DNA of 64,000 nucleotides from Flavobacteriaceae bacterium (lineage in GTDB: Bacteria > Bacteroidota > Bacteroidia > Flavobacteriales > Flavobacteriaceae). Both the position numbers and the translations under genes were made by a program. Where the stretch lies: positions 1 through 64,000 of the forward strand of contig JAGYJA010000005.1 of assembly GCA_018402385.1 (NCBI GenBank), read 5' to 3'. The first letter of the stretch is position 1. Every line of letters starts with the position of its first letter. Under the pieces are notes generated by a model, which saw only the letters and a list, made by a program, of their open reading frames with translations, did not search any database and was not told where the DNA came from. This document shows positions 1 to 64,000 of the stretch, one piece after another.

Positions 1-146
1 CCGTCCTGAAATAGCTATACAGATTAATAAATAAATCCTATAATAGCTATACAAATATAATTGTTAATCCTGAAAGACTATTGATTTAGAATTTTTATAC
101 GGACAAAAATAATACCCCCTCAAGAAAACTCAAGGGGATATTTTAA

Positions 147-2393
147 CTAAAACTTCAAAGTCACCCCTGCCAAAAAGTGAATTCCAGCCTGTGGGTAATA
201 ACCGGCACCTTCAATTGTGGTGATGGTTCCCGGGTCTGAAAAATCATCATCATAAGTGAAAAAGTAACCATTTGACACATACTTTACATCAAAAATATTG
301 TTGACCATTCCGTTGAGTAATATGGATGAGAAGACCGGGATGTCTTTAATTTCATACACGATGTTGATGTCGTTGATGAAAAAGCTGTCCAGTTTGGAAG
401 TCTCACTGTCGATATTCCCCATATACTGTTCGCCTACAAACTTGGACAACCAGCCTACTTGAAACCCTTCAAAGGGTTGGTAAATAAACATGCTGTTTGC
501 TACTAGATTGGGTGAAAAGGAAATGTTGGTTGTTCCCAGATTGACCAATTCACCATCTATGGAGGCCACAAAATTGCGGTTTTTGTTTTGGCTGAAAGCG
601 AAATTAGGCATCCAACGCAATTGGTTGGTCAAACGGATGTCTGCTTCTATTTCAATTCCTGCGCGGTAACTTTCACCACTGGTGGTTCGCAATGGTGCAC
701 CTACATCGTTCAACTCACCAGATAGCACTAGTTGGTCTTTGTAGTCCATATAAAACAGGTTGGTGTTTACATTTACTCTTTCAGAAGTGAAACGCCAGCC
801 CAACTCAAAATCATCCAGTATTTCAGGGGTGTTGATACCTTCTTCAAAATCGTTGCGGGTGGGTTCACGGTGAGCCCTTCCGTAGGAAAGGTAAAACTGA
901 TTGGCCGGGTTGAGTTGATAACTCAGTCCGGCTTTTGGGTTGAAGAAACTGTAACTTTCATCTACATCAATAGAAGCTATATCGGAAGTAATCCCGCCGG
1001 TTTCATAATTGATAAAACGGCCTTGCAAATCACCGTATGCCTGCCATTTATCATTTATTTTATAGGTGGCTTTTGAAAACAGGGTAAACTCACGTTTGGT
1101 TGCATCGCTAAAGTAGTAATTGTCCCTGATTTCAGAACCGGCTGCATATTGTGCCCAGATGATTTCGCCAAAGTGGTCGCCTTCATATAAACTGTAAAAC
1201 AATCCTGAAGTAAGTTCGAGATTTTCTTTTTTATAGGTGGCATTGGCATTGATGACATAGTAGTCATTGTCCAGCCAGCGTCGGCGAATGAGGTTCATAC
1301 TGCTGATGGTGTCGCCTTCCACGACGATGGGTTCAAGTCCATAGGTTTCAAAAGGGTCGTCTTCACGGTATTGCTCAAAAAAGCCTCTGCCATAGGTATA
1401 ATTCAATCCTATTGTTGTTGACCAAAAGTTGTTCCAGCGTTGGTTCCAGTGGAGTTGGTAGTGGTCTTGTTTGTAATCGTCCACTTCGTTGTCGTAAAAT
1501 TTCATATTCCCTTCAGCATCAAAATACATACCCGCAGGATTGAATGTTCTGTCTTCTTCCAGGGTTTCAGCATCAATGCCAAACCAACTTTGATAAGTCA
1601 CCTCATGTCCGCCAAAGGAAATCGCTTTAATCAGGGTATTGTCATCAACATAGGAGCCCTGCAGGAAATAGGATTTTAAATCGGATGATGCTCTGTCAAT
1701 GTATCCATCTGACGCGATAGCTGAAAGTCTTCCTGCGATTTCGATATGCTCGTTGAGCAAACCGGTAGTGAATTTCAAATTGTGCCTGCGGGTGTTAAAA
1801 CTTCCGTAGCTGTTTGAGATTTCACCTCCTGCTTCTTTTGAAACGGCATCTGTAAGCAGGTTTAAACTGGCACCAAAAGCCCCCGAGCCGTTGGTGGATG
1901 TGCCTACACCACGCTGCAATTGCAGGTTTTCAATGGAGGAAGCAAAATCAGGTAAATTCACCCAAAAGGATCCTTGACTTTCAGAATCATTAAAAGGAAT
2001 TCCGTTAAGGGTCACATTTACGCGGGAGGCATCACTACCACGCACACGAATGTAAGTATAACCCACACCAGCACCTGCATCGCTGGTACTCACAACTGAA
2101 GGCAAATAATTTAATAAGATGGGGATGTCCTGCCCTAAGTTGCGTTTTTCTAGTTCTTCTTTGCTTACATTGGAGTGGGTAATAGGCGAATCTGCATCAA
2201 CCCTAACGGACCTGACCAATACCTCGTCCAGTAGTTCGGGTTTGTTAAGGGTGTCGTTTTCCTGTTGCGCAAGAAGCGAGCTAACAGTTAAAAGAGTTAA
2301 ACAAACAAATACTAAAGATTTGCTGGTTTGAAAATAGAAAATTGATTGACGAGATGCCTGCCTACGCAGGCTTGAGTTGAATAAAGTTTTCAT
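147..2393 (-). CDS. TonB-dependent outer-membrane receptor (plug + beta-barrel), under TPP-riboswitch control
   Basis: 748-aa ORF with signal peptide and TonB-box/plug-like N-terminus (DEVLVRSVR...). C-terminal aromatic residue typical of beta-barrels. TPP aptamer and attenuator lie directly upstream on the same strand. Confidence 0.8.
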   Translation of the reverse strand: MKTLFNSSLRRQASRQSIFYFQTSKSLVFVCLTLLTVSSLLAQQENDTLNKPELLDEVLVRSVRVDADSPITHSNVSKEELEKRNLGQDIPILLNYLPSVVSTSDAGAGVGYTYIRVRGSDASRVNVTLNGIPFNDSESQGSFWVNLPDFASSIENLQLQRGVGTSTNGSGAFGASLNLLTDAVSKEAGGEISNSYGSFNTRRHNLKFTTGLLNEHIEIAGRLSAIASDGYIDRASSDLKSYFLQGSYVDDNTLIKAISFGGHEVTYQSWFGIDAETLEEDRTFNPAGMYFDAEGNMKFYDNEVDDYKQDHYQLHWNQRWNNFWSTTIGLNYTYGRGFFEQYREDDPFETYGLEPIVVEGDTISSMNLIRRRWLDNDYYVINANATYKKENLELTSGLFYSLYEGDHFGEIIWAQYAAGSEIRDNYYFSDATKREFTLFSKATYKINDKWQAYGDLQGRFINYETGGITSDIASIDVDESYSFFNPKAGLSYQLNPANQFYLSYGRAHREPTRNDFEEGINTPEILDDFELGWRFTSERVNVNTNLFYMDYKDQLVLSGELNDVGAPLRTTSGESYRAGIEIEADIRLTNQLRWMPNFAFSQNKNRNFVASIDGELVNLGTTNISFSPNLVANSMFIYQPFEGFQVGWLSKFVGEQYMGNIDSETSKLDSFFINDINIVYEIKDIPVFSSILLNGMVNNIFDVKYVSNGYFFTYDDDFSDPGTITTIEGAGYYPQAGIHFLAGVTLKF

Positions 2394-2454
2394 TCGTAAA
2401 AAAAGTTATTACGAATAAAAGGGGCAATTATTCTTTGGTTTAAAATTGATTAAA

Positions 2455-2645
2455 AACTGTATAAAAAAACCCTTAATAAGACGCTCGAGCCGAATTATAA
2501 AGGGGGTCCATACACAGTTGAAGCATTTTGCTTCTGTCCCTTGGCAGCATTACCCGCCCAGGTTCATTGGGTATAATCTCAGCCGATTTGGTAGTTGTTT
2601 ATTAGTTAATGGTTATTAGAAAAACTAACCTCTCACCACTAATAA
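2455..2645 (-). promoter_or_regulatory. TPP (thiamine pyrophosphate) riboswitch with intrinsic-terminator expression platform
   Basis: Minus strand reads GGCUGAGAUUAUACCCAAUGAACCUGGGCGGGUAAUGCUGCCAAGGGA. This carries the conserved THI-element blocks CUGAGA, ACCC, UGAACCUG, GUAAUGC and AGGGA. Downstream are a GAAGC-AAAAU-GCUUC hairpin and a CCCUU..AAGGG stem followed by U7, consistent with an attenuator. Confidence 0.75.
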
Positions 2646-2695
2646 CTCACCACTTCCTCCAGCACCCCTTTGAGATGGGGCAAAGTTACTAGTTA

Positions 2696-3100
2696 TTAAT
2701 CAATTTTTGGAGGTTTTCTAGTTGATTTTTTAAGTGCTTTTTCTTTCTTTGATTTTAGGCGTTTTTCAATGGCTCCTTTTGAAGGTTTGGATTTCTTTCT
2801 CGGTTTCCTGACTTTAAGATTCTCTTTTATGAGGTTCAAAAAGCGTTCAATCACAATGGATTTGTTTTTATGTTGGCTGCGGCTTTCGCTACAGCTTAAA
2901 AGGAGGACATTTTCTTTAGTCAGTCGCGATGCCAGTTTCTCCTGAAGTCTTGCTTTTTCATCCTCTGAAAGCCCTTGCGAATTTTGCAAGTCAAAACTCA
3001 ACTCGATGCGTGAGGCGACTTTATTGACGTGCTGTCCACCGGCACCGCTGCTGCGTGTGGCTTTAAAGGTGAGTTCGTTGAGGAGGACTTCTGGATTCAT
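2696..3100 (-). CDS. arfB: Alternative ribosome-rescue factor ArfB (YaeJ-type peptidyl-tRNA hydrolase)
   Basis: 134 aa with GGQ motif (SSGAGGQHVNKV) and a Lys/Arg-rich C-terminal tail. Confidence 0.8.
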   Translation of the reverse strand: MNPEVLLNELTFKATRSSGAGGQHVNKVASRIELSFDLQNSQGLSEDEKARLQEKLASRLTKENVLLLSCSESRSQHKNKSIVIERFLNLIKENLKVRKPRKKSKPSKGAIEKRLKSKKEKALKKSTRKPPKID

Positions 3101-4629
3101 TAGATTACTTGATGACTGTCTTTCAATAAATCATTCACCGTTTTTACCGGATTGAAGGTGCTTAAAGGCACTTCCACAAAGAGTGTGTTCCAATGCGCCA
3201 TACTTCCGTTCCAAAGGCCCGGGAGTTCCAGTGCTTTGATAGTTTTTCCCTGATGGCTTTTTTGCGAAATGAAACCCGAGTTGGGATTTACGTAGCGTAA
3301 TAAATCAAATTTTTCGCCTTTATAATTTTTAAGTCCGCACACCAAATCCACCGGATTGAAGTGGGTGGCTTCATTAACGATGTTCATTTGATGGGTGTCT
3401 GAGATGTCCACTTGAGATAGCTCGACGATTTGAAGTGTGGTAGTTCCATCCGGTCTTTGAATCCAAAATGGGCCACCACCCGGGGCGCCGGTGTTTTGAA
3501 CCATACCGCAAACGCGGATGGGTCTGTTCAGAATGTCTTTTGCAGTCTCAAGGCTTTCCGGCAGATTTTTAATGTTGAGTTCTGAGGCCATAAATCCGCG
3601 GACGTCCCTTAAAAGTGTTTGGTCTTTTGGGAATTTATCAATGCTTTTTAAAAGCTTAAAGGCCTTGGCCTGAACTTCCAAAAGTTTTCCCGCCAGGATT
3701 TTTTTATGAAATGCGATTTCTTCTACCTGACTTTCAACGACCACATTGTCAATGTTTTTGATGAAAACGAGATCGGCGTCAATGTCGTTGAGGTTTTCAA
3801 TCAAAGCTCCATGACCGGCCGGGCGAAAATGAAAATTCTTTTCAGCGTCTCTAAAAGGTTTATTATTTAAGGTGACGGCAATGGTATCTGTGCTTGATTT
3901 CTGAAAAGAATAAGAGATGTTGAAATGGCATTTTGCTTTTCGTTCCACACGGTTTTTTATATCGATAAACTCACTTTTGAAATTCTCAACATAGTGTTCT
4001 GAAAAAGTAAAATGCAAATAAGATTGGTTTTGGCTTGTGGCATAATGACCGGCTTCCAGTAGTTGTTCTTCAAATGCGGTTGCTGTGTTTTTATTGTAGC
4101 GGTGAAAGGGGATAAGCCCTTTGGGTAAATTGCTGTAATTTAATCCTTCTTCTCCCAGCAGCGTTTTTACTAACAAATATGTGCGTTTACCTTTTTTATA
4201 GAATTTGTAATCGGGATACAGTTTTCTGATTTTTTTGCGAAGGGCTTTGATAAAGGCGAAATGTGGCAAGCCTTTTAAAAAGGCTTCAAGCATTTGCGTT
4301 TCGTTTTCCTTGAGATAAACATTGAGTTTTTGCTCTTCAGGATTGTATGAATCAACAAACTGATGCAAATGTTCAAACATTCTGGTAGCTGCACCTGATG
4401 CCGGAACAAATTTTACTACGGAAAGAGTATCCTGATTTTTTTCATAAAAAGTGACTAAAGCATCTTGATGTTCTTTTGAAAATGTAAGGATGCCATTGTT
4501 ATGGGTTGCAGCACTTATGAGATGTGTAAACGGAATGCCTTCTTCAAACTTAAGTATATCTGACAACACTTTTTCCTCTGTGAGGCCGTGTGCTTTGATT
4601 TGTTCTATTTCTTTTTTGGTAAACTTCAT
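3100..4629 (-). CDS. DUF4301-family protein (conserved partner of PnuC/NRK loci in Bacteroidota)
   Basis: 509-aa ORF overlapping both neighbours. Contains Gly-rich PAGHG and TGAPGGGPFW motifs. Family assignment is from memory. Confidence 0.45.
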   Translation of the reverse strand: MKFTKKEIEQIKAHGLTEEKVLSDILKFEEGIPFTHLISAATHNNGILTFSKEHQDALVTFYEKNQDTLSVVKFVPASGAATRMFEHLHQFVDSYNPEEQKLNVYLKENETQMLEAFLKGLPHFAFIKALRKKIRKLYPDYKFYKKGKRTYLLVKTLLGEEGLNYSNLPKGLIPFHRYNKNTATAFEEQLLEAGHYATSQNQSYLHFTFSEHYVENFKSEFIDIKNRVERKAKCHFNISYSFQKSSTDTIAVTLNNKPFRDAEKNFHFRPAGHGALIENLNDIDADLVFIKNIDNVVVESQVEEIAFHKKILAGKLLEVQAKAFKLLKSIDKFPKDQTLLRDVRGFMASELNIKNLPESLETAKDILNRPIRVCGMVQNTGAPGGGPFWIQRPDGTTTLQIVELSQVDISDTHQMNIVNEATHFNPVDLVCGLKNYKGEKFDLLRYVNPNSGFISQKSHQGKTIKALELPGLWNGSMAHWNTLFVEVPLSTFNPVKTVNDLLKDSHQVI

Positions 4630-5204
4630 TTAGGAACGTTTAAAGCATTTTCAACCAGTTTTTTTGCTGTTTCCAATCGTTTTGAATAATCTCCTTTTAA
4701 GGTGATATATGAACTATTGTTTTTTTTGAGCGCTTCTTCAAAAACTTGAAACATGGCTTCCCGGTCATTGGGTTTGTCTCTTAAATCATCTGCTTCCCAT
4801 GGAATGTCAATATATAATAAAAAATAAAGATCATAGTGGCGACTCTGGGCTTCTTTTTCAATTTCTTTTGGGCAAAAGCCGTTGTAATACACTTCAGAAT
4901 AGGCTTTGAGTTGCAACAGATTGGTATCGTAAAAAACTACTTTATCAGCATTATTTTCGGCGAAAACTTCATTTTTTATTTGTCCTTCTGCGATGGGAAT
5001 TAAATCCTGTTTTTGACAAGTTTCTTTGGAGTCATCCCATTTTTTCTGAAGGTATTCCCTCATATATTCAGCAGCCCAGGTAGTGTTGAAGTGAGCAGCA
5101 AGGTCTTGTGACAAGGTTGTTTTTCCTGTAGATTCCGGTCCAAAAAAGACAACTTTTAAGAGTTTTTTGCCTGAAGTGTTGGGTTGTTGATTATTTTTCT
5201 CCAT
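4626..5204 (-). CDS. NadR-type ribosylnicotinamide kinase-like AAA ATPase (RNK domain only)
   Basis: Walker A motif VVFFGPESTGKTTL and NadR C-terminal kinase-like sequence. The likely start is MEKNNQQ at 5204; the ORF track extends to 5315 and overlaps pnuC. Confidence 0.65.
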   Translation of the reverse strand: MEKNNQQPNTSGKKLLKVVFFGPESTGKTTLSQDLAAHFNTTWAAEYMREYLQKKWDDSKETCQKQDLIPIAEGQIKNEVFAENNADKVVFYDTNLLQLKAYSEVYYNGFCPKEIEKEAQSRHYDLYFLLYIDIPWEADDLRDKPNDREAMFQVFEEALKKNNSSYITLKGDYSKRLETAKKLVENALNVPK

Positions 5205-5797
5205 TCCAGATAGCCGTAAATTGCTATGATTGTAAAAATTAAATATTGCAAGGATGTAAAGGTATAACCTTTGTACAAATATAAGGGTACCGAAATAATA
5301 TCTCCGGCAATCCAAAACAGCCAGTGTTCAATTTTCTTTTTGGCCATGAGCCACATCCCGACAAAAAACAGTGCTGTTGTGAATGTGTCAACAATGGCTA
5401 CCCAGTCATTCCACATATCAAAAAACCGGTACACAAAATAGACAAACAAAAGTGCGGCAATAAAGAGAAAGAGAGACTGTAATTTTTCTTTTTTTATGCT
5501 GAATGTGATGGGGGTTAAGTGGCTTTGATTCACTTTTCTTGTCCAGACATACCAACCGAAAACACTCATGATAAAATAATAACCGTTGATGAGCATGTCA
5601 CCAATGAGTTCCCACTGGTAAAGCAAATAGACAAAAATGAGTGTGCTTACAATGCCCGTTGGAAAAACCAGAATGTTGTCTTTTTTGGCAAACCAAACCG
5701 AAAGCAAACCAAATACAACAGCTACAATTTCAAGAGTTATATAAAGCGTAGAATAGCCGCTATATTGACCAAACAACCAATCAAAAATGAGGAACAT
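5156..5797 (-). CDS. pnuC: PnuC-family vitamin transporter (nicotinamide riboside PnuC, or PnuT-like thiamine transporter)
   Basis: 213 aa, multi-TM, PnuC-like sequence (WLMAKKKIEHWLFWIAGD). Confidence 0.75.
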   Translation of the reverse strand: MFLIFDWLFGQYSGYSTLYITLEIVAVVFGLLSVWFAKKDNILVFPTGIVSTLIFVYLLYQWELIGDMLINGYYFIMSVFGWYVWTRKVNQSHLTPITFSIKKEKLQSLFLFIAALLFVYFVYRFFDMWNDWVAIVDTFTTALFFVGMWLMAKKKIEHWLFWIAGDIISVPLYLYKGYTFTSLQYLIFTIIAIYGYLEWRKIINNPTLQAKNS

Positions 5798-6041
5798 ACT
5801 CGCTGCGGTTTGATTTTACAATCTTAATGTAGAGCACACCTCTTTCAACTGCCTCTAGTGTTGTTTTCATTTCGGAAAGAAGCACTTTCATCACGGTATC
5901 ATAATCGCCATAAATTTGCGTACTAAGTGGATTTTCAACAGTTTTTAATCCGGAATCTCTTAACTTTTTTATAAAATCGATAATGGGTTGTTCATAGTTA
6001 TCCTGAAGGGGGGAAAGCGTTAATTCTACTGAAATATCCAT
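5781..6041 (-). CDS. MTH1187/YkoF-family (DUF77) thiamine-binding protein
   Basis: 86 aa, ISVELTLSPL...DNYEQPIIDFIKKL. First gene of the overlapping operon. Confidence 0.55.
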   Translation of the reverse strand: MDISVELTLSPLQDNYEQPIIDFIKKLRDSGLKTVENPLSTQIYGDYDTVMKVLLSEMKTTLEAVERGVLYIKIVKSNRSEYVPHF

Positions 6042-6101
6042 AGTTTTAATCTATATTGTTTTTTAATAACTCAATAACTCAATAACTCACAAACTCAAAG
6101 A

Positions 6102-7073
6102 CTACTCCTCATAAACATGGAGCTTAGCTCCCATGCCATAATTGTTGTATCCTTTTTTAAGTAATTCTGAATTGGGGTTGTAATTGAAATCAAAGGGCTG
6201 CCATTTTCTATCATTAAAAAAGATGCGCCTTACCAAGGTTTTTTGCCCTGAAATTTGGTTTGTAAGCGGTAACAAAGGTCTGAAAGAAATTGCAATTCTT
6301 TCTATTCCTCTTGGGGTTTCATATTCATTATATGTTTTGGTTTGTACCAAGTTTCCATCAGCATCTGTAGGACCTAACACTTGAATAGAAACAAACAGCC
6401 CGTTTTCGGGTATAAAAATATTGTTTTTGAGCACATCCAATTCATAGACATCCTTTTTTTCTTGTTCGGTGACGTTGAAAATTACATTCCCATAAGAGAT
6501 TTCCATTCCGGGAAGGCCGTTGTTATTTTCATAAAACTTAACACGCATCAAGGTTGAAAATTTCCTTACTTGAATAACTTTTCCGGCAACTTCTTCTTTG
6601 ATGTTGATGGGCAATAAGAGGGTGGTAATTTGTGTGGGTTTGTTGTCAAATTTCGTAAATAAAACTGCCATTTCACTTTCTACGGTTTGAAGCCAGGAGT
6701 CGTGATAACTGGAATGAGTAATGGGTTCTATCTCACGTCTTTTATATTTACCATCTCTTTTGGTCGTGATTACAACTTCTTTTAATTGATCAATCTCCTG
6801 TTTCAAGGCATAGGCTTCTTTAATTTCTGATGTTAGAATAGTTAAGTTTTTGTAGCCTAAAGCCGAAACGAATAGCGTATCAATATCGGGATATCTTTTT
6901 TGTTGATAAAGGAATTCGCCATTAGCATTTGCATGGGTGCCCAGCCCATTACCAAAAGAAACGGTTACAAATGAAACCGGCCCCTTAGTTTCTGCATCAT
7001 AAAATTGCACCATCTGTCCGGAAGCAAAAAAGCTTATAAAAAGAAAGGTAATTGTAAATAGTATATTTTTCAT
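6102..7073 (-). CDS. Hypothetical secreted protein
   Basis: 323-aa ORF with N-terminal signal peptide; no recognised domain. Confidence 0.4.
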   Translation of the reverse strand: MKNILFTITFLFISFFASGQMVQFYDAETKGPVSFVTVSFGNGLGTHANANGEFLYQQKRYPDIDTLFVSALGYKNLTILTSEIKEAYALKQEIDQLKEVVITTKRDGKYKRREIEPITHSSYHDSWLQTVESEMAVLFTKFDNKPTQITTLLLPINIKEEVAGKVIQVRKFSTLMRVKFYENNNGLPGMEISYGNVIFNVTEQEKKDVYELDVLKNNIFIPENGLFVSIQVLGPTDADGNLVQTKTYNEYETPRGIERIAISFRPLLPLTNQISGQKTLVRRIFFNDRKWQPFDFNYNPNSELLKKGYNNYGMGAKLHVYEE

Positions 7074-7817
7074 AATCCTGAGTTGTAATTATCCTTTTCA
7101 AATGCAGTGCCAATAACAGCCAAAGTAGCACCTGCATTATACACCTGCTGTAATTCATTTTCTGATTGGATGCCGCCCCCCACAATAAGGGGAATCGCTA
7201 ATGCCTCACTGACTGCTTTTATAATTTCATTGGAAACACGATTTTTTGCACCGCTTCCGGCTTCTAAATAGATGAGTTTTTTCCCCATATATTGCCCTGC
7301 CAGGGCTGTGTGAACAATTTTTTGAATGTCCTCTTGAGGGAGAGGTTTAGTTTTGCTCACCCGTTCTACGGCACTTTGAATTCCACCGTCAATTAACAAG
7401 TATCCTGTGGGTATAATTTCCATTGTGCTTTCTTTTAAAACGGCAACCGACCTGTATTTGTTGGGTGATTAAATATTCAGGGTTGTTGCCTGAGAGTAAA
7501 CTTAAGAATAAAATGGCATCTGCATTATTGGATATGTGGTCTGCATCTCCCGGAAAAAGAAAAAGGGGGAGTTGGGTTACTTGATTCAAAGCGGCAACGG
7601 TAGATTCTGTTTGTTCTTTTGTAGTTGTACTTCCGCCAACAAAAAGATGGGTGGTGTTTTTTGGTATTTTAGTTAGAAAATGAGTTGCGTTTTGTGAGTC
7701 AAATTTTTCAGGATCAATGAGGATTGCCAGTAGCTTTTGCTTTTTGGAATAGGCGTTTAAAATGTAAGAGTAGTAGTGACTCATAAATTTCTTTTTTAGC
7801 AAATGGCATAAGCACAA
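7070..7817 (-). CDS. Geranylgeranylglyceryl-phosphate synthase family (PcrB/GGGPS-like) protein, interrupted by a 1-nt frameshift near 7449-7456
   Basis: N-terminal ORF 7389..7817 (LLAILIDPEKF...FVGGSTTT...SLLSGNNPEYLITQQ) and C-terminal ORF 7070..7423 (EIIPTGYLLID...IPLIVGGGIQSENELQQVYNAGATLAVIGTAFE) are colinear with B. subtilis PcrB. The alternate frame reads SVAVLKESTMEIIP across the junction. Confidence 0.7.
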
Positions 7818-8422
7818 GTGAATTCTTCAAATTCAAAAAAATGGACTTGGTAGGTGTTTATTTTTCCATTAAAAATAATATCGGCTGTGGTTTGGAGATC
7901 TTCAAATTGAAAATCTTTTACATCAATATGATGTAAAAAGCTCACGCCCGGGTTTGCATACAATTTGTAGAGGGCTTCTTTTGCACACCAAACGATAGTT
8001 AATTTTTGAATGACAGCATCGACATTGGCAAGTGTTCTGTATTCCTTTAACGGCGTAAATTTATTAGCAATTCGCAAAATTTTTTCCCGCTGTTTTTCCA
8101 CATCAATTCCCACTTCATTTTTACTGACTATAATGGCTGAAAACTCGTGTGAATGTGTGATGGAAATGCAGGTTCCGTCTTTTAAATCAGGTTTTCCGTT
8201 TTTGTTATAAACAAGGTCATGGTCAGAATAACCGGCTTCTTTTAGTAAATGGCGCACGCTTAAAAACCCTCTTTTATGAATATCTGAAAGCATTTTTGAT
8301 ATTCTTGATCTACTGTTTTCAGTGAGTTGAATACCCTGAAGCAGCTCATCAAATGATTCTTCAATCTTCCATATGAGCACTTTGGTATTTTGATTTACTG
8401 TTATTGTTTTGTAAAGAGGCAT
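7796..8422 (-). CDS. 4'-phosphopantetheinyl transferase (Sfp/AcpT type)
   Basis: VGIDVEKQ and WCAKEALYK motifs. Confidence 0.75.
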   Translation of the reverse strand: MPLYKTITVNQNTKVLIWKIEESFDELLQGIQLTENSRSRISKMLSDIHKRGFLSVRHLLKEAGYSDHDLVYNKNGKPDLKDGTCISITHSHEFSAIIVSKNEVGIDVEKQREKILRIANKFTPLKEYRTLANVDAVIQKLTIVWCAKEALYKLYANPGVSFLHHIDVKDFQFEDLQTTADIIFNGKINTYQVHFFEFEEFTCAYAIC

Positions 8423-8442
8423 GAGTTTTACTAGATAATCTG

Positions 8443-8450
8443 TATTTTTG
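8443..8450 (+). promoter_or_regulatory. Bacteroidota -7 box (TATTTTTG, TAnnTTTG consensus) upstream of ahcY
   Basis: Consensus match 37 nt before the ahcY ATG. No clear -33 TTG. Confidence 0.35.
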
Positions 8451-8471
8451 TATTCGAAAAAAATTGCTTAA

Positions 8472-9804
<1,333 letters not shown>

Positions 9805-9824
9805 TAATCCTATTTCATTTTATA

Positions 9825-9858
9825 TAAACCTCGCTATTTTTAGTGAGGTTTTTTTTTG
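9825..9858 (+). terminator. Rho-independent terminator after ahcY
   Basis: AACCTCGCTA-TTTTT-AGTGAGGTT hairpin followed by T9. Confidence 0.6.
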
Positions 9859-10019
9859 AATAGCATTTAAGTTTAAGATGATTAAATAAGGTTGGAATTT
9901 AACAATTTAATAAAGAAGAGGTATAGGAGTAAAGGTTTTTATGTTAGATATTTGAATAGTTTGCAAAAGCTTGAAAAGAAAATAGTTAATGATTATTATA
10001 AAATAAATATAACATTAAA

Positions 10020-10971
10020 ATGAGCAATTATTTAAAACTTTTGATGATTCCTCTTGCCTTATTTATGGCTGGATGTCAGGGAAATTCTAATAAAGAAACC
10101 CCCGAAACTAATGAAATCAACTAAAGCAGATACCATTAGTAAAGAAGTATTAGAGTTTTCATTGACCGGAAAGCATGGCGATGAAGATTCCACATTGTTA
10201 CGGGTCGCTTTTATTGGCGACGGTGAACCAAAACCTTGTGCTGAATTCCCCCATACAAATGCTGCTGTTGAACAAATTAATCTGCTTATGGAAACACAAC
10301 CCATCGATTTTGTTATCGGGGTTGGCGATGTTGCTCATAAAGGAACAGAAATACAATATGAAGCGGCAACCGAGGTATTCCAAAAACTAAAAGCTCCCTT
10401 TTATCCTATAATGGGTAACGAAGAACATGGCAGCACGGTGGAGCGCTACCTTGAGTTTGCTCAACAATGGAACAGCGCTATCAAAAATAAAAGTTATGTT
10501 ATCAACCACGATAAACTGGCATTTGTATTTGCTTCTCCTGATCACGGACGTGATTTTGATGACAGTGGCTCTGGGTGGGTTCTTGAACAAATCCAGCGAT
10601 TAGCTCCAAAACCAGTGATTTTAGTGGTTCATGGAGCGCAGCAGGGTGTTTATCCAGAAAACCCGGAAAAGGGCATTAGCAACCAACTATTCATAAATCA
10701 GGTTATACCACAAGCGAATCTTGCAGTAGTTATTTCCGGAGATTTACACATGGATATGGAAAGGGTGAACCATTCCAAAAAAATTGATCACACTCACTAC
10801 CTTCATATTCCCGCTTTGGAACGCACCAAAATTCCCGATGAAACCAATCATACTCCAATGTTCAGGGTGATGACGATTACTAAAGATGGAAATGTGACTG
10901 TCGAAACTTATGCAACTGGGGAAAACACTCCACGAGAAGAACTTGCCTATTCGTTTACACTTGATTTATAG
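10020..10971 (+). CDS. Metallophosphoesterase (calcineurin-like) lipoprotein; signal peptide in a different frame (frameshift at the C5 run 10099-10103)
   Basis: Frame 0 from 10020 encodes MSNYLKLLMIPLALFMAGCQGNSNKETPETNEIN* (lipobox LFMAGC). Frame 1 ORF 10054..10971 carries the phosphoesterase (GDVAHKG...MGNEEHG). Confidence 0.6.
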
Positions 10972-11039
10972 AAAGAGAAACAATCAATTGCAAAAGGTTG
11001 TACAATTATTTACTACTTACTGTGTTTAAATTTTATAAA

Positions 11040-11082
11040 CAAAAAACACCTGCAAAAGATTAATAGTGCAGGTGTTTTTTTA
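11040..11082. terminator. Bidirectional terminator hairpin
   Basis: ACACCTGCA...TGCAGGTGT stem followed by T7. Confidence 0.6.
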
Positions 11083-11098
11083 TAAAATGGAATCTAAT

Positions 11099-12109
11099 TT
11101 ATTGGGTAAGCCCTAATTTGGCTAAATCATAGAAATAAAAATTCTTTTCATCATTCATTGCGACAAACAAGCCATTTTTAAAGGTTTCATTGAGCGGAAT
11201 GGTTACCACTTCACATCCATCAGTCTGTTTTGTGTTTAAGTTGATTTCTTTTATAAAGGTGTTGTCTTTTCGGGAAAACACATTGAAGGTTTCTGCTTGT
11301 TGATTGGACACTATTATATAGCCTTCCCCATTTTCATAAGCAACAATGGCAATTCCTTCATTGTCTCTTTTAAAAGTCTCGCCACCAAAACAAGCCAATT
11401 CTTCATCTCCTTTTGAGGGGTCTGCGTGGTATTTTCTAACACAATGTGTCTCGTCTGAATAGTACACAAAACCCAAGGCGTCGTCAACAGCTATGGCTTC
11501 TATTTCTTTTTTACCACTGAAATTTCCAAATTTCCTCACCAAATTTACAGATACGCCTGTGCTATCTGAATTTACTTCAAACTGGTGTAAATAACCTGTA
11601 TCCGGGCCATTTTTTCTACCCACGATGAGGTATAGGGTACTATCAACTTGTGACTGGTAGAAACTAATTCCCATAGGGAGATCAAATTCAAGTTCTGTTT
11701 CCCCTTCAAAAACCGGAAACCCTCCGTTATCCATGGGTGTCATATCCGGGATTGAAAATAACCTTATTTGCTTACGTTCCCTTTCGGTGAATGCCAATAC
11801 ATCAACTTTGGTAGAATCATTGAGTTTAAAATCATATCTAATGTCCACATTATTGGGTCTTTTTAAACCCCTTATTGTTTTATTTTCTATGATTTTTCCG
11901 TCTAAATCAAAGGCATAAATGGCGCCGTCTGTATCTTTATCTGTTCCAAAGACGATGCTTTCTGATGGGTTTTCTTTATTGACCCAAATTGCCGGATCGT
12001 CAGTATCGTGGAGTGTGGTTTCTGTGATAACATCTGGAGGTGTTCCCGGCAATTTTTTCTGGCAGGAAATTAATAAAACGATACTCAAAAGTAAAAAGGT
12101 GCTTTTCAT
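11099..12109 (-). CDS. Beta-propeller phytase-like (3-phytase family) lipoprotein
   Basis: Lipoprotein signal (LLISCQ) and DDPAIWV motif characteristic of BPP phytases. Confidence 0.65.
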   Translation of the reverse strand: MKSTFLLLSIVLLISCQKKLPGTPPDVITETTLHDTDDPAIWVNKENPSESIVFGTDKDTDGAIYAFDLDGKIIENKTIRGLKRPNNVDIRYDFKLNDSTKVDVLAFTERERKQIRLFSIPDMTPMDNGGFPVFEGETELEFDLPMGISFYQSQVDSTLYLIVGRKNGPDTGYLHQFEVNSDSTGVSVNLVRKFGNFSGKKEIEAIAVDDALGFVYYSDETHCVRKYHADPSKGDEELACFGGETFKRDNEGIAIVAYENGEGYIIVSNQQAETFNVFSRKDNTFIKEINLNTKQTDGCEVVTIPLNETFKNGLFVAMNDEKNFYFYDLAKLGLTQ

Positions 12110-12128
12110 ATTAGAAGTTTTAAGTTAA

Positions 12129-12149
12129 AAGGGCGCTTGTTGCGCCCTT
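12129..12149 (-). terminator. Hairpin between TonB receptor and phytase gene
   Basis: AAGGGCGC-TTGTT-GCGCCCTT; weak T tract. Confidence 0.4.
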
Positions 12150-12176
12150 TGGAAAATTAACTAACAAATAAATATA

Positions 12177-14993
12177 TTAAAATATATCATATTTCAAGCC
12201 CAATGTTAAACGTCTGTCATAAAACTCAACTTGTTGTGTTCTCTCTTTAACACCTTGATAATATCTTAAGGGCTGATTGGTGATGTTATTCAAGTCAGCA
12301 TAGATTCTTAAGTTCTTAGTGAAGGCATATGTAACGTTAAAATCAAGGAAGAATTGCTGGTCATAATACCTGTCTTCAAAATTGTTTCCTCCAAGTTCAT
12401 CTATATAAGCATCAGAAAAGTTTCCTGAAATTCTTGCACTAAATTTACCATCACCATAGGATAAGGAACCGTTGAACATGTTGGGTGAAGCGCCGGGAAG
12501 TTCTAAATCCCCTCTTTGATCACCGTCTTCATTTCTAATTCCATTGGCCTCTGAGGTTAAATACGTATAGTTTAAAAAGATTCCAAAGTTTTTACCTATT
12601 CCCGGGATAAAGTCCAGTTGTCTTTGAAAGGAAACTTCTGCTCCAGCAACATAAGCATCATCTCCGTTTTGGGGTTGGAAGGTTCTAAAGCCGGCATTGG
12701 GTTGTCCGGCAGCTACTTCACCTACTTGTGTATAGATAAAGTCATTAATTCTTTTGTAAAACACACCACCAGAAAGCAGTCCAATGGAGTTAAAGTAATG
12801 CTCCGCCATGATGTCAAAATTCATAGAAGTTGTTGGATCAAGCTCTGAGTTACCTAAAACTATTTCTTCATCTTCAGTAATAACATCAACAGTTGGCACT
12901 AAATCTTCATAATTAGGTCTAGCCAAAGTGTTTGTCCAGGCAAATCTTAAAACTGTTTTGTCTGTTACATCATATTTAAAATGAACACCTGGTAAAATGT
13001 TTGAGTATGAACTCTCATCAGTAATTTGACCGATAAGTTCTTCTTCCTCCAAAATTTGATTCCCAGTAGCAGTTATTTTAGTGGCCTCTAATCTAACACC
13101 AGCTAACACACTAAAATTATCTGATAATTTTTGGTTTGTCATTACATAACCTGCAAATACATCCTCGCTAACCTCATAATTGGCTCTTAAATATTCATCA
13201 GGAACATCTTCAAAGTCAAATAAGTTAGAGTTGCTCAAATCTAAACCTCCCAGAAATCTTGGATCCATAAAGGACCCTGCTGCATATTGCCCGCCTGCAA
13301 GATAATCAGGGTCTGTGTAGTCTCTTACTGGAACATCTGCTAAAGTGCCAAATGCCTGTGGGTTTTCTGCTGTGGGCTCATATTCAAAAAAGTTATTGTC
13401 CCTAAATTTGTTTTTCAATCGCATTCTGGCACCCATTTTAATTGTACCGTCTCCTTTTCCAAAAAAGTCTGCAGGTAATGAAAAGTTTACAAGACCATTA
13501 AAATCTTCTTCTTCAGTATATTGATTTTCTTCTTCAATAGAGTTTAATGTAAATTGATCCAATGTAACTTGACTTGGGTCTGCAGGTGAAAATGAAGGAA
13601 ATTCAGGATCAGAAAAGTCAGCATTTAGCGTGACATCTTTATTACGATATGACGCATATCTTTCATTAAGTCTTTCCTCAGATGCCTTTGCGTAAGAAAA
13701 AAGCCAATCAATTTGTAAATTGTTAATTAAGTGTTCACCATTCAACGTGTAGTTTTGCATACGTTGGTCTTCCAAGCGGGTGTTTTTATTCCTATTATTA
13801 TCAATTCCCCCTTTTGTCTGTCTTCTCATCCTTCCTTCATAGCCCACGATATTTTCTGTTCCAGTTGCAAATAACGGTTCAATATCATCATATCTTAGAC
13901 GCAATCTATTTTCACGGTCATCTCTCCAATTGTACATAGATTTGAAGAAAATGGTATTGTTTTTATCAAATGAATAATCAAAGTTTGCAGAAAAACTTCT
14001 TCTTACACGTTGAACTAAATAAACTCTTATATCACTTTCTTCGACATAAGGATTTACAGTTATATCTTCGCCTGTTATAGGGCTTTCTACTTCATTAGCC
14101 CAAACGGCTTCCACGTTGTCTGAGCCAAAATCGTTGTCATTGATTGAGGCAGCAAGCATCCACCCAAATTTTTTGTTTTCAGATTTATCGCCTACTAAAA
14201 AGGAACCGTTTAAAATGCGTTTATCAGTTATAAAATTTATACCAGAACCCACTGTTGCAGAAAGTCTAAAGTTTTGTGGTGACGAACGTGTAACTAAATT
14301 TACGGAGCCTCCAAGTGCATCACCATCCATATCTGGAGTCACTGCTTTATTCACTTCAATGGTTTGAATCATATCTGATGGAATTAAATCCATCTGTACA
14401 TTTCTATTATCTCCTTCTGCTGAAGGAATTCTACTGCCGTTGAGCGTAACAGAGTTGAGCTCTGGCGCCAAACCTCTCACAATGATATTTCTTGCTTCTC
14501 CTTGATCGACTTGCATAGTGATACCGGGAATACGTTTCATGGCATCGCCGATATTTGCATCGGGAAATTTACCAATCTGATCTGTAGATACAATATTAGT
14601 AATGTTTGCTTTGTTCTTTTGGGTGTTAAGTGCCCTTGCTTGACCTCCCAGAGAGTAGCCAATAATCTCGACAGCATCGAGTTCTTCTGTATTCTCTTTT
14701 AAAACAAAATTTGCCGTAGTTGTTTGACCCGAAATAACAGTCACTTCAATGATGTTGTCATCAAAGCCTAGGTACTTGACAGTTAAATTATGAGTACCTT
14801 CAGGAACATTAAGGATTAAAAATTCGCCATCACCATCAGATATTGAACCTTTTCTAAGTTCTTCAATCAAGACGTTGGCTCCAGGGACATAAATCCCGTA
14901 AGTATCAGTTATAACACCTCGAATGTTTCCATTCTGTGAAGTGCCGACATAAAATGATAGTAAAAATAAAGCTAGTAAGTAGTTTGTTTTCAT
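12177..14993 (-). CDS. TonB-dependent receptor with N-terminal carboxypeptidase-regulatory-like domain (SusC-like)
   Basis: 938 aa with signal peptide, CarbopepD_reg-like N-terminus, plug domain, and a C-terminal Phe. Confidence 0.85.
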   Translation of the reverse strand: MKTNYLLALFLLSFYVGTSQNGNIRGVITDTYGIYVPGANVLIEELRKGSISDGDGEFLILNVPEGTHNLTVKYLGFDDNIIEVTVISGQTTTANFVLKENTEELDAVEIIGYSLGGQARALNTQKNKANITNIVSTDQIGKFPDANIGDAMKRIPGITMQVDQGEARNIIVRGLAPELNSVTLNGSRIPSAEGDNRNVQMDLIPSDMIQTIEVNKAVTPDMDGDALGGSVNLVTRSSPQNFRLSATVGSGINFITDKRILNGSFLVGDKSENKKFGWMLAASINDNDFGSDNVEAVWANEVESPITGEDITVNPYVEESDIRVYLVQRVRRSFSANFDYSFDKNNTIFFKSMYNWRDDRENRLRLRYDDIEPLFATGTENIVGYEGRMRRQTKGGIDNNRNKNTRLEDQRMQNYTLNGEHLINNLQIDWLFSYAKASEERLNERYASYRNKDVTLNADFSDPEFPSFSPADPSQVTLDQFTLNSIEEENQYTEEEDFNGLVNFSLPADFFGKGDGTIKMGARMRLKNKFRDNNFFEYEPTAENPQAFGTLADVPVRDYTDPDYLAGGQYAAGSFMDPRFLGGLDLSNSNLFDFEDVPDEYLRANYEVSEDVFAGYVMTNQKLSDNFSVLAGVRLEATKITATGNQILEEEELIGQITDESSYSNILPGVHFKYDVTDKTVLRFAWTNTLARPNYEDLVPTVDVITEDEEIVLGNSELDPTTSMNFDIMAEHYFNSIGLLSGGVFYKRINDFIYTQVGEVAAGQPNAGFRTFQPQNGDDAYVAGAEVSFQRQLDFIPGIGKNFGIFLNYTYLTSEANGIRNEDGDQRGDLELPGASPNMFNGSLSYGDGKFSARISGNFSDAYIDELGGNNFEDRYYDQQFFLDFNVTYAFTKNLRIYADLNNITNQPLRYYQGVKERTQQVEFYDRRLTLGLKYDIF

Positions 14994-15140
14994 AGTTAAA
15001 TTAGTTTTTTCAAAAATACTATGAAATACAGAGCAAGAGTTTTTCTTAAAATCATTTTAAAGTAAATTTATGTTTAATTTTTAACACAATATTATCAACA
15101 ATTTATTTTGCTTAAAGTTTGCATAACTTATTCTTAATAC

Positions 15141-15178
15141 AAAAAAACCCCTTCAGTAACTGAAAGGGTTTTTGTTTT
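15141..15178. terminator. Terminator hairpin downstream of the DUF3332 gene
   Basis: CCCTTCAGT-AAC-TGAAAGGG flanked by A7/T5. Confidence 0.5.
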
Positions 15179-15192
15179 AAATCAAGAAAGAA

Positions 15193-15771
15193 TTAATTCA
15201 CTGCAAGCATACAATCTTTGTAGTTTACAATGTTTTGTTTAAGAAGAGCCAAACCTTCTTCACGTGGCGCTGTTGGGTCAATTTTCACTTCTTGGCCATC
15301 TGGCATATAAACAATATAAAATCCATCTTCAAAGGATGAAAGTTTGATGATTTCGCCATCAACTTTATGGGCATACCATGTTTGTTCGTCTGGAGCATAA
15401 ACCAATTTTACTTGTTCACCTTTATCTGACCCTTCAATCACTTCAATATTCATTTGGTTTTTAGTTGCTGTTAATAAATAGGTATTTCCATTTTTTTCAA
15501 CTAATTGGGTTTCAATCTCATCTTCATTCATAGCAATAGGGTTTGAACCTGACCAGAATTCAATCACATTAAAGATGATAACATCTCCAAAAAAGAACAG
15601 TCCATAAACAGGAACGATGTTTAAAGCCCAAAAAATCAGGTTATCCAAAAATTTGTTGTCTGTCAATCCATCATTCCAGTCTCTTAAACTATTGAATGCG
15701 CTGAATGAACCCAAACAACTTGTGAATAAAATAGTGCTCGAAAGCGCGGTGCAAATCATTAATTTTCTCAT
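15193..15771 (-). CDS. DUF3332-family lipoprotein
   Basis: Lipoprotein signal (FTSCLGSFSAFN) followed by a hydrophobic segment (IFWALNIVPVYG); pattern recalled for DUF3332. Confidence 0.45.
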   Translation of the reverse strand: MRKLMICTALSSTILFTSCLGSFSAFNSLRDWNDGLTDNKFLDNLIFWALNIVPVYGLFFFGDVIIFNVIEFWSGSNPIAMNEDEIETQLVEKNGNTYLLTATKNQMNIEVIEGSDKGEQVKLVYAPDEQTWYAHKVDGEIIKLSSFEDGFYIVYMPDGQEVKIDPTAPREEGLALLKQNIVNYKDCMLAVN

Positions 15772-15823
15772 ATCTGTTTTATTTAAAAGTTAGAGAATGA
15801 AATTACAACTATTTTAATAAAAA

Positions 15824-15858
15824 TAAAAAAGCCTTTCAAAAATATTGAAAGGCTTTTA
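15824..15858. terminator. Terminator after rpmA
   Basis: GCCTTTCAA-AAATAT-TGAAAGGC perfect 9-bp stem with flanking A/T runs. Confidence 0.7.
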
Positions 15859-15876
15859 AGATTGTATTTAAAAAAA

Positions 15877-16137
15877 CTATGCCTCAAATGGTTCTATTGA
15901 AACAAATGATTTGTTGTCTTTTCTTTTTGAAAATTTAACTAATCCATCCACTTTAGCGTGAAGGGTGTGGTCTTTTCCGGCATATACATTCTCACCTGGA
16001 TTGTGAGTATAGCCTCTTTGTCTTACGATGATATTTCCGGCAATGGCAGCTTGTCCACCAAAAATCTTAACACCAAGGCGTTTTGATTCTGATTCTCTAC
16101 CGTTTTTGGAACTACCAACTCCTTTTTTATGTGCCAT
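15877..16137 (-). CDS. rpmA: 50S ribosomal protein L27
   Basis: [24 protein letters not shown]. Confidence 0.95.
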
Positions 16138-16168
16138 TGTATGTGGTTTTAATTTTTATTAATAATCA

Positions 16169-16849
16169 TTAAGCGGGTTTTCCACCGTTTAGTTCATCTT
16201 GTAATTTCTTTAGCTCATCCATTTTTCCTTCAGCTGCAAGCTTGGCTTGTTGAGGCCAAGTACCCGGGTCTAAATGTTGAACTTTATTTGGTGAAGCGTC
16301 TAATAGGGCTTTAATTGCTTCCGGATTTGATTTTGCGATTTTAGCAAAAGTATCTAATCCTGCTTCAGTCAATGTTTCAGCTGCTTTTGGACCAACTCCT
16401 TCTATAAGAGATAATTTATCACCTTTTTTAGCGGTTGCTTTTTTAGTAGCTTTTGGCGCTTCCGTTTTAACGGCTTCTTTCTTTTCAGTTTTTGGAGTAA
16501 CTACTTTTTCCTCTTTTTTAGCTGATTTTTTTGCACCTGAAGTAAGAATGCTTTCAATTACAATTTCAGAAAGGTATTGACGGTGACCATTTTTCTTTTG
16601 GTAGCCTTTACGTCTTTTCTTTTTGAAAACGATTACTTTATCACCTTTAAGGTGTCTGGTAATTTTTGCTCCTACCTGAGCTCCTTCTATAGCCGGGGCG
16701 CCTAATGTGATATTGTCACCATCTCCGATAAGAAGTACATTGTCAAAAGAAACTGAGGTTCCTTCTTCTTCAGACAAACGGTGAACAAACACTTTTTGGT
16801 CTTTTGCAACTTTAAATTGCTGCCCTGCTATCTCTACAATTGCGTACAT
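16169..16849 (-). CDS. rplU: 50S ribosomal protein L21 with ~120-aa Lys/Ala-rich C-terminal extension containing an HhH-like motif
   Basis: MYAIVEIAGQQFKV... L21 core of ~105 aa, then a KKxAKK-rich tail and LSLIEGVGPKAAETLTEAGLDTFAKIA. Confidence 0.9.
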   Translation of the reverse strand: MYAIVEIAGQQFKVAKDQKVFVHRLSEEEGTSVSFDNVLLIGDGDNITLGAPAIEGAQVGAKITRHLKGDKVIVFKKKRRKGYQKKNGHRQYLSEIVIESILTSGAKKSAKKEEKVVTPKTEKKEAVKTEAPKATKKATAKKGDKLSLIEGVGPKAAETLTEAGLDTFAKIAKSNPEAIKALLDASPNKVQHLDPGTWPQQAKLAAEGKMDELKKLQDELNGGKPA

Positions 16850-16908
16850 AGCTTGTTTTTGTTGATTAAAACTTAATTATACCTTAGAAATTTACTCTAA
16901 AGCGGGCG

Positions 16909-16939
16909 CAAATATACACCTAAAAAATGAATATACAAA
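16909..16939 (-). promoter_or_regulatory. Bacteroidota sigma-A promoter (-33 TTTG / 19 bp / -7 TATATTTG) for rplU-rpmA
   Basis: Minus strand reads ccaTTTGtatattcattttttaggtgTATATTTGcgcccgc. The same GGTGTATATTTGC core recurs upstream of tRNA-Asp. Confidence 0.55.
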
Positions 16940-16968
16940 TGGCTAATAGTCACTTTTTTATTGAAGGA

Positions 16969-17409
16969 TTATTTTTGGTTAGTGTTCCAGGAGTCTTTTA
17001 ACAGCTGCATAAAAGCCAATGTTAGAACAAATGAGGTTGCTAATCCCATTACAAGAACTGAGACAATTAACACAAATGGACCATTACTTATGTTGATGTC
17101 CCAACCTTCAATAATTGTTTTTGAAAACGAGGGTTCGATATGATACATATAAACTGCCATTGAAATTCCAAAGAGCACAGCGGCAAAAAAACCACTTAGT
17201 AACCCCACCTGAAATCCTTTCTCATATTTAAAGTTCTTGTTTGTTTTTTTGAAATTAGTGATGGCTAAATAAATTCCAAATCCAAAAATTACAGCATTAA
17301 AACCACTCAAAACAGTCAAGGTATGTAAATTCAAAAGACGTAAAATCAAAAAATAAGCGATTAACAAAATTGTAATTAACACCCCATATTTAATATATTG
17401 CTTAGTCAT
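16969..17409 (-). CDS. Small integral membrane protein (DUF4199-like)
   Basis: 146 aa with 4 predicted TM segments. Confidence 0.35.
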   Translation of the reverse strand: MTKQYIKYGVLITILLIAYFLILRLLNLHTLTVLSGFNAVIFGFGIYLAITNFKKTNKNFKYEKGFQVGLLSGFFAAVLFGISMAVYMYHIEPSFSKTIIEGWDINISNGPFVLIVSVLVMGLATSFVLTLAFMQLLKDSWNTNQK

Positions 17410-17602
17410 AATATTTTATAGTTTGAAATTTTCACCATTAATATCGTAAAAAATGTAATTGGTTAAGACTAAAACATTGTTAATTTTTTAATTTTCACAA
17501 ATTAAAACGTCTCTATAACTTATATTTGTGGAAAGGGGATAATGTAACAAATCATACCTTTCACACACTAATGTATTACATTTTAAATCAATATTAATTA
17601 CT

Positions 17603-18922
17603 ATGAAAAAAAATCATTTTACCATAGCAATTCTACTTTTTGCGTTTGCTATATTTAACGCTCAAGAAGTTGCTTTTGAGGAGTACACACTTGATAATGG
17701 CTTGCATGTAATTTTGCATCAAGACAATACCGCGCCAGTTGCTATCACCTCGGTGATGTATCAGGTTGGCGCTAAAGACGAAAATCCAGAACGCACAGGA
17801 TTTGCTCACTTTTTTGAACACCTGCTGTTTGAAGGCACAAAAAATATTGAAAGAGGAGAGTGGTTTAAAATAGTCTCTTCTTATGGTGGTTCAAACAATG
17901 CTAACACCAGTGACGATCGCACATATTATTACGAAATATTTCCATCAAATGCAGTCGAAGTAGGGCTCTGGATGGAAAGTGAACGCTTGCTTCATCCCAT
18001 CATTAATCAAATTGGCGTTGATACTCAAAACGAAGTGGTAAAAGAAGAGAAAAGACTTAGAGTTGACAACCAACCTTACGGAAATTTATTTGCTGAGGTA
18101 AAAAAACATATGTTTAAAGAGCATCCTTACAGATGGTCCCCCATTGGTAGTATGGAACACTTAGATGCTGCAACACTTGATGAGTTTCTTGCTTTTAACG
18201 AGAAGTTTTATGTGCCAAATAATGCAACTTTGGTTGTTGCAGGAGATATAAATGTTCCCGAAGTAAAGGAAATGATTCAACAATATTTTGGTCCCATCCC
18301 AAGAGGAGCGGAAGTCCCGAGAGTTAATATAAAAGAAGCACCCATTACAAAACAAATCAATGCAGTTGCTTATGATCCCAATATACAAATTCCAGCAATT
18401 GTTCATGCTTATAGAACTCCTGCAATGAACACTAGGGAAGCAAGAGTATTGGACATGGTCTCCACTATTTTGAGTGACGGAAAAAGTTCCAGACTTTACA
18501 AAAAACTTGTTGATGATAAAAAAATGGCTCTTCAAGTTGCAGCTTTTAATGTTAGTCAGCAGGATTATGGAATGTATTTAACCTTTGCATTACCCTTAAA
18601 TGATGCCTCGCTGGACGATTTGACAAAGGAGATTGATGAAGAAATTGTAAGAATTCAAAATGAATTGATCTCTGAAAGAGAATTTGAAAAATTACAGAAT
18701 GTTTTTGAAAATCGCTTTGTGAATTCAAATGCGACAATTGCTGGAATTGCAAGCTCACTCGCAACTTATCAAATGCTTTATGGAGACATCAATCTTATCA
18801 ACAATGAAATTGATATTTACAGATCCATAACGCGTGAAGAAATCAGAGAAGCAGCAAGAAAATATTTAAACCCCAATCAACGATTGCGATTGGAATATTT
18901 ACCTGAAAATGATAAACAATAA
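17603..18922 (+). CDS. M16-family zinc peptidase (insulinase-like), active subunit
   Basis: Signal peptide and HFFEHLLFEGT (HxxEH zinc motif). Confidence 0.85.
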   Translation: MKKNHFTIAILLFAFAIFNAQEVAFEEYTLDNGLHVILHQDNTAPVAITSVMYQVGAKDENPERTGFAHFFEHLLFEGTKNIERGEWFKIVSSYGGSNNANTSDDRTYYYEIFPSNAVEVGLWMESERLLHPIINQIGVDTQNEVVKEEKRLRVDNQPYGNLFAEVKKHMFKEHPYRWSPIGSMEHLDAATLDEFLAFNEKFYVPNNATLVVAGDINVPEVKEMIQQYFGPIPRGAEVPRVNIKEAPITKQINAVAYDPNIQIPAIVHAYRTPAMNTREARVLDMVSTILSDGKSSRLYKKLVDDKKMALQVAAFNVSQQDYGMYLTFALPLNDASLDDLTKEIDEEIVRIQNELISEREFEKLQNVFENRFVNSNATIAGIASSLATYQMLYGDINLINNEIDIYRSITREEIREAARKYLNPNQRLRLEYLPENDKQ

Positions 18923-18934
18923 AAAAACACATCA

Positions 18935-21001
18935 ATGAAAAATAATATCTTAACTATCCTATTTTGTTTTCTTTTTGTAAGCATATCAAATGCTCAAATT
19001 GACAGAAGTGAACGACCTGTTCCAAAACCTGCACCCACTATCAATTTAACTACTCCACATTCTTATAATTTAGACAATGGAATGAAAGTGATGGTTGTAA
19101 GAAATGCTAAGTTACCTCGTGTTAGAATGCAACTTCAATTGGACAATCCACTTTATGCTTCTCAAGAAAAAGCAGGAGTTGAATCAATTCTCGCAGCAAT
19201 GTTAGGTAACGGAACAACAAACATACCCAAAGATAAATTCAATGAAGAAATAGACTTTTTAGGAGCCAATATAAGTTTTGGTTCTCAAAGCGGTTTTGCA
19301 AGCTCCTTGTCAAAATATTTTGATAGAGTCTTTGAACTTTTTGCAGATGCAGCTAAAAACCCCCTTCTGGTTCAGGAGGAATTTCAAAAAGAAAAAGACA
19401 AGCTACTTGAAGCCTTAAAAAACAATAAAAAGGATGTTTCAAATGTTTCAAGGCAAGTTTCATCTGCGTTGCTTTATGGTAAAAAGCACCCAAAAGGAGA
19501 GTTTGCAACAGAAGAAACGGTTCAAAATATCACCTTAGCAGATGTGAAAAATTATTATGATAATTTTTTCTCTCCAGAAAATGCCTATCTTGTTGTTATT
19601 GGTGATGTTACCTTGCCCAAAGTTGAATCACTTGTGAATCTTCATTTTAAAGAATGGCCAAAAAAGTCGGTACTTGATATTGGCTATTCAATGCCACAAG
19701 ATTTACCAGCTGCACAAATCAATTTTATTGATATGCCCAATGCCGTTCAATCTGAATTAGTTGTTGAAAATGTTGTCAATTTAGAAATGGGTCACCCAGA
19801 TTATCACGCAGTGCTTGTTGCAAACAGCATTTTGGGAGGCGATTTCAATAGCTACTTAAATATGAATTTAAGAGAAGACAAAGGTTGGACTTATGGTGCT
19901 CGTTCCTCAACAGGAGCAGGTAAACACGTTTCAAGATTCTTTGCTTCGACCAGCGTAAGAAACGCTGTTACAGACAGTGCTGTTGTACAAATGCTACATG
20001 AAATTAAAAACATCAGAGAAAATCTGGTTGACAATGACAAACTCACCCTAGCGAAAGCAAAATACACCGGCAACTTTGTTTTAGCACTTGAAAGACCAGA
20101 AACAATAGCAAATTATGCATTGAATATAGAAACGCAAAACTTATCAAAAGACTTCTACGAAAATTACCTCAAAAAAATAAATGCAGTTACTGCAGAAGAT
20201 GTAAAGAGGGTTGCCAATACTTATTTTAAATTAAACAATGCCCGCATTGTTGTAACAGGAAAAGGCTCTGAAGTTCTTGAAGGATTAAAAAAGATTGACC
20301 GAGGAGATGGAGTAATGATACCGGTGCATTATTATGATATTTATGGAAATGAAGTTGAAGAACCCAATTATAACATTGAAATAGATCCCTCAGTAACTGT
20401 TGAAAAAGTTTTAAATGATTACATCAAAGCAATTGGAGGCAAAAATAAACTTGAGACTGTAAATACAGTATTTTCAAGTGCAAGTGCTTCCATGCAAGGG
20501 ATGCAACTAGGTATGGAAATGAAAACAACAACAAAAAATAAAATGTCTCAAGCTATTTTGATGGGAGGAATGCCAATGCAAAAAACTGTCTTTAATGGAG
20601 AAACCGGGTATTCAATGGCACAAGGTCAAAAAACTCAATTTGATGAAAAACAAATCAAGCAAATGAAAGAAAGCGTTGGCCCTTTTCCAGAAATGAATGC
20701 TTCAAACGCAACTCTCAAAAGTCTCGAGAACGTAAATGGGGTCAATGCCTATGCGGTTCAATTTGGAGAAAACAAAGTAAGTTTCTATAGTGTAGAAACC
20801 GGTTTGAAAATTAAAGACGAAACCACTTCAGAAGTAAACGGTATGGAAATGAAATCTTCAGTTTTCTTTGAAGATTACAAAAAAGTTAATGACATTTTGT
20901 TTCCTCACACAATTATAGTTTCTGCAGGGCCTCAAGAGTTAAAATTTGAAGTTTCAGAAATTAAAATCAATGAAGGTGTGAATGAGGCAGACTTTGAATA
21001 A
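18935..21001 (+). CDS. M16-family peptidase, second (non-catalytic-type) subunit with C-terminal extension
   Basis: 688 aa with signal peptide and an M16 fold without HxxEH; gene pair with the upstream M16. Confidence 0.7.
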   Translation: MKNNILTILFCFLFVSISNAQIDRSERPVPKPAPTINLTTPHSYNLDNGMKVMVVRNAKLPRVRMQLQLDNPLYASQEKAGVESILAAMLGNGTTNIPKDKFNEEIDFLGANISFGSQSGFASSLSKYFDRVFELFADAAKNPLLVQEEFQKEKDKLLEALKNNKKDVSNVSRQVSSALLYGKKHPKGEFATEETVQNITLADVKNYYDNFFSPENAYLVVIGDVTLPKVESLVNLHFKEWPKKSVLDIGYSMPQDLPAAQINFIDMPNAVQSELVVENVVNLEMGHPDYHAVLVANSILGGDFNSYLNMNLREDKGWTYGARSSTGAGKHVSRFFASTSVRNAVTDSAVVQMLHEIKNIRENLVDNDKLTLAKAKYTGNFVLALERPETIANYALNIETQNLSKDFYENYLKKINAVTAEDVKRVANTYFKLNNARIVVTGKGSEVLEGLKKIDRGDGVMIPVHYYDIYGNEVEEPNYNIEIDPSVTVEKVLNDYIKAIGGKNKLETVNTVFSSASASMQGMQLGMEMKTTTKNKMSQAILMGGMPMQKTVFNGETGYSMAQGQKTQFDEKQIKQMKESVGPFPEMNASNATLKSLENVNGVNAYAVQFGENKVSFYSVETGLKIKDETTSEVNGMEMKSSVFFEDYKKVNDILFPHTIIVSAGPQELKFEVSEIKINEGVNEADFE

Positions 21002-21029
21002 GCAGTCATAAAAATAATTGATTCTTTGT

Positions 21030-21062
21030 AAAACCGTCCCGTTAAACCGGGGCGGTTTTTCT
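21030..21062. terminator. Bidirectional terminator
   Basis: ACCGTCCCG-TTAAAC-CGGGGCGGT hairpin followed by T5. Confidence 0.6.
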
Positions 21063-21962
21063 TATTCTCTTTTTTCTGTTTGCTAAAATGACACCTAATA
21101 ATATCACTCCACCGGCAACTACTTGAAGTAAACTAAACTGCTCTCCGTCTAAAACTCCCCAAAGCAATGCGACAATGGGAATGGTATATGTTACCGATGT
21201 AGAAAAAACAGGAGTGCTAATTTGTATTAACTTGTTAAAAATAAGCAATGCAAGCGCAGAGCCAAAAATAGCGAGAATAGAAATATAGCCAATGGCTATT
21301 TGTGTTTCTTTATTTTGTAATACCTCAGCACTAAAAAAGCCGGTGCTTGCCAGTATAATGAAAGAGGGTAAAAGTATCGCAAAAAAACTTCCGGCTGAAA
21401 TGCCCAAAGGAGATAACTCCTGTAAATGGGTTTTAATCAAGTTTACATTCATAGCATAGCCCACCGTTGCAAAAAAGATAAATAACACATACCAATAATT
21501 TTGATTGGGATTAATTTCAGCACCTTGCCAAATCAACATCATACATCCTAAAAGGCCTATAATCACTCCAAAAAGCTGTCTTTGCGTAAACCCAATTGAA
21601 AAAATCAATGCTCCAAAAATCAAAGTCATAATGGGTGTGGTGGCGTTTAAAATGGAAGTGATTGCACTATCAATTTCTGTCTGTGCATAAGCAAAGAAAA
21701 AAGCCGGAAAAAAAGTTCCCATAAACCCGGCGATAGCGACCCATTTCCATTGGGTTTTAGTGAGCTTTCTTAAGCGTTTAAAACCAAGAACAAATAAAAA
21801 CAGCCCTGCAATAAAAATCCGAAGTGAACCCACCTGAATGGGAGTTAATCCCACAAGCGCTTTTTTAATAAGTATAAATGAACTCCCCCAAACAATAGAG
21901 AGTATTATGAGGTAAATCCATCTGGTATTTGGGCTTTCCATTTGCTTTTTAAAGAAAAACAA
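21042..21962 (-). CDS. DMT-superfamily (EamA) transporter
   Basis: 10 TM segments and two EamA-like halves (IILSIVWGSSFILIKKAL). Confidence 0.75.
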   Translation of the reverse strand: MFFFKKQMESPNTRWIYLIILSIVWGSSFILIKKALVGLTPIQVGSLRIFIAGLFLFVLGFKRLRKLTKTQWKWVAIAGFMGTFFPAFFFAYAQTEIDSAITSILNATTPIMTLIFGALIFSIGFTQRQLFGVIIGLLGCMMLIWQGAEINPNQNYWYVLFIFFATVGYAMNVNLIKTHLQELSPLGISAGSFFAILLPSFIILASTGFFSAEVLQNKETQIAIGYISILAIFGSALALLIFNKLIQISTPVFSTSVTYTIPIVALLWGVLDGEQFSLLQVVAGGVILLGVILANRKKRIRKTAPV

Positions 21963-22032
21963 AATTCGGCATTTTAAATTTATTAATCATCTGTTTTTGT
22001 AACTTTGTATAAAATTTAAAACACCAAAAACG

Positions 22033-22440
22033 ATGAAAACTTTAAAATATATTTTAGCCCTTTTTATGATTTCCTTTGTTGTAATATCTTGTAAAAATGA
22101 AAGCTCACCCGAGACTAAAACAGTTGAGGTTGCCAGTGAAGAAGTAAAAGAAAAAGTTTTGAACCCTGAGGCAAACTATGTTGCAGCAAAATTTGAAATT
22201 GATGGAATGATGTGCGCAATGGGTTGTGCTAAAGTGATTGAAAAAAATATTGCTCAAATGGACGGAGTAAAAACAGTAGAGGTAGATTTTGAATCAAAAA
22301 CTGCCAGGGTAGAATATGATGAAGAAATGGTCAATAGAGATTTGCTAATCGCAAACGTTAAGAAAACAGGAGACTCTTATGAAGTAACTACCTGGAATGG
22401 TGAAGAACTAAAAATGTCAAAAGAAATCATTGAAGAATAG
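22033..22440 (+). CDS. Heavy-metal-associated (HMA) domain lipoprotein
   Basis: Lipoprotein signal (VVISCK) and HMA fold with MMCAMGC metal-binding motif. Confidence 0.7.
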   Translation: MKTLKYILALFMISFVVISCKNESSPETKTVEVASEEVKEKVLNPEANYVAAKFEIDGMMCAMGCAKVIEKNIAQMDGVKTVEVDFESKTARVEYDEEMVNRDLLIANVKKTGDSYEVTTWNGEELKMSKEIIEE

Positions 22441-22459
22441 TCTTAGTCGATATAATTTT

Positions 22460-22497
22460 AACTCCCCCTGCAAGCAATTGTCAGGGGTTTTTATTTT
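22460..22497. terminator. Bidirectional terminator
   Basis: CCCCCTG-caagcaattgt-CAGGGGG followed by T5. Confidence 0.65.
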
Positions 22498-23381
22498 ATA
22501 ACCACTTTAAAGGTTCTCTGCTTAAAATTTTGTTGATTGAGTTTGAGAATAAAAACCCCGGGTTTTAAATCGCTTAAATCTAATTTTACCTCTCTTTGAT
22601 TGTTTGTCAAAACCGTTTTATAAAGTTTCCCGGTTAAACCGAAAATAGAAACTTGATTCACATTCCGGGCGTTTGTTAGTAAAAATTGATTTCTCTCTGT
22701 TTGTGAGATAAGTTGTACCTCTTTCAAAGAATTTATCATATCTGAAAGTCCAAGAATTGCTGGTTCACAGGCATTAATTGAATCCAGATTAGAGTAAAAC
22801 AATTCTGTATTTTTAAATGAACAACTCAAGTGACCCACAGCATTAATATCAGGATAGCCTCCAGGTGCATTGATGATGGATAAAGACCCAACGCCCTCCA
22901 CCCAAATAGCATTTTGAGAGCTTATCGTGTTTGAAGGAGTGGGCGAAAAATAAAAGTGACGATATGGATTTCCATTTGCCAATGGTATCAGTTGAATGGA
23001 ATCAAGCAAAAAATAGCCTCCGTTTGTTGGAAATGGCGTGATGGGGTTTAGCATCTCTATACTGTCTCCCACTTCCAGAGAAAAATCATATAGTAATAAA
23101 TCCTCTGCAAATTGGGGTTCAAGAATGGTGATATAGACTTTTTTTTCGTTGATGTTTTCACGCAATAAAAGATTGCGGTTTATGAAATGATAGCCGTCGA
23201 GAATCTTGTATGTTTTATTATTAAGCAATGTGTCACCATCTGTGAAGTAAATATCTGTAATACAACCAAAATTACAGGTAGTGAATTGCCATTCATTAAT
23301 CTGATCTAGCATGGGTTCATAACTTTGGGCAAAAAGCCCAGAGGTAGAAAAAAAAGCCAAAAGAAAAGTTTTGAGTCTCAT
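22491..23381 (-). CDS. Secreted protein with T9SS C-terminal sorting domain
   Basis: Signal peptide; C-terminal ~80 aa (KPGVFILKLNQQNFKQRTFKVVIK) resembles the Por/T9SS sorting domain. Confidence 0.55.
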   Translation of the reverse strand: MRLKTFLLAFFSTSGLFAQSYEPMLDQINEWQFTTCNFGCITDIYFTDGDTLLNNKTYKILDGYHFINRNLLLRENINEKKVYITILEPQFAEDLLLYDFSLEVGDSIEMLNPITPFPTNGGYFLLDSIQLIPLANGNPYRHFYFSPTPSNTISSQNAIWVEGVGSLSIINAPGGYPDINAVGHLSCSFKNTELFYSNLDSINACEPAILGLSDMINSLKEVQLISQTERNQFLLTNARNVNQVSIFGLTGKLYKTVLTNNQREVKLDLSDLKPGVFILKLNQQNFKQRTFKVVIK

Positions 23382-23391
23382 TACAAAAATT

Positions 23392-23943
23392 TTATTTCCA
23401 TCGAATACTTTCCATTAGATGTCTCACATCATTCCGTAAATAGAATATTGCAGGCAAAATGGAATCATAATTGGGTTTTGCATTAAAATAAAGTGAACCT
23501 GTTATAAAATGGTTAGTGGTATCGGTTACAAAAAACTGGGAAGGCGTTGCTGCATTTCCTCCTATTTCATAATACATGCCATACACTTTTTTAATGCTGT
23601 CTTCATAAGCGAGATCATCTATAACAGAAGCTTTAATGGTATGGTCATAAGTAAGCTTTTGAGCATCAAAAAGCAACGAGTCTAAATTGTTGTTTACTTC
23701 ACGATAAGTAAGGTGCAGTGTTGCTTTCATGTTAGGATAATCAAGGTTTATCCAGCAGTTTTGCTTTTTAGTCACAGTAGCCAGATAATTTATTTCGAAA
23801 GAATAAGGGCATCCTAAATCAATGAGCTTGTAAACAGGTTCAGGATATTGTAAATGAAGCATTGCCTTGGGTTTTACTGTCACATCTTGACCGCAAGAGT
23901 TGAGTAAAAGCAACATACTAAATATGACAATAAAATACTTCAT
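23392..23943 (-). CDS. gldD: GldD-like gliding-motility lipoprotein
   Basis: 183-aa lipoprotein (LLNSCGQ) matching GldD in size and layout. It lies beside ssb-mutY, as gldD does in Flavobacterium johnsoniae. Confidence 0.45.
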   Translation of the reverse strand: MKYFIVIFSMLLLLNSCGQDVTVKPKAMLHLQYPEPVYKLIDLGCPYSFEINYLATVTKKQNCWINLDYPNMKATLHLTYREVNNNLDSLLFDAQKLTYDHTIKASVIDDLAYEDSIKKVYGMYYEIGGNAATPSQFFVTDTTNHFITGSLYFNAKPNYDSILPAIFYLRNDVRHLMESIRWK

Positions 23944-24008
23944 AAATGATTTCCATTCAAGAGCAAACAGTTTGCAAATTAACGGGTATTATTTGAACAA
24001 ATTATATA

Positions 24009-24461
24009 TTAAAAAGGAAGGTCGTCTTCTTGCTGATTTACCGGTTGATTTTGAGGTGGTGCCGGTTGTTCTGTTTTTTCAGTAGATGGAGACTCCTGTT
24101 TTTGAGGCATTGCATCAGATTCAGACTTTGGAGTTAAAAATGTAAAATCTGTACATTGTATCTCGGTGCTGTATCGCTCATTTCCCTGTTCATCCTGCCA
24201 TTTTCTGGTTTTTAAACGACCCTCAATATAGACTTTATCTCCCTTTTTTAGGTAGCGTTCACAGATTTCGGCGGCTTTGTTTCTCACCACTATATTGTGC
24301 CATTCAGTATTGGATACTTTTTCACCGGTAGTGCGATTTGTATAAGTTTCATTGGTTGCAAGTGGAAATCGACCAATACAATTACCGCCTTCAAAATGAA
24401 TCATTTTTACATCATCTCCGGTATGTCCTATAAGCATAACTTTATTTACTGTACCACTCAT
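24009..24461 (-). CDS. ssb: Single-stranded DNA-binding protein
   Basis: OB-fold N-terminus, Gln/Pro-rich tail, C-terminal DDLPF. Confidence 0.9.
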   Translation of the reverse strand: MSGTVNKVMLIGHTGDDVKMIHFEGGNCIGRFPLATNETYTNRTTGEKVSNTEWHNIVVRNKAAEICERYLKKGDKVYIEGRLKTRKWQDEQGNERYSTEIQCTDFTFLTPKSESDAMPQKQESPSTEKTEQPAPPQNQPVNQQEDDLPF

Positions 24462-24508
24462 AACATGAAATTTTTGTGAACATCAAATATACCTATTTCA
24501 AACGGGTT

Positions 24509-25554
24509 TTAAAAGGAGAATCCCACAATAAAATTATGAATCACAATGGGGACAGGGTATGTATTTATTTCAGAAATCGGGATGCCTTTTGTATGTAAAG
24601 GAGAAATGTAAACCACCCAAAACTGTATATTTAAATGCTGATGCGAAAGTTTATGAACCACAGGTTTATCATTATATAAACTTAAGGACAGAATCTTAAC
24701 ATCACTTAAAGTTTCACTCACTTCCTGAATGGTGATGGCTGCATTTTGCTCTTTCTCTACTAACGGAAATTGATAGAGATTTCTCCAGATACCATTTCCG
24801 GTTCTTTTTTCAGAATTGTTTTTTCATCTTCAGAAAGGAGAACTAAATAATTGAAATAACGGTTTCTCACTTTGGTTTTTGAAGTTTTCACCGGAAGTGT
24901 ATGCACCAATCCATTGTTAAAAGCAACACAAGCTGAATTAAAAATACAATCCTCACAAAATGGGTTTTGCGGTTTGCAATGCGTAGAACCAAACTCCATC
25001 AATGCCTGATTAAATTCTCCCGGATGTTTCTCATCAATCAATTTTTGAGCAAGTTTTTTAAATTCTTTGGCTCCAGCTGATGAATTAATAGGTGTTTTTA
25101 TACCAAAAACCCGTGCCAGCACACGATACACATTTCCGTCCACCACAGCTTGGGGCTCCTCAAAACAAATGGAGGAAATGGCACTGGCCGTGTAGTCTCC
25201 AACGCCCTTTAAGTTTAATAAACCTGAGTGTGTATTTGGAAAAATTCCTTTGTGGTTATTGACAATATGTTGAGCCGTGTGGTGTAGATTTCGTGCGCGG
25301 GAGTAGTAGCCCAAACCTTGCCAAAGTTTTAAAACGTTTTCTTCTTCAGCTTTTGCCAAATCAAAAACAGTGGGATAGGTTTCTATAAAAGCCTCATAGT
25401 ATTTCAAGCCCTGTTCAATGCGGGTTTGTTGTAATATGATTTCTGAAAGCCAAATAGCATAAGGGTCTTTGCGAGCACGCCACGGCAAATCTCTTTTGTT
25501 GCTTTGGTACCAGTCAATAAGTTTTGAAGAAAAGGACATCATACAATTTAACAT
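24509..25554 (-). CDS. mutY: A/G-specific adenine glycosylase MutY, interrupted by a 1-nt frameshift in the A6/T6 run at 24805-24810
   Basis: ORF 24760..25554 is the HhH-GPD/FeS N-terminal part. The alternate frame reads KKRTGNGIWRNLYQFPLVEKE and continues into ORF 24509..24721 (Nudix-like MutY C-terminal domain). Confidence 0.85.
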
Positions 25555-25585
25555 GACAAAAGTAGTGGGTATCTTTTAGTTTACG

Positions 25586-26092
25586 TTGTTTTTTTATGGG
25601 ATTTATGCTTCCTTTGGGATAATGAATTCAAAAGTCTATACTGTAGATGAAGCACTCTCCAAAATGGAGCGCTATTGTGCTTATCAAGAGCGTTGCCATC
25701 AGGAAGTAGAACAAAAGCTGAGGGAGATGCGTCTCATTCAGGAAGCGGTTGATAAAATCATACTCCATCTGCTGGAGCACGATTACATCAATGAAACCCG
25801 TTTTGCAAAGGCCTATGCACGTGGTAAGTTTTCCATTAAAAAATGGGGTAGAAATCGCATTGGTAATGAGTTGAAAAGAAGGAAAATTTCTGCATACAAC
25901 ATCAACGCTGCATTACAAGAAATTGCTGATGAAGACTATATAAAATGCTTTGATGCGCTAGCTGAAAAGCGACTACATCAAATAAAGGAAACTAACAAAT
26001 ACAAAAAACGCAAAAAGCTGGCAGATTATCTTTTATACAGGGGTTGGGAAAGTGAGTTGGTGTATGAAAAAACGACAAGTCTTATCCCTTAA
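25586..26092 (+). CDS. recX: Recombination regulator RecX
   Basis: RecX three-repeat helical pattern (YINETRFAKAYARGKF...). The likely true start is MNSK at 25623. Confidence 0.7.
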   Translation: MFFYGIYASFGIMNSKVYTVDEALSKMERYCAYQERCHQEVEQKLREMRLIQEAVDKIILHLLEHDYINETRFAKAYARGKFSIKKWGRNRIGNELKRRKISAYNINAALQEIADEDYIKCFDALAEKRLHQIKETNKYKKRKKLADYLLYRGWESELVYEKTTSLIP

Positions 26093-26948
26093 TATTTAGT
26101 TTCTTGTGTGTGTTTATGATGGCCATTTCATTTTTAGAATCAATCCATTTTTGCCCTTTTTTTTTGCGCATCAAATTGTCAAAATGACGCATTATAAAAA
26201 TGTTGTAAATAGCCCAACTCAGATGTTTTGGATTTCGTGGAATTCCTCTTAAGCTCATACTAAAACCGGGTGTAATGTACTTCATATAATGCCAGTAACC
26301 TTCGGGCATAAATAAGACCTCACCGTGATTGAGAAATGTTTTATATCCTTCTGCCTTCTTTAGTGCAGGCCATTTTTCATAATCGGGATTTGAAAAATCT
26401 ATGTCTTCTCTTGTGATGAGGGAATGGGGCACCTTATAAAGATATTTTGTTTGGCTTTGGTCAAAAAGGATGATTTCTTTTTTTCCGTCAAAGTGAAAGT
26501 GAAGTATGTTTGCAAAATCAATATCATAATGCATAAATGTAAAAGAATCTCTTCCGCCAAAAAAGAGCATGGGCAAGCCTTTTAAAAATCTAATTCCCAA
26601 ATCCGGAAAAGAGAAATCATTTTGTAACTGAGGAACTTCTTTGAGGACATTCCATAGAAAAATGCGGTAACGGGTAGGTTTTTTTTGAAGAAGAGAGATA
26701 TACTCGCTCATTTTCATTTTGTGGGCAGGTTCATTGAATTTTTTAGAGGCATTTATGGGCTTGTCATCATAAAGCGGCACTATTTTTTCACCCGCAACTT
26801 TTGCCATATAATCAAGATTCCATTTTGAAAAAGCCGGCCAGTCCTCAATACCCTTTTCAATGATAAGTGGTTTTTGAGGTTTTAAATAATTTTGAATAAA
26901 CGCTTGTTTGGTTATCGTTTGAACCCTATTAATTTGACTTAAAATCAT
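26082..26948 (-). CDS. Cupin-like/JmjC-domain protein
   Basis: 288 aa with a Cupin_8-like pattern (WNLDYMAKVAGEKIVPLY...HYDIDF). Confidence 0.55.
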   Translation of the reverse strand: MILSQINRVQTITKQAFIQNYLKPQKPLIIEKGIEDWPAFSKWNLDYMAKVAGEKIVPLYDDKPINASKKFNEPAHKMKMSEYISLLQKKPTRYRIFLWNVLKEVPQLQNDFSFPDLGIRFLKGLPMLFFGGRDSFTFMHYDIDFANILHFHFDGKKEIILFDQSQTKYLYKVPHSLITREDIDFSNPDYEKWPALKKAEGYKTFLNHGEVLFMPEGYWHYMKYITPGFSMSLRGIPRNPKHLSWAIYNIFIMRHFDNLMRKKKGQKWIDSKNEMAIINTHKKLNIKG

Positions 26949-27074
26949 TTAGAAAAACAGTTTTAATCAATTGCTCAATTATACCTTTTTGTAAAACAAA
27001 GTTAGTACAAAAGCGTCAATGTTGCTCTTTTAAGAGGAAAAAGCAACACCAAAGTTAAATTGTAATAGTGCTAA

Positions 27075-28502
27075 TTAAGCGTTAGGTTTTTTGTTAGGGT
27101 CTTTGGAGTTATCGTCTTGATTTTTCAGATTTTCCAAATCTTTTCCTTTGAGATAATCCGGCAGTTGCATGCCAGCCATATTGAACATTTCCTGAAGTGG
27201 CGGTACTGCTTTATACATTCCTGAAATAAAGTTTGAGGTAGCTGTTTTCCCATCAGCTGAAGAGCCGTTTTCCCAAACGGTTACTTTATCAATTTTTATG
27301 TTTTTAATGGCTTCAGACTGAAGTTTGACAAGTTCCGGGAGTTTATCAGCAATAAGAAGTAATGCTGCGTTTTGTGAATCATTACCTGCTGCTTTTACAA
27401 TTTGATCAAGACCTTGTGCTTGTTTGGTAAGAATTTCAAAAATACCTTTTGCTTCGGCTTCGGCTTTAAAGAGTATGGCGTCTGCCTCACCTTTTGCTTG
27501 TCGTCTTATTCTTTCGGCTTCAGCTTCTGCATCGATTTCTACTTTTTGCTTGTCAATTTCGGCTGGAACGATGATATCTGCTACTTGAGTACTCCGTTCT
27601 CTTTCAGAACGGGCGATTTCAGCTTCGCGTTCTGCGGCATACGATTCTTCCAGTGCTTTTGCAGATTGTACTTTTTCTGAAGCAGTTGCAACGCGATCTA
27701 CTTCAGCTTCTCTTTGACGGCGCAAAGAATCTGAATTTGCGATATTGATTTTTGCAATATTTTCTCCTTCTACAGCTTTTGCATTGGCTGCTGCAACCTG
27801 GGTGCGTTCATCTTGTTGTGCATTGGCCTCTCCAATGGAACCGTCTCTGGTTTTTTCAGCTACAGATTTTCTTGCTTCGTTGATGGCGTGTGCAGCGGCT
27901 TCTTTTCCTAAAGCCTCAATATAACCTGACTCGTCGTGAATGTCTGTAATATTTACGTTGATGAGTTTTAAACCCACTTTTCTCAATTCGGCCTCAACAC
28001 TGTGAGAGATATTACTTAAAAACTTGTCTCTATCTGAATTGATTTCTTCGATATCCATTGATGCAACAACAAGACGCAATTGACCAAAAATGATTTCTTT
28101 AGCAATGTCTTGAATTTCCTCAAGCTGAAGTCCGAGAAGACGTTCAGCTGCGTTTTGCATAACCCCATCATCTGTTGCAATACCAATAGTAAAGCGAGAG
28201 GGAACATTGACCCTTATGTTTTGTTTACTCAATGCATTTATTAAATTGACTTCCAGAGAAATTGGAGTTAGGTCTAGATATTGATAATCTTGTATGACCG
28301 GCCAAATAAATGCGGCACCCCCGTGAAGACATTTTGCTGAATGTCCTGTACCCACTTTTCCATAGATAACAAGAATTTTGTCTGAAGGACAACGTTTGTA
28401 TCTTCTTATAAATGAAATTAAAATGATGAATAAAAAGAAAATTGCTAAGCCAATGGCAATAATTCCTGCTGCGGCATCAACTTGTAAGAATAATGTGGAC
28501 AT
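27075..28502 (-). CDS. Flotillin-like SPFH/band-7 protein (YqiK-like)
   Basis: N-terminal TM segment, SPFH domain, long Ala/Glu-rich coiled coil. Confidence 0.85.
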   Translation of the reverse strand: MSTLFLQVDAAAGIIAIGLAIFFLFIILISFIRRYKRCPSDKILVIYGKVGTGHSAKCLHGGAAFIWPVIQDYQYLDLTPISLEVNLINALSKQNIRVNVPSRFTIGIATDDGVMQNAAERLLGLQLEEIQDIAKEIIFGQLRLVVASMDIEEINSDRDKFLSNISHSVEAELRKVGLKLINVNITDIHDESGYIEALGKEAAAHAINEARKSVAEKTRDGSIGEANAQQDERTQVAAANAKAVEGENIAKINIANSDSLRRQREAEVDRVATASEKVQSAKALEESYAAEREAEIARSERERSTQVADIIVPAEIDKQKVEIDAEAEAERIRRQAKGEADAILFKAEAEAKGIFEILTKQAQGLDQIVKAAGNDSQNAALLLIADKLPELVKLQSEAIKNIKIDKVTVWENGSSADGKTATSNFISGMYKAVPPLQEMFNMAGMQLPDYLKGKDLENLKNQDDNSKDPNKKPNA

Positions 28503-28504
28503 AG

Positions 28505-29083
28505 TTACTTTTGGTATTTATTTACAATTAGGATTCCATTGCTCGTTATTTCTGAAACTTTTACGATATTACCTTGCTTGAGATCATAGCTTTCATCAGT
28601 GAGGGCCTCGAGTTCTCTGTAGCCACCCTGAACTTTAATTTGTACTTTTCCTATGGTGCTTCTGTTAGCACCAATTGTGCTGTAAACTTCACCAATTCCA
28701 CCTAAAGCATTTTTAATCTTAAGTGCTCCACCGCTACTATTGAGTTTGCTTAAAAAGTAGAATAAGGAAGCCATGGCAAACATCATCAAAAGTCCACAAA
28801 ATAATGAAATGATAAGTGTTGTACCATAAGAGAGTTCAGCGCTCAAACAAGCGATTCCTGTCCATCCAAAAATGGTAAAAAACCCTACTAAATTTTTAAA
28901 AGATAAAAACTGAAAATCAATGCCGGCATCCAGATCAAGGTCCCCGTCAATGTCACCTATATCATCTGCATCACCCCCTATAAAGGTCAACACCAAAAGG
29001 ATAATAAGTAAAACTGAGCCTATAATTGCAGTAATCCAGTATATTCGCTCAAACAATGTAAGCGCAGAAAACCATTCTTCCAT
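28505..29083 (-). CDS. NfeD-like membrane protein (YqiJ-like) partner of flotillin
   Basis: TM segments plus C-terminal OB-like beta domain; gene immediately upstream of the flotillin gene. Confidence 0.6.
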   Translation of the reverse strand: MEEWFSALTLFERIYWITAIIGSVLLIILLVLTFIGGDADDIGDIDGDLDLDAGIDFQFLSFKNLVGFFTIFGWTGIACLSAELSYGTTLIISLFCGLLMMFAMASLFYFLSKLNSSGGALKIKNALGGIGEVYSTIGANRSTIGKVQIKVQGGYRELEALTDESYDLKQGNIVKVSEITSNGILIVNKYQK

Positions 29084-29166
29084 GGGGTGTTTTTTTACTT
29101 AGGAAAGATACTAACTTTTTAATTTTTTTAGAGTTTTTTTATAAAAATTGTAATGAAGAGATAAAA

Positions 29167-29544
29167 TTAATTTTCTTTTTCCTCGTCCAAATCTTCACTT
29201 CTCAATTCATGAGTTGTTTTTTTGTATTTGCCCTCAAGATCATCAATAACTGATTTTTTCCAAAGCTTAACACCAATAAAATAGGAGGCCCTTCCAATGA
29301 GGTGAGCACCCACCGGAGCAGTTAGTAAAATAAATAAAATAATTGCCAGCACTCTAGAGGTGATAGAAATATCACTAAAATAAACTGCAGCAGCCCCAAG
29401 AATCAAACCAATGCCTAGTGTTGCTGCTTTTGTAGTTACAGAAATGCGCAAATAAGTATCAGGCATTCTTATCACACCCACAGCTGCCAATAAGACAAAG
29501 AGGGTTCCTAAAGTCGCTAATGTACCAATTATTATTTCACTCAT
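29167..29544 (-). CDS. mrpG: Na+/H+ antiporter subunit G (MrpG/MnhG)
   Basis: 125 aa, MnhG-like (GVIRMPDTYLRISVTTKAATLG). Confidence 0.8.
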   Translation of the reverse strand: MSEIIIGTLATLGTLFVLLAAVGVIRMPDTYLRISVTTKAATLGIGLILGAAAVYFSDISITSRVLAIILFILLTAPVGAHLIGRASYFIGVKLWKKSVIDDLEGKYKKTTHELRSEDLDEEKEN

Positions 29545-29812
29545 TTTTGTTTCTTTTTTCGAGGTAATAAGAAAAGGCTACTGTGCCAAGAAATGCAATC
29601 AAAGCAAGTATCATCGCTATATCGAGAAAAGTAGGCTGATTTGTTGTGATACTGTAAATTGCGATAACGCCAATTCCTGTAGTAATTAGCAAATCAAGTG
29701 TAATGACCCTGTCAACTATACTAGGGCCCATTAAAAAACGAACAAATAATAACACAATCGAAAACGAAAGTATGGGTAATAAAATGTAATATAAATACTC
29801 GTATAAGGTCAT
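29537..29812 (-). CDS. mrpF: Na+/H+ antiporter subunit F (MrpF)
   Basis: 91 aa, 3 TM segments, position in operon. Confidence 0.7.
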   Translation of the reverse strand: MTLYEYLYYILLPILSFSIVLLFVRFLMGPSIVDRVITLDLLITTGIGVIAIYSITTNQPTFLDIAMILALIAFLGTVAFSYYLEKRNKNE

Positions 29813-30285
29813 CTTAATATTTCTAATAATCGTTTTTCAAATCCTTGTTTTATACCCTTTATAAATTTTTCTTTATCTGAAACATACATAGCATGGACAT
29901 AAAGTACTTTTCGGTCATTTGAAACATCTAAGCTTAAAGTGCCCGGGGTTAGGGAAATTAAATTTGCTAAAAGTGTAATTTCCATATCTGTTTTTGCGTC
30001 AAGAGGAACCTTAACAATTCCCGGTTTCATATAAAATTTTGGTGTAACCACATCATAAGCCACTTGTATATTTGCCTTAAATAATTCATATAAAAAGAAA
30101 AAAACAAAAGAAACCAATTTTGGTAAAATCTTAAAATATTTATTTTCTCCATTTCCTCTTGAAATGACCCAAAGTATAAAAGTGCTCAATACAAAACCAA
30201 AGAGAAAGTTGAGTAGCGCAAAACTACCTGTTAATGCTACCCAAACTAAAGTTAATAGTATGTTGCTTAAAAATTTACTTCTCAT
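29809..30285 (-). CDS. mrpE: Na+/H+ antiporter subunit E (MrpE)
   Basis: 158 aa, position and size. Confidence 0.7.
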   Translation of the reverse strand: MRSKFLSNILLTLVWVALTGSFALLNFLFGFVLSTFILWVISRGNGENKYFKILPKLVSFVFFFLYELFKANIQVAYDVVTPKFYMKPGIVKVPLDAKTDMEITLLANLISLTPGTLSLDVSNDRKVLYVHAMYVSDKEKFIKGIKQGFEKRLLEILR

Positions 30286-30287
30286 TT

Positions 30288-31796
30288 TTATTTACCTAAA
30301 ACGGCTTGTATATAATTTTCATTATTCATTAACTCTTCACCCACTCTCATTGCCAGTTGTTGAATGTTTTCTGCGCCAAATCCGATATAAAGCGAAATTA
30401 TAGCTAAAAAAACAATGGGTCCTATGATTTCAATTTTCTTTTCAATTTTTAGTAAATGAAAGTACCTGAAGTTTTGAATTTCGGGTATTTTTTTTCCCTT
30501 TTTCCAAAATACTTCTGCCCAAATGCGAGCAACAACAAACAAGGTAATAAAAGTTCCAAATAAAAGAGCCGCTATTAACCAGTAATTATCAATTTTAAAA
30601 CTTTCAGTAATTAATGAAAGTTTAGGCCAAAATCCTGAAAACGGTGGAATTCCCACCAAAGAAAACAAAGGAACAATCATTAATAAAGATAAAAGCGGAT
30701 ACTTTGCATAAATACCCCCCAGATCACGCATACTGTAAGTTCCTTTTATTCTATATATCAAACCACTAACCATAAACAGATTGGTCTTTACAACAATATC
30801 GTGAATGATATAAAAAATAGCTCCTGCAATAGCAGCTTCCGTATATAAACCCAAACCTAAAATCATGTAACCTATATGGCAAATAATCAAATATGAAAAT
30901 ACTTTGGCAATATTATTCTGAGCAAGTGCGCCCAGTGCCCCGGCAACCATCGTAAACCCGGCTAAAACCAGTATGATGTTTTCAAGAAATGCATCTCCCA
31001 CAAAAATTAAGGTAAATACCCTTATGAGTGCATACACACCCACTTTAGTCAAAAGCCCACCAAAAACAGCAGATACTGCCGGAGGGGGCGTATGATAAGA
31101 GGCAGGTAACCAAAAATACAAGGGAAAAATAGCTGCCTTGATGCCAAACCCAATTAAAAACAAGATTGCGGTAACTTCAACCAGTCCCCGGTTTTCAAGG
31201 GCAGCAATTTTTAATGCTAAGTCTGCCATATTCAGTGAGCCTGTCAACCCATACAACACAGCAATAGCTGTTAAAAAGATTATTGAAGCAAAAATATTTA
31301 GAGTAAAATATTTAACAGCCCCTTCTATTTGTTTTTTTTCTCCTCCCAGTGTGATTAAAACAAACGAACTGATGATAATGATTTCAAACCAAACATACAG
31401 GTTGAAAATATCACCGGTTAAAAAGGCTCCATTAAGTCCTAAAAACAAGAAATGTAAAACAGGTAGAAAGCCAAATTTAAGTCGTGCTTTTAAAATGGTT
31501 CCCACTGTAAAAAAGGACACAGCAATACCACTAATAGCAGTGAGTAATACCATTGTTGCAGCAAAAGCATCTGCAACAAAAGTAATTCCAAAAGGTGCCT
31601 TCCAGCCTCCGGCTTGAATGGTTAAAGTGCCTTCATTCCACACGGTAATCATCAAACCTATTGCAACAAGCAAACTTATGATGCTTCCTCCTGCACTAAT
31701 ATACTTCTGTATTTTAACACTATTCCATGAGAAAAGCAACAGTATCGCCAAAAGCAACTGAACAATAATGGGATATAAAACAATGTGCTGTATCAT
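30288..31796 (-). CDS. mrpD: Na+/H+ antiporter subunit D (MrpD, NuoN/NuoM-like)
   Basis: 502 aa, polytopic, proton-pumping antiporter-like. Confidence 0.85.
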
Positions 31797-32146
31797 GAAA
31801 ATTCGTCTGTTGAGTTCATTTGGTCTAAATCGTCTGTCTTAACAACTTTATATGCACGTTTAATTAATACAATCGCAAATGATTGCAAGCCAAAACTAAT
31901 CACAATGGCAGTTAAAATTAATGCCTGCGGTACAGGATCTGCATAGGCATCCAGAAAGTTGTATGATTCTTCAGGAATGATAGGTGGTTTTCCTTTCGTA
32001 ATCCTACCTAGAAGAAAAATCAGCAAATTAGCCCCATTACCTAACAAAATCAAGCCAATGATAAGCTTCACCAAACTGCGGCGCAACATCATATAAAGCC
32101 CAGAAGCATATAAAAGTCCTATTAAAATGGCAAGTAAAAACTCCAT
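31793..32146 (-). CDS. mrpC: Na+/H+ antiporter subunit C (MrpC, NuoK-like)
   Basis: 117 aa, 3 TM segments. Confidence 0.8.
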
Positions 32147-32148
32147 AG

Positions 32149-32562
32149 TTAAGCAGATTCTGTTATAGTGAAAATGATGGTTAATGAAACGCCTATGACA
32201 ACAAGATATACCCCAATATCAAAGAAAAGAGCTGATCCTATCATTCCAATAACCGGTAAGGGCTCTTGAAACCAAATCCCTGTCATAAAAGGAAGATTTT
32301 CAATAAAAATGGGCGATAAACCGGCTAAAGCTGCGACTAAAAGTCCCAAAGGCATTAAGTACCCCGGGTGTAATCTCAACAAGGTTTTTGTGTTTTCTAA
32401 GCCATTAGCAAACGCATGTAAAACAAACGCAATTGAAGCAATAAGACCTCCCACAAAACCACCACCGGGCAAATAATGTCCCCGTAATAAAATAAAAATC
32501 GAAAACAAGAGCAACAAGGGCAATAAATAATCAGAGGCTGTTCTTAAAATAATTGTTTTCAT
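32149..32562 (-). CDS. mrpB: Na+/H+ antiporter subunit B (MrpB)
   Basis: 137 aa, 4 TM segments. Confidence 0.75.
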
Positions 32563-32575
32563 AAAATTCTATATT

Positions 32576-34906
32576 TTATCTTCTATTTTTACTAGTAAGT
32601 CTCAATTTCAATAGTGAAAACACACCAATAGCTGCAATAGTGAGAACGGCAATTTCCATAAAGGTGTCAATTCCTCTAAAGTCAACTAAAATCACATTTA
32701 CTACGTTTTTACCTTTGGCTAAGATATAAGCATTTTCAGCATAATAATCTGTTATCTGCGAGCCTTGAGGTTCACTTAAAACCTCTAGTGCCAAAACCGT
32801 AATTAAAGCACCAAAAACAAGTGATAAAACACCATCTTTAATGCGCACCTTATAATCTGAAAAGTTTAAATATTTTGGAAGTCTATACAAAACAAGTACA
32901 AACAAAATAACGGTCAAAGTATCGATAGAAAACTGAGTCATTGCCAAGTCTGGAGCACTGTAATATACAAATATAAGGCTGATGGCAAGCCCAACAACAC
33001 CCATTGCAGCCACTGCGGCAAGACGTGATTTTGTAAACACAGTAAATAAAATTCCAACAATCATTACTAAAACAGTCAAGACTTCATAAACAGTCAAAGC
33101 CGAAAAAGAATCATAATCAATTACATACTTTGTATTCTGAATTAGGGTGTAACCTGTCAAAAGAACTAAAAATAATATTATGACAGAGACATAATATCTC
33201 AAATAACCATTTTGAATGATTCCTGTTGTAAATCTTGAAAACTTACCAAAGCCAACTCCAAATTTTTCAACAATTGTTTGTGGCGCAATAAATTCAAGCT
33301 TAGCAATTCCTTTTTCAAGTTTTTGAGAAGGTTTCAAAATAAAATACAACAAAGCACCCACACCAATTGTAGTCGCGCTCAAGGCTAATATCAAGTTAAA
33401 TCCATGCCAAAGCTTTAATTGAACTTCGTTGCCACTTTCGCCCAGAGCAGTCACAGCAGGCTGAATCAACGCTCCCTGTATGATGGAAGGAAAAACACCA
33501 ATAACAATACCCAATGTGGCTAAAATTAAAGGAGGTAACCACATTAAAAAACTGGGCAAATGTACTTTTTCGAAAGCTGCCGGTAGCTTTCCGGTAAAGG
33601 GTTTAATTCCAGCTAAAAAACCGGCATAAAGCAACAATATGTTTGTGACAATTGCCAAAACAGTGAGTATCAAAGCCGAACTTCCAAAATGAAGGGTAGC
33701 TTCATAAATTAAATCTTTTCCTAAAAATCCAAAACTTGGCGGTATCCCCGCATTTGAAATTGCTGCTAATACACCTGCTATCGCTACAGGCAATAAAACT
33801 TTCCTAAGCCCTGAAAGTGCTGTTATATCACGGGTGCCTGTCTCGTGGTCAATAATGCCTGTAACTAGGAATAATGTGGCCTTATACAAAGCATGTACCA
33901 GGATAAAAACGCAGGCAGCTAAAAGAGCGTCCTGTGTTCCGAGACCGATTAAAAACACTAAAATTCCCAAAGCTGATATTGTGGAATAAGCCAGTATTCC
34001 TTTTAGATCAGTTCTAAAAATCGTATGTATGGCAGCATAAACCATCGTTGTTGCTCCCACAATGATTAAAGTAGAATTCCATAACTCTGTACTTCCCAAA
34101 ACAGGCGTAAAACGCATCAGTAAATACACACCTGCTTTTACCATAGTAGCAGAATGCAGATAAGTAGATACCGGAGTAGGCGCTTTCATCGCGCCGGGCA
34201 ACCAAAAGTGAAATGGAAATTGAGCCGATTTTGTAAAGGCAGCCCCAAAAATGAGGAGGACAATAAGAATATAATGTGCACTGTCTGCAATCACTTCTTT
34301 AGAGGAAAGCATTTCAGCAATGCTATATGTGCCGGCAACATTCCCTAGAATTAAAACCCCTGCAAGTAGTAAAAGACCTCCTGTCCCTGTAATGGCTAAA
34401 GCTAAAATAGCCGATTTTCTGGAAGCTTCTTCTTTGTTGTTGAAACCAATGAGAAAAAACGAACTAATACTGGTCAATTCCCAAAAAACAAAAAGCGAAA
34501 TGATATTGTCTGAAAGCACCACACCCAGCATGGCCGCCATAAAAATTCCCAAATAACCATAAAAGCGGTCTAAGTATTCATGTCCTTTTAGATAGGCCGC
34601 AGTATAAACAAACACCAAAAACCCAATACCGGTAATCATTAATGTAAAGATGAGCGAAATTCCATCCAGTGTAAACCCGAGATTTACTCCCAGTGAAGGC
34701 ACCCATTCATAAGTTTGAGAAATTATTTCACCGTTTGCTATGCGCTTTGAAAATTGTAAGAAATATACAAAGAGTCCTAAAGGAACTAGCGCAGAAAGAA
34801 TGGCGAGCTTGCCCTTTAGATACTTACCGGCAACAACCAATAAAATTGAGAAAAGAAAACCTGTGAGTATTGCTATTAGCATAAGTTTGTAAAGTGTCAA
34901 TAGCAA
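32576..34906 (-). CDS. mrpA: Na+/H+ antiporter subunit A (MrpA, NuoL-like with MrpB-like C-terminal domain)
   Basis: 776 aa, polytopic, first gene of the 7-gene operon. Confidence 0.85.
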   Translation of the reverse strand: MLLTLYKLMLIAILTGFLFSILLVVAGKYLKGKLAILSALVPLGLFVYFLQFSKRIANGEIISQTYEWVPSLGVNLGFTLDGISLIFTLMITGIGFLVFVYTAAYLKGHEYLDRFYGYLGIFMAAMLGVVLSDNIISLFVFWELTSISSFFLIGFNNKEEASRKSAILALAITGTGGLLLLAGVLILGNVAGTYSIAEMLSSKEVIADSAHYILIVLLIFGAAFTKSAQFPFHFWLPGAMKAPTPVSTYLHSATMVKAGVYLLMRFTPVLGSTELWNSTLIIVGATTMVYAAIHTIFRTDLKGILAYSTISALGILVFLIGLGTQDALLAACVFILVHALYKATLFLVTGIIDHETGTRDITALSGLRKVLLPVAIAGVLAAISNAGIPPSFGFLGKDLIYEATLHFGSSALILTVLAIVTNILLLYAGFLAGIKPFTGKLPAAFEKVHLPSFLMWLPPLILATLGIVIGVFPSIIQGALIQPAVTALGESGNEVQLKLWHGFNLILALSATTIGVGALLYFILKPSQKLEKGIAKLEFIAPQTIVEKFGVGFGKFSRFTTGIIQNGYLRYYVSVIILFLVLLTGYTLIQNTKYVIDYDSFSALTVYEVLTVLVMIVGILFTVFTKSRLAAVAAMGVVGLAISLIFVYYSAPDLAMTQFSIDTLTVILFVLVLYRLPKYLNFSDYKVRIKDGVLSLVFGALITVLALEVLSEPQGSQITDYYAENAYILAKGKNVVNVILVDFRGIDTFMEIAVLTIAAIGVFSLLKLRLTSKNRR

Positions 34907-34993
34907 ATATAGTAGAATTTAGGAATTTTTGAAATAAAGGAATCACTTTAAAACCCAATATTTAAAAGGTTTAACAGGTTGATAACATTATGT

Positions 34994-35030
34994 AAAAAAA
35001 AACCCGATAATATCGATTATCGGGAGGTTT
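34994..35030 (-). terminator. Rho-independent terminator after atpC
   Basis: CCCGATAAT-ATCG-ATTATCGGG perfect stem; minus strand followed by T9. Confidence 0.75.
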
Positions 35031-35051
35031 ATTTTTCATTAAAAATGGATA

Positions 35052-35330
35052 TTAATCTGCAAGAATGATTACTTTGTTGTTATTCATTTCCAAAGTTCCA
35101 CTATTGATGAAAAGTGTCCATCTGCCTTCATCATTTTTAGTAAACTTCTTTTTCACATTCTCATTGATTGTGATGTTACCATCTATTTTGATAAGCCCTT
35201 CCTGTAAAATGGAGACGATAGGTGCGTGATTATCAAGAATTTGAAACTCACCATTCACACCGGGCACTGCAACAGATTTTACATCAGCTTGCAATAAAAC
35301 GGCTTCGGGTGATATAATTTCTAATTTCAT
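35052..35330 (-). CDS. atpC: F0F1 ATP synthase epsilon subunit
   Basis: MKLEIISPEAVLLQADVKSVAVPGVNGEFQIL. Confidence 0.9.
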   Translation of the reverse strand: MKLEIISPEAVLLQADVKSVAVPGVNGEFQILDNHAPIVSILQEGLIKIDGNITINENVKKKFTKNDEGRWTLFINSGTLEMNNNKVIILAD

Positions 35331-35408
35331 TTGTTATTTGGTTAATGGTTAAGTGCTATTGGTTAACAGCTAAAATGAAAACTATTAACCAATAACTATT
35401 AACTAATT

Positions 35409-36920
<1,512 letters not shown>

Positions 36921-37049
36921 CTATTTATTGTTTAGCAAATTAATTATCTAAAAAACCTAAGAAAATAGGTTACGATTTTCACGGTGCAAAGATAGTTTTT
37001 TTAATTGAAATAAAATGAAAGGAAATTGAGATTTTTTGCTGAAAAATAT

Positions 37050-37243
37050 GCCACGAATGCACGAATGATTTTTGATGTTCTGTTTTGGAAAAAACACCAC
37101 AAAATTGATATTATCAAATTGGCACATTATTTTTTTTTAGACTTTTGTTTTTATTAAAAAGTCACAAACCAACCTTTGGAGCAGAGCAGTTCTTGTAAAA
37201 GCTGAAGCTAAAGCTCAAAAAATAGCATTAGTGCATTCGTGGC
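37050..37243. repeat. Perfect 13-bp inverted-repeat pair (GCCACGAATGCAC / GTGCATTCGTGGC) 168 bp apart; possible MITE-like insert
   Basis: Exact reverse complements at 37050-37062 and 37231-37243; adjacent 16-bp palindrome TCTCTATATATAGAGA at 37245-37260. Confidence 0.45.
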
Positions 37244-37312
37244 AATCTCTATATATAGAGAATGACAGATTTATGTAATGCATTGTATGGTTTGAAATTA
37301 AAATAAGGTTGA

Positions 37313-37954
37313 TTATTCATTTACCGAAAAGTCTTCCCATCCCCAAGAGGGTTCAGGGATTTCAACTTCTTGAGTCAAATCAAATGAAACTGTAAAAACA
37401 CGCTCGGTACCCAATCTTCTTAAATTATAGGTATAAGCATTTTCATCAACGGTTACCCACCACACATTGGTAGCTGCCGGTTCAATAACCTCAAGCGTTT
37501 CTTCATCTGCAGGAAAAACTGCTATTCCGGGAATACCGCTGTTTGTGGATGTCCCGCCATACATCGTTAGTTCATCATCGCTGCCATCTTCCATTCGGTG
37601 GTCGTGTTTTAAAGTGATGCGATCATCTTTATAAGTAAAAATCCAGGTGCGCGAACGGTTATCACCCACATTAAAAGGAATCAAAATTTGCTCATCGTCA
37701 CAGGATAAAACATGCATTACAAGTCTTTTTCCGGCAAAATCATCATTGGTAGGTGCACTCACAAGTTCGCCTTCAAAAGCTTTTCCACAAAGCGCTTTGA
37801 GGGAGTTCCAGAATTCTTTGGCGCCTGCGGTTTCATTAATTGTTTCCTGTGTTTCCACTTCATCTTCTTTTATCTCTTCCTTGTTTTCTTTTTTTTCTTC
37901 GCCACAGGCAAATAAAAGTGTGCTAATAAAAAGGAGTACAAAAATGTTTTTCAT
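37313..37954 (-). CDS. Hypothetical lipoprotein
   Basis: Lipoprotein signal (LLFACGEEKKENKEE), acidic N-terminal linker. Confidence 0.4.
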   Translation of the reverse strand: MKNIFVLLFISTLLFACGEEKKENKEEIKEDEVETQETINETAGAKEFWNSLKALCGKAFEGELVSAPTNDDFAGKRLVMHVLSCDDEQILIPFNVGDNRSRTWIFTYKDDRITLKHDHRMEDGSDDELTMYGGTSTNSGIPGIAVFPADEETLEVIEPAATNVWWVTVDENAYTYNLRRLGTERVFTVSFDLTQEVEIPEPSWGWEDFSVNE

Positions 37955-38001
37955 AATTTTTTATTTTTGGTTTAGTGTCCATAAAAGTAGTTAAATGATT
38001 T

Positions 38002-39780
38002 TTAATCATCCACTATTTTCATTTTTCGTAAAAGAAAAGATGCATTCATATTTTGAGCAATACCGTTTTTAAGGGTGTAGTCAAAATGGAGCTCGTCGTT
38101 TATGATTTCTGCATCAAAATAGTAGTTTTTCACTTCGTCGTGGTCTTTTTCCACTTCACATAAGCTCAAATCGTGCGTGGCAATGATACCTGTGGAATGA
38201 GACGCAACAAGCTTTTCTATAAATTTTCTCGACCCCAACGCCTTGTCGGTGCTGTTGGTTCCTTTTAAAATTTCGTCTAAGATGATGAAATAATTATCCT
38301 CTTGGATTTTGTCAACGATAAATTTTAAGCGCTTTAATTCCGAAAAGAAATAAGATTCATCATCAGTCAAGGAATCTGAGGTGCGCATGCTGGTGATCAA
38401 CTTTATGGGCGAATAAGAAAAAGAAGAAGCACACACCGGTAATCCCAGATTGGCCATTAAAATCCCCAGTGATACTGTTCGTAGAAATGTACTTTTTCCA
38501 GCCATGTTGGCACCGGTGATGATAAAGAATTGCTGGTTTTCAATGCTGAAATTATTGGTCACCGCCTTTGCCGGGTCTAAAAGCGGATGCACAAAGTCAC
38601 GTGCTATTATAACGCTTTTACCTTCAGTGATTTCAGGGAATGTATAGTTTGGATGGTTGAATGAAAAGTTTGCCAGTGAGTTGAATGCATCTATTTTGGC
38701 GATGACCGCAAACCAGTCTTCTGCCTTTTGTCCATAGCTTTTAATCCATTGTTCAATGTGAAAGGATTGATAAAGATCCCACAACAAAAATCCGTTTGCA
38801 AAAATGCCAAATAACATATTGTTACGTTGATCGAGCGCATCGAGTTTTCGGGAAAATATATGGGCGATTTTAGAAGCTTTTTCGTTTTCAACGGCAATTT
38901 TCTTCTGCAAATCGTTTAATTTCGCTGAAGCGAAATGGGTTGTTTCAATTTGCATCAATAAATAGTGGTACTGTTGAAATACTTCCTGAATTTTACTCGT
39001 TTTCGCAGAAAGGTCATTTACTTTTTTTATGTAAATGCCCGAAATTCCCAAACCTACAAAAAACCATAAAAGCACTTGTTTGAATCCAATAAAATCAAGA
39101 AACAAAGCGGCAAAAACACCCACTGAAAGCACTGAAAAAACAAGGGGTAACACCTGCATTATTTTCGGAATAAAAAAGGAATGGTTTTTTAAAAGATGCA
39201 AAACAGTTGCGGTGGAGGTTTCAGATTTTGAAAGGGCTGCATAGGCCGAAAAATCCTGACGCCAGGCTGCTTTTTCTGAAAGTTCTTGGATAGCTTCTTG
39301 CTTATTTTTAATATTATCAATAGCGTTGCTTTTTAACTTTTTAGCTAAAGCGGTTGCCCCTTCACCCGTGGCGGTGCGGTTGAGGTATTGATAGAAAGAA
39401 CCTTTGCCAAACAGGTCAATATCCTGACTGTAATAGTGCATATCTTCCTTAAATTCATTCCCTTCGTGAAAGTCAAACACTTCCCTTTTTAAAGCCTTGA
39501 GTTCTTTTTTGTTGATAGCAATAAGCTCCTGAAATAGTTTTTTTTGAAAAGTAAGGTCGCTGTGCCGCGAAATCAAAAATAAAAACAGGGCACTGCCTAA
39601 AATAAGTGTAGCAACAACCCCTCTGGCATCACCAAAAAAGAAATACACCCCAAAACAAATCAATACAAACACCCCCAATCGAAGCATACTGGAAGCAAAC
39701 AATTTTTGTTTGATGGTTTTGAGTTGCCTTTGAAAGGTTTTGGTTTGAGAACTATAAAACTCTTGTGGTTGCTGCGCCAT
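38002..39780 (-). CDS. MutS-related ATPase (MutS domain V) with N-terminal membrane region
   Basis: TGANMAGKSTFLRTV Walker A, DEILKGTN and THD motifs of the MutS ABC ATPase; two N-terminal TM helices. Confidence 0.7.
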   Translation of the reverse strand: MAQQPQEFYSSQTKTFQRQLKTIKQKLFASSMLRLGVFVLICFGVYFFFGDARGVVATLILGSALFLFLISRHSDLTFQKKLFQELIAINKKELKALKREVFDFHEGNEFKEDMHYYSQDIDLFGKGSFYQYLNRTATGEGATALAKKLKSNAIDNIKNKQEAIQELSEKAAWRQDFSAYAALSKSETSTATVLHLLKNHSFFIPKIMQVLPLVFSVLSVGVFAALFLDFIGFKQVLLWFFVGLGISGIYIKKVNDLSAKTSKIQEVFQQYHYLLMQIETTHFASAKLNDLQKKIAVENEKASKIAHIFSRKLDALDQRNNMLFGIFANGFLLWDLYQSFHIEQWIKSYGQKAEDWFAVIAKIDAFNSLANFSFNHPNYTFPEITEGKSVIIARDFVHPLLDPAKAVTNNFSIENQQFFIITGANMAGKSTFLRTVSLGILMANLGLPVCASSFSYSPIKLITSMRTSDSLTDDESYFFSELKRLKFIVDKIQEDNYFIILDEILKGTNSTDKALGSRKFIEKLVASHSTGIIATHDLSLCEVEKDHDEVKNYYFDAEIINDELHFDYTLKNGIAQNMNASFLLRKMKIVDD

Positions 39781-39816
39781 CTTTACTAATTAGAAGCTCC
39801 GAAATTACAGCTAAAA

Positions 39817-40182
39817 TTATAAATTGGCTAATTCGGCTTGCAGTTTTTTGGTAAGGCTTGCAACGATTAGATCATAAGAATGGTCAATGAGCTCCCATAT
39901 CATTTCATCTGGCACATCAATATTGATTGCCACTGTGTTCCAAAGGTTTTTGTTCATATGATAGCCGGGTTGGACGGCTTCATATTCTTCCCGCAATTCC
40001 AAGGCACGATTAGGGTCACATTTTAAGTTTACTGAAGGCGTGCCTTCTTCCCATTTTTTGACAGATGAAAGCGCAAACATTTTTCCCATCACTTTAAAGA
40101 CCAACACGTCTTCGTCAAACGGAAAGTGTTCGGTAACGCCTTTTTTGTTGATGCAGTAGTTTCGGTATTGTTCTATGTTCAT
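39817..40182 (-). CDS. MmcQ/YjbR-family protein
   Basis: 121 aa with the characteristic opening HFPFDEDVLVFKVMGKMFA. Confidence 0.55.
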   Translation of the reverse strand: MNIEQYRNYCINKKGVTEHFPFDEDVLVFKVMGKMFALSSVKKWEEGTPSVNLKCDPNRALELREEYEAVQPGYHMNKNLWNTVAINIDVPDEMIWELIDHSYDLIVASLTKKLQAELANL

Positions 40183-40215
40183 TTTAGTATTGTTTTAGAC
40201 GTCACTTCGACAAGC

Positions 40216-40605
40216 TCAGTGACCGAACTCTCCGGACCCTGAGCCTGTCGAAGGGTCATTTCCAATCTCCCCCAAATGAGTAAATCTAAACCCTTTATCA
40301 TATTTCAAACCATAACCAAAAATTCTGTCCATTGCAGCGTGTGAAAATAAAATGACACCTATAAACTGTGTGATTTCTGATTGTGTATAGACACCGATTA
40401 AATAAATCGCAACAGCAATTCCGCGATGGTGAAAAATATTATAAGAAATTGCACCTGCCTTATTTCCGAAAAGATATCCCAGCATCCCAATATCAGGGGT
40501 TAAGATTAAGACCAAAAACCACCACCAGGCAAAAGTTAGTTGGGAAAACAGAAAAATGCCTAAAAGGAATAGAGCGAGTTCTTCAAGTTTTAGGGTTGTT
40601 TTCAT
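40216..40605 (-). CDS. DUF4260-like small membrane protein
   Basis: 129 aa, 4 TM segments. Confidence 0.4.
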   Translation of the reverse strand: MKTTLKLEELALFLLGIFLFSQLTFAWWWFLVLILTPDIGMLGYLFGNKAGAISYNIFHHRGIAVAIYLIGVYTQSEITQFIGVILFSHAAMDRIFGYGLKYDKGFRFTHLGEIGNDPSTGSGSGEFGH

Positions 40606-40666
40606 AGGTAATTCAAATTTTCATATTTCAAATTTTCTAATTTTTGAATCATCTCACCTCTACTAA

Positions 40667-41422
40667 CTAACCTCTCACCACTTCATACAATACCGGCTTG
40701 CTCGGCGAGGCGTCATTGACAAAAGATGCCATTTGTAAATTTAAAAAATAAGTGCCGTCTTTGATGTCGTTTTTCACATAAATAAATTCGGTGATGGTGG
40801 CATTTTTTCTTGGCTTATCCGGGTAATTCCAGAAAGCACGGTGTGCCAGCAGTTCGCCATCGTCTTTTTCACGGTCCACAGAGGGCATGTCAATAAGCAG
40901 GTGCTCTACCCCAATATTTCTCAGGTACAATGCTGCATCTTCCAACAGGTAAGGCCAGTTGGTGTGGGAGTATTGCATGGAACGTTTCTCTAGCGTATTG
41001 GGGATGGTGCGAATGACAATGGCTTGTGGTGTTGCACCTTTTAAAGCTTTTTCAATTTGCTTTTTGGAAATGACTTTGTCTTCTTCTCCAAATGACTCAG
41101 GAGCCACCGTGATGACTTCTGCCAGAAAGAAAAACTGTTTCAAGGCTTTGTTTACAGAGTAAAACTCTTCAGAGATGTGACCGTAACTCTCGGTATGGGT
41201 ACCGTGTGCGTGGGGATTAAACTCAATATTGTTAAAGTTGATGGAGGCCCCTTCACTCACTTTTGCGACCCAGCCATCGTCTTCTACCGGTTCGATTTTA
41301 GGTTGCCCAATGTACCAGGCATTCGGGTTTTTGTTGCTTGCTACTAGGGGGATGGAGATGTCCAAAGGCTTGGACAGGTCGATGGTGTAGGTTTTGTTAT
41401 GGCTGGAAATTTTTGTAATCAT
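40667..41422 (-). CDS. Cyclase-family (arylformamidase-like) protein
   Basis: HAHGTHTESYGH resembles the HxGTHxDxPxH cyclase motif. Confidence 0.5.
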   Translation of the reverse strand: MITKISSHNKTYTIDLSKPLDISIPLVASNKNPNAWYIGQPKIEPVEDDGWVAKVSEGASINFNNIEFNPHAHGTHTESYGHISEEFYSVNKALKQFFFLAEVITVAPESFGEEDKVISKKQIEKALKGATPQAIVIRTIPNTLEKRSMQYSHTNWPYLLEDAALYLRNIGVEHLLIDMPSVDREKDDGELLAHRAFWNYPDKPRKNATITEFIYVKNDIKDGTYFLNLQMASFVNDASPSKPVLYEVVRG

Positions 41423-41513
41423 TCGGATTAAATAATATTTGAAAATAATCAGCGATAATCAGCATGCTCTGCGGGCTAAAATTTCCCGCTGATTTTGCAG
41501 ATGTGCGCTGAGC

Positions 41514-42641
41514 TTATAAATTTAGTAAAAACAAATCACTCGAAATGCCATCACTCAAAAATTTACCTTTTTTAGTTACAAGCAAGATGTCGCCGTCCAG
41601 ATAGAGCAGGTGTTCTTCCAGGTGTTTTTGTGCCTGTTGTAAGAGATATTCCTTATATTTTGTTCCAAATTCTTCTTCCACACGTTTCACAGAAACACCC
41701 CACATTGTTCGTAACCCCGTCATTATATACTCATTATAACGATCGGTGGTAGAGAGGGTTTCGGTTTCTGAGGGGAGTTCATTTTTTTCGATATATTTGA
41801 TATATAAAGTGTTGTTGCGCACATTCCAGCTTCGGGTTTTACCGTCAAAGGAATGAGCTGAAGGACCAATACCTAAATAGGGTTTTCCTTGCCAATAAGC
41901 CGTGTTGTTTTTGCTGAAAAAACCTTCTTTTCCAAAGTTTGATAGTTCATAATGTACAAACCCCTTTCGCGTAAGCGTGTCTATCAAGGTGTGAAAATGT
42001 AGTTCTGCGATTTCTTCGTCAATGGGCTGAACGATCCCTTTTTTGATGAAGTTTTCTAATGCGGTTTTGGGTTCTACTGTAAGCGCATAACTGGATATAT
42101 GGGGAATGCCAAACGACAATGCTTTATGGATGTTTTGCTGCCACCGCTCAATGGACATCTCAGGGATACCGTAAATTAAATCCAGGGAAATATTATTAAA
42201 GTAGCTCATTGCCAGATTCAAACAATCTTCAGCTTCTTTAGCATTGTGTGCCCTGTTCATCAACTTTAAATCTTCTTCAAAAAAAGATTGGATACCGATG
42301 CTCAACCGGTTGATGGGGGAGTCTGCCAATTGTTTTATTTTTTCTTCAGTAAGATCATCCGGGTTGGCCTCGAGGGTTATTTCGACAGGCTTAGCAACCG
42401 TGTAATGCTCATAAATGGTTTTGAAAATTTGAGCGAGTTCTTCCCGTGTTAACAAACTGGGTGTGCCACCGCCAAAGTAAATGGTTTCTATGGTGCCTTT
42501 TATTTCGCTTTTTCGTAAAACGAGTTCGCGGCAAAGGGCTTCCACGAGCTCTGTTTTCTTTTTCAAGGAAGTCGAAAAATGAAAGTCGCAGTAATGACAG
42601 GCTTGCTTGCAGAAGGGAATATGTATGTAAATTCCGGACAT
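41514..42641 (-). CDS. hemW: Radical-SAM heme chaperone HemW (HemN-like)
   Basis: YIHIPFCKQACHYCDF CxxxCxxC radical-SAM motif; 375 aa. Confidence 0.85.
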   Translation of the reverse strand: MSGIYIHIPFCKQACHYCDFHFSTSLKKKTELVEALCRELVLRKSEIKGTIETIYFGGGTPSLLTREELAQIFKTIYEHYTVAKPVEITLEANPDDLTEEKIKQLADSPINRLSIGIQSFFEEDLKLMNRAHNAKEAEDCLNLAMSYFNNISLDLIYGIPEMSIERWQQNIHKALSFGIPHISSYALTVEPKTALENFIKKGIVQPIDEEIAELHFHTLIDTLTRKGFVHYELSNFGKEGFFSKNNTAYWQGKPYLGIGPSAHSFDGKTRSWNVRNNTLYIKYIEKNELPSETETLSTTDRYNEYIMTGLRTMWGVSVKRVEEEFGTKYKEYLLQQAQKHLEEHLLYLDGDILLVTKKGKFLSDGISSDLFLLNL

Positions 42642-42647
42642 GTTTTA

Positions 42648-43106
42648 GTGTTCAGTGTTCAGTGGCAGTGTTCAGTTTTCTATTTTAACTCCAAACTTTT
42701 CTGGGTTTAAAATCATAAAATTTAATAGTTTACGGACTTCTTCACTTTCTGAAGTGAGCTCGTCAAATGTTGTTTTGTCAATATACTCACATTCCAGAGC
42801 AAATTCAAGCCAAACCTGGGTTTCAGAGTTTTCAGCATCGCTATCTGTTAATTTGTACACATAACTTTTATTATAGCTTCACTTTCTATATGCTTCTGCC
42901 AAGTTAGCACAAACACTGCGTGAGCTTCTTCTAATCTGATCGGTTAGTGAATATTTTTCTTCTTTTGGAAAGGACTTAGAAAGATGAAATATTTTCATAG
43001 ATAATTGAAATCCTTTTTTGTAAGCTATCAAATCTTGAAATCTCATAACCTAATTTTTTTTTAACTTATACTTATTTACTGAACACTTCCACTGCCCACT
43101 GATCAC
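42648..43106. mobile_element. IVS-like element: 29-bp imperfect inverted repeats (25/29 match) flanking a four-helix-bundle pseudogene, inserted between hemW start and ruvC stop
   Basis: Left arm 42648-42676 GTGTTCAGTGTTCAGTGGCAGTGTTCAGT. Right arm 43078-43106, reverse complement GTGATCAGTGGGCAGTGGAAGTGTTCAGT. Confidence 0.5.
42672..42998 (-). pseudogene. Four-helix-bundle (23S rRNA intervening-sequence protein family) gene with in-frame TGA
   Basis: N-terminal MKIFHLSKSFPKEEKYSLTDQIRRSSRSVCANLAEAYRK, then TGA, then SYNKSYVYKLTDSDAENSETQVWLEFALECEY...NPEKF in the same frame. Confidence 0.6.
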
Positions 43107-43660
43107 TTTTTCCCAACCCGTCCCTCATTCTGTTTCACAAACGCCCCCCAACCCGTATAACTTTTTTCACCCGTGGTTTTACCCATATTGTAAAAGTGGC
43201 ACACGGCTGCTGCGAGTCCGTCTGTGGAGTCGAGGTTTTTGGGGAGTTCTTTTAGTTCCAAAAGGCTTTGAAGCATTTTGGCGACTTGCTCTTTGCTGGC
43301 GTTTCCGTTGCCGGTGATGGCCATTTTGATTTTTTTTGGGGAATATTCCGTGATGGGGATTTGTCTTGAAAGTCCGGCTGCCATAGCAACGCCTTGAGCC
43401 CTTCCAAGCTTTAACATTGACTGTACATTTTTTCCGAAAAATGGGGCTTCAATGGCGATTTCATCGGGATGGTGTGTGTCAATGAGCTCGATGGTGCGTT
43501 CAAAAATGAGTTTTAACTTGACATAATGGTCGTCATATTTTTTGAGTTGGAGTTCGTTGAGCTGCATAAATTGCATCTTTTTTTTCACCACTTTTACGAG
43601 TCCGAAGCCCATAATGGTGGTTCCGGGGTCGATGCCTAATATAATTTTTTCAGTGTTCAA
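43103..43660 (-). CDS. ruvC: Crossover junction endodeoxyribonuclease RuvC
   Basis: ILGIDPGTTIMGFGLV and conserved RuvC acidic residues. Confidence 0.9.
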   Translation of the reverse strand: MNTEKIILGIDPGTTIMGFGLVKVVKKKMQFMQLNELQLKKYDDHYVKLKLIFERTIELIDTHHPDEIAIEAPFFGKNVQSMLKLGRAQGVAMAAGLSRQIPITEYSPKKIKMAITGNGNASKEQVAKMLQSLLELKELPKNLDSTDGLAAAVCHFYNMGKTTGEKSYTGWGAFVKQNEGRVGKK

Positions 43661-43686
43661 GAAATATAGTACTTTGGTTACTGCTT

Positions 43687-44646
43687 ATGGGTGCCTACAA
43701 ATCTAAACAATATCTGTTTGTTCTGCTAAAAGTTATTGTGGTAATTGCCGCCTTAGGGTTTATTTATTACAAGGTTCATTCTCAGGAGGTTTTTACTTTC
43801 GCAGCTTTTAAGGAATTTTTTCTTTCTTCATCCCTGTTTCAGATACAAAATATCGCACTGCTTGTGTTACTTTACTTTTTAAACTGGTTTTTCGAAATAA
43901 TGAAATGGCAGGTTTTGGCAAGCAAACTGCAAAAAATTTCCATTCCCGAAAGTGCCAAACAGGTATTAACAGCGCATACTTCATCGATATTCACGCCCTT
44001 CAAAATAGGCGAATATGGCGCAAAAACACTCTTTTTCGGTAAAAAACAAGTAAAAAAGGTTCTTTTTTTAAACTTTTTGGGCAATATGGCACAGTTGAGT
44101 ACCACCCTGTTTTTTGGGATCATTGGCCTGTTTTTCTTTATCAAATGGAATTTCACACAATGGTTGGAATTGTATATGCTTGTTTTGGGTATAGGATTCC
44201 TATTTTTTTTTCTTGGAAGGCGCCGAGTTTCCATTGGAGAAATAAAAATAAAAGGATTTTCATTTAAAAAAATCACTGAGTTTATTAAGGGCATCCCGAA
44301 AAGCGACCTAATAAAAATAAGTGGTTTCAGTGTGGCGCGCTATGTGTTTTTCTCGTTTCAGTTTTGTTTTTTGCTATCCTTGTTCACGCCTGTCACCTGG
44401 TTTGAGGTCTTGCCTTTGGTTTTTACGATGTATTTGTTGAGTAGTTTGTTACCGGTGTTGCAGCTTTTTGATTTTGCTATTAAAGGCGGAGTGGCTGTTT
44501 TGATTTTTTCTGCAATTCCTGCACAAATTGTGGTTTCAGTAGCTTTTATAATGTGGTTGTTGAACGCGATGCTTCCGGCATTGGCGGGGTCTTGGTTTGT
44601 GCTTTTGTTTGACACAAAAAAACTTTTAAAACCAGTTACAAAATGA
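43687..44646 (+). CDS. Lysylphosphatidylglycerol-synthase-TM-like (flippase-like) membrane protein
   Basis: 319 aa, ~8 TM segments; overlaps and precedes the GT2 gene, a conserved Flavobacteriia pairing. Confidence 0.5.
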   Translation: MGAYKSKQYLFVLLKVIVVIAALGFIYYKVHSQEVFTFAAFKEFFLSSSLFQIQNIALLVLLYFLNWFFEIMKWQVLASKLQKISIPESAKQVLTAHTSSIFTPFKIGEYGAKTLFFGKKQVKKVLFLNFLGNMAQLSTTLFFGIIGLFFFIKWNFTQWLELYMLVLGIGFLFFFLGRRRVSIGEIKIKGFSFKKITEFIKGIPKSDLIKISGFSVARYVFFSFQFCFLLSLFTPVTWFEVLPLVFTMYLLSSLLPVLQLFDFAIKGGVAVLIFSAIPAQIVVSVAFIMWLLNAMLPALAGSWFVLLFDTKKLLKPVTK

Positions 44647-45770
44647 CCTGGTTTCTCCTTATATCAATTGGTCTGTATGTGGTTTTGATGGGATTGTTTG
44701 GGATTGGGTTCTTTCGGTTAAAAACCTTCGCTGCTCAAAATGGGAAACCCAAAACCAAATTCACATTGATTATCCCTTTTCGGAATGAGGAAGAGAACCT
44801 TCCGGCATTGATGCAATCCATTTCAAAATTGAAATATCCTGAGAAACTTATTGAAATCCTTTTTGTCAATGATGCTTCTGAAGATGCTTCGGTAACGGTC
44901 ATTCAGAAATTTATTTTAAAACGAAAACCTAAAGACTGGTCGCTTATTGATAATGAGCGCAAAAGCAGTTCGCCTAAAAAAGACGCCATCACTCTAGCTA
45001 TTTCCAGAGCAAAACACGATTGGATTTGTACCACTGATGCCGACTGCACACTTTCTGAAAACCTTTTGAAAAACCTTGATACATTCATTCAAAATAACCC
45101 CTCAAAATTGATTGCGGGACCGGTTTTGGCATTGCCTGATAATCGTTTTTTTATCAGTCATTATCAGCTTTTGGAAAGTCTTACACTTGCGGGAGTGACA
45201 ATGGGTGCTTTTGGAATGGGAAAACCTTTGATGTGCAATGGCGCGCATTTGGCTTATAAAAAGGCTGCATTTGAGGCCGTAAATGGATTTGAAGGGAATG
45301 ACCATATCGCCAGCGGTGATGATTTATTTTTATTGGAGAAGATGCAAGCTGCATTTCCCGGAAAAGTTCATTTTTTGAAAAATAAAACTCAGGTTGTTTA
45401 TACAATGGCAGAGAAAAAATGGTCTGCAGTTGTGCAACAACGGGTGCGGTGGGCTGCAAAAACTACGGGATCTAAAAATATATTTAGTAAAGTTACAGGT
45501 GTCGTTGTGCTAGCGGCCAATGTGAGTTTGCTTATTTTATTTTGGATGCTTTTTCAATCTGAAAGCGGTGTATTCTTTTTGATACTTATTATATTGAAAT
45601 GGGGAGCTGATGAGATTTTTCTATATCAAATAAATGCATTTTTTAAGCGTGAAATTCACTGGGTATATTTGCGGTTGATGGCTTTTTTGTATCCTGTTTT
45701 GACTACTTATATAGCTGTAAGGGCTTTATTTGGAAGTTATAAGTGGAAAGGAAGGACGTTTAAAAAATGA
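44643..45770 (+). CDS. Family-2 glycosyltransferase with C-terminal TM region
   Basis: LIIPFRNEEENL...VNDASED GT-A motifs; DxD-like region. Confidence 0.75.
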   Translation: MTWFLLISIGLYVVLMGLFGIGFFRLKTFAAQNGKPKTKFTLIIPFRNEEENLPALMQSISKLKYPEKLIEILFVNDASEDASVTVIQKFILKRKPKDWSLIDNERKSSSPKKDAITLAISRAKHDWICTTDADCTLSENLLKNLDTFIQNNPSKLIAGPVLALPDNRFFISHYQLLESLTLAGVTMGAFGMGKPLMCNGAHLAYKKAAFEAVNGFEGNDHIASGDDLFLLEKMQAAFPGKVHFLKNKTQVVYTMAEKKWSAVVQQRVRWAAKTTGSKNIFSKVTGVVVLAANVSLLILFWMLFQSESGVFFLILIILKWGADEIFLYQINAFFKREIHWVYLRLMAFLYPVLTTYIAVRALFGSYKWKGRTFKK

Positions 45771-45917
45771 TTTTTAAATCAATTTATTTTTTAACTTAGC
45801 TAAAATTATGCCTTATGGGCCCATTCCCCAATTAAGTTGAGGAGGGCAATTAAAATGAAAATTTATTGCCGAACGGCTTAATTTATGCTAAATCAATGGT
45901 TTATTAATTCTTATACT

Positions 45918-46781
45918 ATGAAAGCCCTAAAAAATCTATGCGTCATTTTTGTTTTTCTATTTGCTGCAACCACTTTAGCTCAGGAAAACTACACTGTAAA
46001 TGGAAGTACTTATTCCCTGAAAACCGAAGTGGAAGGTCCCTTGACCTTGCTTTGGAATGTCATTGATAACGAGTACCGTTATTTTGCCAAAAAAGGGAAT
46101 GCTATTGTGGAATTGAAAAATACCCGGATTGATGGTAAATATCAAGAAGAATACAAGCAAACCTTAACTGAATTAACAGTCGATTATCCTGTTGATGCTT
46201 CAAAAACAAACCTGACTTTAGTGGGATTGCGGTCTTATTTTAATAAATACAACAAGTTAGCAGATACAAACTATGTTGAGCGAAGCAGTAGTGTTGACTT
46301 GGAAACCCGTTTGGGTGCTTTTGGGGGCATTTCCAATAACAACTCTACCACAAACCCTGAAAATGTTTTTGCACCTTTATTGGGTGTTGAATATGAAATC
46401 ACAGACAATGTGGTGTTGAAGAGACATGCTATTGTTGTGCAGTTTCGTCATTCCTTTGAAGCTACAGATTATGACTTAACCTTTTCACAATTTGCATTGA
46501 ATTACAGATTTAAGTTTATTCATAATGAACGACTATCTGTTTTCGCGCAAGCGAAATTTTTTACGTTGACCTTTAGTGAACTAGCTGAAGATAATGTAGA
46601 TGGTTTGGAAGAGTTGTCAAAAACCTCTTTGAATGCCCCTATAAGCCTTGGTCTTGGAATGGATTACAAGATTGGCAATGGGTATTTGACATTTGGTTTG
46701 AATGATCTCGTCTCACCAGGTCTTGATACCAATGGCGAGTTTTCAGTAGATGTGACTTTGGGATATAAGTTTGTTTTATAA
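45918..46781 (+). CDS. Hypothetical outer-membrane beta-barrel-like protein
   Basis: Signal peptide (FAATTLAQ), alternating beta pattern, C-terminal ...YKFVL. Start chosen at MKALK; the ORF track begins at 45885. Confidence 0.35.
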   Translation: MKALKNLCVIFVFLFAATTLAQENYTVNGSTYSLKTEVEGPLTLLWNVIDNEYRYFAKKGNAIVELKNTRIDGKYQEEYKQTLTELTVDYPVDASKTNLTLVGLRSYFNKYNKLADTNYVERSSSVDLETRLGAFGGISNNNSTTNPENVFAPLLGVEYEITDNVVLKRHAIVVQFRHSFEATDYDLTFSQFALNYRFKFIHNERLSVFAQAKFFTLTFSELAEDNVDGLEELSKTSLNAPISLGLGMDYKIGNGYLTFGLNDLVSPGLDTNGEFSVDVTLGYKFVL

Positions 46782-46783
46782 AA

Positions 46784-47263
46784 TTACTCGGTTTTTATCA
46801 CCAAAGGCAATACAAACTTAGTACTTACCGGAACACCTCTTTTTAGTGCAGGGGATACTTTGGGCAGTGATGCCATACTTTCATAAAGTTGGTTTTGCAA
46901 ATTTGGGAAGGTATCAAAGGTTAAAGAATCACCTAAAATTTCTGTGATTAGAAATTCGCTGTCTTTTGATATGCTTAAGTGAATTAAAAGGGTATCATCA
47001 ATTAAAACACTGCTTACTAATTCTTGTTTGTGTATAAATTCATTAAAATGATTGTGTAAAGTGGTTTCAAAGCAACTTTGCTGATTGATTTTAGTTTCAC
47101 GCTCATCACAATCTGAAAAAAGTGGGTAGGTGTCCACCTCATTCCAATTGATTGTTTTGAGCTCTTCCACAAGGAACTCATCTGAAGTTTTTTTTTGGTT
47201 TAAAAAGTTGTCACAAGAACTCCAGAGAACCGCAAGAAATAATAAAAAGACACAAGGTTTCAT
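46784..47263 (-). CDS. Hypothetical lipoprotein
   Basis: Lipoprotein signal (LWSSCDN). Confidence 0.35.
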   Translation of the reverse strand: MKPCVFLLFLAVLWSSCDNFLNQKKTSDEFLVEELKTINWNEVDTYPLFSDCDERETKINQQSCFETTLHNHFNEFIHKQELVSSVLIDDTLLIHLSISKDSEFLITEILGDSLTFDTFPNLQNQLYESMASLPKVSPALKRGVPVSTKFVLPLVIKTE

Positions 47264-47362
47264 TTCGTCTGGTATAATGACGAAAATTACAATATTTTAG
47301 GGGAATATAGAAAAACTTTTATGTAACAAAAAAATGTATCTTAGACTTACTTAAAAAAATGT

Positions 47363-47860
47363 ATGGATATTTTATTAGTTAGCATTGGTTTTATTTTAAT
47401 GCTCGTGGGTATTCTGGGAAGTGTGCTTCCTGTTTTACCGGGAGTGCCCATAAGCTGGTTGGGCTTGTTGATGATTTATCTGGCACCTTCAGTGCCTATG
47501 GATTGGGTTTTTTTGAGTATCACGCTGGTATTGGCAATTTTTCTATATGTCTTGGATTATATTATTCCGGCTATTGGAACTAAACGTTTTGGAGGTAGTC
47601 GTTATGGAATGATAGGGGCAACCCTTGGACTTGTTATTGGGATCATTGCCCCCATCCCTTTTGGAATAATTATAGGTCCGTTTGCTGGGGCCTATTTAGG
47701 AGAACTCTTAAGTGTGAAAACCCGGCACAACGCTATGAGGGCTGCTTTTGGTTCGTTTGTGGGGTTTTTGGCCTCTACTTTTATGAAGCTTTTTGCTTCT
47801 TTTGTTTATTTGGGCTTGTTTATCTATAAAGTCTGGGCTTATAGTGATAAACTTTTTTAA
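47363..47860 (+). CDS. DUF456-family membrane protein
   Basis: ILGSVLPVLPGVPISWLGLL opening typical of DUF456; 4 TM segments. Confidence 0.55.
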   Translation: MDILLVSIGFILMLVGILGSVLPVLPGVPISWLGLLMIYLAPSVPMDWVFLSITLVLAIFLYVLDYIIPAIGTKRFGGSRYGMIGATLGLVIGIIAPIPFGIIIGPFAGAYLGELLSVKTRHNAMRAAFGSFVGFLASTFMKLFASFVYLGLFIYKVWAYSDKLF

Positions 47861-48411
47861 AGCCAAATGGTTTTATTCTCTATACTGCTTTTGCGAAATC
47901 CTTCCGGCAACTCCTCCTCATAATACCCCATATAGAAAAATCCGAGACAGGTTTCGCCTGGAGCGAAATCAAAAAATTCGTGCATATGTTTGATCAATCC
48001 CGGCGAACTCCAATAGGCCCCAATGTTCATTTCAGTACACAGCAACCACATATTTTGAACTGCCATAGCAGTGGCTGCAATTTCTTCCCATTCTGGAACT
48101 GATTCTTTGGGATCGCGTTGCATGCAAATCGCGATAATGCAGGCAGCTTTCGTGGGGTTTTCTTTGAGCTTGTCGTATTGAAAATCAGAAAATTTATCAG
48201 TTGTCTCCTTAAATTTTTCAGCTAAAAATTCACCTAATTTTACTAAACTCTTTCCTTGAAGCACTTTAAACCGCCAGGGTTCGGTGCGTTTGTGAGTAGG
48301 AGCCCAGTTGGCTGCTTCCAGAACTTGAAGGATGTTTTCTTTTGAAATGGGTTTTTGGTTGTATTGTGCCGGAAATACTGCACGCCGTTTTTTAATTGTT
48401 TCGAATATCAT
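47857..48411 (-). CDS. Nitroreductase-family protein
   Basis: AANWAPTHKRTEPWRFKV nitroreductase N-terminal motif. Confidence 0.7.
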   Translation of the reverse strand: MIFETIKKRRAVFPAQYNQKPISKENILQVLEAANWAPTHKRTEPWRFKVLQGKSLVKLGEFLAEKFKETTDKFSDFQYDKLKENPTKAACIIAICMQRDPKESVPEWEEIAATAMAVQNMWLLCTEMNIGAYWSSPGLIKHMHEFFDFAPGETCLGFFYMGYYEEELPEGFRKSSIENKTIWL

Positions 48412-48559
48412 CAGAATTGGGTTTTAATTGCTAAAGTTATTAAAAAACAAAAGGAGGAGTTTAAAATAATACTTATTTTTAGTTACAAGAAATTTTCAAA
48501 ACTAACTGATGCTTAAAAGGTTCTTTACTTACACTTTTAACAAAACCACTTAAGACCCA

Positions 48560-49816
48560 ATGAAAGACCACTACATACTCCTGGCAAGTTTGGGTTTTGC
48601 TACCCTTTTAATGGCTTGGCTTCCGTCTATTTCTGAAAAAATTAAAGTGAGTTCACCGGTTATTTTATTGCCCATAGGTATTTTACTTTATTTGGTGGAT
48701 GTTCCTCTGGGTTGGACAGAATTGTTATGGAGTGATAACGCTATGATGATTTTTTCTGAAGCCATCGTGATTATTTCATTAATGGGAGCGGGATTAAAAA
48801 TAGGAAGCAATTATAGTTTCAAAGCCTGGAAGCGGCCGTTGTTATTGATAGCCATCACGATGCCTTTGACGATGCTTTCAGCTTATTTGCTGGGGGTTTA
48901 TTTTTTAACGCTCAGCATACCGGCATCGCTTTTACTGGCTGCTGTTTTAGCTCCCACAGATCCGGTGTTGGCTTCTGATGTGCAATTGGACGACCCGGAC
49001 AGAGAGGATAAACTGAAGGATAAAATCAGATTTTCACTCACTGCAGAAGCGGGCTTAAACGACGGTATGGCCTTCCCATTTACATTTCTTGCGGTTATGG
49101 TTGTTCAGGCCGGCAGTTTTGCTGCTTTTAGTTTTAGTGATTGGTTTTGGGACAAATTGCTTCTTAAAATTGCAATAGGTGTTGCTGTGGGGATTTTGAT
49201 TGGGAGGTTGATTGGCTATGTCCTTACGCACCTAAAGAAATGGAAAGGAATCAAAACCTATGATGGTTTTTTGGCACTCTCTTTAACCTTTGCCGTTTAC
49301 GGGTTAAGTGAGTTGGTTCATGGGTATGGGTTTATAGCAGTGTTTTTTACCGGGTTGAGTATTCGTTATTCTGAAAATGTTAGTGGGAGTTACAAAAAGA
49401 AAATTCACGACTTTAGTCATGAGATTGAAAGGCTCCTAATCGTAGTTTGGATCATTCTTTTTGGAGGAACAATCATGAACGGAATTTTAGAAATGACAGA
49501 CTGGAAAGGCATTCTTTTTAGTGCTGCTTTTGTTTTAATTGTAAGGCCTTTAGCAGGAATGATTGCTTTAATTGGTATCAAAGACTCTATTAAAAACAAA
49601 CTTGCCATCAGTTTTTTAGGAATCAGGGGAGTGGGTACTATATTTTACCTTTCGTGGGCTTTTATGCAAACCGAACTTTTTGAAAATAAATATGAGCTCT
49701 ATTCCATCGCGGCTTATATTATATTGTTCTCCATCGTTTTACACGGAGTTACCGCGCCTTCAATCATTCGGTACTTTAGAAAAAACCCGAAGCGGCATGG
49801 GTTGGATGATGTTTAA
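48560..49816 (+). CDS. Cation:proton antiporter (CPA1 Na+/H+ exchanger family)
   Basis: 418 aa, ~12 TM segments, AGLNDGMAFPF motif. Confidence 0.8.
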   Translation: MKDHYILLASLGFATLLMAWLPSISEKIKVSSPVILLPIGILLYLVDVPLGWTELLWSDNAMMIFSEAIVIISLMGAGLKIGSNYSFKAWKRPLLLIAITMPLTMLSAYLLGVYFLTLSIPASLLLAAVLAPTDPVLASDVQLDDPDREDKLKDKIRFSLTAEAGLNDGMAFPFTFLAVMVVQAGSFAAFSFSDWFWDKLLLKIAIGVAVGILIGRLIGYVLTHLKKWKGIKTYDGFLALSLTFAVYGLSELVHGYGFIAVFFTGLSIRYSENVSGSYKKKIHDFSHEIERLLIVVWIILFGGTIMNGILEMTDWKGILFSAAFVLIVRPLAGMIALIGIKDSIKNKLAISFLGIRGVGTIFYLSWAFMQTELFENKYELYSIAAYIILFSIVLHGVTAPSIIRYFRKNPKRHGLDDV

Positions 49817-49884
49817 AAAGTGGATGTATTCCTAAGTGTACACCTAAAACCATCCAAAACTTACTATTTAGCAATCTGCCTTAA

Positions 49885-49953
49885 AACAAAAAAAGCTCTA
49901 CGCACAAAGGCGAAAAGCTTCTCATCGGCTCTATCCCCAAGTTTACTTGGGGA
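49885..49953 (-). repeat. Degenerate copy A of the tRNA-Asp 3'-flank/terminator module
   Basis: AAACAAAAAAAGCTCTACGCACAAAGGCGAAAAGCTTCTCATCGGCTCTA..CCCCAAGTTTACTTGGGGA, ~90% identical over ~69 nt to copies B and C. Confidence 0.7.
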
Positions 49954-50012
49954 CCTTTCCGCCTTCCTTCGAACAATTGAACCTTTTCATTAACGTTCAC
50001 AAGATTACTTGG

Positions 50013-50032
50013 TGTGACAGGCAGGAATTCTA
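50013..50032 (-). pseudogene. tRNA-Asp remnant (anticodon-arm fragment)
   Basis: GTGACAGGCAGGAATTCTA matches 19/20 nt of the intact tRNA-Asp anticodon-stem/D-arm segment; the rest is unrecognisable. Confidence 0.5.
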
Positions 50033-50296
50033 TTATTTTTTAAGAATGTTTTTAGGCGACTTAATAAGTTGTTGGATTTGAGAATGGCTATATTTTTTTA
50101 AAACTTTTTCTCTTATTAATGCTAGTTTTTTTGTTTCAAGGCATTCAATATATATTAATTCCCAAGGCCCTTTGTTCTTGGTATAGTTGCTCTCGTTTTT
50201 ATTGTGGGAGATTATCCTTTTATATGGGTCTGTTGAATACCCCCTATAATATTTAGAAGAATTTTGACTAAAAATTATGTAAACGTAGTGTTCCAT
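50033..50296 (-). CDS. Small GIY-YIG nuclease-family protein
   Basis: YVYIIFSQNSSKYYRGYS...R...E (GIY-x10-YRG); 87 aa. Confidence 0.7.
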   Translation of the reverse strand: MEHYVYIIFSQNSSKYYRGYSTDPYKRIISHNKNESNYTKNKGPWELIYIECLETKKLALIREKVLKKYSHSQIQQLIKSPKNILKK

Positions 50297-50309
50297 TCGG
50301 AACTAATTT

Positions 50310-50441
50310 AAACAAAAAAAGCTCTACGCACAAAGGCGAAAAGCTTCTCATCGGCTCTACTACAAGCCTTTCCCCAAGTTTACTTGGGGACAACACAACA
50401 TCTTGACGGCTACTGAGCGTAGTCGAAGTATGCGGTCTGGA
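50310..50441 (-). repeat. Copy B of the tRNA-Asp 3'-flank/terminator module plus 9-nt tRNA 3' stub (island distal junction)
   Basis: 131/132 nt identical to copy C except CAAAGG versus AATAAT. Ends in CGGTCTGGA, the reverse complement of tRNA 3' end TCCAGACCG. Confidence 0.8.
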
Positions 50442-50448
50442 AGTTTCT

Positions 50449-50906
50449 GTAGCTGAGATATATTCAGCTAACAGATTTCCTTCTAAATCAAATTGGAGCA
50501 CTGGTTTTTTTCTGTTATCCTCTACTTTGTAATTCAAATACAGTTTAAAACTCCAAAAGAAGTCTTTACAACTTTTGTTTTTTCCCAAACAAGTATTGCT
50601 TATGGTTTTTTTATCTGCATTGACTGCATTGGCTACACTTTCTAGGGAATCATACTCAGAAACTAAGTTTTCATCTAAATCATACTGATAGACTGATTTT
50701 TTGAACCCTCCACCAACATCCCTGTTATATCCTTCTTCCTTACTGTTGTATTTAAAAATATACTCCTTTTCTTTTTCAGCTAAGTTCAAACGATTTTTTA
50801 GTTCTTCTTCAAACTGATGATCTCTGACTTGTTTTAATATATCAGCATAACCTGCTTCATCAACCTTAAAGGCCTTATTACAATTAGGGCGAATAATTTC
50901 ATTCAT
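50449..50906 (-). pseudogene. NUMOD1-repeat DNA-binding protein, 3' end truncated by the island boundary
   Basis: Two NUMOD1-like repeats (VYQYDLDENLVSEYDSLESVANAVNADKKTISNTCLGK; VLQFDLEGNLLAEYIS). The ORF has no stop of its own and reads through repeat copy B to 50268. Confidence 0.45.
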
Positions 50907-51106
50907 TTCATTATCTTTTAGTTAGTTACTTTCAATCTACCACAACATAAAATAATCATCAAGTTCAGCTTATTATAGTTGTTGCTTTCTTGTCTAATTT
51001 TGTTAATTAATAGCCAATCAAATATAAAAACTACAGCTATGATTTATAGTCTAACCTCCGAGTTGTTTTTGGATTAAAAAGTATATTAAATCTAAAAGTT
51101 TTTTCT

Positions 51107-51547
51107 TCAATCGATAATCATTAGAAATTCTTCTGGATGGCTAAGATAGTGGTCTATTTCTTTTAATTGATGAATTTTACTTTTCAGCCCAATGAGCTCA
51201 TGTAAAAACGCATTTTCAGCTTTTAAACTTGAATGATGCATTAGTTGTATGGTATGCATGCCCCTTTTTTCGTAGTGTAAACAAACTGCCTTATTCTCAT
51301 TGATTTTTTCTAAAAAAGCATCAATAGTTCTGGTATTAAACGTGCTTTTAATTGCATTGAATTGTTTTATTAAATGGGCTATGCGCTTTTTTCTTGAGTT
51401 GATGCCTTGTTTAAAATACCATGACTGCCCATCAGGATCTTCAAGCTTTCGTTTTAAGATGGCATACTCCATGAGAAGGCCAGCCAAACTCGAATGGTTT
51501 TGCTTTTTTACAAATAAGGCTTCTAACTTTTTAGCATCTAAAGGCAT
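51107..51547 (-). CDS. Hypothetical protein (island)
   Basis: 146-aa ORF predicted helical; no recognised domain. Confidence 0.3.
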   Translation of the reverse strand: MPLDAKKLEALFVKKQNHSSLAGLLMEYAILKRKLEDPDGQSWYFKQGINSRKKRIAHLIKQFNAIKSTFNTRTIDAFLEKINENKAVCLHYEKRGMHTIQLMHHSSLKAENAFLHELIGLKSKIHQLKEIDHYLSHPEEFLMIID

Positions 51548-51675
51548 GTTTGTGTCGTTTATATTTTACTTGAAAATGTACTACAAAAACATAAAATTGT
51601 AAAAGGTGAGATTAACATATTAAAATTTCGGGTAACAGCGTCTTAATAAAAGCTGCTATAAGTTCAAATACTATT

Positions 51676-52440
51676 TTAAGATTTTGTTAAATACTTGTTT
51701 TTAAGATGTTTATCCCTATAGTCTAGGAGGTTATCAATTTTTTCTTTCCAGTTTGTTGGTAAGCTTGGCTCTTTCCATTCAATGTCATTATACCATTCAG
51801 GTGCAAATAAGTTGTTAGATTCACCTATTCCTATTAAATTATTACCATATAAATTTAAATGACGTTTATAGAAACATTTTTTAACGTTTATCATTTGGTC
51901 AGTTGGTTTGGCAAAACCCTTAGGAATTAATACAACATTAGATGCAGACGTAAAAAGAGAATATGGTTTGGTAGAATGATCAAAATTCTCAAAGACTTCC
52001 TTTTCTAAATCTCTTTCACTTTCCTTGTGACCAAACACATGTGCTAACTCAAAATAATTCAAACCACTTTGTATCCAACTACCACTAGAATAAGTCTTAT
52101 TTAGAGACAAATAAGTCCATAAATGCCTTGGATAAGTATTATCATTAAAAATTGTTCCGTCTTTTTCATAAATATTATTTTTCCATCTTTTTAGATGTTT
52201 TTTTTCAATATTAATAGGTCTTCGAATCCCTGGAAATATACAATCTGAGCCTTCGTAAAAAAAATCATCAAAATTCAATTTTGGGTGACAAAACCCCTTA
52301 AAGCTTTCTTTAAAGTCAATATTTCTTTCTGAAATATATTTTACAATTTCAGGGTGTATATGATGTGTGACTAGACCTAATATTATTGCTAATTCCCTTT
52401 CAACTTCTTCAGACTTATTTTCAAATTTAAAATTTTCCAT
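51676..52440 (-). CDS. Hypothetical protein (island; 8 bp downstream of the DUF2779 gene)
   Basis: 254-aa ORF with HxxxH-like ELAHVFGH segment; no family recognised. Confidence 0.3.
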   Translation of the reverse strand: MENFKFENKSEEVERELAIILGLVTHHIHPEIVKYISERNIDFKESFKGFCHPKLNFDDFFYEGSDCIFPGIRRPINIEKKHLKRWKNNIYEKDGTIFNDNTYPRHLWTYLSLNKTYSSGSWIQSGLNYFELAHVFGHKESERDLEKEVFENFDHSTKPYSLFTSASNVVLIPKGFAKPTDQMINVKKCFYKRHLNLYGNNLIGIGESNNLFAPEWYNDIEWKEPSLPTNWKEKIDNLLDYRDKHLKNKYLTKS

Positions 52441-52447
52441 ATTTATT

Positions 52448-54433
52448 TTATTCTATTATTTCTTTCAAATGCTCAAACACCATCACCATTGCTAAGGTAT
52501 CTAACTCACAATACTTCAATAGGGCATCGCGCAGCTTACCTCTTTCTAAATCGCTCATATCAGTATATTGGGTTAACCCGTAAGCGGTTAAAGCGGCACC
52601 ACCATTATTGATTTCTTCAATATCACTTTTACGCTCAAAATCCGGATCCCAATCTTTAAACGGTTTATCTAAAGATTTATAAGGATCTTCTATTTCACCG
52701 TCTTTTATACGCAACCACTCGTGATCACTCGGAAAATTCTCACTCGTCATATTAATGTCTGCAATCGGTTGACTGTACTTTTCTTTGATGAATTCAGAAG
52801 TTTTGAAAATAGCCGGCAAAATAGCCTTAATGGAATTACTCCCTTTGGTATGTGGGTTGTAGTAATAGGCTTTGATTACTTCACAAAGGTCAATCATGCC
52901 TCTTTCGGGTTGCCAAAGTTCGCCTTTGTAATCCTTGTCCTTTGGTGGCGTGGTCAATGTCTTAATGAAGTTGATTAAGCTTTCTTTATCTGGCTCAGTT
53001 GAAGCTTCCAATTGCCGTTTGACTTGATTTAAGGTAGAATTTTCATAGGGCGAAAACTGAAACACAGAACCGTTGTTTAATTCTAAGGCTGCTTTTAGTG
53101 CTCTTATAAACTCAAAATTGGGGAACTCACCGGGGTTCACATTAATAAATTCTTTAGCGTGTTCTATACGTCCATCTTCATGGTAGATATGGTGAGAAAA
53201 TTGAAATACTACTTTTTCATAAGGATGCTGACCTTTATAAAAAGGGAGAGCCACTGTAGAAGCTTCAAAGTCAATAAAATTATAAGGCGGTGTCCAAGAA
53301 GCCATTTCACTTTTCAATTCTTGATCTAAAATTTCAAAAGTGAAATTATCAGGGTCTAATGCTTTCTGTTTTTGTAAAATTTGCCTTTCGTAAAGCGACC
53401 AACCATTCAAAACCTGTTTTGATTCACTTTTTGGTTGTAATTGTTCATCATTTATGTCTTCTAATTTTAGGACATTAAATTCATTGAATCCTCTAAGTTT
53501 GGTGTGATGCAGCTTTGAGATTTCAAAAGCATTTGGTGCTTTAAAATCTTCTTCTTTCCAACCTAATTGCTTTTGAAAACATTCTTCAAAGCCTGATTTT
53601 TTATCTTTTGAGGCTGCATCTGTTTTAAACTCACAATGCTTGCATTTTCCAAAGTTGAGGGGATAACCAAAATAGCGGTCTTCTAGATAGGCTTTAGATA
53701 AGACTTCAATAGCATCTTCAAATTCATAATCTCCTAAAATGCGATGTTCTCCTGTTTCAATTTTAGTAATGATCTCCGAGACATCTTTAAGGGATAAGAC
53801 CGAGTCTTCTGGTAGGTTTAACTGAGCTAATTGGTCTTTCTTTATATATATTCCAGTCCTACTATTACTGTTCTTTTTAATTCGAAACATTTGGTTTAAT
53901 CCATCTACAGATGCTGTTTTAAGTTGGTCGGCTAGCATTAAGTAGGGCTTGACACTAAATTGTGGATGTGCTTTTTCTATAACGTATTTTTGAAAAGCCA
54001 CATCAAACAAATACAAACTCCAATCAGAGTTATATTTCACATCCTTCTTCTTATCCCCTTCTTTAAATGACTTGGCCTTCACTTCAATTAAATTGATGTG
54101 ATTGCCTTTTTTCTCTAAAATATCAACACGGATAAACAAATTATTGTATTTAAAAGCAGCCTCATAAATCACTACATTCTCCTTTTGCAGTTGTTCATTC
54201 GTTTCAGCTACTTTTTGTTCATAATCATAATGGGCAGATTTATCATCATCAACTAAATAACCACCAGGGTAATGCATACGTGCTAATTCTTCTACCTGAA
54301 AGCCGCCTTTAGCCAAAGCTTCTAAAAACGGATTATTGTTTTTTTGATTAGCATAGTCATCTTTCTTGGTGTAAAACAATTTATTAGGGCATTCAAGGCC
54401 TAATTTAAAATATGATTTGGTTAAGTATCTCAT
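52448..54433 (-). CDS. DUF2779-family predicted nuclease: N-terminal PD-(D/E)xK (RecB/Cas4-like) domain plus C-terminal RNase-H-like/DEDDy-like domain
   Basis: MRYLTKSYFKLGLECPNKLFY start; FIRVDIL...NLIEVKAK (D...ExK); later FIDFEAS (DxE) and KYCELDTLAM (YxxxD). Confidence 0.5.
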   Translation of the reverse strand: MRYLTKSYFKLGLECPNKLFYTKKDDYANQKNNNPFLEALAKGGFQVEELARMHYPGGYLVDDDKSAHYDYEQKVAETNEQLQKENVVIYEAAFKYNNLFIRVDILEKKGNHINLIEVKAKSFKEGDKKKDVKYNSDWSLYLFDVAFQKYVIEKAHPQFSVKPYLMLADQLKTASVDGLNQMFRIKKNSNSRTGIYIKKDQLAQLNLPEDSVLSLKDVSEIITKIETGEHRILGDYEFEDAIEVLSKAYLEDRYFGYPLNFGKCKHCEFKTDAASKDKKSGFEECFQKQLGWKEEDFKAPNAFEISKLHHTKLRGFNEFNVLKLEDINDEQLQPKSESKQVLNGWSLYERQILQKQKALDPDNFTFEILDQELKSEMASWTPPYNFIDFEASTVALPFYKGQHPYEKVVFQFSHHIYHEDGRIEHAKEFINVNPGEFPNFEFIRALKAALELNNGSVFQFSPYENSTLNQVKRQLEASTEPDKESLINFIKTLTTPPKDKDYKGELWQPERGMIDLCEVIKAYYYNPHTKGSNSIKAILPAIFKTSEFIKEKYSQPIADINMTSENFPSDHEWLRIKDGEIEDPYKSLDKPFKDWDPDFERKSDIEEINNGGAALTAYGLTQYTDMSDLERGKLRDALLKYCELDTLAMVMVFEHLKEIIE

Positions 54434-54463
54434 GCTTGCAGCTTAAAATTTATTTCAGATGTA

Positions 54464-54943
54464 TTATCCATTTAGTTTAAAATAATCTAAAATGGCTTCC
54501 CAATTCGGGTAGTTATTGAATTTGTTATTGATGTAATCCCAACCAAAATGAAGGTGCGTTCCCTTAAAATTGCCTGCGCCGTTAGCTGTTCTATCATCGA
54601 TTAAATAGTCGCCAATCAGTAAATCCTTTCTGTGCGTAATAATCAATTTCTTATGAAAAATGTCCCCAAAATGTTCTTCAATCCAGTTGCGCTTGTGCAT
54701 CCATGCGGTAGGATTGTCCCAGGGTGCTGTAGTTAAAACAAATAGGTCGTATGTATTGGATAAATACAGTTTACGAATAGCTTCTTTTGCACCTGGAACT
54801 ACTTCCAAATTTGCAAAAATGCCATGAATATTGTCAGGATTATCTTTATACTTTAAATAATCTGACTTAGGATGAGTCTTAATCGCCTTTGAAAAATCAG
54901 CTAGGACTCCATCCATATCAATGTAAATAATCGGTTGATTCAT
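54464..54943 (-). CDS. HAD-superfamily 5'(3')-deoxyribonucleotidase (NT5C-like)
   Basis: IYIDMDGVLADF HAD motif I; 159 aa typical of NT5C. Confidence 0.65.
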   Translation of the reverse strand: MNQPIIYIDMDGVLADFSKAIKTHPKSDYLKYKDNPDNIHGIFANLEVVPGAKEAIRKLYLSNTYDLFVLTTAPWDNPTAWMHKRNWIEEHFGDIFHKKLIITHRKDLLIGDYLIDDRTANGAGNFKGTHLHFGWDYINNKFNNYPNWEAILDYFKLNG

Positions 54944-55466
54944 TTACTATTAGTGGTTAAACTTTTAGAGGGCTTTTATAAAATGAAATAATACACTATC
55001 CATAAAACCCACTTATCTTATTAAGATTTTCACTTAAACCTTCTACTGTGTACTTGGTGTAATCTCTTGCCATGTTAAATTAAATTTTAGTTCTATATGT
55101 TAAATTTTATAATTGAAATTTCAATATGCTTTTGTCACTTTTAGGATAATAAAATTGGTAATTTTACAAACTATTGAATGTAAGAATTAGTTTTTTTTGG
55201 TAAAATGGGTTATTAAACTGAAAAAACTATTTTTATTAAGATGTTATTTATTGTTATGTAGAAATAATAATAAAACTCTTGAATTTACGAATAGAGTTTA
55301 CTTAAGAAAAGCAGCTATTTTAGAATCTCTAAACGATATACTTTAAATCTTTAAAGATTAAAATCCAATGATTTTAAATAAAACTTAAAAAGATATTGGA
55401 AGCTTATAAAACAATTGTTTACCTTATAAATAATCTATTTTTATATTTTTGTAAAAAAAACAATTA

Positions 55467-56597
55467 ATGATTTTTAAACAACTACTTTTAAGTTTAATAC
55501 TTTCTACACAGATTTCACCAAAAGTTTTTTTAGACGACAACGGAATTACCATAAGATGTAATACAAATGCTAAGGTAGGTGAAACTTATAATTTTAATGG
55601 AACACCTTATTTAATAGTTGACAATGAGCTATTAAAAAAATTAGTGAAAAACAAAGAGCCTCTAGAAAATGTTGTCACTACTTTTGTTACAGATATGAGC
55701 TACCTTTTTTATAAAAACAAAAATTTTAACGATAATATAAGCCATTGGGATGTTTCTAATGTTACCACTATGAGCTGGATGTTTGGTTTTTGCGAAGAAT
55801 TTAATGGGGATATAAGTAATTGGAATACTGAAAATGTAGAGTTTTTTAACGACATGTTTCATGGTACAAAAAATTTTAATGCAGACTTATCTAAGTGGAA
55901 TGTTAGTAAGGGTATACTATTTAATGGTATGTTTTTTGAAAGTTTTTTTAATAATGACATTAATTCTTGGGATGTTTCTAATGCTACTAATTTGAGTGGT
56001 ATGTTTGATAATGCTTTGGACTTTAATAAACCCTTATCTAATTGGGATGTTTCTAATGTTAAATTAATGGGAGGTATGTTTGCTGAAGCCATTAAATTTA
56101 ATCAAGATATAAGCATGTGGGATGTAGGTAAAGTTACTGATATGACAAACATGTTTAGAAATGCTGTTAAATTTGAATACGATTTATCATCTTGGTCACC
56201 AAGAATTTACATTACTCCAAAAAATTTTAATTTCAATAGCCCTGTTATAGGACCAGAGTTTAAAAAATCTACAAATATTTATTTACCTTCAATTATAACA
56301 GCAATATTTTTTACTCTAATTTATTTTTATAAAGTTTATCGTTTTAAGAGAAAAGAGGAATTTAAAGAGTATAATACCATTGTTAAGAAACTGATAAATA
56401 ACAAAAAAATTAATAATCATCACTTAACAAAAAGCGATTTGGATGAAATATTTGCCCTAACGCATTTAGAATATGAAAAACAAAAAGCCAAAAGATCTTC
56501 TTTAATTAAAGAGATTAATAATTACAAACCTGGATTAATTGATAGGGTGAGAGATCCAGAAGACAAACGCTCTTTTTTATATAAAATAAATTCTTAA
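55467..56597 (+). CDS. DUF285 / 26-residue-repeat surface protein (BspA-like) with C-terminal TM anchor
   Basis: About 8 tandem repeats of the form FNxDISxWDVSNVTxMxxMF, then a TM helix (IITAIFFTLIYFY) and a basic tail. Confidence 0.6.
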   Translation: MIFKQLLLSLILSTQISPKVFLDDNGITIRCNTNAKVGETYNFNGTPYLIVDNELLKKLVKNKEPLENVVTTFVTDMSYLFYKNKNFNDNISHWDVSNVTTMSWMFGFCEEFNGDISNWNTENVEFFNDMFHGTKNFNADLSKWNVSKGILFNGMFFESFFNNDINSWDVSNATNLSGMFDNALDFNKPLSNWDVSNVKLMGGMFAEAIKFNQDISMWDVGKVTDMTNMFRNAVKFEYDLSSWSPRIYITPKNFNFNSPVIGPEFKKSTNIYLPSIITAIFFTLIYFYKVYRFKRKEEFKEYNTIVKKLINNKKINNHHLTKSDLDEIFALTHLEYEKQKAKRSSLIKEINNYKPGLIDRVRDPEDKRSFLYKINS

Positions 56598-56971
56598 ACA
56601 TACAAAATAAAAATTCTAATAGTAATTGAACTAGATTAGGAATAGTAAGTTTTTAAGGTAAAATACCTTTAATATCCACCTCTATTTACATTCAAAACTC
56701 TTGCTGGATAGGGCGGACAAAGTGAGCATCAGTAAATTATCAATAAATCTTTCTATTGCAATAGTTTACTGTCGTAAACCACATGGCTCAAATTATCCGC
56801 TGCGAGTAGTTAGGTTATCCACCCCATCCAATTGTAAGCTTACCTACCTAATCAGAAATCTTATTGGATTAAACTCCTTTGATAAGATTCCCCTTCTTTT
56901 CTTATCATACAGATTTCCTTTTGTAAAGAAAATCGATTTTTTTATACATAATGAATTTTTTATATGATAAA

Positions 56972-57018
56972 ACATATAATATGAATTTAAATGACCTAAA
57001 TATATGTTTTTACATATA
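56972..57018 (+). promoter_or_regulatory. Two tandem palindromes TATATG-N6-CATATA (putative HipB operators) upstream of the HTH gene
   Basis: 56972-56989 TATATGATAAAACATATA and 57001-57018 TATATGTTTTTACATATA, centres ~29 bp apart, 40-90 bp before the HTH start. Confidence 0.45.
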
Positions 57019-57058
57019 ATTTTATATATTTGTATTTAATTATATTTTTAAGCATATA

Positions 57059-57268
57059 ATGAGTGGTTTATCAGAATTTGTAAAGCAACGTAGAAAAAGT
57101 GTCAATCTCACCCAAGAGGAATTTGCCGAACGTGCCGGTGTGGCACTGACCGTTATACGTAAGATTGAACAGGGAAAGACCAACCTGAACATGGAAAAGG
57201 TAAATCTGGTATTGAACATGTTCGGACATGAACTGGCTCCCGTTCAGATAAAAAGACAGGATAAATGA
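57059..57268 (+). CDS. XRE-family HTH regulator (HipB-like)
   Basis: 69-aa ORF with an HTH segment LTQEEFAERAGVALTVIRKIEQGK. Confidence 0.75.
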   Translation: MSGLSEFVKQRRKSVNLTQEEFAERAGVALTVIRKIEQGKTNLNMEKVNLVLNMFGHELAPVQIKRQDK

Positions 57269-57600
57269 GACAGGGCCTTGTATATTATAACGACCATTTG
57301 GCTGGAACCATCACAGAAACAAATGATGGAGAATACATCTTTCAGTATGATGATAAGTATGTTGAGCAATATCCTAATGACTTTATCACCTTTACCATGC
57401 CCGTAGCCCATACTCCCTATAAAGACAAACGACTGTTCCCTTTTTTTGAGGGTCTTATACCTGAGGGCTGGCTGTTGAACATAGCCTCTGAAAACTGGAA
57501 AATAAACCGAAATGACCGCATGGGACTTTTATTGGCATGTTGCCATAATTGTATTGGTGCGGTGAGTGTTGAACCTATAATCAAGGAGAATGAAAGGTAA
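57265..57600 (+). CDS. HipA N-terminal subdomain protein (HipS-like)
   Basis: 111-aa ORF with a HipA_N pattern (LVYYNDHLAGTI...FQYDDKY...LFPFFEGLIPEGW); overlaps both neighbours. Confidence 0.7.
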   Translation: MRQGLVYYNDHLAGTITETNDGEYIFQYDDKYVEQYPNDFITFTMPVAHTPYKDKRLFPFFEGLIPEGWLLNIASENWKINRNDRMGLLLACCHNCIGAVSVEPIIKENER

Positions 57601-58531
57601 GTGCTTATATTGTTATGGTGAGACAACCGGTGGAAAGGACTTTCACGATAAGTGCTCTATGGCGTTTTTTGGGTCCACAAGTCCCCCAACAATAGATTAC
57701 TCCTTGAACCAAATGGACGAATTGGCCAAGAGCGTTGTGGAGCGCAGTGTTGCCGTTCCCGGTGTGCAACCCAAGCTGTCCATGTCACTAATAAAGGAAA
57801 CACGGGAAAAGGCCGACACAAGACTCACCGTGATTGGTGCGTTGGGCGGTGAGTTCATTCTAAAACCACCATCGGAGCTTTATCCTGAAATGCCAGAGAA
57901 CGAACACCTGACCATGAAAATAGCGGAACGCTTGGGAATAAAGACTGTTCCCTGTTCCCTTATCAGATTGGCATCAGGTGAACTCTCATATATTACAAAG
58001 CGGATTGACAGAACGCCTGATGGTAAAAAGGTCCATATGTTGGATATGTTCCAAATAACGGAGGCCTTTGACAAATACAAAAGTTCGATGGAAAAAATAG
58101 GCAAGGCCATCGACCTATACTCCAGTAATACGCTCCTAGACAAAGTCCTGTATTTTGAATTGGTCGTTTTTTCATTCATTACCGGTAACAATGATATGCA
58201 CCTGAAGAACTTTTCCTTGATAAAAGACCCTGTTGGCTGGACTTTGTCCCCTGCTTATGATTTACTGAACGCATCCATTGCGAATCCGGATGATGATGAA
58301 GAGCTTGCCCTAACACTTAACGGTAAAAAAAGAAAATTAAGGTCTGATGATTTTGTTGCTTTGGGCAAGGGAATGGAGCTATCGAACAAGCAGATAAAAG
58401 GGGCTTTCAAAAGAACCGTTGATAAGTTAGCTGTAATAACAGAATGGATAGATAAATCCTTCTTGTCGGCAGACATGAAAGGAAAATATAAAGAAATTAT
58501 ATCCTCAAGAACCAAGGCAATAGGGTTGTAA
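57590..58531 (+). CDS. HipA-like Ser/Thr kinase core (HipT-like) with N-terminal CxxC...H..C motif
   Basis: 313-aa ORF with VPGVQPKLS and DMHLKNFSL (HipA catalytic-loop type) motifs. Its ATG lies 10 nt before the upstream stop. Confidence 0.7.
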   Translation: MKGKCLYCYGETTGGKDFHDKCSMAFFGSTSPPTIDYSLNQMDELAKSVVERSVAVPGVQPKLSMSLIKETREKADTRLTVIGALGGEFILKPPSELYPEMPENEHLTMKIAERLGIKTVPCSLIRLASGELSYITKRIDRTPDGKKVHMLDMFQITEAFDKYKSSMEKIGKAIDLYSSNTLLDKVLYFELVVFSFITGNNDMHLKNFSLIKDPVGWTLSPAYDLLNASIANPDDDEELALTLNGKKRKLRSDDFVALGKGMELSNKQIKGAFKRTVDKLAVITEWIDKSFLSADMKGKYKEIISSRTKAIGL

Positions 58532-58558
58532 AACAACAATATATCTCTACCTACTGAT

Positions 58559-59485
58559 TTAACTTAGCAATGGGTTATCCCACCGCATAAACCAATTCAA
58601 AATAATCGTTCCGTTTGATATTGTCAAACACTTCCAGCCCGGTCCTATTGTTGAACAGGTCTCCAAAGTTCTCGGCGAGCATCTCCCAGCCCTGCATCCC
58701 GACCTCGTAAGAATTCGGAAGAGGTCTGATAGTATGTTTTTTTCATGCAAAAAAACGATTTCTTTTTTACCTGTTTTATTTTTAAAAGCCAAAAAGGGAT
58801 CTTTACCTAAGTATTCATTAACAATGACATATTTAATCACCTTTCTAAAGCGTTGAATTACCTTATTAATGGTACTTTGCTGAAAGCTTTTTTCAGTTAC
58901 CAAGTAGTATTGTAAATCATCTAAAAATGAACCTTTAAGTTGTTTTAATAAGATATCTGAGGTTTTAAATTTCCACTTGATAAAGCTTTCAATGTGAGTG
59001 TAAGTTTCTAAGTATTTACTGTATGTGACCTGTTGAATTTCTTTACCTACAAGGTTTTTGATGTGTTCGTTGTGTAAGTTGAAGGTAGCAAGAACTCCCA
59101 TTTCTTCAGTAGTACTTTCTCCTTTGTATTTAGAGAGGATATCAACAATTGTAAAGGAAGCTCCGGCTAGTTTTAATTTAAGGTAAGAATCTTGAAGCTT
59201 TTGCCTGATTAATGTGATGTTGTCATTAATATAATCACTGTCTTCTTGGTCTTTCGCAAACTGGCTATTAATATCCCAGTTTTCAGGTTTAATAAAGAGT
59301 CCTGTTGAGAATTCCTTAATATTTCTATCAACAGTAATTCTACAACGAATGGGGCACTTGCCAGATTTGTTGATTTTGGATTTTTGAATGACATACAAAA
59401 TTCCTAATGTGCTACTTTTCATACTTTTAGGTGTTAGAAAAGTGGGGCACTCGAAAATATTTTGGGGCACTAAAATGACTCCCAA
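58559..59485 (-). pseudogene. Tyrosine-recombinase/integrase remnant: N-terminal arm/SAM-like domains only, fused to an unrelated GC-rich fragment
   Basis: Bacteroidota-type integrase N-terminus (KSGKCPIRCRITVDRNIKEFSTG...). The catalytic domain is absent. The last ~60 codons are GC-rich and unrelated; the alternate frame ends ...NRTGLEVFDNIKRNDYFELVYAVG*. Confidence 0.55.
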
Positions 59486-59532
59486 AATTTATAAAAACCA
59501 TCCAAAACTTGCTTTCTAGCAGAAATGACTAT

Positions 59533-59664
59533 AAACAAAAAAAGCTCTACGCAATAATGCGAAAAGCTTCTCATCGGCTCTACTACAAGCCTTTCCCCAA
59601 GTTTACTTGGGGACAACACAACATCTTGACGGCTACTGAGCGTAGTCGAAGTATGCGGTCTGGA
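59533..59664 (-). repeat. Copy C of the 3'-flank/terminator module (native downstream region of the intact tRNA-Asp)
   Basis: CCCCAAGT-TT-ACTTGGGG perfect hairpin; AGCTTTTCGC..GCGTAGAGCT stem followed by T7 on the tRNA strand. Confidence 0.8.
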
Positions 59665-59729
59665 CGGGACTCGAACCCGCGACCCCCTGCGTGACAGGCA
59701 GGTATTCTAACCAACTGAACTACCAGACC
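59656..59729 (-). tRNA. tRNA-Asp (anticodon GTC)
   Basis: GGTCTGGTAGTTCAGTTGGTTAGAATACCTGCCTGTCACGCAGGGGGTCGCGGGTTCGAGTCCCGTCCAGACCG; cloverleaf with 7-bp acceptor stem and GTC anticodon; CCA not encoded. Confidence 0.9.
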
Positions 59730-59841
59730 AAAATAAATTTTAAATTCTGACAACAGTCAGATACAACCCAGGTTGCTTTATTTTGCACTTTTTTGAACGT
59801 TTCCATCTGAATAAATCAGAGGGATTGCTTATTAGCGAGGG

Positions 59842-59872
59842 CAAATATACACCCTATTTTAGTTTACACAAA
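59842..59872 (-). promoter_or_regulatory. Bacteroidota sigma-A promoter (-33 TTTG / 19 bp / -7 TATATTTG) upstream of tRNA-Asp
   Basis: Minus strand reads aaattgTTTGtgtaaactaaaatagggtgTATATTTGccctcgc. Confidence 0.5.
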
Positions 59873-59899
59873 CAATTTTTAAAAAAAAAGATACAATCT

Positions 59900-60829
59900 T
59901 TAAGTGAACTTTTGTCTTTCAATCAAATAGGTGGTTAAAATCTTTGAAAAGCCTTCATTGATATCGGCTTCTACATACTTGATGCGGTATTGTGCGCATT
60001 TGAGCTTAAGTTCTTTGAAATAAGACGAAACGGCCTTTTCATAATTATCTTTTACCGTGTCAGGATATATATTAATAAAATCGCCGGTTTCCACGTCAAC
60101 AAACCTTCTGGGCTTGTTGTCATAATCAAAACTAAGCTCTTTACTTTTATCAATGGTGTGGAAAAGAATTACTTCGTGCTTGTTGTACTTCAAATGCTGT
60201 AATGCTTCAAAAAGCTTTTCCTCTTCCAGGCTGTCCTGAAACATATCTGAAAACAAAAACACGAGCGAACGACGTTTCATTTTTTCAGCAATGAGATGCA
60301 GAAATTGATAGGTTTCGGTTTTTTTGTCTTTTGATTTTGTGGTGACGGCTTCGTTGAGTTTGTCAAGTAACATCTGGTGATGGCGTTCACTTCCTTTTTC
60401 TGGTGCATAAAACTCATATTCATCAGAATAAATACTAAGACCCACGGCATCACGTTGCCTTTTGAGCAAGTTCATCACTGCAGCTGCGGCTAAAGCCGAA
60501 AATGCAATTTTATTTAAAGAATTGATATGGAATTCCTTTTTTTCAGGATAGTGCATCGAGGTGGAATTGTCCATGATGAGGTGGCAACGCAGGTTGGTTT
60601 CCTCTTCATACCGCTTGGTAAAAAGCTTGTCTGTTTTTGCATAAAGTTTCCAGTCGATGTGTTTTGTGCTTTCACCGGAATTATACACTTTATGTTCTGC
60701 AAATTCTGAAGAAAACCCGTGAAACGGACTCTTGTGCAAACCCGAAATAAACCCTTCCACCACTTGTGTGGCGAGGAGTTCCAGGTTTTTAAAGCCTGTT
60801 ATTTCGTTGATTTGACTTTGAATATCCAT
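59900..60829 (-). CDS. DUF58-domain protein (vWA-like, MoxR-associated family)
   Basis: SPFHGFSSEFAEHKVYNSGESTKHIDWK typical DUF58 N-terminal motif. Confidence 0.7.
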   Translation of the reverse strand: MDIQSQINEITGFKNLELLATQVVEGFISGLHKSPFHGFSSEFAEHKVYNSGESTKHIDWKLYAKTDKLFTKRYEEETNLRCHLIMDNSTSMHYPEKKEFHINSLNKIAFSALAAAAVMNLLKRQRDAVGLSIYSDEYEFYAPEKGSERHHQMLLDKLNEAVTTKSKDKKTETYQFLHLIAEKMKRRSLVFLFSDMFQDSLEEEKLFEALQHLKYNKHEVILFHTIDKSKELSFDYDNKPRRFVDVETGDFINIYPDTVKDNYEKAVSSYFKELKLKCAQYRIKYVEADINEGFSKILTTYLIERQKFT

Positions 60830-60854
60830 TTTATCAACCCTTCAAGGGTTATGT

Positions 60855-61400
60855 TTATTTTATTAGTTTGTCAACAATCCCATAATCCACAGATTCCTTG
60901 GCATCCATCCAATGATCGCGATTAAAATCCTTGAGGATTTTTTCCACTTTTTGACCGCAATTTTCAGCGAGTATTTTTGCGCTCAATTCTTTGGTTTTTA
61001 AAATTTCCTGAGCTGTGATTTCAATATCACTTGCAGGTCCGCGTGCACCGCCACTGGGTTGATGAATCATCACCCGGGCGTGAGGCTGGATAAAACGTTT
61101 TCCCTTGGTTCCTGCAGAGAGCAAAATCGAGCCCATGGAAGCGGCAAAACCGGTGCAAATGGTTGAAACATCACTTTTTAAGGATTTCATACAATCATAT
61201 ATGGCAAAACCTGATGTGACATAACCTCCCGGGCTATTGATATATAAATGAATGTCTTTTTTTTCGAGTGCATCGAGATACATTAGACGGTCAATCACAT
61301 GCTTGGCCGAATCATCATCTACCTGTCCCCAAAGAAAAACTTTTCTGTCTTCCAGTAATTTGGAGTCAATAATCTCCTGAACTTTATTTGGTTTACTCAT
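60855..61400 (-). CDS. clpP: ClpP-family serine peptidase (short N-terminus)
   Basis: Catalytic Ser (GFAASMGS), His (MIHQPSGG) and Asp (NRDHWM) are all present; 181 aa. Confidence 0.7.
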   Translation of the reverse strand: MSKPNKVQEIIDSKLLEDRKVFLWGQVDDDSAKHVIDRLMYLDALEKKDIHLYINSPGGYVTSGFAIYDCMKSLKSDVSTICTGFAASMGSILLSAGTKGKRFIQPHARVMIHQPSGGARGPASDIEITAQEILKTKELSAKILAENCGQKVEKILKDFNRDHWMDAKESVDYGIVDKLIK

Positions 61401-61479
61401 CGTTGTTTAAATTTTGACTAAAAATAAAAAAAGGTTTAACAACACGCTAAACCTTTTCAATTAATTTGTGATTTATTTA

Positions 61480-61797
61480 TTACAATAGTGCATCCAATGC
61501 TTCTGCATAGGTTGTTTTAGGAGCAACACCCACTTGGCGCCCCACAACTTCTCCGTTTTGGAAAACCAAAACTGTGGGGATGTTTCTCACACCAAATTTT
61601 GCAGCAAACTCCTGGTTTGCATCCACATCTACTTTGCCTACAACGGCCTTGCCTTCATAGTCATTGCTAATTTCATCGATGATGGGTCCCACCATTCTGC
61701 AAGGACCACACCAGGCCGCCCAAAAATCTACCATTACTGGTTTATCACTTTTAAGCACCATTTCTTCAAACGTTGCATCTGTTATTTCTAATGCCAT
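61480..61797 (-). CDS. trxA: Thioredoxin
   Basis: WAAWCGPCRM active site; 105 aa. Confidence 0.9.
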   Translation of the reverse strand: MALEITDATFEEMVLKSDKPVMVDFWAAWCGPCRMVGPIIDEISNDYEGKAVVGKVDVDANQEFAAKFGVRNIPTVLVFQNGEVVGRQVGVAPKTTYAEALDALL

Positions 61798-61899
61798 AAT
61801 TTTTTGTTTTAATAGTTTACAAATTTAGTCAAAATAGTTCCCATAACTTACAAAATACAAATCAGTTTTGATTATGAATGCATTAATTAAAGTTATTTT

Positions 61900-64000
61900 T
61901 TAATTAAGCTTGTACAAAAAGCTTTCCTTGTCTAGAGCATCAAGAAGCTCTTGTGAAATTTGAACCTTTTGTTTTCTACTACTCAATTGTAATTGAATGT
62001 TTTCTTCTGGCTCAAAAAAATAGAAATCAAGGGAATGTTTTCCCTTATGAGATTTCAATAAGTTTTTCAACGCTTCAACTTGTGCGTCGAGAACTTCATC
62101 CATCTTAAGCTGAATGGTAAGTCTCTTGGAATTGTTTTCTAAAATATCTTGTAGCAACTGAATGGATGTAAATTGAATACGTGTATCTGTTTTTTCACCG
62201 GTATTTTTATTGACCCACCCTTCTTTGGTAAAAACCCTGCAGAATAAAAATCCGTTGGGAATAAGAAAATGACGAAATTTGAGATACTCCTCACCAAAAA
62301 TTCTGAATTCAAAAGAATCACTATAATCTTCTATGATAAAGGAAGCCCAGCCTTTCCCATTTTTGGAAACGCGATGCTGTACCTCTGTGATGACCCCTCC
62401 AAAAATAAGTTCCTTGTTGATGAAGTTTTCTATATGATAAAAGTCCGCAATGCGGTTTCTGCAAAAGGTATTTATTTCGGTTTTAAAGTCGTCGAGTGGG
62501 TGCCCTGAAATATAGATGCCCACCACTTCTTTTTCCAATTTGAGCTTTTTCATAGTACCCCATTCTTCACAGGGAGGCACTTCCGGTTCCGGAATCTGGA
62601 CATCACTGGCTTCCCCAAACAAACTGATTTGTGAAGAGTTTTCATTCTCCTGAAACTTAGCGGCATAGCGCAACACTTTTTCAAGAAAAATAATACCATC
62701 GCCCTCATCGTGTAAATACTGTGCCCTGTGGGTGTCAAAACTGTCAAAGCCACCGGCCAAAGCAAGGTTTTCAAAGGCTTTTTTGTTTGCTGATCTTAAA
62801 TCGATGCGTTTTGCCAAATCAAAAACCGATTTGTATTTACCGTCTTTTCTATTCTCAACAATGGTTGCAACGGCATTGCCGCCCACACCTTTTACAGCAC
62901 CCATCCCAAACCTTACTGCACCCTGGTCATTGACTGTGAATTTGTAGAAGGATTCATTGACATCAGGACCCAATACTTCTAAGCCCATACGCTTACATTC
63001 TTCCATGAATTTTGTAACTTCCTTGATGTCATTCATGTTGTTTGACAGCACAGCCGCCATATATTCTGCGGGATAATTGGCCTTGAGATAGGCGGTTTGA
63101 TACCCAATCCACGCATAGCAGGTGGAATGTGACTTGTTGAAGGCATAACTGGCGAAGGCTTCCCAGTCTTTCCAGATTTTTTCCAGAGTATCCACAGGAT
63201 GCCCATTGGCATTTCCACCTTCCAGGAATTTGGGTTTCATCTTTTCCAGTACCGAAAAGATTTTTTTACCCATCGCTTTCCGCAAGACATCGGCATCACC
63301 TTTGGTAAAACCGGCAAGTTCTTGCGAAAGCAACATCACCTGCTCCTGATAAACCGTAATACCGTAGGTTTCCTTCAGGTATTTTTCCATGATGGGAAGG
63401 TCATAAGTGATTTCTTCCTCACCGTTTTTTCTTCGGATAAAACTGGGTATGTATTCTATGGGACCCGGCCGGTAAAGTGCATTCATCGCAATCAAATCTG
63501 CAAAAACCGTGGGTTTCAGGTCTTTCATGTATTTCTGCATTCCGGCAGATTCATACTGGAACGTAGCGACCGTTTCCCCACGTTGAAACAATTCATAGGT
63601 TTTTTCATCGTCAAGCGGAAACGTGTCCGGGTCAAGGTCGATGTTTCTTTTAATCTTCACCAGCTCAACTGCGTCCTTGATGATGGTCAGGTTTTTCAGT
63701 CCTAAAAAGTCCATTTTCAGGAGTCCGGCTTCTTCAACGACAGAGTTGTCAAACTGGGTGACATAGAGGTCGGAGTCTTTTGCGGTTGCCACCGGAACAT
63801 AGTTGGTGATATCACCGGGCGTAATAATCACACCACAGGCGTGGATTCCTGTATTTCTGACAGAACCCTCCAAAATCCGCGCCTGATTAATGGTCTGCGC
63901 CTGGAGGTTATCACCTTTTGATATGGTGATCAATTCATTAACTTTTTCAAGATCCTCAGCGCGGAAGGCTTTGCGGAGTTCACTTTCTGAATACCCAAAG
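61900..64000 (-). CDS. dnaE: DNA polymerase III alpha subunit, C-terminal portion (gene continues beyond window end)
   Basis: Finger/beta-binding/OB regions of DnaE (GHPVDTLEKIWKDWEAFASYAFNKSH...). The reading frame is open to coordinate 64000. Confidence 0.9.
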   Translation of the reverse strand, partial: FGYSESELRKAFRAEDLEKVNELITISKGDNLQAQTINQARILEGSVRNTGIHACGVIITPGDITNYVPVATAKDSDLYVTQFDNSVVEEAGLLKMDFLGLKNLTIIKDAVELVKIKRNIDLDPDTFPLDDEKTYELFQRGETVATFQYESAGMQKYMKDLKPTVFADLIAMNALYRPGPIEYIPSFIRRKNGEEEITYDLPIMEKYLKETYGITVYQEQVMLLSQELAGFTKGDADVLRKAMGKKIFSVLEKMKPKFLEGGNANGHPVDTLEKIWKDWEAFASYAFNKSHSTCYAWIGYQTAYLKANYPAEYMAAVLSNNMNDIKEVTKFMEECKRMGLEVLGPDVNESFYKFTVNDQGAVRFGMGAVKGVGGNAVATIVENRKDGKYKSVFDLAKRIDLRSANKKAFENLALAGGFDSFDTHRAQYLHDEGDGIIFLEKVLRYAAKFQENENSSQISLFGEASDVQIPEPEVPPCEEWGTMKKLKLEKEVVGIYISGHPLDDFKTEINTFCRNRIADFYHIENFINKELIFGGVITEVQHRVSKNGKGWASFIIEDYSDSFEFRIFGEEYLKFRHFLIPNGFLFCRVFTKEGWVNKNTGEKTDTRIQFTSIQLLQDILENNSKRLTIQLKMDEVLDAQVEALKNLLKSHKGKHSLDFYFFEPEENIQLQLSSRKQKVQISQELLDALDKESFLYKLN

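Follow-up and report, generated by a model that had tools for sequence, protein, structure and literature searches.

Five co-directional, overlapping ORFs on the minus strand of a marine flavobacterium's DNA raise the question of which vitamin they salvage, and of what the DUF4301 protein among them does. The earlier note read them as a vitamin-salvage operon in which nicotinamide riboside (NR) would be converted to NMN and then NAD, DUF4301 possibly supplying a missing enzymatic step. We examined the genes and their surroundings in the window, that is, the whole 64,000-nt stretch of DNA analyzed (table 1).

Table 1. Features of the operon and of the unit downstream of it (positions in the window)
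Feature	Position	Strand	Length	Basis or remark
MTH1187/YkoF (UPF0045) thiamine-binding family protein	5781..6041	-	86 aa	PF01910; first gene of the operon
Pnu-family vitamin facilitator (annotated PnuC)	5156..5797	-	213 aa	PF04973, TIGR01528
Stand-alone P-loop kinase, homologous to the NadR ribosylnicotinamide-kinase (RNK) domain	4626..5204	-		AAA_28
DUF4301, predicted NTP:phospho-acceptor nucleotidyltransferase	3100..4629	-	509 aa	PF14134; UDP-sugar-pyrophosphorylase fold
ArfB, peptidyl-tRNA hydrolase (ribosome rescue)	2696..3100	-	134 aa	NF006718 equivalog
Putative -7 promoter box, Bacteroidota type, TAACTTTG	2681..2688	-		Read from sequence; 8 nt past the ArfB stop codon
TPP-riboswitch-like aptamer, variant	2520..2679	-		RF00059; 71-nt insertion in P3
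Terminator-like hairpin and U7 tract, putative expression platform of the leader	2463..2508	-		RNA fold of 2440-2690
TonB-dependent receptor, ortholog of the Bacteroides thiamine receptor (OMthi type)	147..2393	-		Plug and barrel domains

The five-gene operon is real: coordinates and families agree with those first reported, and the genes follow one another in the order PF01910 protein, Pnu, RNK-only kinase, DUF4301, ArfB. Their overlaps, previously given as 1–48 nt, were essentially right; read from the sequence, they measure 17 nt (PF01910 protein/Pnu), 49 nt (Pnu/kinase, if the kinase starts from its ATG at 5204 and not, as in the mechanically called ORF, from a TTG at 5315), 4 nt (kinase/DUF4301, ATGA), and 1 nt (DUF4301/ArfB, TAATG). 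Because these tight junctions were found again in 80 species-level loci, where the median tblastn distance is ~12 nt between kinase and DUF4301 and ~9 nt between DUF4301 and ArfB, the arrangement is not due to chance. ArfB, supported by its equivalog model (133 bits, cut-off 100) and by a GGQ motif and basic C-terminal tail visible in the translation, is adjacent in 73 of 78 loci; in the four closest relatives (L001, L002, L003, and L005), 0.6–1.7 kb of unrelated genes separate it from DUF4301. Its place in the operon, noted earlier as unexpected, is thus that of a conserved neighbor, a co-transcribed and tolerated passenger, and not of a demonstrable pathway member.

DUF4301 (661 bits against PF14134) is predicted to be a nucleotidyltransferase because it folds like the UDP-sugar pyrophosphorylases of eukaryote type (UGP, UAP1/AGX; PF01704). 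The AF2 model (pLDDT 95.6, pTM 0.93) retrieved from the PDB, by Foldseek, 48 top matches that were all UDP-glucose or UDP-GlcNAc pyrophosphorylases (E-values down to 3e-10, TM ~0.5), and PF01704 matched 20 of 89 family members, the window's protein weakly (19.6 against a cut-off of 22). Both Gly-rich motifs that had been likened to nucleotidyltransferase loops are present, PAGHG at residues 270–274 and GAPGGGPFW at 381–389, and both are conserved across the family: G272, H273, G274, G384, G385, and P387 are invariant in the 89 sequences, as are S78, G79, R83, M84, K170, N292, D294, N295, E403, and K496. Parallels with the UGPase motifs also extend to their order: a Gly-rich NTP loop (SGAATRM), GHG, NIDN, IVE..Q, and a C-terminal VK lysine. 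Identity to UGP/UAP1 is just 10–18%, however, and, unlike theirs, the gene for DUF4301 keeps company with those for a vitamin channel and a kinase of nucleoside type. Scoring of this co-occurrence showed that DUF4301 adjoins the kinase in 75 of 79 species loci and is accompanied by Pnu in 72 of 78, and that in four divergent lineages the kinase (AAA_28) and DUF4301 are fused into one protein, encoded each time directly downstream of a Pnu gene. These linkages, the overlapping stop and start codons, the fold and PF01704 matches, and the usual co-location of Pnu genes with a kinase trapping their substrate (PMC5749112) make it probable that the general logic of the cassette is to transport, phosphorylate, and nucleotidylate.

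The kinase (148 bits against AAA_28; Walker A GPESTGKT) has, as claimed before, the RNK domain only: profile searches found neither an NMNAT domain nor an HTH, and NadR models match by their C-terminal RNK part alone. Its best PDB matches are all NadR proteins (E 9e-18 to 3e-14), and along its entire domain it shares ~35% identity with the RNK domains of NadR. This homology does not fix the substrate as NR, because RNK-like kinases also stand beside thiamine-type Pnu genes and canonical TPP riboswitches, in Persicobacter and in seven loci from metagenomes, from which it follows that kinases of this kind serve Pnu proteins of thiamine type as well. The window's kinase is 29% identical to the Persicobacter enzyme. 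Nor was a missing enzymatic step established, since pairs of Pnu and an RNK-only kinase are common without DUF4301 or an NMNAT domain (~60 of 80 metagenome loci).

The Pnu protein scores 183 bits against PF04973 and 107 bits against TIGR01528, aligns across its core with Neisseria mucosa PnuC (4QTN), and has the WxxWxxxD motif (W159-W162-D166). Among reference Pnu proteins the most similar is the Bacteroides PnuT ortholog (B. finegoldii; 35% identity, E 7e-34), compared with 25% identity for Escherichia coli PnuC (E 1e-15). In a tree that, like the kinase phylogeny, lacked firm resolution, the window's Pnu belonged to a distinct clade, apart from the two reference groups; Persicobacter-type Pnu grouped with TPP-regulated proteobacterial Pnu (quartet support 96%). 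The alternative that the PnuC homolog is a PnuT thiamine carrier was well judged. No firm clustering with NR-specific PnuC was obtained, and the protein lies outside the clade of TPP-linked Pnu proteins. The first gene, described as YkoF-like, is a thiamine-binding-family member at the Pfam level (PF01910, 31 bits, cut-off 24.9) but not by TIGR00106 (19.8 bits, under its cut-off), and has a weak PDB match to MJ1052 UPF0045. It is tightly conserved (its best 120 homologs are 72–100% identical), stands upstream of Pnu in 54 of 78 loci, and has a counterpart preceding a thiamine-type Pnu-kinase pair in locus L139.

The earlier note stops at ArfB, and the TPP-riboswitch-like leader and TonB receptor beyond it are absent from its account. 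The putative -7 box, identified by the established Bacteroidota promoter consensus, has a TAnnTTTG counterpart at the equivalent position ahead of the leader in 73 related leader-carrying loci. The aptamer scores under the RF00059 cut-off (32.2 against 54.3 bits; E 1.6e-4), yet it shares with the canonical TPP riboswitch P2, P3, the J3/2 CUGAGA, the ACCC strand, a P4/P5 hairpin with GUAAUG loop, and a position ahead of a thiamine-uptake gene. Its core (GGGGUGC...GCUGAGA...ACCC...GAACCU...GUAAUG...AGGGA) is kept in all 74 leaders, in which P2, P3, and P4–P5 are 99.6% paired, with five compensatory pairs. Unlike in RF00059, all that is left of J4/5 and J5/4 is one bulged G or a G·A mismatch, equivalents of C77/G78 are absent, an invariant UCUCAAA lies 5' of P2, and P3 inserts reach 126 nt. 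The J5/4 'CG', the pyrophosphate-sensing bulge of TPP aptamers, is absent from all 74 flavobacterial leaders; of the two halves of the aptamer, the one that senses the aminopyrimidine is kept and the pyrophosphate half is not. The 5' arm of the hairpin, ACCCCCUUU, appears complementary to the aptamer's AAAGGGGU. Because the Pnu-kinase operon is upstream of the leader it is outside the leader's control, and no riboswitch was detected upstream of the operon.

Over its full length, the receptor shares 40% identity with its B. finegoldii counterpart, which heads a TPP-riboswitch/receptor/PnuT/TPK operon (L083, the copy used for comparison); it is 45% identical to that of Persicobacter. In Bacteroides thetaiotaomicron (BT2390/BT2396-97), thiamine uptake by the receptor-PnuT-TPK system was shown genetically (PMC5613172). 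The two loci have in common the orthologous receptor with a TPP-type leader ahead of it, a Pnu facilitator, and a cytoplasmic trapping kinase, which is TPK in Bacteroides and an RNK-like P-loop enzyme in the window; the window adds DUF4301, the PF01910 protein, and ArfB, its Pnu operon precedes the leader, and its aptamer lacks the pyrophosphate-sensing bulge. The Persicobacter locus (L084) and the seven metagenome loci (L107, L159, L160, L167, L170, L173, and L175), from Cytophagales and uncultured Bacteroidota, have Pnu, kinase, leader, and OMthi-like receptor in the window's order and orientation (receptors 41–50% and kinases 29–32% identical), and in Persicobacter Pnu and kinase overlap by 4 nt; they differ in having a canonical aptamer and a Pnu within the TPP-regulated clade, and in lacking DUF4301, ArfB, and, mostly, the PF01910 gene. 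A Sphingomonas locus joins a TPP riboswitch, a receptor, an APH-type kinase, and Pnu. A TPP-type leader and OMthi ortholog follow the operon on the same strand in 67 of 74 loci, and in Hyunsoonleella the receptor's usual place is taken by the operon for thiamine biosynthesis, which has a canonical TPP riboswitch.

These neighbors, the PF01910 gene overlapping Pnu, the closeness of the Bacteroides PnuT ortholog, and the grouping of Persicobacter-type Pnu lead us to propose, tentatively and at just under an even chance, a thiamine-family compound as substrate. We know of no thiamine pathway that requires a nucleotidyltransferase, and TMP is converted to TPP by ThiL, which leaves DUF4301 without an established role; the Pnu outside the TPP-linked clade, the operon outside leader control, and the scarcity of receptor or TPP elements near metagenomic members of the clade to which the window's Pnu does belong (none in 33 of 40 long loci) also stand against thiamine. 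Adjacency is by itself weak evidence here, since flanking genes of unrelated function (AhcY, a PPTase, PcrB-like) keep their synteny too. The kinase's NadR relatives likewise speak against thiamine and favor the pathway first assumed, in which PnuC would import NR, the kinase would make NMN, and DUF4301 would be a non-orthologous NMN adenylyltransferase, the thiamine receptor being an independent unit adjacent by inherited synteny, as the conserved unrelated flanks allow. NMN + ATP -> NAD + PPi is chemistry of the kind done by UDPGP-fold enzymes, Pnu passes the PnuC model, and NMN, an endogenous metabolite, would explain DUF4301 standing alone in Desulfobacterota and Brocadiaceae, where a thiamine context is absent. 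The pairing of RNK domain and nucleotidyltransferase, fused in some lineages, mirrors the two-domain logic of NadR (PMC2330246) and the PnuC-NadR systems of Haemophilus, Salmonella/E. coli, and Lactococcus, although the domain order is reversed (kinase N-terminal), the HTH is lacking, and a UDPGP fold replaces the HIGH-motif NMNAT fold. However, the pathway has no evident gap to fill, translational coupling joins RNK-like kinases to Pnu genes of thiamine type elsewhere, the neighbors here are thiamine-type, and neither NAD-related genes nor an NAD riboswitch were found near the operon. Nor does Pnu cluster with NR-type PnuC. NR to NMN to NAD was not established as the pathway, and we consider it somewhat less likely than a thiamine-family substrate.

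It is improbable that DUF4301 is a housekeeping UDP-sugar (e.g., UDP-glucose) pyrophosphorylase that, like ArfB, just happens to be transcribed together with a vitamin module of Pnu and kinase. Its fold and motif order would fit, ArfB is an example of an unrelated gene carried in the operon, DUF4301 is kept in Capnocytophaga, L066, and L076, where Pnu and kinase are lacking, and outside Bacteroidota, where the gene stands alone, two of its five contexts are near sugar-phosphate genes (PGM/PMM and PFK in L092; a ROK kinase and G6PD in L102). Four divergent fusions of the kinase to DUF4301 would, however, be hard to explain if the enzymes were unrelated, their genes adjoin with overlapping codons in 75 of 79 loci, and by sequence inspection KNIDNV does not keep the sugar-side residues of UGPase 'NIDNLGA'. 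To our knowledge, neither Pnu transporters nor nucleoside-kinase-fold enzymes handle sugars. Similarly doubtful is a cassette for another cationic vitamin or nucleoside, such as riboflavin (to FMN and FAD), a thiamine precursor like HMP, or a modified nucleoside. In its favor are the half of the aptamer that the leader retains, the binding of the HMP moiety by YkoF-type proteins, the separate clade of the window's Pnu, and the several B-type vitamins that the Pnu family is known to carry (PMC5749112), but positive evidence for any particular alternative is absent and, by profile searches, the kinase is not of riboflavin-kinase or ThiD type.

If the substrate is of the thiamine family, the OMthi-type receptor would move thiamine or an aminopyrimidine-bearing compound over the outer membrane, and the compound would diffuse over the inner membrane via Pnu; the small PF01910 protein may bind it, the kinase would trap it as a phosphate ester, and DUF4301 would move a nucleotidyl group from an NTP to the phosphate, releasing PPi and a nucleoside-diphosphate conjugate. 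The best explanation is a vitamin-uptake locus made of two units, in which the five genes serve the cytoplasm and inner membrane and the riboswitch-controlled TonB receptor directly downstream is the other half; judging by the neighboring genes, thiamine (B1) is no less likely to be the vitamin than the NAD precursor assumed earlier.

The five genes that the earlier note had read as a vitamin-salvage operon are present as it described them, all on the minus strand, and Pfam and NCBIfam upheld each of its family assignments. The kinase gene is taken to start at 5204, the sole in-frame ATG ahead of the Walker A motif; stop and start codons overlap by 4 nt (ATGA) between the kinase and DUF4301 genes and by 1 nt (TAATG) between those of DUF4301 and ArfB. 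The 86-aa protein encoded by the first gene matches PF01910, the MTH1187/YkoF thiamine-binding family (31 bits, cut-off 24.9), and falls under the cut-off of TIGR00106 (19.8 bits, cut-off 54.7); its closest PDB match is weak (E 0.06), and the only homologs found were close flavobacterial relatives, which brought no fresh gene contexts. ArfB exceeds the cut-off of the NF006718 equivalog (132.7 bits, cut-off 100), and its translation contains GAGGQHVNK, with the GGQ motif, and a Lys/Arg-rich C-terminus. A search upstream of the operon found no riboswitch. The gap there holds a tandem repeat, whose number of matches was reached by 14 of 100 shuffles, and comparable short repeats occupy the intergenic spacers and leader P3 insertions of related loci (e.g. 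L012, L022 and L036). Judging from the sequence, the PcrB-like and S-adenosylhomocysteine hydrolase genes of the window look frameshift-split and could be assembly errors or pseudogenes.

Coordinates of the operon, leader, receptor and neighboring features in the window.
Feature	Position	Strand	Details
PF01910 gene	6041..5781	-	17-nt overlap with Pnu gene
Pnu gene	5797..5156	-	49-nt overlap with kinase gene if the latter starts at 5204
TPP-like leader element	2520-2679	-	160 nt; RF00059, 32.2 bits vs. cut-off 54.3, E 1.6e-4
Terminator-like hairpin with U7 tract	between TPP-like element and receptor	-	RNA fold
TonB-dependent receptor gene	2393..147	-	thiamine type (OMthi)
Tandem repeat of 8-nt unit GAGTTATT	6065-6096	-	3-4 copies, in 60-nt gap 5' of operon
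PcrB-like gene	7070-7817	-	ORFs of 117 and 142 aa; one gene of ~240 aa in relatives
S-adenosylhomocysteine hydrolase gene	8487-9804	+	118 and 317 aa; 438 aa in relatives

DUF4301 is a large family (2,732 cluster representatives at E≤0.001, and at least 262 genome stretches with one genome per species), on which our literature search returned one unrelated proteomics paper and no prior link to a kinase. The AlphaFold2 model of the window's protein, built on an alignment of 89 homologs, has a pLDDT of 95.6 and a pTM of 0.93. In a Foldseek search of the PDB, its first 48 places are all taken by UDP-glucose or UDP-GlcNAc pyrophosphorylases of the eukaryote type (best E 3e-10, TM ~0.5), with bacterial RmlA-type enzymes ranking far behind. 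The nucleotidyltransferase fold that the earlier note had suspected is thus found in the predicted model, as the UDP-sugar pyrophosphorylase type. At the sequence level, PF01704 (UDPGP) scores 19.6 bits on the protein, below its gathering cut-off of 22, and matches 20 of the 89 relatives at E≤0.01; a single-sequence search gave a marginal match to yeast Ugp1 over the C-terminal 100 residues, including the lysine of "PVKT", and the family alignment used as a profile against the PDB returned no match even at E 10. The Gly-rich motifs from which the suspicion had arisen lie at residues 270-274 and 381-389, and each contains residues invariant among the 89 diverse homologs. SGAATRM, GHG, NIDN and VK496 are invariant in this alignment, and IVE..Q is also present. 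We take SGAATRM to resemble the NTP loop of UGPase, K496 to correspond to its C-terminal lysine, and GHG, NIDN and IVE..Q to have UGPase counterparts, a match made in part by eye; the residue-by-residue alignment to Ugp1 covers the C-terminal part of DUF4301. Together, the fold, the weak PF01704 and Ugp1 matches and the motif parallels lead us to predict that DUF4301 is an NTP:phospho-acceptor nucleotidyltransferase. The HIGH-motif NMN/NaMN adenylyltransferases (NadD, NadR-AT and NadM, with (H/T)xGH) are absent from its Pfam, NCBIfam and fold-search matches; a role in forming NAD would make DUF4301 an analogue of these enzymes and not a member of their family.

The gene neighborhood ties this predicted activity to the kinase. 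We examined 80 species-level genome loci with a DUF4301 relative (identity 45-92%; Flavobacteriaceae in nearly every case) and found the kinase directly upstream of DUF4301 in 75 of 79, Pnu in 72 of 78 and the PF01910 protein in 54 of 78, with ArfB directly downstream in 73 of 78, followed by a TonB receptor orthologous to OMthi, the thiamine-type outer-membrane receptor, in 67 of 74; the proposed co-occurrence of DUF4301 with both kinase and transporter is therefore borne out. Moreover, natural AAA_28-DUF4301 fusions occur in four divergent protein clusters, with both domains intact and differing linkers, and every fusion gene lies directly 3' of a Pnu gene. Fusion in some lineages, adjacency and overlapping codons together argue strongly that first the kinase and then DUF4301 act on the compound imported by Pnu, and the general logic of the cassette is probably to transport, phosphorylate and nucleotidylate. 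DUF4301 is also found in Desulfobacterota, Syntrophobacteria and Brocadiaceae (39-50% identity), where it stands alone in varying contexts. Of the five examined, one has PGM/PMM and PFK as neighbors, another a DAO-family oxidoreductase and a third a ROK kinase with G6PD nearby, and two have no telling neighbors. The active-site invariants are common to all phyla sampled, so that the acceptor is probably a compound of the cell's own metabolism as well; NMN, TMP/TPP and sugar-1-phosphates all fit.

ArfB is bound to the operon less tightly than the kinase-DUF4301 pair, because in the four closest relatives of the window the gap between DUF4301 and ArfB holds genes for small secreted proteins that are unrelated to the operon and run in either direction. 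These insertions, of which the window has none, measure 0.6-1.7 kb (L001, 11531-13190; L003, 11531-12294; also L002 and L005), and their small products are lineage-specific and either secreted or like lipoproteins; the insertion of L001 also contains a second copy of 230 nt from the 3' end of DUF4301.

In Pnu-type uptake a vitamin diffuses in and is then trapped metabolically, and it is the enzymes doing the trapping that decide which vitamin the cell retains. The window's transporter matches PF04973 over residues 21-201 (183 bits, cut-off 27.3), aligns to residues 42-234 of 4QTN and has the TM6 motif WxxW(x)3D/N, as W159-L-F-W162-I-A-G-D166. We rejected WxxWxxxD/N as a discriminator between nicotinamide riboside (NR) and thiamine transporters, as the NadR-linked Pnu proteins of Leptospira and Nostoc carry D like PnuT, and a comparison of specificity-determining positions between TPP-linked and NR-type Pnu gave no clean columns. 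The protein is 35% identical to the PnuT ortholog of Bacteroides finegoldii (E 7e-34), whereas it shares 25% with Escherichia coli PnuC (E 1e-15). In neighbor-joining trees assessed by bootstraps and quartets, it and both flavobacterial subtypes group with further kinase-linked Pnu proteins from metagenomes. This clade excludes the TPP-linked proteins, which have a clade of their own, and the NR references, namely those of E. coli and Vibrio plus the NadR-linked ones of Leptospira and Nostoc. The quartet joining it to Bacteroides PnuT against Leptospira plus E. coli received 81%, with the deep branching order not settled by the tree. The Persicobacter-type Pnu grouped with TPP-regulated proteobacterial Pnu proteins (quartet support 96%), and its grouping with Bacteroides PnuT received 5%. 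Of the two identities considered by the earlier note, NR-type PnuC and thiamine-type PnuT, neither is refuted by this phylogeny: the window protein clusters with neither set and belongs to a clade of its own. Within one genus (loci L008-L039, Winogradskyella and relatives; gene at ~8840-9470), the Pnu proteins fall into two groups by their identity to that of the window, ~48% and ~66%, and the flanking genes are uniformly ~50-55% identical, which suggests that two Pnu subtypes have been exchanged at the same locus. Elsewhere, Acinetobacter plasmids and a Sphingomonas replicon (L087/L091, L088/L090) have genes for a receptor, an APH-type phosphotransferase and Pnu clustered together, in Sphingomonas under a canonical TPP riboswitch (66 bits) and in that order; their Pnu proteins, annotated as nicotinamide riboside transporter PnuC, probably belong to thiamine systems.

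The TPP-like element lies 3' of ArfB, ahead of the receptor only, and leaves the pnu gene outside it. Eight nucleotides past the ArfB stop codon is TAACTTTG, presumably a Bacteroidota-type -7 box. The receptor itself is 40% identical over 763 columns (full length) to that of B. finegoldii and 45% identical to that of Persicobacter. In B. finegoldii, its counterpart belongs to an operon of a canonical TPP riboswitch, receptor, PnuT and thiamine diphosphokinase (TPK), an arrangement genetically shown in Bacteroides thetaiotaomicron to mediate thiamine uptake (PMC5613172). At the Rfam gathering threshold, six loci related to the window gave no TPP match, and the leaders of related loci were recovered by searching for their motifs and by inspection. 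The flavobacterial leaders, 74 in all (73 loci and the window; ArfB-receptor gap of L001-L080, ~11950-12300), share one variant form, which keeps the pyrimidine-sensor half (P2, P3 and J3/2 CUGAGA) and the GUAAUG loop and in which P4-P5 is one continuous 9-bp helix with a single bulged G or G·A mismatch. The J4/5-J5/4 internal loop with its conserved CG is absent from all 74; the J5/4 CG is retained by the thiC leader of a locus from the same family (L076) and in Bacteroides (L083), Persicobacter (L084), Sphingomonas (L090) and seven metagenome receptor leaders. In the thiM structure, C77 and G78 of J5/4 contact the pyrophosphate through Mg2+. Across 34 distinct sequences, 99.6% of helix cells are paired, with compensatory changes at five pairs, a level reached by 0-1 of 500 shuffles. 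The variant leaders also share an invariant UCUCAAA 5' of P2, complementary to UGAGA of J3/2, and have P3 insertions of 6-126 nt. The variant tracks DUF4301, all 74 leaders of DUF4301 loci being variant vs. seven canonical leaders without DUF4301; the exception is L142, in which a variant leader directly follows the kinase. Our literature search found no description of a pyrophosphate-less TPP variant, and we offer this leader as a lead, a ready candidate for altered ligand specificity.

The window's kinase is similar over its whole domain to NadR structures (E 9e-18 to 3e-14), with GPESTGKT, DT and PW..D..R aligned. The earlier note had credited it with the ribosylnicotinamide kinase (RNK) domain alone, and indeed it covers only positions 165-324 of TIGR01526 and 233-407 of PRK08099, with scores far under the cut-offs; these NCBIfam NadR models place no NMN adenylyltransferase domain in it. 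In neighbor-joining trees with bootstraps and quartets, the RNK domains of NadR form a clade (86%), the DUF4301-linked kinases, fused ones included, stand apart from the stand-alone ones, and the receptor-linked kinases are scattered among the remaining stand-alone kinases, with deep nodes not settled. A search for TPK that covered the window and every locus had matches in Bacteroides only. In Persicobacter (Cytophagales; L084, 4974-8756), Pnu is followed by an RNK-like AAA_28 kinase (4-nt overlap), a TPP riboswitch whose pyrophosphate-sensor nucleotides are canonical, and the receptor; the DUF4301, ArfB and PF01910 genes are all absent from this locus. A scan of metagenomes with the kinase alignment returned 80 loci, of which about 60 have Pnu directly upstream of a stand-alone RNK-like kinase, and none of these ~60 contains an NMNAT domain or DUF4301. 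Among the 40 loci with at least 4 kb of downstream sequence, seven (L107, L159, L160, L167, L170, L173 and L175) have a same-strand OMthi-like receptor behind a canonical TPP aptamer, which reaches the Rfam cut-off in two; L175 also has an above-threshold SAM-II riboswitch match unrelated to the operon (873-931, minus strand). One short contig (L139) encodes PF01910, Pnu and the kinase. The uptake theme thus recurs with three kinase families: TPK in Bacteroides, the APH type in Sphingomonas and the RNK-like type in Persicobacter and the metagenome loci. Some RNK-like kinases, at least, therefore work with Pnu proteins of the thiamine type, so that the rule equating an RNK homolog with an NR kinase fails and the substrate cannot be inferred from homology. 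The stand-alone RNK-like AAA_28 kinases, translationally coupled to Pnu genes beside canonical TPP riboswitch and OMthi-like receptor units, point to an unrecognised family of thiamine-trapping kinases, of which we found no report in the literature.

Which compound the flavobacterial cassette handles can be weighed on this evidence. To a thiamine-family substrate we give slightly less than an even chance, because the PF01910 gene is translationally coupled to Pnu, almost every locus has a TPP-type leader and an OMthi ortholog on the strand of the operon, the Pnu-kinase-leader-receptor order recurs with a canonical riboswitch in another order of Bacteroidota, and the Bacteroides PnuT ortholog is the reference Pnu most similar to that of the window. 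Hyunsoonleella adds a thiamine biosynthesis operon at or beside the locus: its thiamine biosynthesis genes adjoin DUF4301-ArfB where the receptor normally sits, L076 (11548-17252) has thiS/thiC, thiE and thiG behind a canonical TPP riboswitch and has lost Pnu and the kinase while keeping DUF4301, and L049 (11998-15712) has thiF, thiH, thiG and thiE on the opposite strand. NR salvage, in which Pnu would import NR, the kinase convert it into NMN and DUF4301 make NAD, is possible but rather unlikely. In its favor, the kinase is clearly similar to NadR, the pairing of kinase and DUF4301 would be exactly analogous to that of RNK and NMNAT, the operon is outside the control of the leader, unrelated flanking genes (AhcY, PPTase and PcrB-like) are syntenic as well, and we know of no thiamine pathway that uses a nucleotidyltransferase. 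It is improbable that the operon is a mosaic in which DUF4301 is a housekeeping UDP-sugar enzyme riding along, and marginally more so that other substrates are involved.

Returning to the thiamine reading, its most far-reaching form would make DUF4301 a TMP/TPP nucleotidyltransferase yielding adenosine-thiamine-di/triphosphate-like conjugates, the leader a new riboswitch specificity for the altered thiamine pool, and the Pnu-paired RNK-like kinases of Bacteroidota a third, unrecognised family of thiamine kinases; we hold this combination to be a long shot. To our knowledge, no gene has yet been assigned to making adenosine-thiamine-di/triphosphate conjugates.

The gene families and the operon logic of Pnu with a trapping kinase were already established (PMC5749112); new are the predicted role of DUF4301 as the nucleotidyltransferase partner of the kinase, the RNK-like kinases that serve thiamine-type systems and the pyrophosphate-less leader. 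DUF4301, a large uncharacterised family, can now be treated as a nucleotidyltransferase wired physically and genetically to a trapping kinase, and would represent a novel class of NAD-forming enzyme or else the first to join thiamine uptake to a nucleotide conjugate. Annotation by homology of NadR-like "NR kinases" beside PnuC is unsafe, as some clearly serve thiamine systems, and this affects predictions of B-vitamin auxotrophy for marine and gut Bacteroidota. Among marine consumers of vitamin B1, Flavobacteriales are a major group (PMC8552899), so that what this pathway is bears on how vitamin traffic should be modelled.

Follow-up and report, generated by a model that had tools for sequence, protein, structure and literature searches.

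A four-helix-bundle gene within inverted heptamer arrays at the ruvC-hemW junction of a Flavobacteriaceae bacterium

The 461-bp segment at positions 42647-43107 of the 64-kb stretch of Flavobacteriaceae DNA analyzed here (hereafter, the window) is one copy of a widespread cassette composed of a ~120-codon four-helix-bundle (FHB) gene and, on either side of it, inverted arrays with about five heptads each. The cassette lacks its own promoter and reads in the same direction as the two host genes between which it lies. An armed FHB element had been proposed to separate ruvC from hemW when the window was read from sequence alone, and our analysis confirms it. We consider it probable that this segment is an operon-embedded relative of the intervening sequences (IVSs) of rRNA genes that carry an open reading frame (ORF), with its paired arms serving as a substrate for RNase III.

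Anatomy of the window element

The features of the element and its host genes are collected in Table 1. The 5' arm includes the ruvC stop codon (TGA, 43103-43105) in its first heptad, and the hemW start codon (ATG, 42639-42641) lies 5 nt from the 3' arm, much as the sequence-only reading had placed them. The FHB ORF is co-directional with ruvC and hemW and hence in the sense orientation of the host transcript, as is the ORF of an IVS. The window RuvC protein is 94% identical to that of one related locus (L001), and searches for exact-sequence matches to the window HemW, and to one further sequence (P0026), found none on record. The neighboring genes are ruvC, hemW, a cyclase and glycosyltransferases.

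Table 1. Features of the ruvC-hemW element and its host genes (window coordinates)
Feature	Position	Strand	Sequence (sense)	Basis
ruvC, upstream host gene	43103..43660	(-)		TIGR00228, 127.9 bits vs cutoff 100.65
5' arm	43078..43107	(-)	AGTGATC AGTGGGC AGTGGA AGTGTTC AGT	inverted repeat I1
Spacer, A-rich, 31 nt, 5' arm to FHB start codon	43047..43077	(-)		sequence
FHB gene, PF05635/TIGR02436 (S23p/Avd-like), 124 codons	42672..43046	(-)		translation; Pfam and NCBIfam matches
Premature TGA, codon 56, replaces invariant Arg56	42879..42881	(-)		translation; alignment of relatives
3' arm	42647..42676	(-)	ACTGAAC ACTGCC ACTGAAC ACTGAAC ACT	inverted repeat I1; Tandem Repeats Finder
hemW, downstream host gene	41514..42641	(-)		TIGR00539, 301 bits vs cutoff 205.4

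The two arms form the top-ranked inverted repeat of the entire window when arms up to 800 nt apart are considered. Each is 30 nt long, the two lie 401 nt apart, and they are complementary at 26 of 30 positions (87%), in good agreement with the 29-bp imperfect inverted repeats (25 of 29 positions) described earlier. The repeat unit given at that time, the 9-nt GTGTTCAGT, does not hold, and the true unit is 7 nt. Specifically, Tandem Repeats Finder reports a period of 7 and 5.0 copies of the consensus AGTGTTC at positions 42647-42680, and the 5' arm, read in the sense orientation, contains five AGT triplets at a spacing of 6-7 nt. The arms are arrays of 7-nt units, with (C)AGTnnn following the ruvC stop codon and nnnACT(G) preceding the hemW start codon. 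The 17-mer AGTGTTCAGTGTTCAGT, when three or fewer mismatches are allowed, occurs three times in the window against an expectation of 0.14, and all three occurrences are within these arms. No further FHB copies or AGT-type arms were found elsewhere in the window. Further 7-8-nt arrays do adjoin start or stop codons at other places in it.

Folding of the minus-strand RNA from 42640 to 43115 gives -125.6 kcal/mol, compared with -89.0 ± 4.7 for shuffled sequences (z = -7.8), and the arms form the closing stem of the predicted structure, as had been anticipated. In this predicted fold the terminal inverted repeats close the whole element, as they do in an IVS. The stem is punctuated by periodic internal mismatches. 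Searches with Rfam at the gathering threshold yielded a single match in the window, a tRNA at 59656-59729, and nothing credible emerged between 42300 and 43400 at E values up to 5. We found no intrinsic terminator inside the element and no Bacteroidetes-type promoter motif in the 31-nt spacer. Candidate sigma-70-type promoters were rejected because they occur at background level and because the sigma-70 model is not applicable to Bacteroidota.

When the in-frame TGA codon is masked, the ORF matches PF05635 from profile position 1 to 105 of 106 (E=3.3e-32, 111.3 bits vs cutoff 33.8) and TIGR02436 (101.7 bits vs cutoff 24), and so the earlier description of a four-helix-bundle ORF with an internal TGA is accurate. 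The normal stop codon of the gene (42672-42674) sits within the 3' arm. Arg56 is invariant in 27 sequences, and with TGA in its place the window copy must be regarded as a pseudogene member of the PF05635/TIGR02436 family. This residue is encoded by CGA at one related locus (L081) and by AGA at two others (L001 and L082), and the premature stop would most simply have arisen by a change from CGA to TGA. The sequence following the TGA had been described as diverged, and this is true only in part. The C-terminal half still fits the family profile throughout, but the four lineage-specific substitutions relative to the nearest relatives (Q/H59N, A63V, F64Y and G105R) are all downstream of the stop, and none is upstream of it. 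The encoded protein is 97% identical to an intact relative (P0001), the ORF is uninterrupted in the orthologues L001, L081, L082 and P0001-P0007, and L081 has almost the same spacer sequence. Comparison with these relatives shows the window ORF to be a young pseudogene, apparently created by a recent nonsense mutation, whose arms remain intact.

Distribution of armed FHB genes

Approximately 90 FHB genes of Flavobacteriaceae share the anatomy of the window element, and they lie in the sense orientation at 10 or more distinct operon junctions between co-directional genes. Among 79 non-redundant FHB loci surveyed in Flavobacteriaceae, chains of at least three AGT units are present in the 5' flank of 67 and chains of at least three ACT units in the 3' flank of 70, whereas the respective control triplets (ACT and AGT) formed such chains at only 2 of the 79 loci in each case. 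Successive heptads are most commonly spaced by 7 nt (232 cases), with 6 nt (42) and 8 nt (8) being less frequent. The modal number of units per arm is five, and the elements have a median length of 476 nt. TAnnTTTG, the Bacteroidetes -7 motif, was detected within 100 nt upstream at only 3 of the 79 loci. Both neighbors are co-directional with the FHB gene at 64 of the 66 loci where both were called, and the minimum-energy RNA fold includes at least 15 arm-to-arm base pairs in 56 of 60 elements (median 23.5). The dN/dS values of the FHB gene, which range from 0.03 to 0.1, show the signature of purifying selection on the protein. Three loci (L001, L081 and L082) reproduce the window anatomy with an intact ORF, and inverted arms accompany the FHB gene in every relative where that gene is intact at this position, an outcome that leaves the original proposal standing.

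The sequence-only reading had also suggested that the element simply landed in an intergenic site. This is not the whole story, because an FHB cassette is present between ruvC and hemW in many genera of Flavobacteriaceae. Indeed, this slot is used repeatedly, being filled by one of two unrelated FHB subfamilies, by a bare hairpin or by another small gene. The second FHB subfamily, ~30% identical to the first and flanked by CAATnnn arms, fills the slot in other genera, and both subfamilies are found there even within Maribacter (L054 vs L176). At many junctions that lack an FHB gene there is a hairpin without cargo, or a heptad array alone that adjoins the hemW ATG, and bare arms occur where other genomes carry the gene. 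At one locus (L036) the arms surround a different ORF. No residual FHB coding sequence was found in the long FHB-free gaps between ruvC and hemW, and at hemW-centered loci away from this junction, bare arrays outnumber FHB genes. Furthermore, FHB proteins do not cluster by insertion site in a tree built from 124 residues without support values (on average, 74% identity for proteins at one site and 72% for those at different sites). Simple vertical descent from one ancient insertion is disfavored because the FHB tree ignores insertion site and because a second subfamily occupies the same junction.

We likewise set aside classification as a MITE or another inverted-repeat DNA transposon, since there is no visible target-site duplication and only one copy in the window. 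No consistent direct repeat was seen outside the arms of the window element or its close relatives, and FHB paralogues at other sites are ~72% identical at the protein level. A link to anti-phage defense was sought through PADLOC, which returned no match, and no FHB homologue was found in phage records at E values up to 1e-6.

The same anatomy recurs outside Bacteroidota. The FHB genes of Xanthomonas (XCC0516) and Dyella are located between accB and accC, where they are enclosed by GGGAATC/GATTCCC arms of 30 nt that are 83% complementary. Among FHB genes of cyanobacterial plasmids, including those of Nostoc, GCAGGG(G)A arms are present in 6 of 8. One cyanobacterial locus has arrays that are direct rather than inverted (L179) and one has no arrays (L182), and the neighbors of the plasmid genes are not always co-directional. 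The armed-FHB anatomy thus recurs in three phyla. The searchable literature contains no link that we could find between the heptad-array design and the FHB gene family.

Comparison with rRNA intervening sequences and intergenic heptamers

The window element has several properties in common with the ORF-bearing 23S IVSs of Coxiella burnetii and Leptospira (PMC4990558). The Coxiella IVS is 428-444 nt in length, is closed by a 28-bp stem and carries a sense-oriented S23p ORF (PMC4990558). Similarly, the window element is 461 nt in length, carries a PF05635 (S23p) ORF in the sense orientation and has terminal inverted repeats predicted to form a stem that, at ~28-30 bp with a few mismatches, resembles that of the IVS. 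Both have tandem heptamers in their 5' part, which in Coxiella are GACAGAT units, the first of them being the RNase III cleavage site (PMC4990558), and both have a decay-prone ORF, that of Coxiella degenerating and that of the window bearing a nonsense codon. However, the element is located between ruvC and hemW and not in an rRNA gene (23S helix 9, 25 or 45), and so it falls outside the strict definition of an IVS. Its proposed identity as an IVS-type element or a relative of one is thus supported by architecture, namely a sense PF05635 ORF, a length of ~460 nt, a ~30-bp imperfect stem and inverted repeats made of heptamer arrays, but not by location. Unlike a 23S IVS, it is hosted by the transcript of a protein-coding operon, its heptads make up both arms and share an invariant AGT/ACT core, and the FHB protein of its relatives is under strong purifying selection. 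Excision by RNase III, with no rejoining of the ends, has been demonstrated for the Coxiella IVS (PMC4990558), whereas for the window cassette we infer cleavage.

The arms also have the hallmarks of heptameric intergenic repeats, including tandem 7-nt units, aligned flanking ORFs, adjacency to stop and start codons, and strand polarity. Xanthomonas carries 186 GGGAATC arrays, 70 convergent pairs among them, that are mostly transcribed, are mostly found between aligned ORFs, have their G-rich strand no more than 50 bp downstream of a stop codon and are of unknown function (PMC4692102). The window arrays resemble these GGGAATC repeats and the GGGGA(C/T)T repeats of Nostoc (Rehm et al., 2015; PMC4692102) in their 7-nt unit, in a preference for ~4-5 units, in their location between aligned ORFs, in the frequency of inverted (convergent) pairs and in the rapid variation of unit number among relatives. 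The polarity reported in that study, with the purine- or G-rich strand after the stop codon and the C-rich strand before the start codon, is also the polarity of the window arrays. One of the Xanthomonas GGGAATC pairs contains the XCC0516 FHB gene. The study treats the repeats as formers of G-quadruplexes, and the terms 'four helix' and 'S23' occur in it zero times. The window unit (AGTGTTC/GAACACT) is neither GGGAATC/GGGGAYT nor TAACTGA and has no G-tracts. Unlike GGGAATC units, AGTGTTC units cannot form G-quadruplexes, and so the function proposed for the former does not generalize.

TAACTGA direct repeats (MacGregor, 2015; PMC4679880) are known from Beggiatoaceae, Cyanobacteria and five Bacteroidetes, where the arrays, in 'forward' orientation, stop a few nucleotides before start codons. 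This placement is like that of the (GAACACT)n 3' arm, which terminates 5 nt ahead of the hemW ATG, and the unit, when read as ACTGATA, has an ACTGA core in common with this arm. They differ from the window arrays in unit sequence and in being described as direct repeats that stand alone, only one inverted pair being present in the BOGUAY genome, and they are not linked to FHB genes (PMC4679880). A further comparison concerns Avd, the accessory protein of diversity-generating retroelements (DGRs), which belongs to the same superfamily as the window protein (PF22296 bAvd-like, E=2.6e-8; NF033474, 27.8 bits). Assignment as Avd was rejected because the NF033474 score falls well below the equivalog cutoff of 80 and because no reverse transcriptase is nearby, the flanking genes being ruvC and hemW. 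Two solved FHB relatives from outside DGRs (2gsc and 2rld) contain five chains per entry.

Pairing, recognition and biological meaning

The complementarity between arms of the same locus scores 36.1, compared with 26.7 ± 0.84 when partners are permuted, and the own-arm score is exceeded in 0 of 20000 permutations. At the variable heptad positions, an arm matches its own partner in 66% of cases and the arms of other loci in 53% (p = 9e-9). These covariation data show that the two arms of one locus co-evolve. We propose that read-through from ruvC would transcribe the cassette, and that in the resulting ruvC-FHB-hemW RNA the arms would pair to form a ~30-bp imperfect stem that loops out the cassette and places the ruvC stop codon beside the hemW start codon. 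This stem would be a substrate for RNase III, as are those of rRNA IVSs, and cleavage would free the FHB message and part the ruvC and hemW messages. The window arms may still shape the expression of both host genes despite the dead ORF between them.

The heptads carry information besides pairing. Their AGT/ACT core is 97-98% conserved, and the central variable positions 3-4 pair in only 56-60% of cases; the sequence is therefore constrained beyond the needs of a stem, and protein recognition of the heptads stays a live rival explanation. Moreover, the motif shifts with FHB subfamily (AGT, CAAT, GGGAAT or GCAGGG), which points to sequence-specific recognition. We think it unlikely, but worth serious consideration, that the cassette operates mainly at the level of DNA. 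Its arrays would then serve less as an RNA stem than as sites at the ends of the cassette where protein binds, comparable to the multiple end-binding sites of transposons, with the FHB oligomer itself or a host factor recognizing them. The cassette would move or exchange among hairpin 'slots' at operon junctions and rRNA helices, with bare hairpins representing its non-autonomous or decayed derivatives. Such an arrangement accommodates the core conservation and the subfamily-specific motifs, and also the lack of an RNA-type wobble signal, as sense-strand G.U pairs are not in excess among arm mismatches (63 sense-type, 87 antisense-type and 181 other). It would also fit the slot described above, with its two dissimilar subfamilies, its bare arms, the substituted ORF of L036 and FHB proteins that are not grouped by site, and a role in mobility was proposed for the IVS ORF by Ralph and McClelland (cited in PMC4990558). 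Conversely, the arm boundaries show no target-site duplication, near-identical copies at different sites were not found (paralogues being 70-78% identical), the FHB protein has neither a known catalytic motif nor a PADLOC match, and a mechanism acting only on DNA does not need the strict sense orientation (64 of 66). The tree from which the mixing of sites is read is also short and unsupported.

We judge it improbable that the arrays are simply host regulatory repeats, a general genome feature acting in translation initiation or coupling, in RNA stability or through non-B DNA or RNA structure, with the FHB gene a passenger in the loop of a ruvC-hemW hairpin that is older than the gene. Heptamer arrays of the same polarity are indeed distributed genome-wide in other taxa (PMC4692102, PMC4679880), other arrays adjoin start and stop codons in the window, and the abundance of FHB-free hairpins and hemW-abutting arrays, both at the ruvC-hemW junction and beyond it, would be expected from this explanation. 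However, nearly all FHB genes examined in three phyla lie within an array pair, which chance insertion does not explain, and the motif follows the FHB subfamily (AGT vs CAAT) at the same junction within one bacterial family. The inability of AGTGTTC to form a G-quadruplex also weighs against it. A broader extension, which we regard as quite doubtful, holds that FHB proteins are cognate binders of the heptads of their own subfamily, such that FHB cassettes are 'autonomous', whereas bare hairpins and arrays, which are far more abundant, are non-autonomous derivatives or targets in trans. The arrays concerned would be AGTGTTC in Flavobacteriaceae, GGGAATC in Xanthomonas, GGGGAYT/GCAGGGA in Nostoc and possibly TAACTGA in Beggiatoaceae. 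This extension sets the five chains per solved entry beside the modal five units per arm. If true, a single mechanism would underlie ORF-bearing rRNA IVSs, the excess of heptamers in bacteria and the function of S23p proteins.

Our preferred interpretation, an operon-embedded relative of rRNA IVSs, bears on three puzzles: the nature of ORF-bearing rRNA IVSs and the role of their S23p protein, the over-representation of heptameric repeats between bacterial genes, and the presence of PF05635 genes inside unrelated operons (accBC, cas loci and ruvC-hemW). Our comparisons connect these puzzles, in that an FHB gene is found inside its lineage's own inverted heptamer pair in three phyla and, in two chromosomal lineages, is sense-oriented within housekeeping operons. 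Caution is warranted in assigning function by 'guilt by association', as an FHB gene in an operon may be an inserted cassette rather than a functional partner of its neighbors.

Structure and recent inactivation of the ruvC-hemW element

The sequence-only reading described a hairpin-armed, interrupted four-helix-bundle (FHB) open reading frame between ruvC and hemW, and this observation is confirmed by the repeats, a profile match and the TGA at positions 42879-42881 that interrupts the ORF. Specifically, the two flanking arrays have a repeat period of 7 nt and form 30-nt inverted repeats complementary at 26 of 30 positions. They rank top among inverted repeats with arms at most 800 nt apart in the whole 64-kb window, and their 17-mer core is present three times, where chance predicts 0.14. 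The ORF matches PF05635/TIGR02436 over its full length (E = 3e-32, 105 of the 106 profile positions). When the sense-strand RNA is folded across the element, the arms form the closing stem, with a predicted energy of -125.6 kcal/mol compared to -89.0 +/- 4.7 kcal/mol for shuffled sequences (z = -7.8). A search of the ruvC-hemW region against Rfam returned no family match.

Layout of the element and its flanking genes
Feature	Position	Strand	Remarks
ruvC	43660 to 43103	minus	TGA stop within first unit of 5' array
5' array	43107-43078	minus	AGTGATC AGTGGGC AGTGGA AGTGTTC AGT
Spacer		minus	A-rich, 31 nt, between 5' array and FHB ORF
FHB ORF	43046 to 42672	minus	124 codons
3' array	42676-42647	minus	ACTGAAC ACTGCC ACTGAAC ACTGAAC ACT; overlaps FHB stop codon
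hemW ATG	42641-42639	minus	AAAAC (five bases) between 3' array and ATG

The premature stop falls at Arg56, a residue shared by all 27 aligned homologues and encoded by CGA in the orthologous locus L081 and by AGA in L001 and L082. The closest match in the database, P0001, is an intact protein with 97% identity to the window copy, from which it differs solely by *56R, N59Q, V63A, Y64F and R105G, with no difference before the stop. Among intact FHB orthologues dN/dS is 0.03-0.1, indicating strong purifying selection on the protein as a rule. For the window copy against L081, the value is 0.03 on the upstream side of the stop and 0.21 beyond it, albeit from small counts. Together with the P0001 differences, these values indicate that the window copy was recently inactivated, with decay beyond the stop only just starting. 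As a pseudogene belonging to a large class, the window element is ordinary when taken singly; the FHB gene of such cassettes is normally functional and conserved.

A variable slot and a widespread cassette

In 80 Flavobacteriaceae loci collected via HemW, ruvC and hemW are adjacent nearly throughout, with a spacing mostly of -4 to ~100 nt and several overlaps (ATGA or TAATG). Nine of these loci carry an FHB gene between the two, in every case with inverted heptad arms. Close relatives L081, L082 and L001 have identical synteny, with an intact FHB gene and arms. A second FHB subfamily, ~30% identical to the first and flanked by arms of CAATnnn units, occupies the same junction in Allomuricauda/Flagellimonas, Zunongwangia, Aequorivita and one Maribacter strain; within Maribacter, subfamily 1 is present in Maribacter stanieri (L054) and subfamily 2 in Maribacter sp. 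1_MG-2023 (L176). Many FHB-free junctions hold the arms alone as a compact hairpin, as in L041 (TAG TGTCCAGTGCTCAGTGTTCAGT tattagtt CTGAACACTGAACACTGAGCACTGAACACT aaaat ATG) and likewise in L007, L012, L016, L028, L042, L074, L078 and L079, and some others have just a heptad array abutting the hemW ATG. In Winogradskyella (L036:3537-4001 and L049:3589-4001), the FHB gene is replaced by a 121-aa ORF whose N-terminus appears by eye to be signal-peptide-like and for which a Pfam search gave no match. The L036 ORF is unrelated to FHB and still lies between an upstream AGT chain and a downstream ACT chain. Thus, the junction behaves as a slot with variable content, and the element is an old, recurrent resident there rather than a newcomer.

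hemW is followed by a cyclase gene, and a second slot downstream of that gene shows the same alternation between bare heptad hairpins or arrays (L007:6477-6553, L021:6447-6477, L029:6443-6466) and FHB cassettes (L025:2846-3224 and the second FHB gene of L137).

With 80 metagenomic FHB loci added, the class was measured on 79 non-redundant loci, defining a chain as at least three AGT (or ACT) triplets at 6-8-nt spacing and using the opposite triplet as control. Upstream AGT chains are present in 67 of the 79 loci (control ACT, 2) and downstream ACT chains in 70 (control AGT, 2). Triplet spacing is predominantly 7 nt (n=232; 6 nt, n=42; 8 nt, n=8), with a modal count of five units per arm. Median distances are 33 nt from the 5' arm end to the ATG and 11.5 nt from the stop to the 3' arm start, and the elements have a median length of 476 nt. 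Just 3 of the 79 loci contain the Bacteroidetes -7 promoter motif, and both neighbours are co-directional with the FHB gene in 64 of the 66 loci where both could be called. At least 10 different junctions are used, including ruvC/hemW, 3-hydroxyacyl-CoA dehydrogenase/DUF1015 (Pfam-confirmed) and, with flanking proteins named by eye, kdsC-like/UbiA-like, nqrD/nqrE-like and ffh/folD; a published F. columnare gene table lists the order gmk/FHB/nadD. Across 1.09 Mb of loci, a sample biased towards FHB loci, there are 203 AGT/ACT chains of at least four units versus 4 in shuffled sequence; 156 of the 203 flank FHB genes in this biased sample, and the rest are mostly bare hairpins.

Several other repeats lie in the window. 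A compact hairpin of 7-nt units GTTAATA/GTTATTG (35346-35407, minus strand; 22-nt arms, 82% complementary, 12-nt loop) begins 1 nt past the stop of a large gene, 35409..36914(-), whose translation we take by eye to be ATP synthase beta subunit-like. It resembles the bare heptad hairpins, with a different type of motif. The 25-nt inverted arms at 37049-37073 and 37220-37244 (88% complementary, 146 nt between, containing CACGAATG twice) lie in intergenic 36915-37312 with no ORF longer than 56 aa inside, and may represent a small structured RNA or a cassette that is now empty. A 7-8-nt array at 40612-40644 immediately precedes a start codon and resembles published TAACTGA arrays, and AATAACTC (6065-6098, 4.2 copies, period 8) sits directly beside the stop codon of gene 6102..7073(-). 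Finally, a direct repeat of ~85 nt (49868-49955 and 50303-50392), each copy ending in the perfect palindrome TCCCCAAGTTTACTTGGGGA, brackets an 87-aa GIY-YIG nuclease ORF, 50033..50296(-) (PF01541, E=4e-16), an arrangement that suggests a small GIY-YIG element one of whose flanks has been duplicated.

Cassettes in other phyla and published repeats

Similar arrangements occur outside Bacteroidota. In Xanthomonas and Dyella, genes of the XCC0516 family, which has been crystallised, lie in sense orientation between accB and accC, flanked by GGGAATC GGGAGTG GAGAATC GGGAATC and CCCATTC CCCATTC CCGACTC CCTATTC; these 30-nt arms are 83% complementary and 383 nt apart, and the 3' arm abuts the accC ATG. 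Eight FHB genes from cyanobacterial plasmids are 50-57% identical to the window protein, and six of them lie between inverted GCAGGG(G)A arrays that adjoin the start and stop codons. Of the other two, one lacks arrays and one has them in direct orientation on either side. The latter FHB gene, on Oscillatoria nigro-viridis plasmid pOSC7112.02 (L179:1250-2030), departs from the inverted-arm rule with long arrays made of 8-nt G-rich units (GAGAGTGG/GAGGGGGA). All motif families share one coding-strand polarity: the purine- or G-rich form lies upstream and the C-rich form downstream. On a Nostoc flagelliforme plasmid, outer 24-nt inverted repeats (L177:1406-1429 and 1913-1936, 96% complementary) enclose the heptad arms, such that this cassette is nested inside another hairpin.

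The 23S rRNA intervening sequence (IVS) of Coxiella spans 428-444 nt, with a 28-bp terminal stem, a decaying sense S23p ORF and 2-3 tandem GACAGAT heptamers in its 5' region, at the first of which RNase III cuts (PMC4990558). In X. campestris, 186 GGGAATC arrays prefer four units, 70 of them in convergent pairs; they are found mostly between aligned ORFs, the G-rich strand closely following a stop codon, the majority are transcribed, and they were read as G-quadruplex formers with their function left open (Rehm et al., PMC4692102). Neither 'four helix' nor 'S23' occurs in that text. Beggiatoaceae, Cyanobacteria and five Bacteroidetes have TAACTGA heptamer arrays that stop a few nucleotides short of start codons (MacGregor, PMC4679880), and PF05635 genes have been recorded inside cas operons (PMC3936711) and near DGRs (PMC10053308). 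In the papers searched in full text, an incomplete set and so no proof of novelty, we found no FHB genes linked to heptamer arms and no operon-embedded IVS-like cassettes.

Pairing and recognition by the arms

The arms do form a closing stem in the predicted fold, as first supposed, but they are also motif arrays and thus more than a stem. Whole elements have at least 15 arm-to-arm base pairs in the minimum-energy fold in 56 of 60 cases (median 23.5), and arms match their own locus (score 36.1) better than other loci (26.7 +/- 0.84; none of 20000 permutations scored higher than the own-locus value). Within the heptad, positions A, G and T match at 97-98% within and between loci alike. The next two positions match at 56-60% within a locus versus 46% between loci and the last two at 82-87% versus 68-73%, such that variable positions overall match at 66% versus 53% (p = 9e-9). 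These values indicate two superimposed constraints, a strong sequence motif and a weaker but real complementarity pressure. Mismatches show no sense-strand G.U excess (63 vs 87), and complementarity may act in RNA or in DNA.

The sequence motif keeps alive a rival explanation, in which the heptads serve protein recognition. The heptad core is over-conserved, the motif changes with FHB protein subfamily, and each of two solved relatives (2gsc, 2rld) has five chains, compared to a modal count of five units in each arm. For RNA recognition by a protein at 7-nt spacing there is a precedent in HutP, whose target consists of three UAG triplets with four nucleotides between neighbours, although the comparison is only a lead. 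In the favoured mechanism, the arms pair in the RNA, as folding predicts and arm co-evolution supports. The absence of a promoter motif and the orientation statistics indicate that the cassette has no promoter of its own, and it would presumably be transcribed from ruvC. By analogy with rRNA IVSs, RNase III may process the arm stem. The stem would also loop out the insert, placing the ruvC stop beside the hemW start, which, more speculatively, could limit what insertion costs at this junction, whose coupling is tight in genomes that lack the insert.

The IVS-type interpretation of the window element is therefore partly supported. An IVS-type element outside rRNA is still its best-supported description, with the corrections that it is an old resident, that its gene is normally functional and that its arms are motif arrays. 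FHB genes inside inverted heptamer arrays within operons, found in three phyla, appear to form a class not previously described, one that ties rRNA IVSs to the unexplained heptamer repeats of bacteria.

Follow-up and report, generated by a model that had tools for sequence, protein, structure and literature searches.

Tyrosine-integrase islands and ICEs that target tRNA genes, among them the IntDOT-like elements of Bacteroidota with an N-terminal arm-binding domain, are the described systems closest to the locus analysed here. In such elements the integrase adjoins the tRNA, the bounding direct repeats include the tRNA 3′ end and an empty site is found in a relative; the GC content is low compared with the flanks, the cargo includes toxin-antitoxin genes and the site is reused by different elements. 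The anticodon loop is a known integrase crossover site. tRNA 3′ external transcribed spacer RNAs are trailer-derived small RNAs. Small GIY-YIG proteins of the UPF0213/YhbQ type are represented by PDB entries 1ywl and 1zg2, both of which were deposited as hypothetical. The free-standing GIY-YIG homing endonuclease SegB of phage T4/T6, encoded in a tRNA gene cluster, cuts inside tRNA genes and, via homologous recombination, drives tandem amplification of a segment with tRNA and truncated segB (PMC13096335).

We analysed a 64,000-nt stretch of DNA from a Flavobacteriaceae bacterium (GCA_018402385.1 JAGYJA010000005.1:1-64000), hereafter the window, in which a structured trailer of ~125 nt, termed T, lies 3′ of tRNA-Asp(GTC) and recurs in copies named A, B and C (Table 1). 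All of the island features listed above were found at this locus or its counterparts in related loci (denoted by L numbers). In our judgement, tRNA-Asp is probably an integration hot spot here, and the locus bears the nested scars of three or more events.

Layout of the locus and its 9.1-kb island

A T profile built from 14 variants detected three copies in the window (E=1e-36, 5e-37 and 8e-14) and no fourth site in the 64 kb, and searches with sub-motifs of T gave 3 sites compared with 0 expected from shuffles. These searches confirmed the original prediction of a module present in three copies of one orientation, at the positions that it gave or very close to them. Its placement of copy C beside the intact tRNA, of copy B beside a mere tRNA end and of a GIY-YIG gene between A and B was also correct; the tRNA portion left in B is the last 9-10 nt (TCCAGACC-G). 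ARAGORN found exactly one tRNA-Asp in the window and in each related locus.

Table 1. Positions of the features in the window
Feature	Position	Strand	Basis or remark
Na+/H+ antiporter gene	48560-49816	+	stop codon abuts S_A
S_A, relic of integrase-proximal arm, other subtype	49817-49883	-	GGTGTACA at 49837-49844
Trailer copy A, 3′ part: 3′ half of H3, GAUGAG, terminator with U-tract	49884-49933	-	
Palindrome TCCCCAAGT-NN-ACTTGGGGA inserted in H3 of copy A, replacing CTTGTAG	49934-49953	.	
Decayed remainder of the pseudo-tRNA and trailer unit	49954-50013	-	alignment A3 with L034, L041
Pseudo-tRNA-Asp remnant: D-arm end, 5′ strand of anticodon stem, loop	50014-50032	-	directly after GIY-YIG stop
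GIY-YIG protein, 87 aa, UPF0213 type	50033-50296	-	Pfam PF01541, E=3.8e-16
Trailer copy B (T_B) with last 9-10 nt of tRNA	50310-50441	-	distal att copy of island
Degenerate island body, 9,091 bp	50442-59532	.	missing from otherwise collinear L002
NUMOD1 fragment, broken island ORF separate from GIY-YIG gene	50442-50906		
HipB/HipA-like toxin-antitoxin module, island cargo	57059-58531		Pfam and NCBIfam
Tyrosine integrase, truncated (Arm-DNA-bind_5 + SAM_5; residues 1-230 of 401)	58733-59422	-	Pfam
S_C, integrase-proximal arm, ~100 nt	59431-59532	-	ends ~10 nt before integrase ATG
Trailer copy C (T_C)	59533-59654	-	joined to intact tRNA; with tRNA end, 59533-59664
tRNA-Asp(GTC), intact, integration target	59655-59729	-	ARAGORN; Rfam RF00005, 69.6 bits

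The most informative relative was L002, a near-identical 384-kb TARA metagenomic scaffold that encodes the exact same GIY-YIG protein. Its order is DUF58, tRNA-Asp, copy B, GIY-YIG, remnant, copy A and antiporter, and the junction between the tRNA and copy B is direct. BLAST comparison resolved the window into the L002 arrangement plus 9,091 bp and a 132-bp duplication, with island breakpoints at 50441/50442 and 59532/59533. The same unoccupied site, with tRNA-Asp joined straight to copy B, was found in L003, L006 and L028. The empty site in L002 confirmed that an integrative element had struck the locus, as predicted.

One island accounts for copies B and C as its att duplication. They show 3 differences over 132 nt, all of them in the terminator loop (CACAAAGG in B vs CAATAATG in C). 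Copy B has the loop variant of the empty site and copy C has the other form, which fits a crossover between the tRNA end and the loop. H1 and H2, two hairpin regions of T described below, are identical in B and C even though H2 is hypervariable between strains, which calls for a crossover within T or for gene conversion afterwards. In addition, the distal att copy retains 9-10 nt of tRNA in the window vs 22 nt in L044 and L033, so that these lengths do not define the crossover point. Homologous recombination within T may therefore have produced the B/C duplication.

The island has a GC content of 32.6% vs 38-40% in the flanks, and its further cargo includes a DUF285 repeat protein, NT5C and DUF2779 (Pfam, NCBIfam). 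NCBIfam contained no family for the GIY-YIG protein, the integrase remnant or three island ORFs. The integrase remnant, on the strand of the tRNA and 233 nt away from it, is 89% identical to residues 1-230 of an intact 401-aa homologue (P0018, tblastn). A tblastn search with P0018 found no catalytic domain anywhere in the window. Loss of the catalytic half would leave the island stuck, and we regard this island copy as a relic. No relatives of the integrase or its cargo were present among 34 loci compared; the integrase family was reached through protein search alone. Compared with described tRNA-targeting islands and ICEs, the duplicated segment is unusually long at 132 bp, it consists of 9-10 nt of tRNA plus a ~125-nt trailer and terminator that is apparently part of the element, and the integrase is truncated, so that this copy is evidently a fossil.

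Structure and linkage of T and S

Read in the tRNA sense, T of copy C consists of H1, the conserved segment AAGAUGUUGUGUUG, H2 (a CCCCAAGU palindrome), H3, GAUGAG and a terminator with U7. The fold of the window T (-41 kcal/mol, z=-3.75) supported the hairpin and the terminator stem with U-tract of the original prediction. The H1 region comprises one or two variable hairpins, the unpaired conserved segment has the consensus AAGAWGUUGUGUUG, H2 is a hypervariable perfect hairpin (TCC[...]GGA) and H3 is a small hairpin with a conserved loop (GGCUU-GUAGUA-GAGCC). Because the variable hairpins of T are misaligned by MAFFT (A2), T structures were compared by per-sequence folds. All distinct T variants (19/19) folded to the same architecture, with stem sequences that differed in H1, H2, H3 and the terminator. 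The H2 stem alleles were CCCCAAGU, CCGCC, CCGUC, CCCGAAC, CCCGAU and UUCGUCG, and those of H3 included GAUCU/GGAUC in Paucihalobacter and GAUGGA/UCCAUC in Lacinutrix. The predicted folds indicate that T has covarying hairpins and conserved loops.

In an nhmmer search of 629 kb from about 45 loci, T was found solely at tRNA-Asp or remnant-linked sites. A pattern scan of metagenomes gave 8/8 matches linked to tRNA-Asp, and the same pattern had no match in a viral collection. An Rfam 15 scan of positions 49000-60500 at E<=1 returned the tRNA as its sole match, and T has no Rfam family. Three otherwise near-identical loci, L002, L004 and L005, differ in H2 and in the terminator loop, a mosaic that is expected from repeated exchange with island-borne copies.

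T could be an island-supplied replacement for the trailer and terminator of the tRNA, which would also insulate the integrase gene from the tRNA promoter; a small RNA or an attenuator is another possible role. T resembles tRNA 3′ external transcribed spacer RNAs in its place immediately downstream of a tRNA, in the intrinsic terminator at its end and in the conserved stretches that stay unpaired, here between covarying hairpins. In contrast to them, it had no Rfam match and is linked to an integrase family, not to tRNA as such. No target complementary to the conserved segments GUUGUGUUG and UGUAGUAG was found near the integrase or elsewhere in the window beyond T. A candidate hammerhead ribozyme at CCGAUGAG... 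was rejected on inspection, since U4 has been substituted and no stem II is followed by GAAA.

S, the segment between T and the integrase, differs between the two ends of the locus. S_C contains two GTGCCCCA direct repeats (59443-59450 and 59463-59470). The S next to the antiporter contains 3x GGTGTACA in L002, and the antiporter-side S of both the window and L002 has GGTGTACA-type repeats and no GTGCCCCA. This difference in repeat type points to a second island subtype and hence serial events. Serial integrations at tRNA-Asp, which the original prediction had offered as its alternative, proved to be the better half of its interpretation.

A layout like that of S_C was found upstream of intact integrases in L043-L046 and L048. 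In L046, the order is tRNA-Asp, a T-like trailer, 3x GGTGCCCCA and the ATG of an integrase (56% identical). Lacinutrix loci L048-51 have, behind DUF58, tRNA-Asp, a T-like trailer, 3x GGTGTMCC and the ATG of an integrase that is 53% identical. S lies immediately upstream of the integrase in L043 and L045. A single contig, L044, joins foreign or island distal DNA to 22 nt of the tRNA 3′ end, T, S and an intact integrase, and L033 has the same distal flank; the L044 junction could be attP-like or a tandem junction. The count of TGGGGCAC in the window was weakly above chance (4 observed vs 1.3 expected), and the case for arm sites rests on the conserved position upstream of the integrase in five loci.

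Since intact relatives always have the order tRNA-Asp, T, S and integrase, the island family appears to carry T itself. With T and S on the integrase side of the core site, every integration would add a copy of both. Alternatively, T could be native to the chromosome, a trailer within a long region of att identity, as may be suggested by L035, where T occurs without S or integrase. A member of the integrase family that is not beside a tRNA (L047, Altibacter) also counts against island-carried T. In island-free relatives (L009, L007, L008 and L027), S was found between T and the antiporter stop codon, and we read it as the stump of an older island. Further traffic at the site was seen in L007/L032, where a different, ICE-like element is joined to 22 nt of the same tRNA, in L029, which has three T copies, and in L008, which has truncated T and S beside a relocated antiporter.

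The GIY-YIG gene and the pseudo-tRNA

The GIY-YIG gene begins 13 nt after the U-tract of T_B. Its product matches 1ywl and 1zg2 (E~1e-8) over the whole length, with conserved catalytic residues; Y6, Y16, Y17, R27, H31 and E63 were invariant in 11 sequences. The protein is identical in L002-L006 and L028. It consists of the catalytic domain alone; the C-terminal DNA-binding domain (NUMOD or similar) is missing. In contrast to the sequence match, a link of UPF0213/YhbQ-type proteins to tRNA genes had no counterpart in the searched literature, where we found nothing specific on a GIY-YIG/tRNA link in Bacteroidota or on UPF0213/YhbQ function. No relatives of the protein were found in the viral collection. 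The motif TAGTTC, common to the GIY-YIG leader and the tRNA 5′ part, was attributed to chance, as it is not conserved in L035 or L040.

Orthologues with 59-93% identity occupy the same place in L030, L034, L041, L035/36 (Paucihalobacter) and L040, in the order DUF58, tRNA-Asp, trailer, GIY-YIG, pseudo-tRNA and trailer. Wherever a GIY-YIG locus was read in sequence, 0-18 nt separate the U-tract of the tRNA trailer from the start of the gene. A profile search of all fetched loci also identified small GIY-YIG genes directly behind tRNA-Val in three Salegentibacter loci. In one of these, L017, the order is tRNA-Val, terminator, GIY-YIG (35% identical), pseudo-tRNA-Val, the same terminator and a truncated second GIY-YIG start; the pseudo-tRNA-Val begins within the D loop and has TCCCGAU...AUCGGGA in place of its anticodon arm. 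The expectation that GIY-YIG genes lie between tRNAs thus held to the extent that small GIY-YIG genes adjoin tRNA genes in these Flavobacteriaceae.

Comparison of the tRNA-Asp locus among relatives, a check proposed with the original prediction, gave a single intact tRNA-Asp in each, with the GIY-YIG gene present in some (the window, L002, L030, L034, L035, L040 and L041) and absent in others (L007, L008, L009, L027 and L031). L009 and L027 represent the state with neither GIY-YIG gene nor island. Recombination between T_A and T_B would cleanly delete the cassette, giving the L009 state, so this pattern is compatible with either gain or loss of the gene. Presence/absence polymorphism at a fixed site among close relatives is a likeness to Seg/Tev-type homing endonucleases.

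On the antiporter side of the GIY-YIG gene, the partial trailer copy predicted at 49885-49953 was present (49884-49954), and its extent had been drawn too short: positions 49884-50032 form one decayed unit of pseudo-tRNA and trailer. The tRNA remnant is real, with a match of 18/19 at 50014-50032, or 18/20 over 50013-50032, in place of the 19/20 originally counted. The chance expectation for an 18/19 match was 0.0015 per window, and alignment with the fuller pseudo-tRNAs of L030 and L035 backed the homology. Between the remnant and the recognizable end of copy A, we identified decayed forms of the pseudo-tRNA palindrome (49998-50014), of conserved segment 1, the linker (49974-49987), and of an older H2 allele with AAGG (49954-49973).

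The pseudo-tRNAs of L030 and L035 begin within 0-4 nt of the GIY-YIG stop, at tRNA position ~17-21. Their 5′ part consists of TAGAAU with the 5′ strand of the anticodon stem and its loop; in place of the 3′ strand of this stem and the variable loop there is a CCCCAAG...CUUGGGG palindrome. After it come the T arm, which is intact, an insert of 24 nt common to both loci, the acceptor 3′ end and a complete second trailer. Both loci share the same two insertions. L040 has two pseudo-tRNAs, one on either side of the GIY-YIG gene, and in L037 the palindrome occurs together with a mini acceptor helix, repeated trailers and a second GIY-YIG start that is truncated. Across about 10 related lineages, the downstream copy was never an intact second tRNA-Asp, and its start was always at ~17-21, flush with the GIY-YIG stop. 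This constant start, together with the palindrome, indicates that the duplication is part of the GIY-YIG cassette and did not come from decay of a once functional tandem gene. In L019 and L029, a pseudo-tRNA with its anticodon arm substituted is present and a GIY-YIG gene is not, so pseudo-tRNA and gene are not strictly linked.

The palindrome (CCCCAAGT-NN-ACTTGGGG) was found at three positions: in the anticodon arm of the pseudo-tRNA, in H3 of copy A, and in H2 of B and C. L034 and L041 likewise have it inside H3 in place of CTTGTAG. The CCCCAAGT palindrome in copy A lacks positional homology to that of B and C, and no further site was found in 565 kb. It may have spread by template switching from one palindrome to a neighbouring one, by gene conversion or through some connection with the nuclease.

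The resemblance to phage SegB lies in a GIY-YIG gene embedded among tRNA genes and in tandem units of tRNA part, trailer and GIY-YIG with truncated second GIY-YIG starts. The window protein differs from SegB in that it is chromosomal, has 87 aa, is limited to the catalytic domain and is without relatives in the viral collection. In addition, the downstream tRNA copies at our loci are disabled, not functional.

Competing readings and proposed history

Three other explanations of the repeated units were weighed. In the first, which we consider unlikely, A and B would be the scar of an ordinary earlier integrase island, with att identity from the D/anticodon arm and the GIY-YIG gene as the passive last gene of its cargo. 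Integration into a tRNA gene classically leaves a displaced tRNA 3′ part at the distal end of the element, the locus receives several different elements and the junction is at or near the anticodon loop, all of which agree with such a scar. However, the DNA between the repeats is ~280 bp and the same in every lineage, and it starts 0-18 nt past the terminator U-tract and ends 0-4 nt before the pseudo-tRNA. An island scar would also leave the same design at tRNA-Val and the tandem units with truncated second GIY-YIG starts (L017, L037 and L040) to be accounted for, and islands of the studied integrase family do not end in a GIY-YIG gene (L033 and L044).

The original prediction favoured an ancestral array of two or three functional tRNA-Asp genes with trailers and a GIY-YIG gene in the spacer, one copy having been hit by an island and another having eroded. 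In favour of an array is L029, where tRNA-Asp and T are followed, 200 nt on, by a nearly full-length tRNA-Asp copy (positions 6-76) and another T. Tandem tRNA-Val pairs are also common in the Salegentibacter loci, and the downstream copy in L030 and L035 retains the T arm and acceptor end. Nevertheless, the island alone explains B and C, the empty site being a single tRNA with B attached, and ARAGORN found a second intact tRNA-Asp in no relative, so that a tandem array is not supported. The downstream copy has the same start flush with the GIY-YIG stop although the GIY-YIG proteins are only ~60% identical, and the same two insertions in L030 and L035 are not expected from independent erosion of a functional gene. 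We consider the array improbable. The supposed erosion of another copy was right insofar as copy A is an eroded tRNA part and trailer behind the GIY-YIG gene, and wrong in taking it for a decayed functional tandem gene.

A dispersed REP/MITE-like repeat, present here by chance, could account for GC-rich palindromes in an AT-rich spacer and for the three positions of the CCCCAAGT palindrome within units, but it has next to no probability given the sole linkage of T to tRNA-Asp in the 629 kb (three copies in the window) and in the metagenome matches, the confinement of the palindrome in the 565 kb and the fact that single-copy relatives exist (L009 and L027) yet the module is never dispersed, so that the objection foreseen in the original prediction fails.

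We therefore return to the hot spot with nested scars and propose the following history. The latest event, which we regard as demonstrated, was the entry of an island of the IntDOT-like tyrosine-integrase family into the 3′ end of tRNA-Asp. The fixed left end of this family would consist of the tRNA-Asp 3′ end, T, S (2-3 direct arm-type repeats) and the integrase. Integration would have placed a new T with its S (copy C) next to the tRNA, shifting the resident T (copy B) 9.2 kb away, and the island has since lost the catalytic half of its integrase. At an earlier stage, a UPF0213 GIY-YIG gene, a 5′-truncated pseudo-tRNA-Asp and a trailer came to lie directly behind tRNA-Asp and T, which puts T on both sides of the GIY-YIG gene (B and A). 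This arrangement is seen directly; it could have arisen by recombination of a small element carrying the tRNA 3′ part, trailer and GIY-YIG gene, or by nuclease-stimulated segmental duplication as for phage SegB. Both the pseudo-tRNA and the 5′ part of T_A have decayed in the window lineage. The oldest event would be recorded in the S relic by the antiporter, presumably the stump of a still earlier island with the other repeat subtype.

A further reading, speculative and in our view rather unlikely, is that the GIY-YIG gene, hairpin-substituted pseudo-tRNA and trailer form a selfish tRNA-linked cassette of Flavobacteriaceae. The nuclease may break DNA at or near tRNA genes or at the cognate palindrome CCCCAAG..CTTGGGG, and repair of the break may duplicate the tRNA 3′ part with the trailer. 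If this is true, the cassette would be the chromosomal counterpart of SegB-driven segmental amplification and would explain the three positions of the palindrome (anticodon arm, H2 and H3), and the orphan UPF0213 family would gain a function. A separate and likewise rather unlikely possibility is that T acts as a regulatory RNA encoded by the island and gates read-through from the tRNA promoter into the integrase gene.

The repeated flanks at this tRNA gene are an ordinary footprint of integrative elements and should not be taken for a tRNA gene array. According to the searched libraries, a structured, att-linked trailer carried by an integrase family appears to be new, and so, as far as the same libraries show, is the recurrent unit of UPF0213 GIY-YIG gene, pseudo-tRNA and palindrome. 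Islands of a family specific to tRNA-Asp apparently supply the target tRNA with a structured trailer and terminator of their own, and T is a candidate RNA element with covarying hairpins and with loop and linker sequences conserved across genera. UPF0213 GIY-YIG genes recur right behind tRNA terminators and are followed by a palindrome-bearing pseudo-tRNA. This pattern provides a testable lead on the targets of the nucleases, for which the nearest precedent is the SegB amplification described in 2026 (PMC13096335).

Island cargo and the integrase truncation

The island, a 9.1-kb insertion in the window, encodes an integrase that ends after residue 230. Separate ORFs for HipB-like and HipA-like proteins occupy exactly the place where its catalytic domain would be expected, and the integrase was therefore probably replaced or truncated by this toxin-antitoxin module. 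The island also carries the gene of a surface-repeat protein, which contains internal repeats with a 75-nt period (repeat family D2). At the distal end, a fragment of NUMOD1, a DNA-binding module of homing endonucleases, lies in the N-terminal part of a chimeric ORF, the C-terminal ~57 residues of which are copy B of the trailer (the structured segment 3′ of tRNA-Asp) read as protein.

Features of the window and of related loci (L-numbers)
Feature	Locus	Position	Strand	Remarks
Chimeric ORF, 212 aa	window	50268-50906	minus	NUMOD1 fragment + translated trailer copy B
DUF285 (BspA-like) surface-repeat protein	window	55467-56597	plus	D2 repeats at 55724-56157
HipB-like antitoxin, HipA N-terminal domain protein, HipA-like kinase	window	57059-58531	plus	separate ORFs
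Arm-swapped pseudo-tRNA-Val/pseudo-tRNA-Asp copies	L017	5150-6060		
	L019	14290-14350		
	L029	4960-5020		
Small GIY-YIG gene	L018	7590-8140		
ICE-like element	L007	11470-21254		
Two partial DUF58 matches	L031	10986-14930		single contig

Exchanged hairpins in trailers and pseudo-tRNAs

When copy B of L002, L004 and L005 was compared with copies B and C of the window, the trailer hairpin H2 was hypervariable among otherwise almost identical strains, with entire stems exchanged between an invariant flanking TCC...GGA and invariant adjacent linkers. In disabled copies of tRNA-Val and tRNA-Asp, a TCCCGAU...AUCGGGA hairpin replaces the 17-nt anticodon arm base for base. These arm-swapped pseudo-tRNAs were found in different genera, both with and without a GIY-YIG nuclease gene. 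A more distant GIY-YIG gene (36% identity) in L018 has no adjacent tRNA and lies between directly repeated copies of a segment rich in hairpins (...GAAGATGCTGAAACAAGTTCAGCATGACG).

Other elements at tRNA-Asp and the antiporter neighbourhood

An ICE-like element other than the island of the window abuts the last 22 nt of tRNA-Asp in L007 and L032, and encodes a ParB-like protein, a relaxase-like protein and an SSB. The strain bearing this element has a 96% identical Na+/H+ antiporter. In L031, two partial DUF58 matches adjoin tRNA-Asp and its trailer, which is followed by repeats of a different type (TATTTTACTTTT, TTTTAGTAAAATAAG); this arrangement suggests a further element and a local duplication.

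Upstream of the antiporter gene (window 47300-48560 versus 12010-17570 of L002, a near-identical scaffold with an empty site), the window has no counterpart of the glycosyltransferase gene or of the LysR/Sbt_1 pair present in L002. In P. lacus (L008), the LysR/Sbt_1 pair lies on the opposite side of the antiporter gene, with a truncated copy of the trailer and segment S, which carries arm-like direct repeats, as the boundary. The antiporter gene itself may reside on the remnant of an old island.

Follow-up and report, generated by a model that had tools for sequence, protein, structure and literature searches.

A tRNA-Asp-linked island in a marine flavobacterium as a probable decayed integrative element in an insertion hot spot

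Background

How did more than 9 kb of mosaic DNA come to lie between an intact tRNA-Asp gene and a second copy of that gene's 3' end and flank in a flavobacterial contig? The stretch that we analysed, called the window here, is 64,000 nucleotides long. Its initial annotation had proposed an island that targets the tRNA gene. The Islander paper (PMC4383910) states the general rule for tDNA-integrated genomic islands. Among such islands, the closest one tested by experiment is the 10K island of Riemerella anatipestifer, a member of the same order, where a 53-bp att adjoins tRNA-Arg on its downstream side (PMC6764341). We suggest that the window contains a decayed integrative element of a marine flavobacterium, placed in a tRNA-Asp insertion hot spot, whose interior was later replaced piecemeal. 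We give this reading a probability of roughly 0.88. The earlier proposal was essentially right, as an empty site was found in a near-conspecific.

Results

Table 1. Features of the island and its surroundings, in window coordinates
Feature	Position	Strand	Evidence
Nitroreductase gene, conserved far boundary of the hot spot	47857-48411	-	Pfam; synteny
Na+/H+ exchanger (antiporter) gene, within the variable interval	48560-49816	+	Pfam
Third trailer copy, degraded	49846-49954	-	Repeat search
GIY-YIG gene, 87 aa, between attR trailer copy and third copy	50033-50296	-	Pfam
attR: displaced 10-nt tRNA-Asp 3' end, native trailer/terminator	50307-50441	-	Repeat and empty-site comparison
GIY-YIG homing endonuclease, C-terminal NUMOD1 fragment	50556-50783	-	NUMOD1 match
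Borrowed block NT5C-DUF2779-p254-p146-DUF2130'	50766-55076	-	Pfam; nt identity to other genomes
DUF2130 gene, first 47 codons	50766-50906	-	89% identical to L093
p146	51107-51547	-	Collinear with L092, L093
p254	51676-52440	-	Collinear with L092, L093
DUF2779 Cas4-like/exonuclease protein	52448-54433	-	Pfam
NT5C	54464-54943	-	Pfam
DUF285/PARCEL-repeat protein	55467-56597	+	Pfam PF03382, E 3e-57; NCBIfam PARCEL repeat; GC 27%
hipBST toxin-antitoxin block, discrete, 1.9 kb	56845-58746	+	Pfam, NCBIfam; identity to L089/L090/L091
hipB	57059-57268	+	HTH_3/couple_hipB
hipS	57265-57600	+	Couple_hipA
hipT	57590-58531	+	HipA_C
Tyrosine integrase remnant	58748-59422	-	Pfam: Arm-DNA-bind_5 and Phage_int_SAM_5; tblastn with intact L066 integrase
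attL: tRNA-Asp last 10 nt, trailer, terminator	59530-59664	-	131/135 identical to attR
tRNA-Asp (GTC), intact, integration target	59655-59729	-	ARAGORN; Rfam RF00005, 69.6 bits

The tRNA-Asp gene is intact at one end of the island, as both ARAGORN and Rfam confirm, and a displaced tRNA 3' end stands in direct orientation at the opposite end, its tRNA portion being short. The two repeat copies agree at 131 of 135 positions in a base-by-base comparison, are offset by 9,223 bp and hold a perfect block of 106 nt (50336-50441 = 59559-59664). Each consists of the last 10 nt of tRNA-Asp (TCCAGACCGC), or 9 nt if the Rfam tRNA end is used, and about 125 nt of trailer and terminator. A repeat of this length cannot be a chance match, and the earlier report of an intact tRNA whose flank and 3' end recur at the far end is borne out. 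The repeat search had first given a wider span (50269-50441 against 59492-59664, spacing 9223); over the additional 38 nt, identity falls to 55%, the level of noise.

A TARA Oceans metagenome contig that is 95-97% identical to the window (L096) is without the island. There one copy of the repeated segment directly links DUF58/tRNA-Asp to the GIY-YIG and antiporter genes, whose products are 100% and 98% identical in amino acid sequence to those of the window. The initial annotation had proposed to look in relatives for just such an empty tRNA-Asp site before these genes. The L096 attB equals the left side of attL joined to the right side of attR. Whereas attR is identical to the empty site across the terminator loop and past it, attL departs from that site at three positions of the loop and past the T-run. 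These three differences place the native terminator at attR. The terminator adjoining the tRNA had been taken for the native one; its loop and distal arm are instead derived from the island. The comparison also shows that the insertion rebuilt the tRNA at attL and displaced the native copy. Sites without the island, with their boundaries at the repeats, are present in other relatives too. In L002, the closest genome representative and more distant than L096, nitroreductase follows tRNA-Asp after 228 bp. In principle, the L096 site could itself be a product of secondary deletion between repeats.

Some 70 related loci of many genera keep the order Trx-ClpP-DUF58-tRNA-Asp, and none of them has any cargo of the window island at this site. 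The distance from tRNA-Asp to the nitroreductase gene downstream is 0.2-8 kb in L002, L005, L016, L018, L048 and others, and the contents of that interval differ between genera. Repeats of tRNA end and trailer also bound inserts in L012, L052, L053, L056, L074, L025 and others. The inserts at this hot spot measure from 0.35 to more than 8 kb. Many genera have inserts of one or two genes that are bounded by trailer copies and lack an integrase: surface proteins, GIY-YIG genes, or rhodopsin with blh, a pair found at the tRNA-Asp site of Aequorivita lipolytica. Counted from the tRNA end, the repeat boundary falls at positions between -27 and +51, depending on the locus. Since the window repeat includes 10 nt of the tRNA and the repeats of some relatives start at +51, the true target may be the trailer.

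Beyond attR there are traces of older events. A third trailer copy, overlooked in the initial annotation, lacks 40 nt on its proximal side as well as the tRNA end, has an 11-nt deletion, retains the motif CCGATGAGAAGC at 49928 and scores under the covariance model threshold. The GIY-YIG gene between this copy and attR is missing from the site in L002; the layout recurs in L053. No antiporter homologue was found at this site in 80 related loci, although L096 has one, and none of the 80 related species has either gene there. Taken with the third trailer copy, this absence marks the two genes as accessory and not as core chromosome. The GIY-YIG gene would be an older mini-insertion, and the antiporter gene is probably an older acquisition.

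The integrase remnant was correctly described as starting 45 bp from the repeat and lacking its catalytic domain; Pfam finds no Phage_integrase domain in it. With the L066 integrase as tblastn query, only residues 3-223 of 400 are aligned, and in intact relatives Phage_integrase occupies residues 223-384. Homology, though, supports the ATG at 59422 as its start. The mechanical open reading frame (58559-59485) ends with 62 codons that run antisense to the flank of the hipBST block. A search for intact relatives, suggested earlier, recovered three-domain integrases of this family, 400 aa long, in five other genera (5 loci), each immediately downstream of tRNA-Asp. Truncated ones occur in the window, L039 and L015. 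The window integrase is confined to residues 3-223 of 400 without Phage_integrase, hence we class the island as decayed and not active: no functional tyrosine integrase stands near its tRNA. Excision by its own enzyme would no longer be possible. RecA recombination between the 135-bp repeats could nevertheless delete the island, and a related integrase acting in trans could move it.

The neighbouring HipB/HipS/HipT-like module is upheld by Pfam, NCBIfam and PDB matches. Between 57059 and 58531, overlapping genes encode an HTH protein, HipS (the HipA N-subdomain) and the HipT kinase (HipA_C), which is the HipBST order. The best PDB matches are HipT(Lp) 8ezr_B for HipT (E 3e-46) and HipS(Lp) 7vkb_B for HipS (E 6e-13). 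The catalytic motifs DMHLKNFSL and SPAYDLLN of HipT align with, and are conserved against, the structurally solved proteins. Three palindromes TTATATG-N7-CATATAA lie at 56960-57059, and the system looks intact, with operator-like elements of its own. The whole block is 94-96% identical in nucleotides to L089, L090 and L091, where it occurs in unrelated contexts with the same left end and nearly the same right end (58731-58746). It terminates exactly at the integrase break, and this coincidence suggests that the block took out the catalytic domain. Most likely, we infer, the block stabilises the island by acting as an addiction module.

The earlier calls of DUF285, DUF2779 and NT5C genes are all supported by Pfam. 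The DUF285 product is predicted to be a surface protein, with an N-terminal hydrophobic segment and a C-terminal TM segment. The borrowed block is 90-95% identical in nucleotides to L082-L085, which are without p254, and is collinear with L092 and L093, p254 included. The p254 protein is strongly conserved and its fold is confidently predicted, but it has no PDB match. At the far end, the homing endonuclease fragment is 52% identical to residues 71-147 of its counterpart in the intact L066 element, likewise at the far end; that element has both extremities in common with the window island. This stub appears to be a leftover of the far end of the original element.

The interior had been described as AT-rich. 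It is so modestly (32.6% GC against 37.2% outside, with no 9.1-kb segment outside the island below 34.3%); the pattern is mosaic, and the hipBST block, at 42% GC, departs from the description. The label of defence-like cargo fared less well. The genes are as described, but hipBST is a toxin-antitoxin system and no cargo protein has a significant defence-system match in PADLOC-DB 2.0, so that a defence role is unproven. The weak matches are HipT to the candidate PDC-M03A (3e-11), HEase (3e-4) and CARF_PDDEXK (2.5e-3); NT5C, p254, p146 and DUF285 gave nothing.

Discussion

The source element would have belonged to the family seen intact in L066, L039, L052, L003 and L029, and its attP would have copied the last 10 nt of tRNA-Asp and the trailer/terminator of about 125 nt. 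Elements of the L066 family have a 400-aa tyrosine integrase just downstream of tRNA-Asp; that of L066 also has phage-like genes and a terminal GIY-YIG/NUMOD homing endonuclease. The integrase would have recombined attP with the chromosomal site somewhere in the 106-nt identical block. A full tRNA-Asp with trailer and terminator would thereby have been rebuilt at attL and the native copy moved 9,223 bp away to attR. Neither an intact copy of this particular island nor a circular or attP form was found, and for this reason we infer the role of the integrase from its family. After insertion, the interior would have been replaced piecemeal. The hipBST block, which ends at the integrase break, would have removed the catalytic domain. 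The NT5C-DUF2779-p254-p146-DUF2130' block would have entered with its end inside the homing endonuclease gene, and the very AT-rich DUF285 gene now sits between the two blocks. The two extremities alone would be left of the original backbone. This order and mechanism are a reconstruction from block boundaries only.

Could the island have arrived already decayed? A larger fragment from another strain might have been brought in by homologous recombination, with one arm on the DUF58/tRNA-Asp side and the other on the GIY-YIG/antiporter side. Genomes that are 95-97% identical differ in whether they have the island, even though its integrase is dead; the flanks are conserved enough to recombine, and internal blocks 90-96% identical to other Flavobacteriaceae speak for active exchange. 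Such a transfer would merely shift the integration to another strain, since the att anatomy still needs a site-specific or Campbell-type insertion. That attL and attR differ at only 4 of 135 positions suggests, moreover, that the event is not ancient. We consider a decayed arrival unlikely, though worth keeping in mind.

It is improbable that a circular DNA with about 135 bp of homology was inserted by RecA in Campbell fashion, with no action of an integrase. A perfect block of 106 nt does far exceed typical integrase cores, and repeat boundaries that shift between -27 and +51 would fit homologous exchange. Against this, the integrase remnant is placed precisely at the attL end and has the canonical orientation, its family stands beside tRNA-Asp in five other genera, and the Riemerella island uses its own integrase with an att made of tRNA end and terminator (PMC6764341).

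The integrase-less inserts between extra trailer copies, together with a 418-aa cargo gene that has an integrase in L039 and none in L025, might recall an integron-like array in which the trailer copy is the recombination site of each cassette, captured serially downstream of tRNA-Asp. We found neither an IntI-type integrase nor an attI or Pc arrangement, and the integrases are of phage type (Arm-DNA-bind_5/SAM_5/Phage_integrase), co-oriented with the tRNA and decaying in place. Tandem accretion with later deletion accounts for this pattern too, and there is good documentation of it, as in the tycheposon islands (bioRxiv 10.1101/2020.12.28.424599). We regard a cassette array as quite improbable.

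That the 9.2 kb is ancestral and was lost from L096 and other genera is hardly credible: deletion between 135-bp direct repeats would yield exactly the observed empty site, but about 70 loci of many genera have none of the cargo there, the island has an atypical, mosaic composition, near-identical copies of its blocks occur elsewhere in unrelated surroundings, and the repeats would still demand an insertion.

On the preferred reading, that of a decayed integrative element, the island is a textbook tRNA insertion that later lost its integrase and had its cargo exchanged piece by piece; all its block boundaries are mapped. As in the Islander and Riemerella cases, a tyrosine integrase gene stands beside an intact tRNA whose 3' end the island restores, the displaced fragment is at the far end, att spans the tRNA end and the downstream terminator, and presence varies among close relatives. 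The window island differs in that its integrase has no catalytic domain, its repeat is made of 10 nt of tRNA and about 125 nt of trailer, and its interior has been almost wholly replaced by unrelated blocks. Tycheposon arrays of marine Prochlorococcus (bioRxiv 10.1101/2020.12.28.424599) share the marine host and the tRNA-linked hot spot, where repeated integration pushes older elements outward, as well as integrases in fragments, additional partial att copies and cargo of ecological relevance. They belong to another phylum and have another integrase family, whereas here the integrase is of the Arm-DNA-bind_5/SAM_5 family and the repeat is mainly trailer, not partial tRNA.

The toxin-antitoxin module has the gene order of HipBST in E. 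coli O127:H6 and Legionella pneumophila (HTH, HipS-like HipA N-subdomain, HipT-like kinase), with a HipT of about 313 aa and a conserved kinase loop (DMHLKN) and AYD motif (PMC6581861, PMC10627512, PMC9325769). Unlike these, it has a flavobacterial host and moves as a separate unit of 1.9 kb whose ends are fixed. CGI48 of Shewanella putrefaciens also has a HipA-family system on a tRNA-integrated composite island, where a stabilising role is plausible; that system is a two-gene hipBA and has been tested experimentally (PMC8978831).

Taken by itself, the island is a clear but ordinary example of bacterial gene acquisition. Less routine is its setting: in many genera of marine flavobacteria this tRNA-Asp site is a hot spot, with ecologically important cargo. 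The trailer is a conserved, structured, tRNA-Asp-linked element that marks this hot spot in many genera. It covaries, and both attL (59537-59626, 67 bits) and attR (50314-50403, 66 bits) match the covariance model. In Rfam, the tRNA apart, it has no match at the gathering threshold and only chance-level ones at E<=10. A more speculative suggestion, to which we lend only tentative credence, is that the trailer is a structured RNA, conserved and some 85 nt long, which Rfam lacks; it would be co-transcribed with tRNA-Asp or follow it in most examined Flavobacteriaceae and double as the attachment site of a family of integrases. The tRNA-Asp locus might then be a family-wide gene-capture array in which a copy of the RNA arrives with every incoming element or cassette. 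The cargo of such an array would comprise rhodopsin with blh, surface proteins, toxin-antitoxin modules, nucleases and p254. With the trailer element as a marker, accessory genes can be sought in genomes and metagenomes of flavobacteria; the element is also a candidate new small RNA. Further leads are the hipBST block with its fixed ends and the uncharacterised p254 family.

Insertion at tRNA-Asp

The sole tRNA gene in the window is that of tRNA-Asp(GTC), on which ARAGORN and Rfam agree. A repeat search of the window gave a direct repeat at 50269-50441 and 59492-59664, with a spacing of 9223. Base-by-base comparison sets its true limits at 50307-50441 and 59530-59664, where 131 of 135 positions are identical and 106 nt form a perfect block; the other 38 nt of the match, at 55% identity, are noise. 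On the tRNA strand, the repeat begins 10 nt upstream of the tRNA 3' end (TCCAGACCGC) and continues across the trailer, the unit that follows the tRNA, to end at a hairpin and T-run. The initial annotation described this repeat correctly, both in its coordinates and as tRNA end, trailer and terminator, and missed a third, partial and degraded trailer copy. The evidence supports its overall reading, an island inserted at tRNA-Asp, subject to three corrections.

Genomes were scanned with the neighbouring DUF58 protein as query, which gave 80 loci spread over many flavobacterial genera; nearly all of these loci keep the order Trx-ClpP-DUF58-tRNA-Asp. In the closest genome (L002, 83% amino acid identity) the nitroreductase and DUF456 genes follow 228 bp after the tRNA. 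In other genera the tRNA-to-nitroreductase interval, referred to here as the hot spot, varies from 0.3 to 8 kb and differs in gene content. Scanning metagenomes for a trailer 47-mer gave one contig, L096 from TARA Oceans. On either side of the island its identity to the window is 95-97%, and these two flank matches overlap in one repeat copy. This is the empty site, continuing into the GIY-YIG and antiporter genes, for which a comparison with relatives had been suggested. In a three-way alignment, the TARA site combines the left side of the tRNA-proximal copy (attL) with the right side of the distal copy (attR). Its terminator loop (CGCCTTTGTGCG) and all sequence beyond agree with attR; attL has CGCATTATTGCG instead, plus a different distal arm that runs into the integrase gene. 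This pattern is the signature of a Campbell-type insertion, and the insertion, of 9,223 bp, is shown by the empty-site comparison. The crossover took place within the 106-nt identical block. The terminator adjoining the tRNA had been taken as native; the alignment shows instead that attL is part island and that attR, at the far end, is the displaced native copy.

Features of the tRNA-Asp locus and comparison loci (L numbers) from other genomes
Feature	Sequence	Coordinates	Strand	Remark
tRNA-Asp(GTC)	window	59655-59729	minus	
Integrase remnant ORF	window	58559-59485		
hipBST block	window	56845-58746		
HipT-like kinase gene	window	57590-58531		best solved relative Legionella HipT, E 3e-46
HipS-like gene	window	57265-57600		best solved relative Legionella HipS, E 6e-13
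hipB-like HTH gene	window	57059-57268		hipBST operon
~108-nt sequence	window; L092; L082; L084	56845-56952; 9410-9517; 13138-13245; 13085-13187		
DUF285/PARCEL-repeat gene	window	55467-56597		
NT5C gene	window	54464-54943	minus	in minus-strand operon
DUF2779 gene	window	52448-54433	minus	
p254 gene	window	51676-52440	minus	no Pfam match
p146 gene	window	51107-51547	minus	no Pfam match
GIY-YIG gene	window	50033-50296		between distal repeat and degraded third copy
Antiporter gene	window	48560-49816		beyond third trailer copy
Nitroreductase and DUF456 genes	window	47363-48411		
~85-nt element	window	59537-59626; 50314-50403; 49846-49954	minus (all)	third copy partial, degraded
Flank matches of TARA contig	L096	1-702; 570-2461		window 60233-59532; 50441-48560
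Extra genes of TARA contig	L096	2462-5187; 5746-8276		compared with window 47860-48560
Small GIY-YIG intervals	window; L053; L017; L073	49955-50306; 11156-11830; 11227-11650; 4323-4796		
Tandem tRNA-Asp 5' fragments	L005; L064	11081-11441; 11095-11339		also L056, L080

The integrase and its relatives

According to Pfam, the integrase ORF has Arm-DNA-bind_5 and Phage_int_SAM_5 domains only. Residues 3-223 of an intact 400-aa relative (L066) align to 58748-59407, and the Phage_integrase catalytic domain of intact relatives occupies residues 223-384, which confirms the earlier observation that this domain is missing. The last 62 codons of the ORF are not integrase; they read the hipBST block's 3' flank in antisense, and the same sequence is found again beside hipT in three unrelated contigs. 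The breakpoint is the right end of that block, whose GC content is 42% versus 31% for the integrase remnant. Intact relatives, proposed as a search target, were found: full-length homologous integrases directly follow tRNA-Asp, on its strand, in L003, L029, L039, L052 and L066 (those of L066 and L039 at 11789-12991 and 11899-13101). Truncated ones occur in L015 and, as a second copy farther from the tRNA, in L039.

In the L066 element, whose far end holds RadC and a GIY-YIG/NUMOD homing endonuclease, there are also AAA_24, DUF3871 and two phage-family genes (phrog_1366, phrog_2467). Window positions 50556-50783 encode a 52%-identical fragment of this endonuclease (residues 71-147). Since the integrase remnant is at one end and the endonuclease fragment at the other, the island keeps both extremities of an L066-like element and almost nothing between. 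The position and orientation of the remnant, together with its relatives, suggest that an integrase of this family carried out the insertion. The Riemerella 10K island also supports this role: there, an integrase adjoining tRNA-Arg uses a 53-bp att covering the end of the tRNA and the terminator that follows (PMC6764341). Self-excision is excluded, because the catalytic domain is gone and a search of the 64-kb window with the intact L066 integrase found no other integrase. The island could possibly be lost via homologous recombination between the repeats, or be mobilised in trans.

A mosaic interior

Searches of Pfam, NCBIfam and PDB bear out the HipB/HipS/HipT-like module, the DUF285 protein and the nuclease/nucleotidase genes of the initial annotation. 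Over the hipBST block, nucleotide identity is 96% with L089 and L090 and 94% with L091 (Psychroflexus maritimus), the last match ending at 58731. The left end is the same in all three, and neighbouring genes differ. The HipT kinase motifs are intact. Three palindromes, TTATATG-N7-CATATAA, stand immediately upstream of hipB (56960-57059) and are candidate, and probable, HipB operator sites. HipAB is carried on a Shewanella island (PMC8978831); by this analogy, hipBST most likely has a putative stabilising, addiction-type role.

The ~108-nt sequence at the left end of the block recurs, at 77-87% identity, beside p146 homologues in other genomes, one copy sitting just upstream of a Fic gene. It holds an inverted repeat, TGATAAGA-N12-TCTTATCA, and has no match in Rfam.

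Positions 51106-55076 are 90-95% identical to L082-L085, in which p146 directly follows DUF2779; relative to them, p254 adds 0.9 kb in the window. Mesoflavibacter (L092) and L093 do have p254 in the same position, with a DUF2130 gene after p146. The first 47 residues of a DUF2130 protein, encoded at 50766-50906 (89% identity), form an in-frame fusion with the endonuclease fragment. For DUF2779 proteins, a Cas4-like PD-(D/E)xK nuclease joined to an RNase H-like 3'-5' exonuclease is predicted (PMC3985635, PMC13621843), so "nuclease/nucleotidase operon" is a fair label at the domain level. The description of the cargo as defence-like is still a guess, since PADLOC gave no credible match to known defence systems among it.

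The interior is indeed more AT-rich than its surroundings (32.6% GC versus 37.2% outside), and no 9.1-kb window outside the island falls below 34.3%. GC content is lowest, at 21-27%, in the DUF285 gene and the spacers on either side of it.

The p254 family is highly conserved and patchily distributed. Its confidently predicted fold (pLDDT 94) has no significant match in PDB. His134, His138 and Lys139 of p254 are invariant. The AT-rich spacer upstream of NT5C (55003-55133) is 74-85% identical to intergenic sequence in L082, L084 and L086, which is repeated there ahead of several genes in DUF2779-containing clusters.

Older layers of the hot spot

The GIY-YIG and antiporter genes had been treated as plain chromosomal flank. 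The TARA contig has both (100% and 98% amino acid identity), yet neither is at the tRNA-Asp site in any of the 80 related species of the DUF58 scan, so they too are accessory genes, acquired earlier, that form older parts of the variable region.

An equivalent GIY-YIG gene in L053 is enclosed by duplicated tRNA-end/trailer segments. Four loci have small GIY-YIG genes (85-105 aa) flanked by repeated parts of the tRNA-Asp unit. In the window and L053 these parts are trailer copies on the downstream side of the tRNA; in L017 and L073 they are 22-24-nt tRNA 5' fragments upstream of it. Such inserts may represent a distinct type of tRNA-associated mini-element. Tandem 25-30-nt tRNA-Asp 5'-end fragments, up to four copies ~110 nt apart, also occur upstream of the tRNA gene.

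Genes for a LysR regulator and an Sbt-type bicarbonate transporter separate antiporter from nitroreductase in the TARA contig, and a 689-aa glycosyltransferase-9 protein is encoded after the nitroreductase; all three are absent from the window. The nitroreductase of the contig is only 83% identical to that of the window, so variability extends to the far side of the hot spot.

A conserved element after tRNA-Asp

The island is a new member of a well-known kind of tRNA-linked island. Most worth following are the trailer element, conserved well outside the source genome, and the hot spot that it marks across many genera. The trailer consists of AUGUUGUGUUG, a hairpin whose sequence varies while its pairing is kept, UGUGGUUUAGAAAUAGACCGAUGAGAAGCUU and a terminator. 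Downstream of tRNA-Asp, ~50 loci have a single copy of the 12-mer CC[G/A]ATGAGAAGC, which is found elsewhere almost only as extra copies deeper in the hot spot; three one-mismatch matches (L053, L056, L065) depart from that pattern or from the G/A variant. RNAalifold on 25 sequences predicted 24 pairs; 11 of these show compensatory changes, most of which fall in the first hairpin. As the aligned sequences were chosen by motif, this covariation is suggestive of an RNA function rather than proof. A covariance model from the alignment gave 84 hits in 1.49 Mb, all on the tRNA strand, just after tRNA-Asp or deeper in the hot spot, and many in loci left out of model building; there were none in eight unrelated loci or elsewhere in the window.

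Two or three trailer copies are present in ~14 loci. Measured from the tRNA end, the left edge of the duplicated segment lies anywhere between -27 and +51; the constant shared part is the trailer, not the tRNA. First copies of the ~85-nt element are found in ~66 loci (e.g. L034, 11248-11332), most of the Flavobacteriaceae loci examined. With its two conserved single-stranded stretches, covarying hairpin and terminator, its occurrence only after tRNA-Asp or as extra hot-spot copies, and no matching family in Rfam, it is a candidate for a new trailer RNA or sRNA.

In the same hot spot of Aequorivita lipolytica (L025, 13389-15567), two trailer copies flank genes for a rhodopsin (Bac_rhodopsin, E 1e-39) and a beta-carotene dioxygenase. 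The preceding cassette encodes a 418-aa Gly-rich secreted protein, also found beside an integrase in L039.
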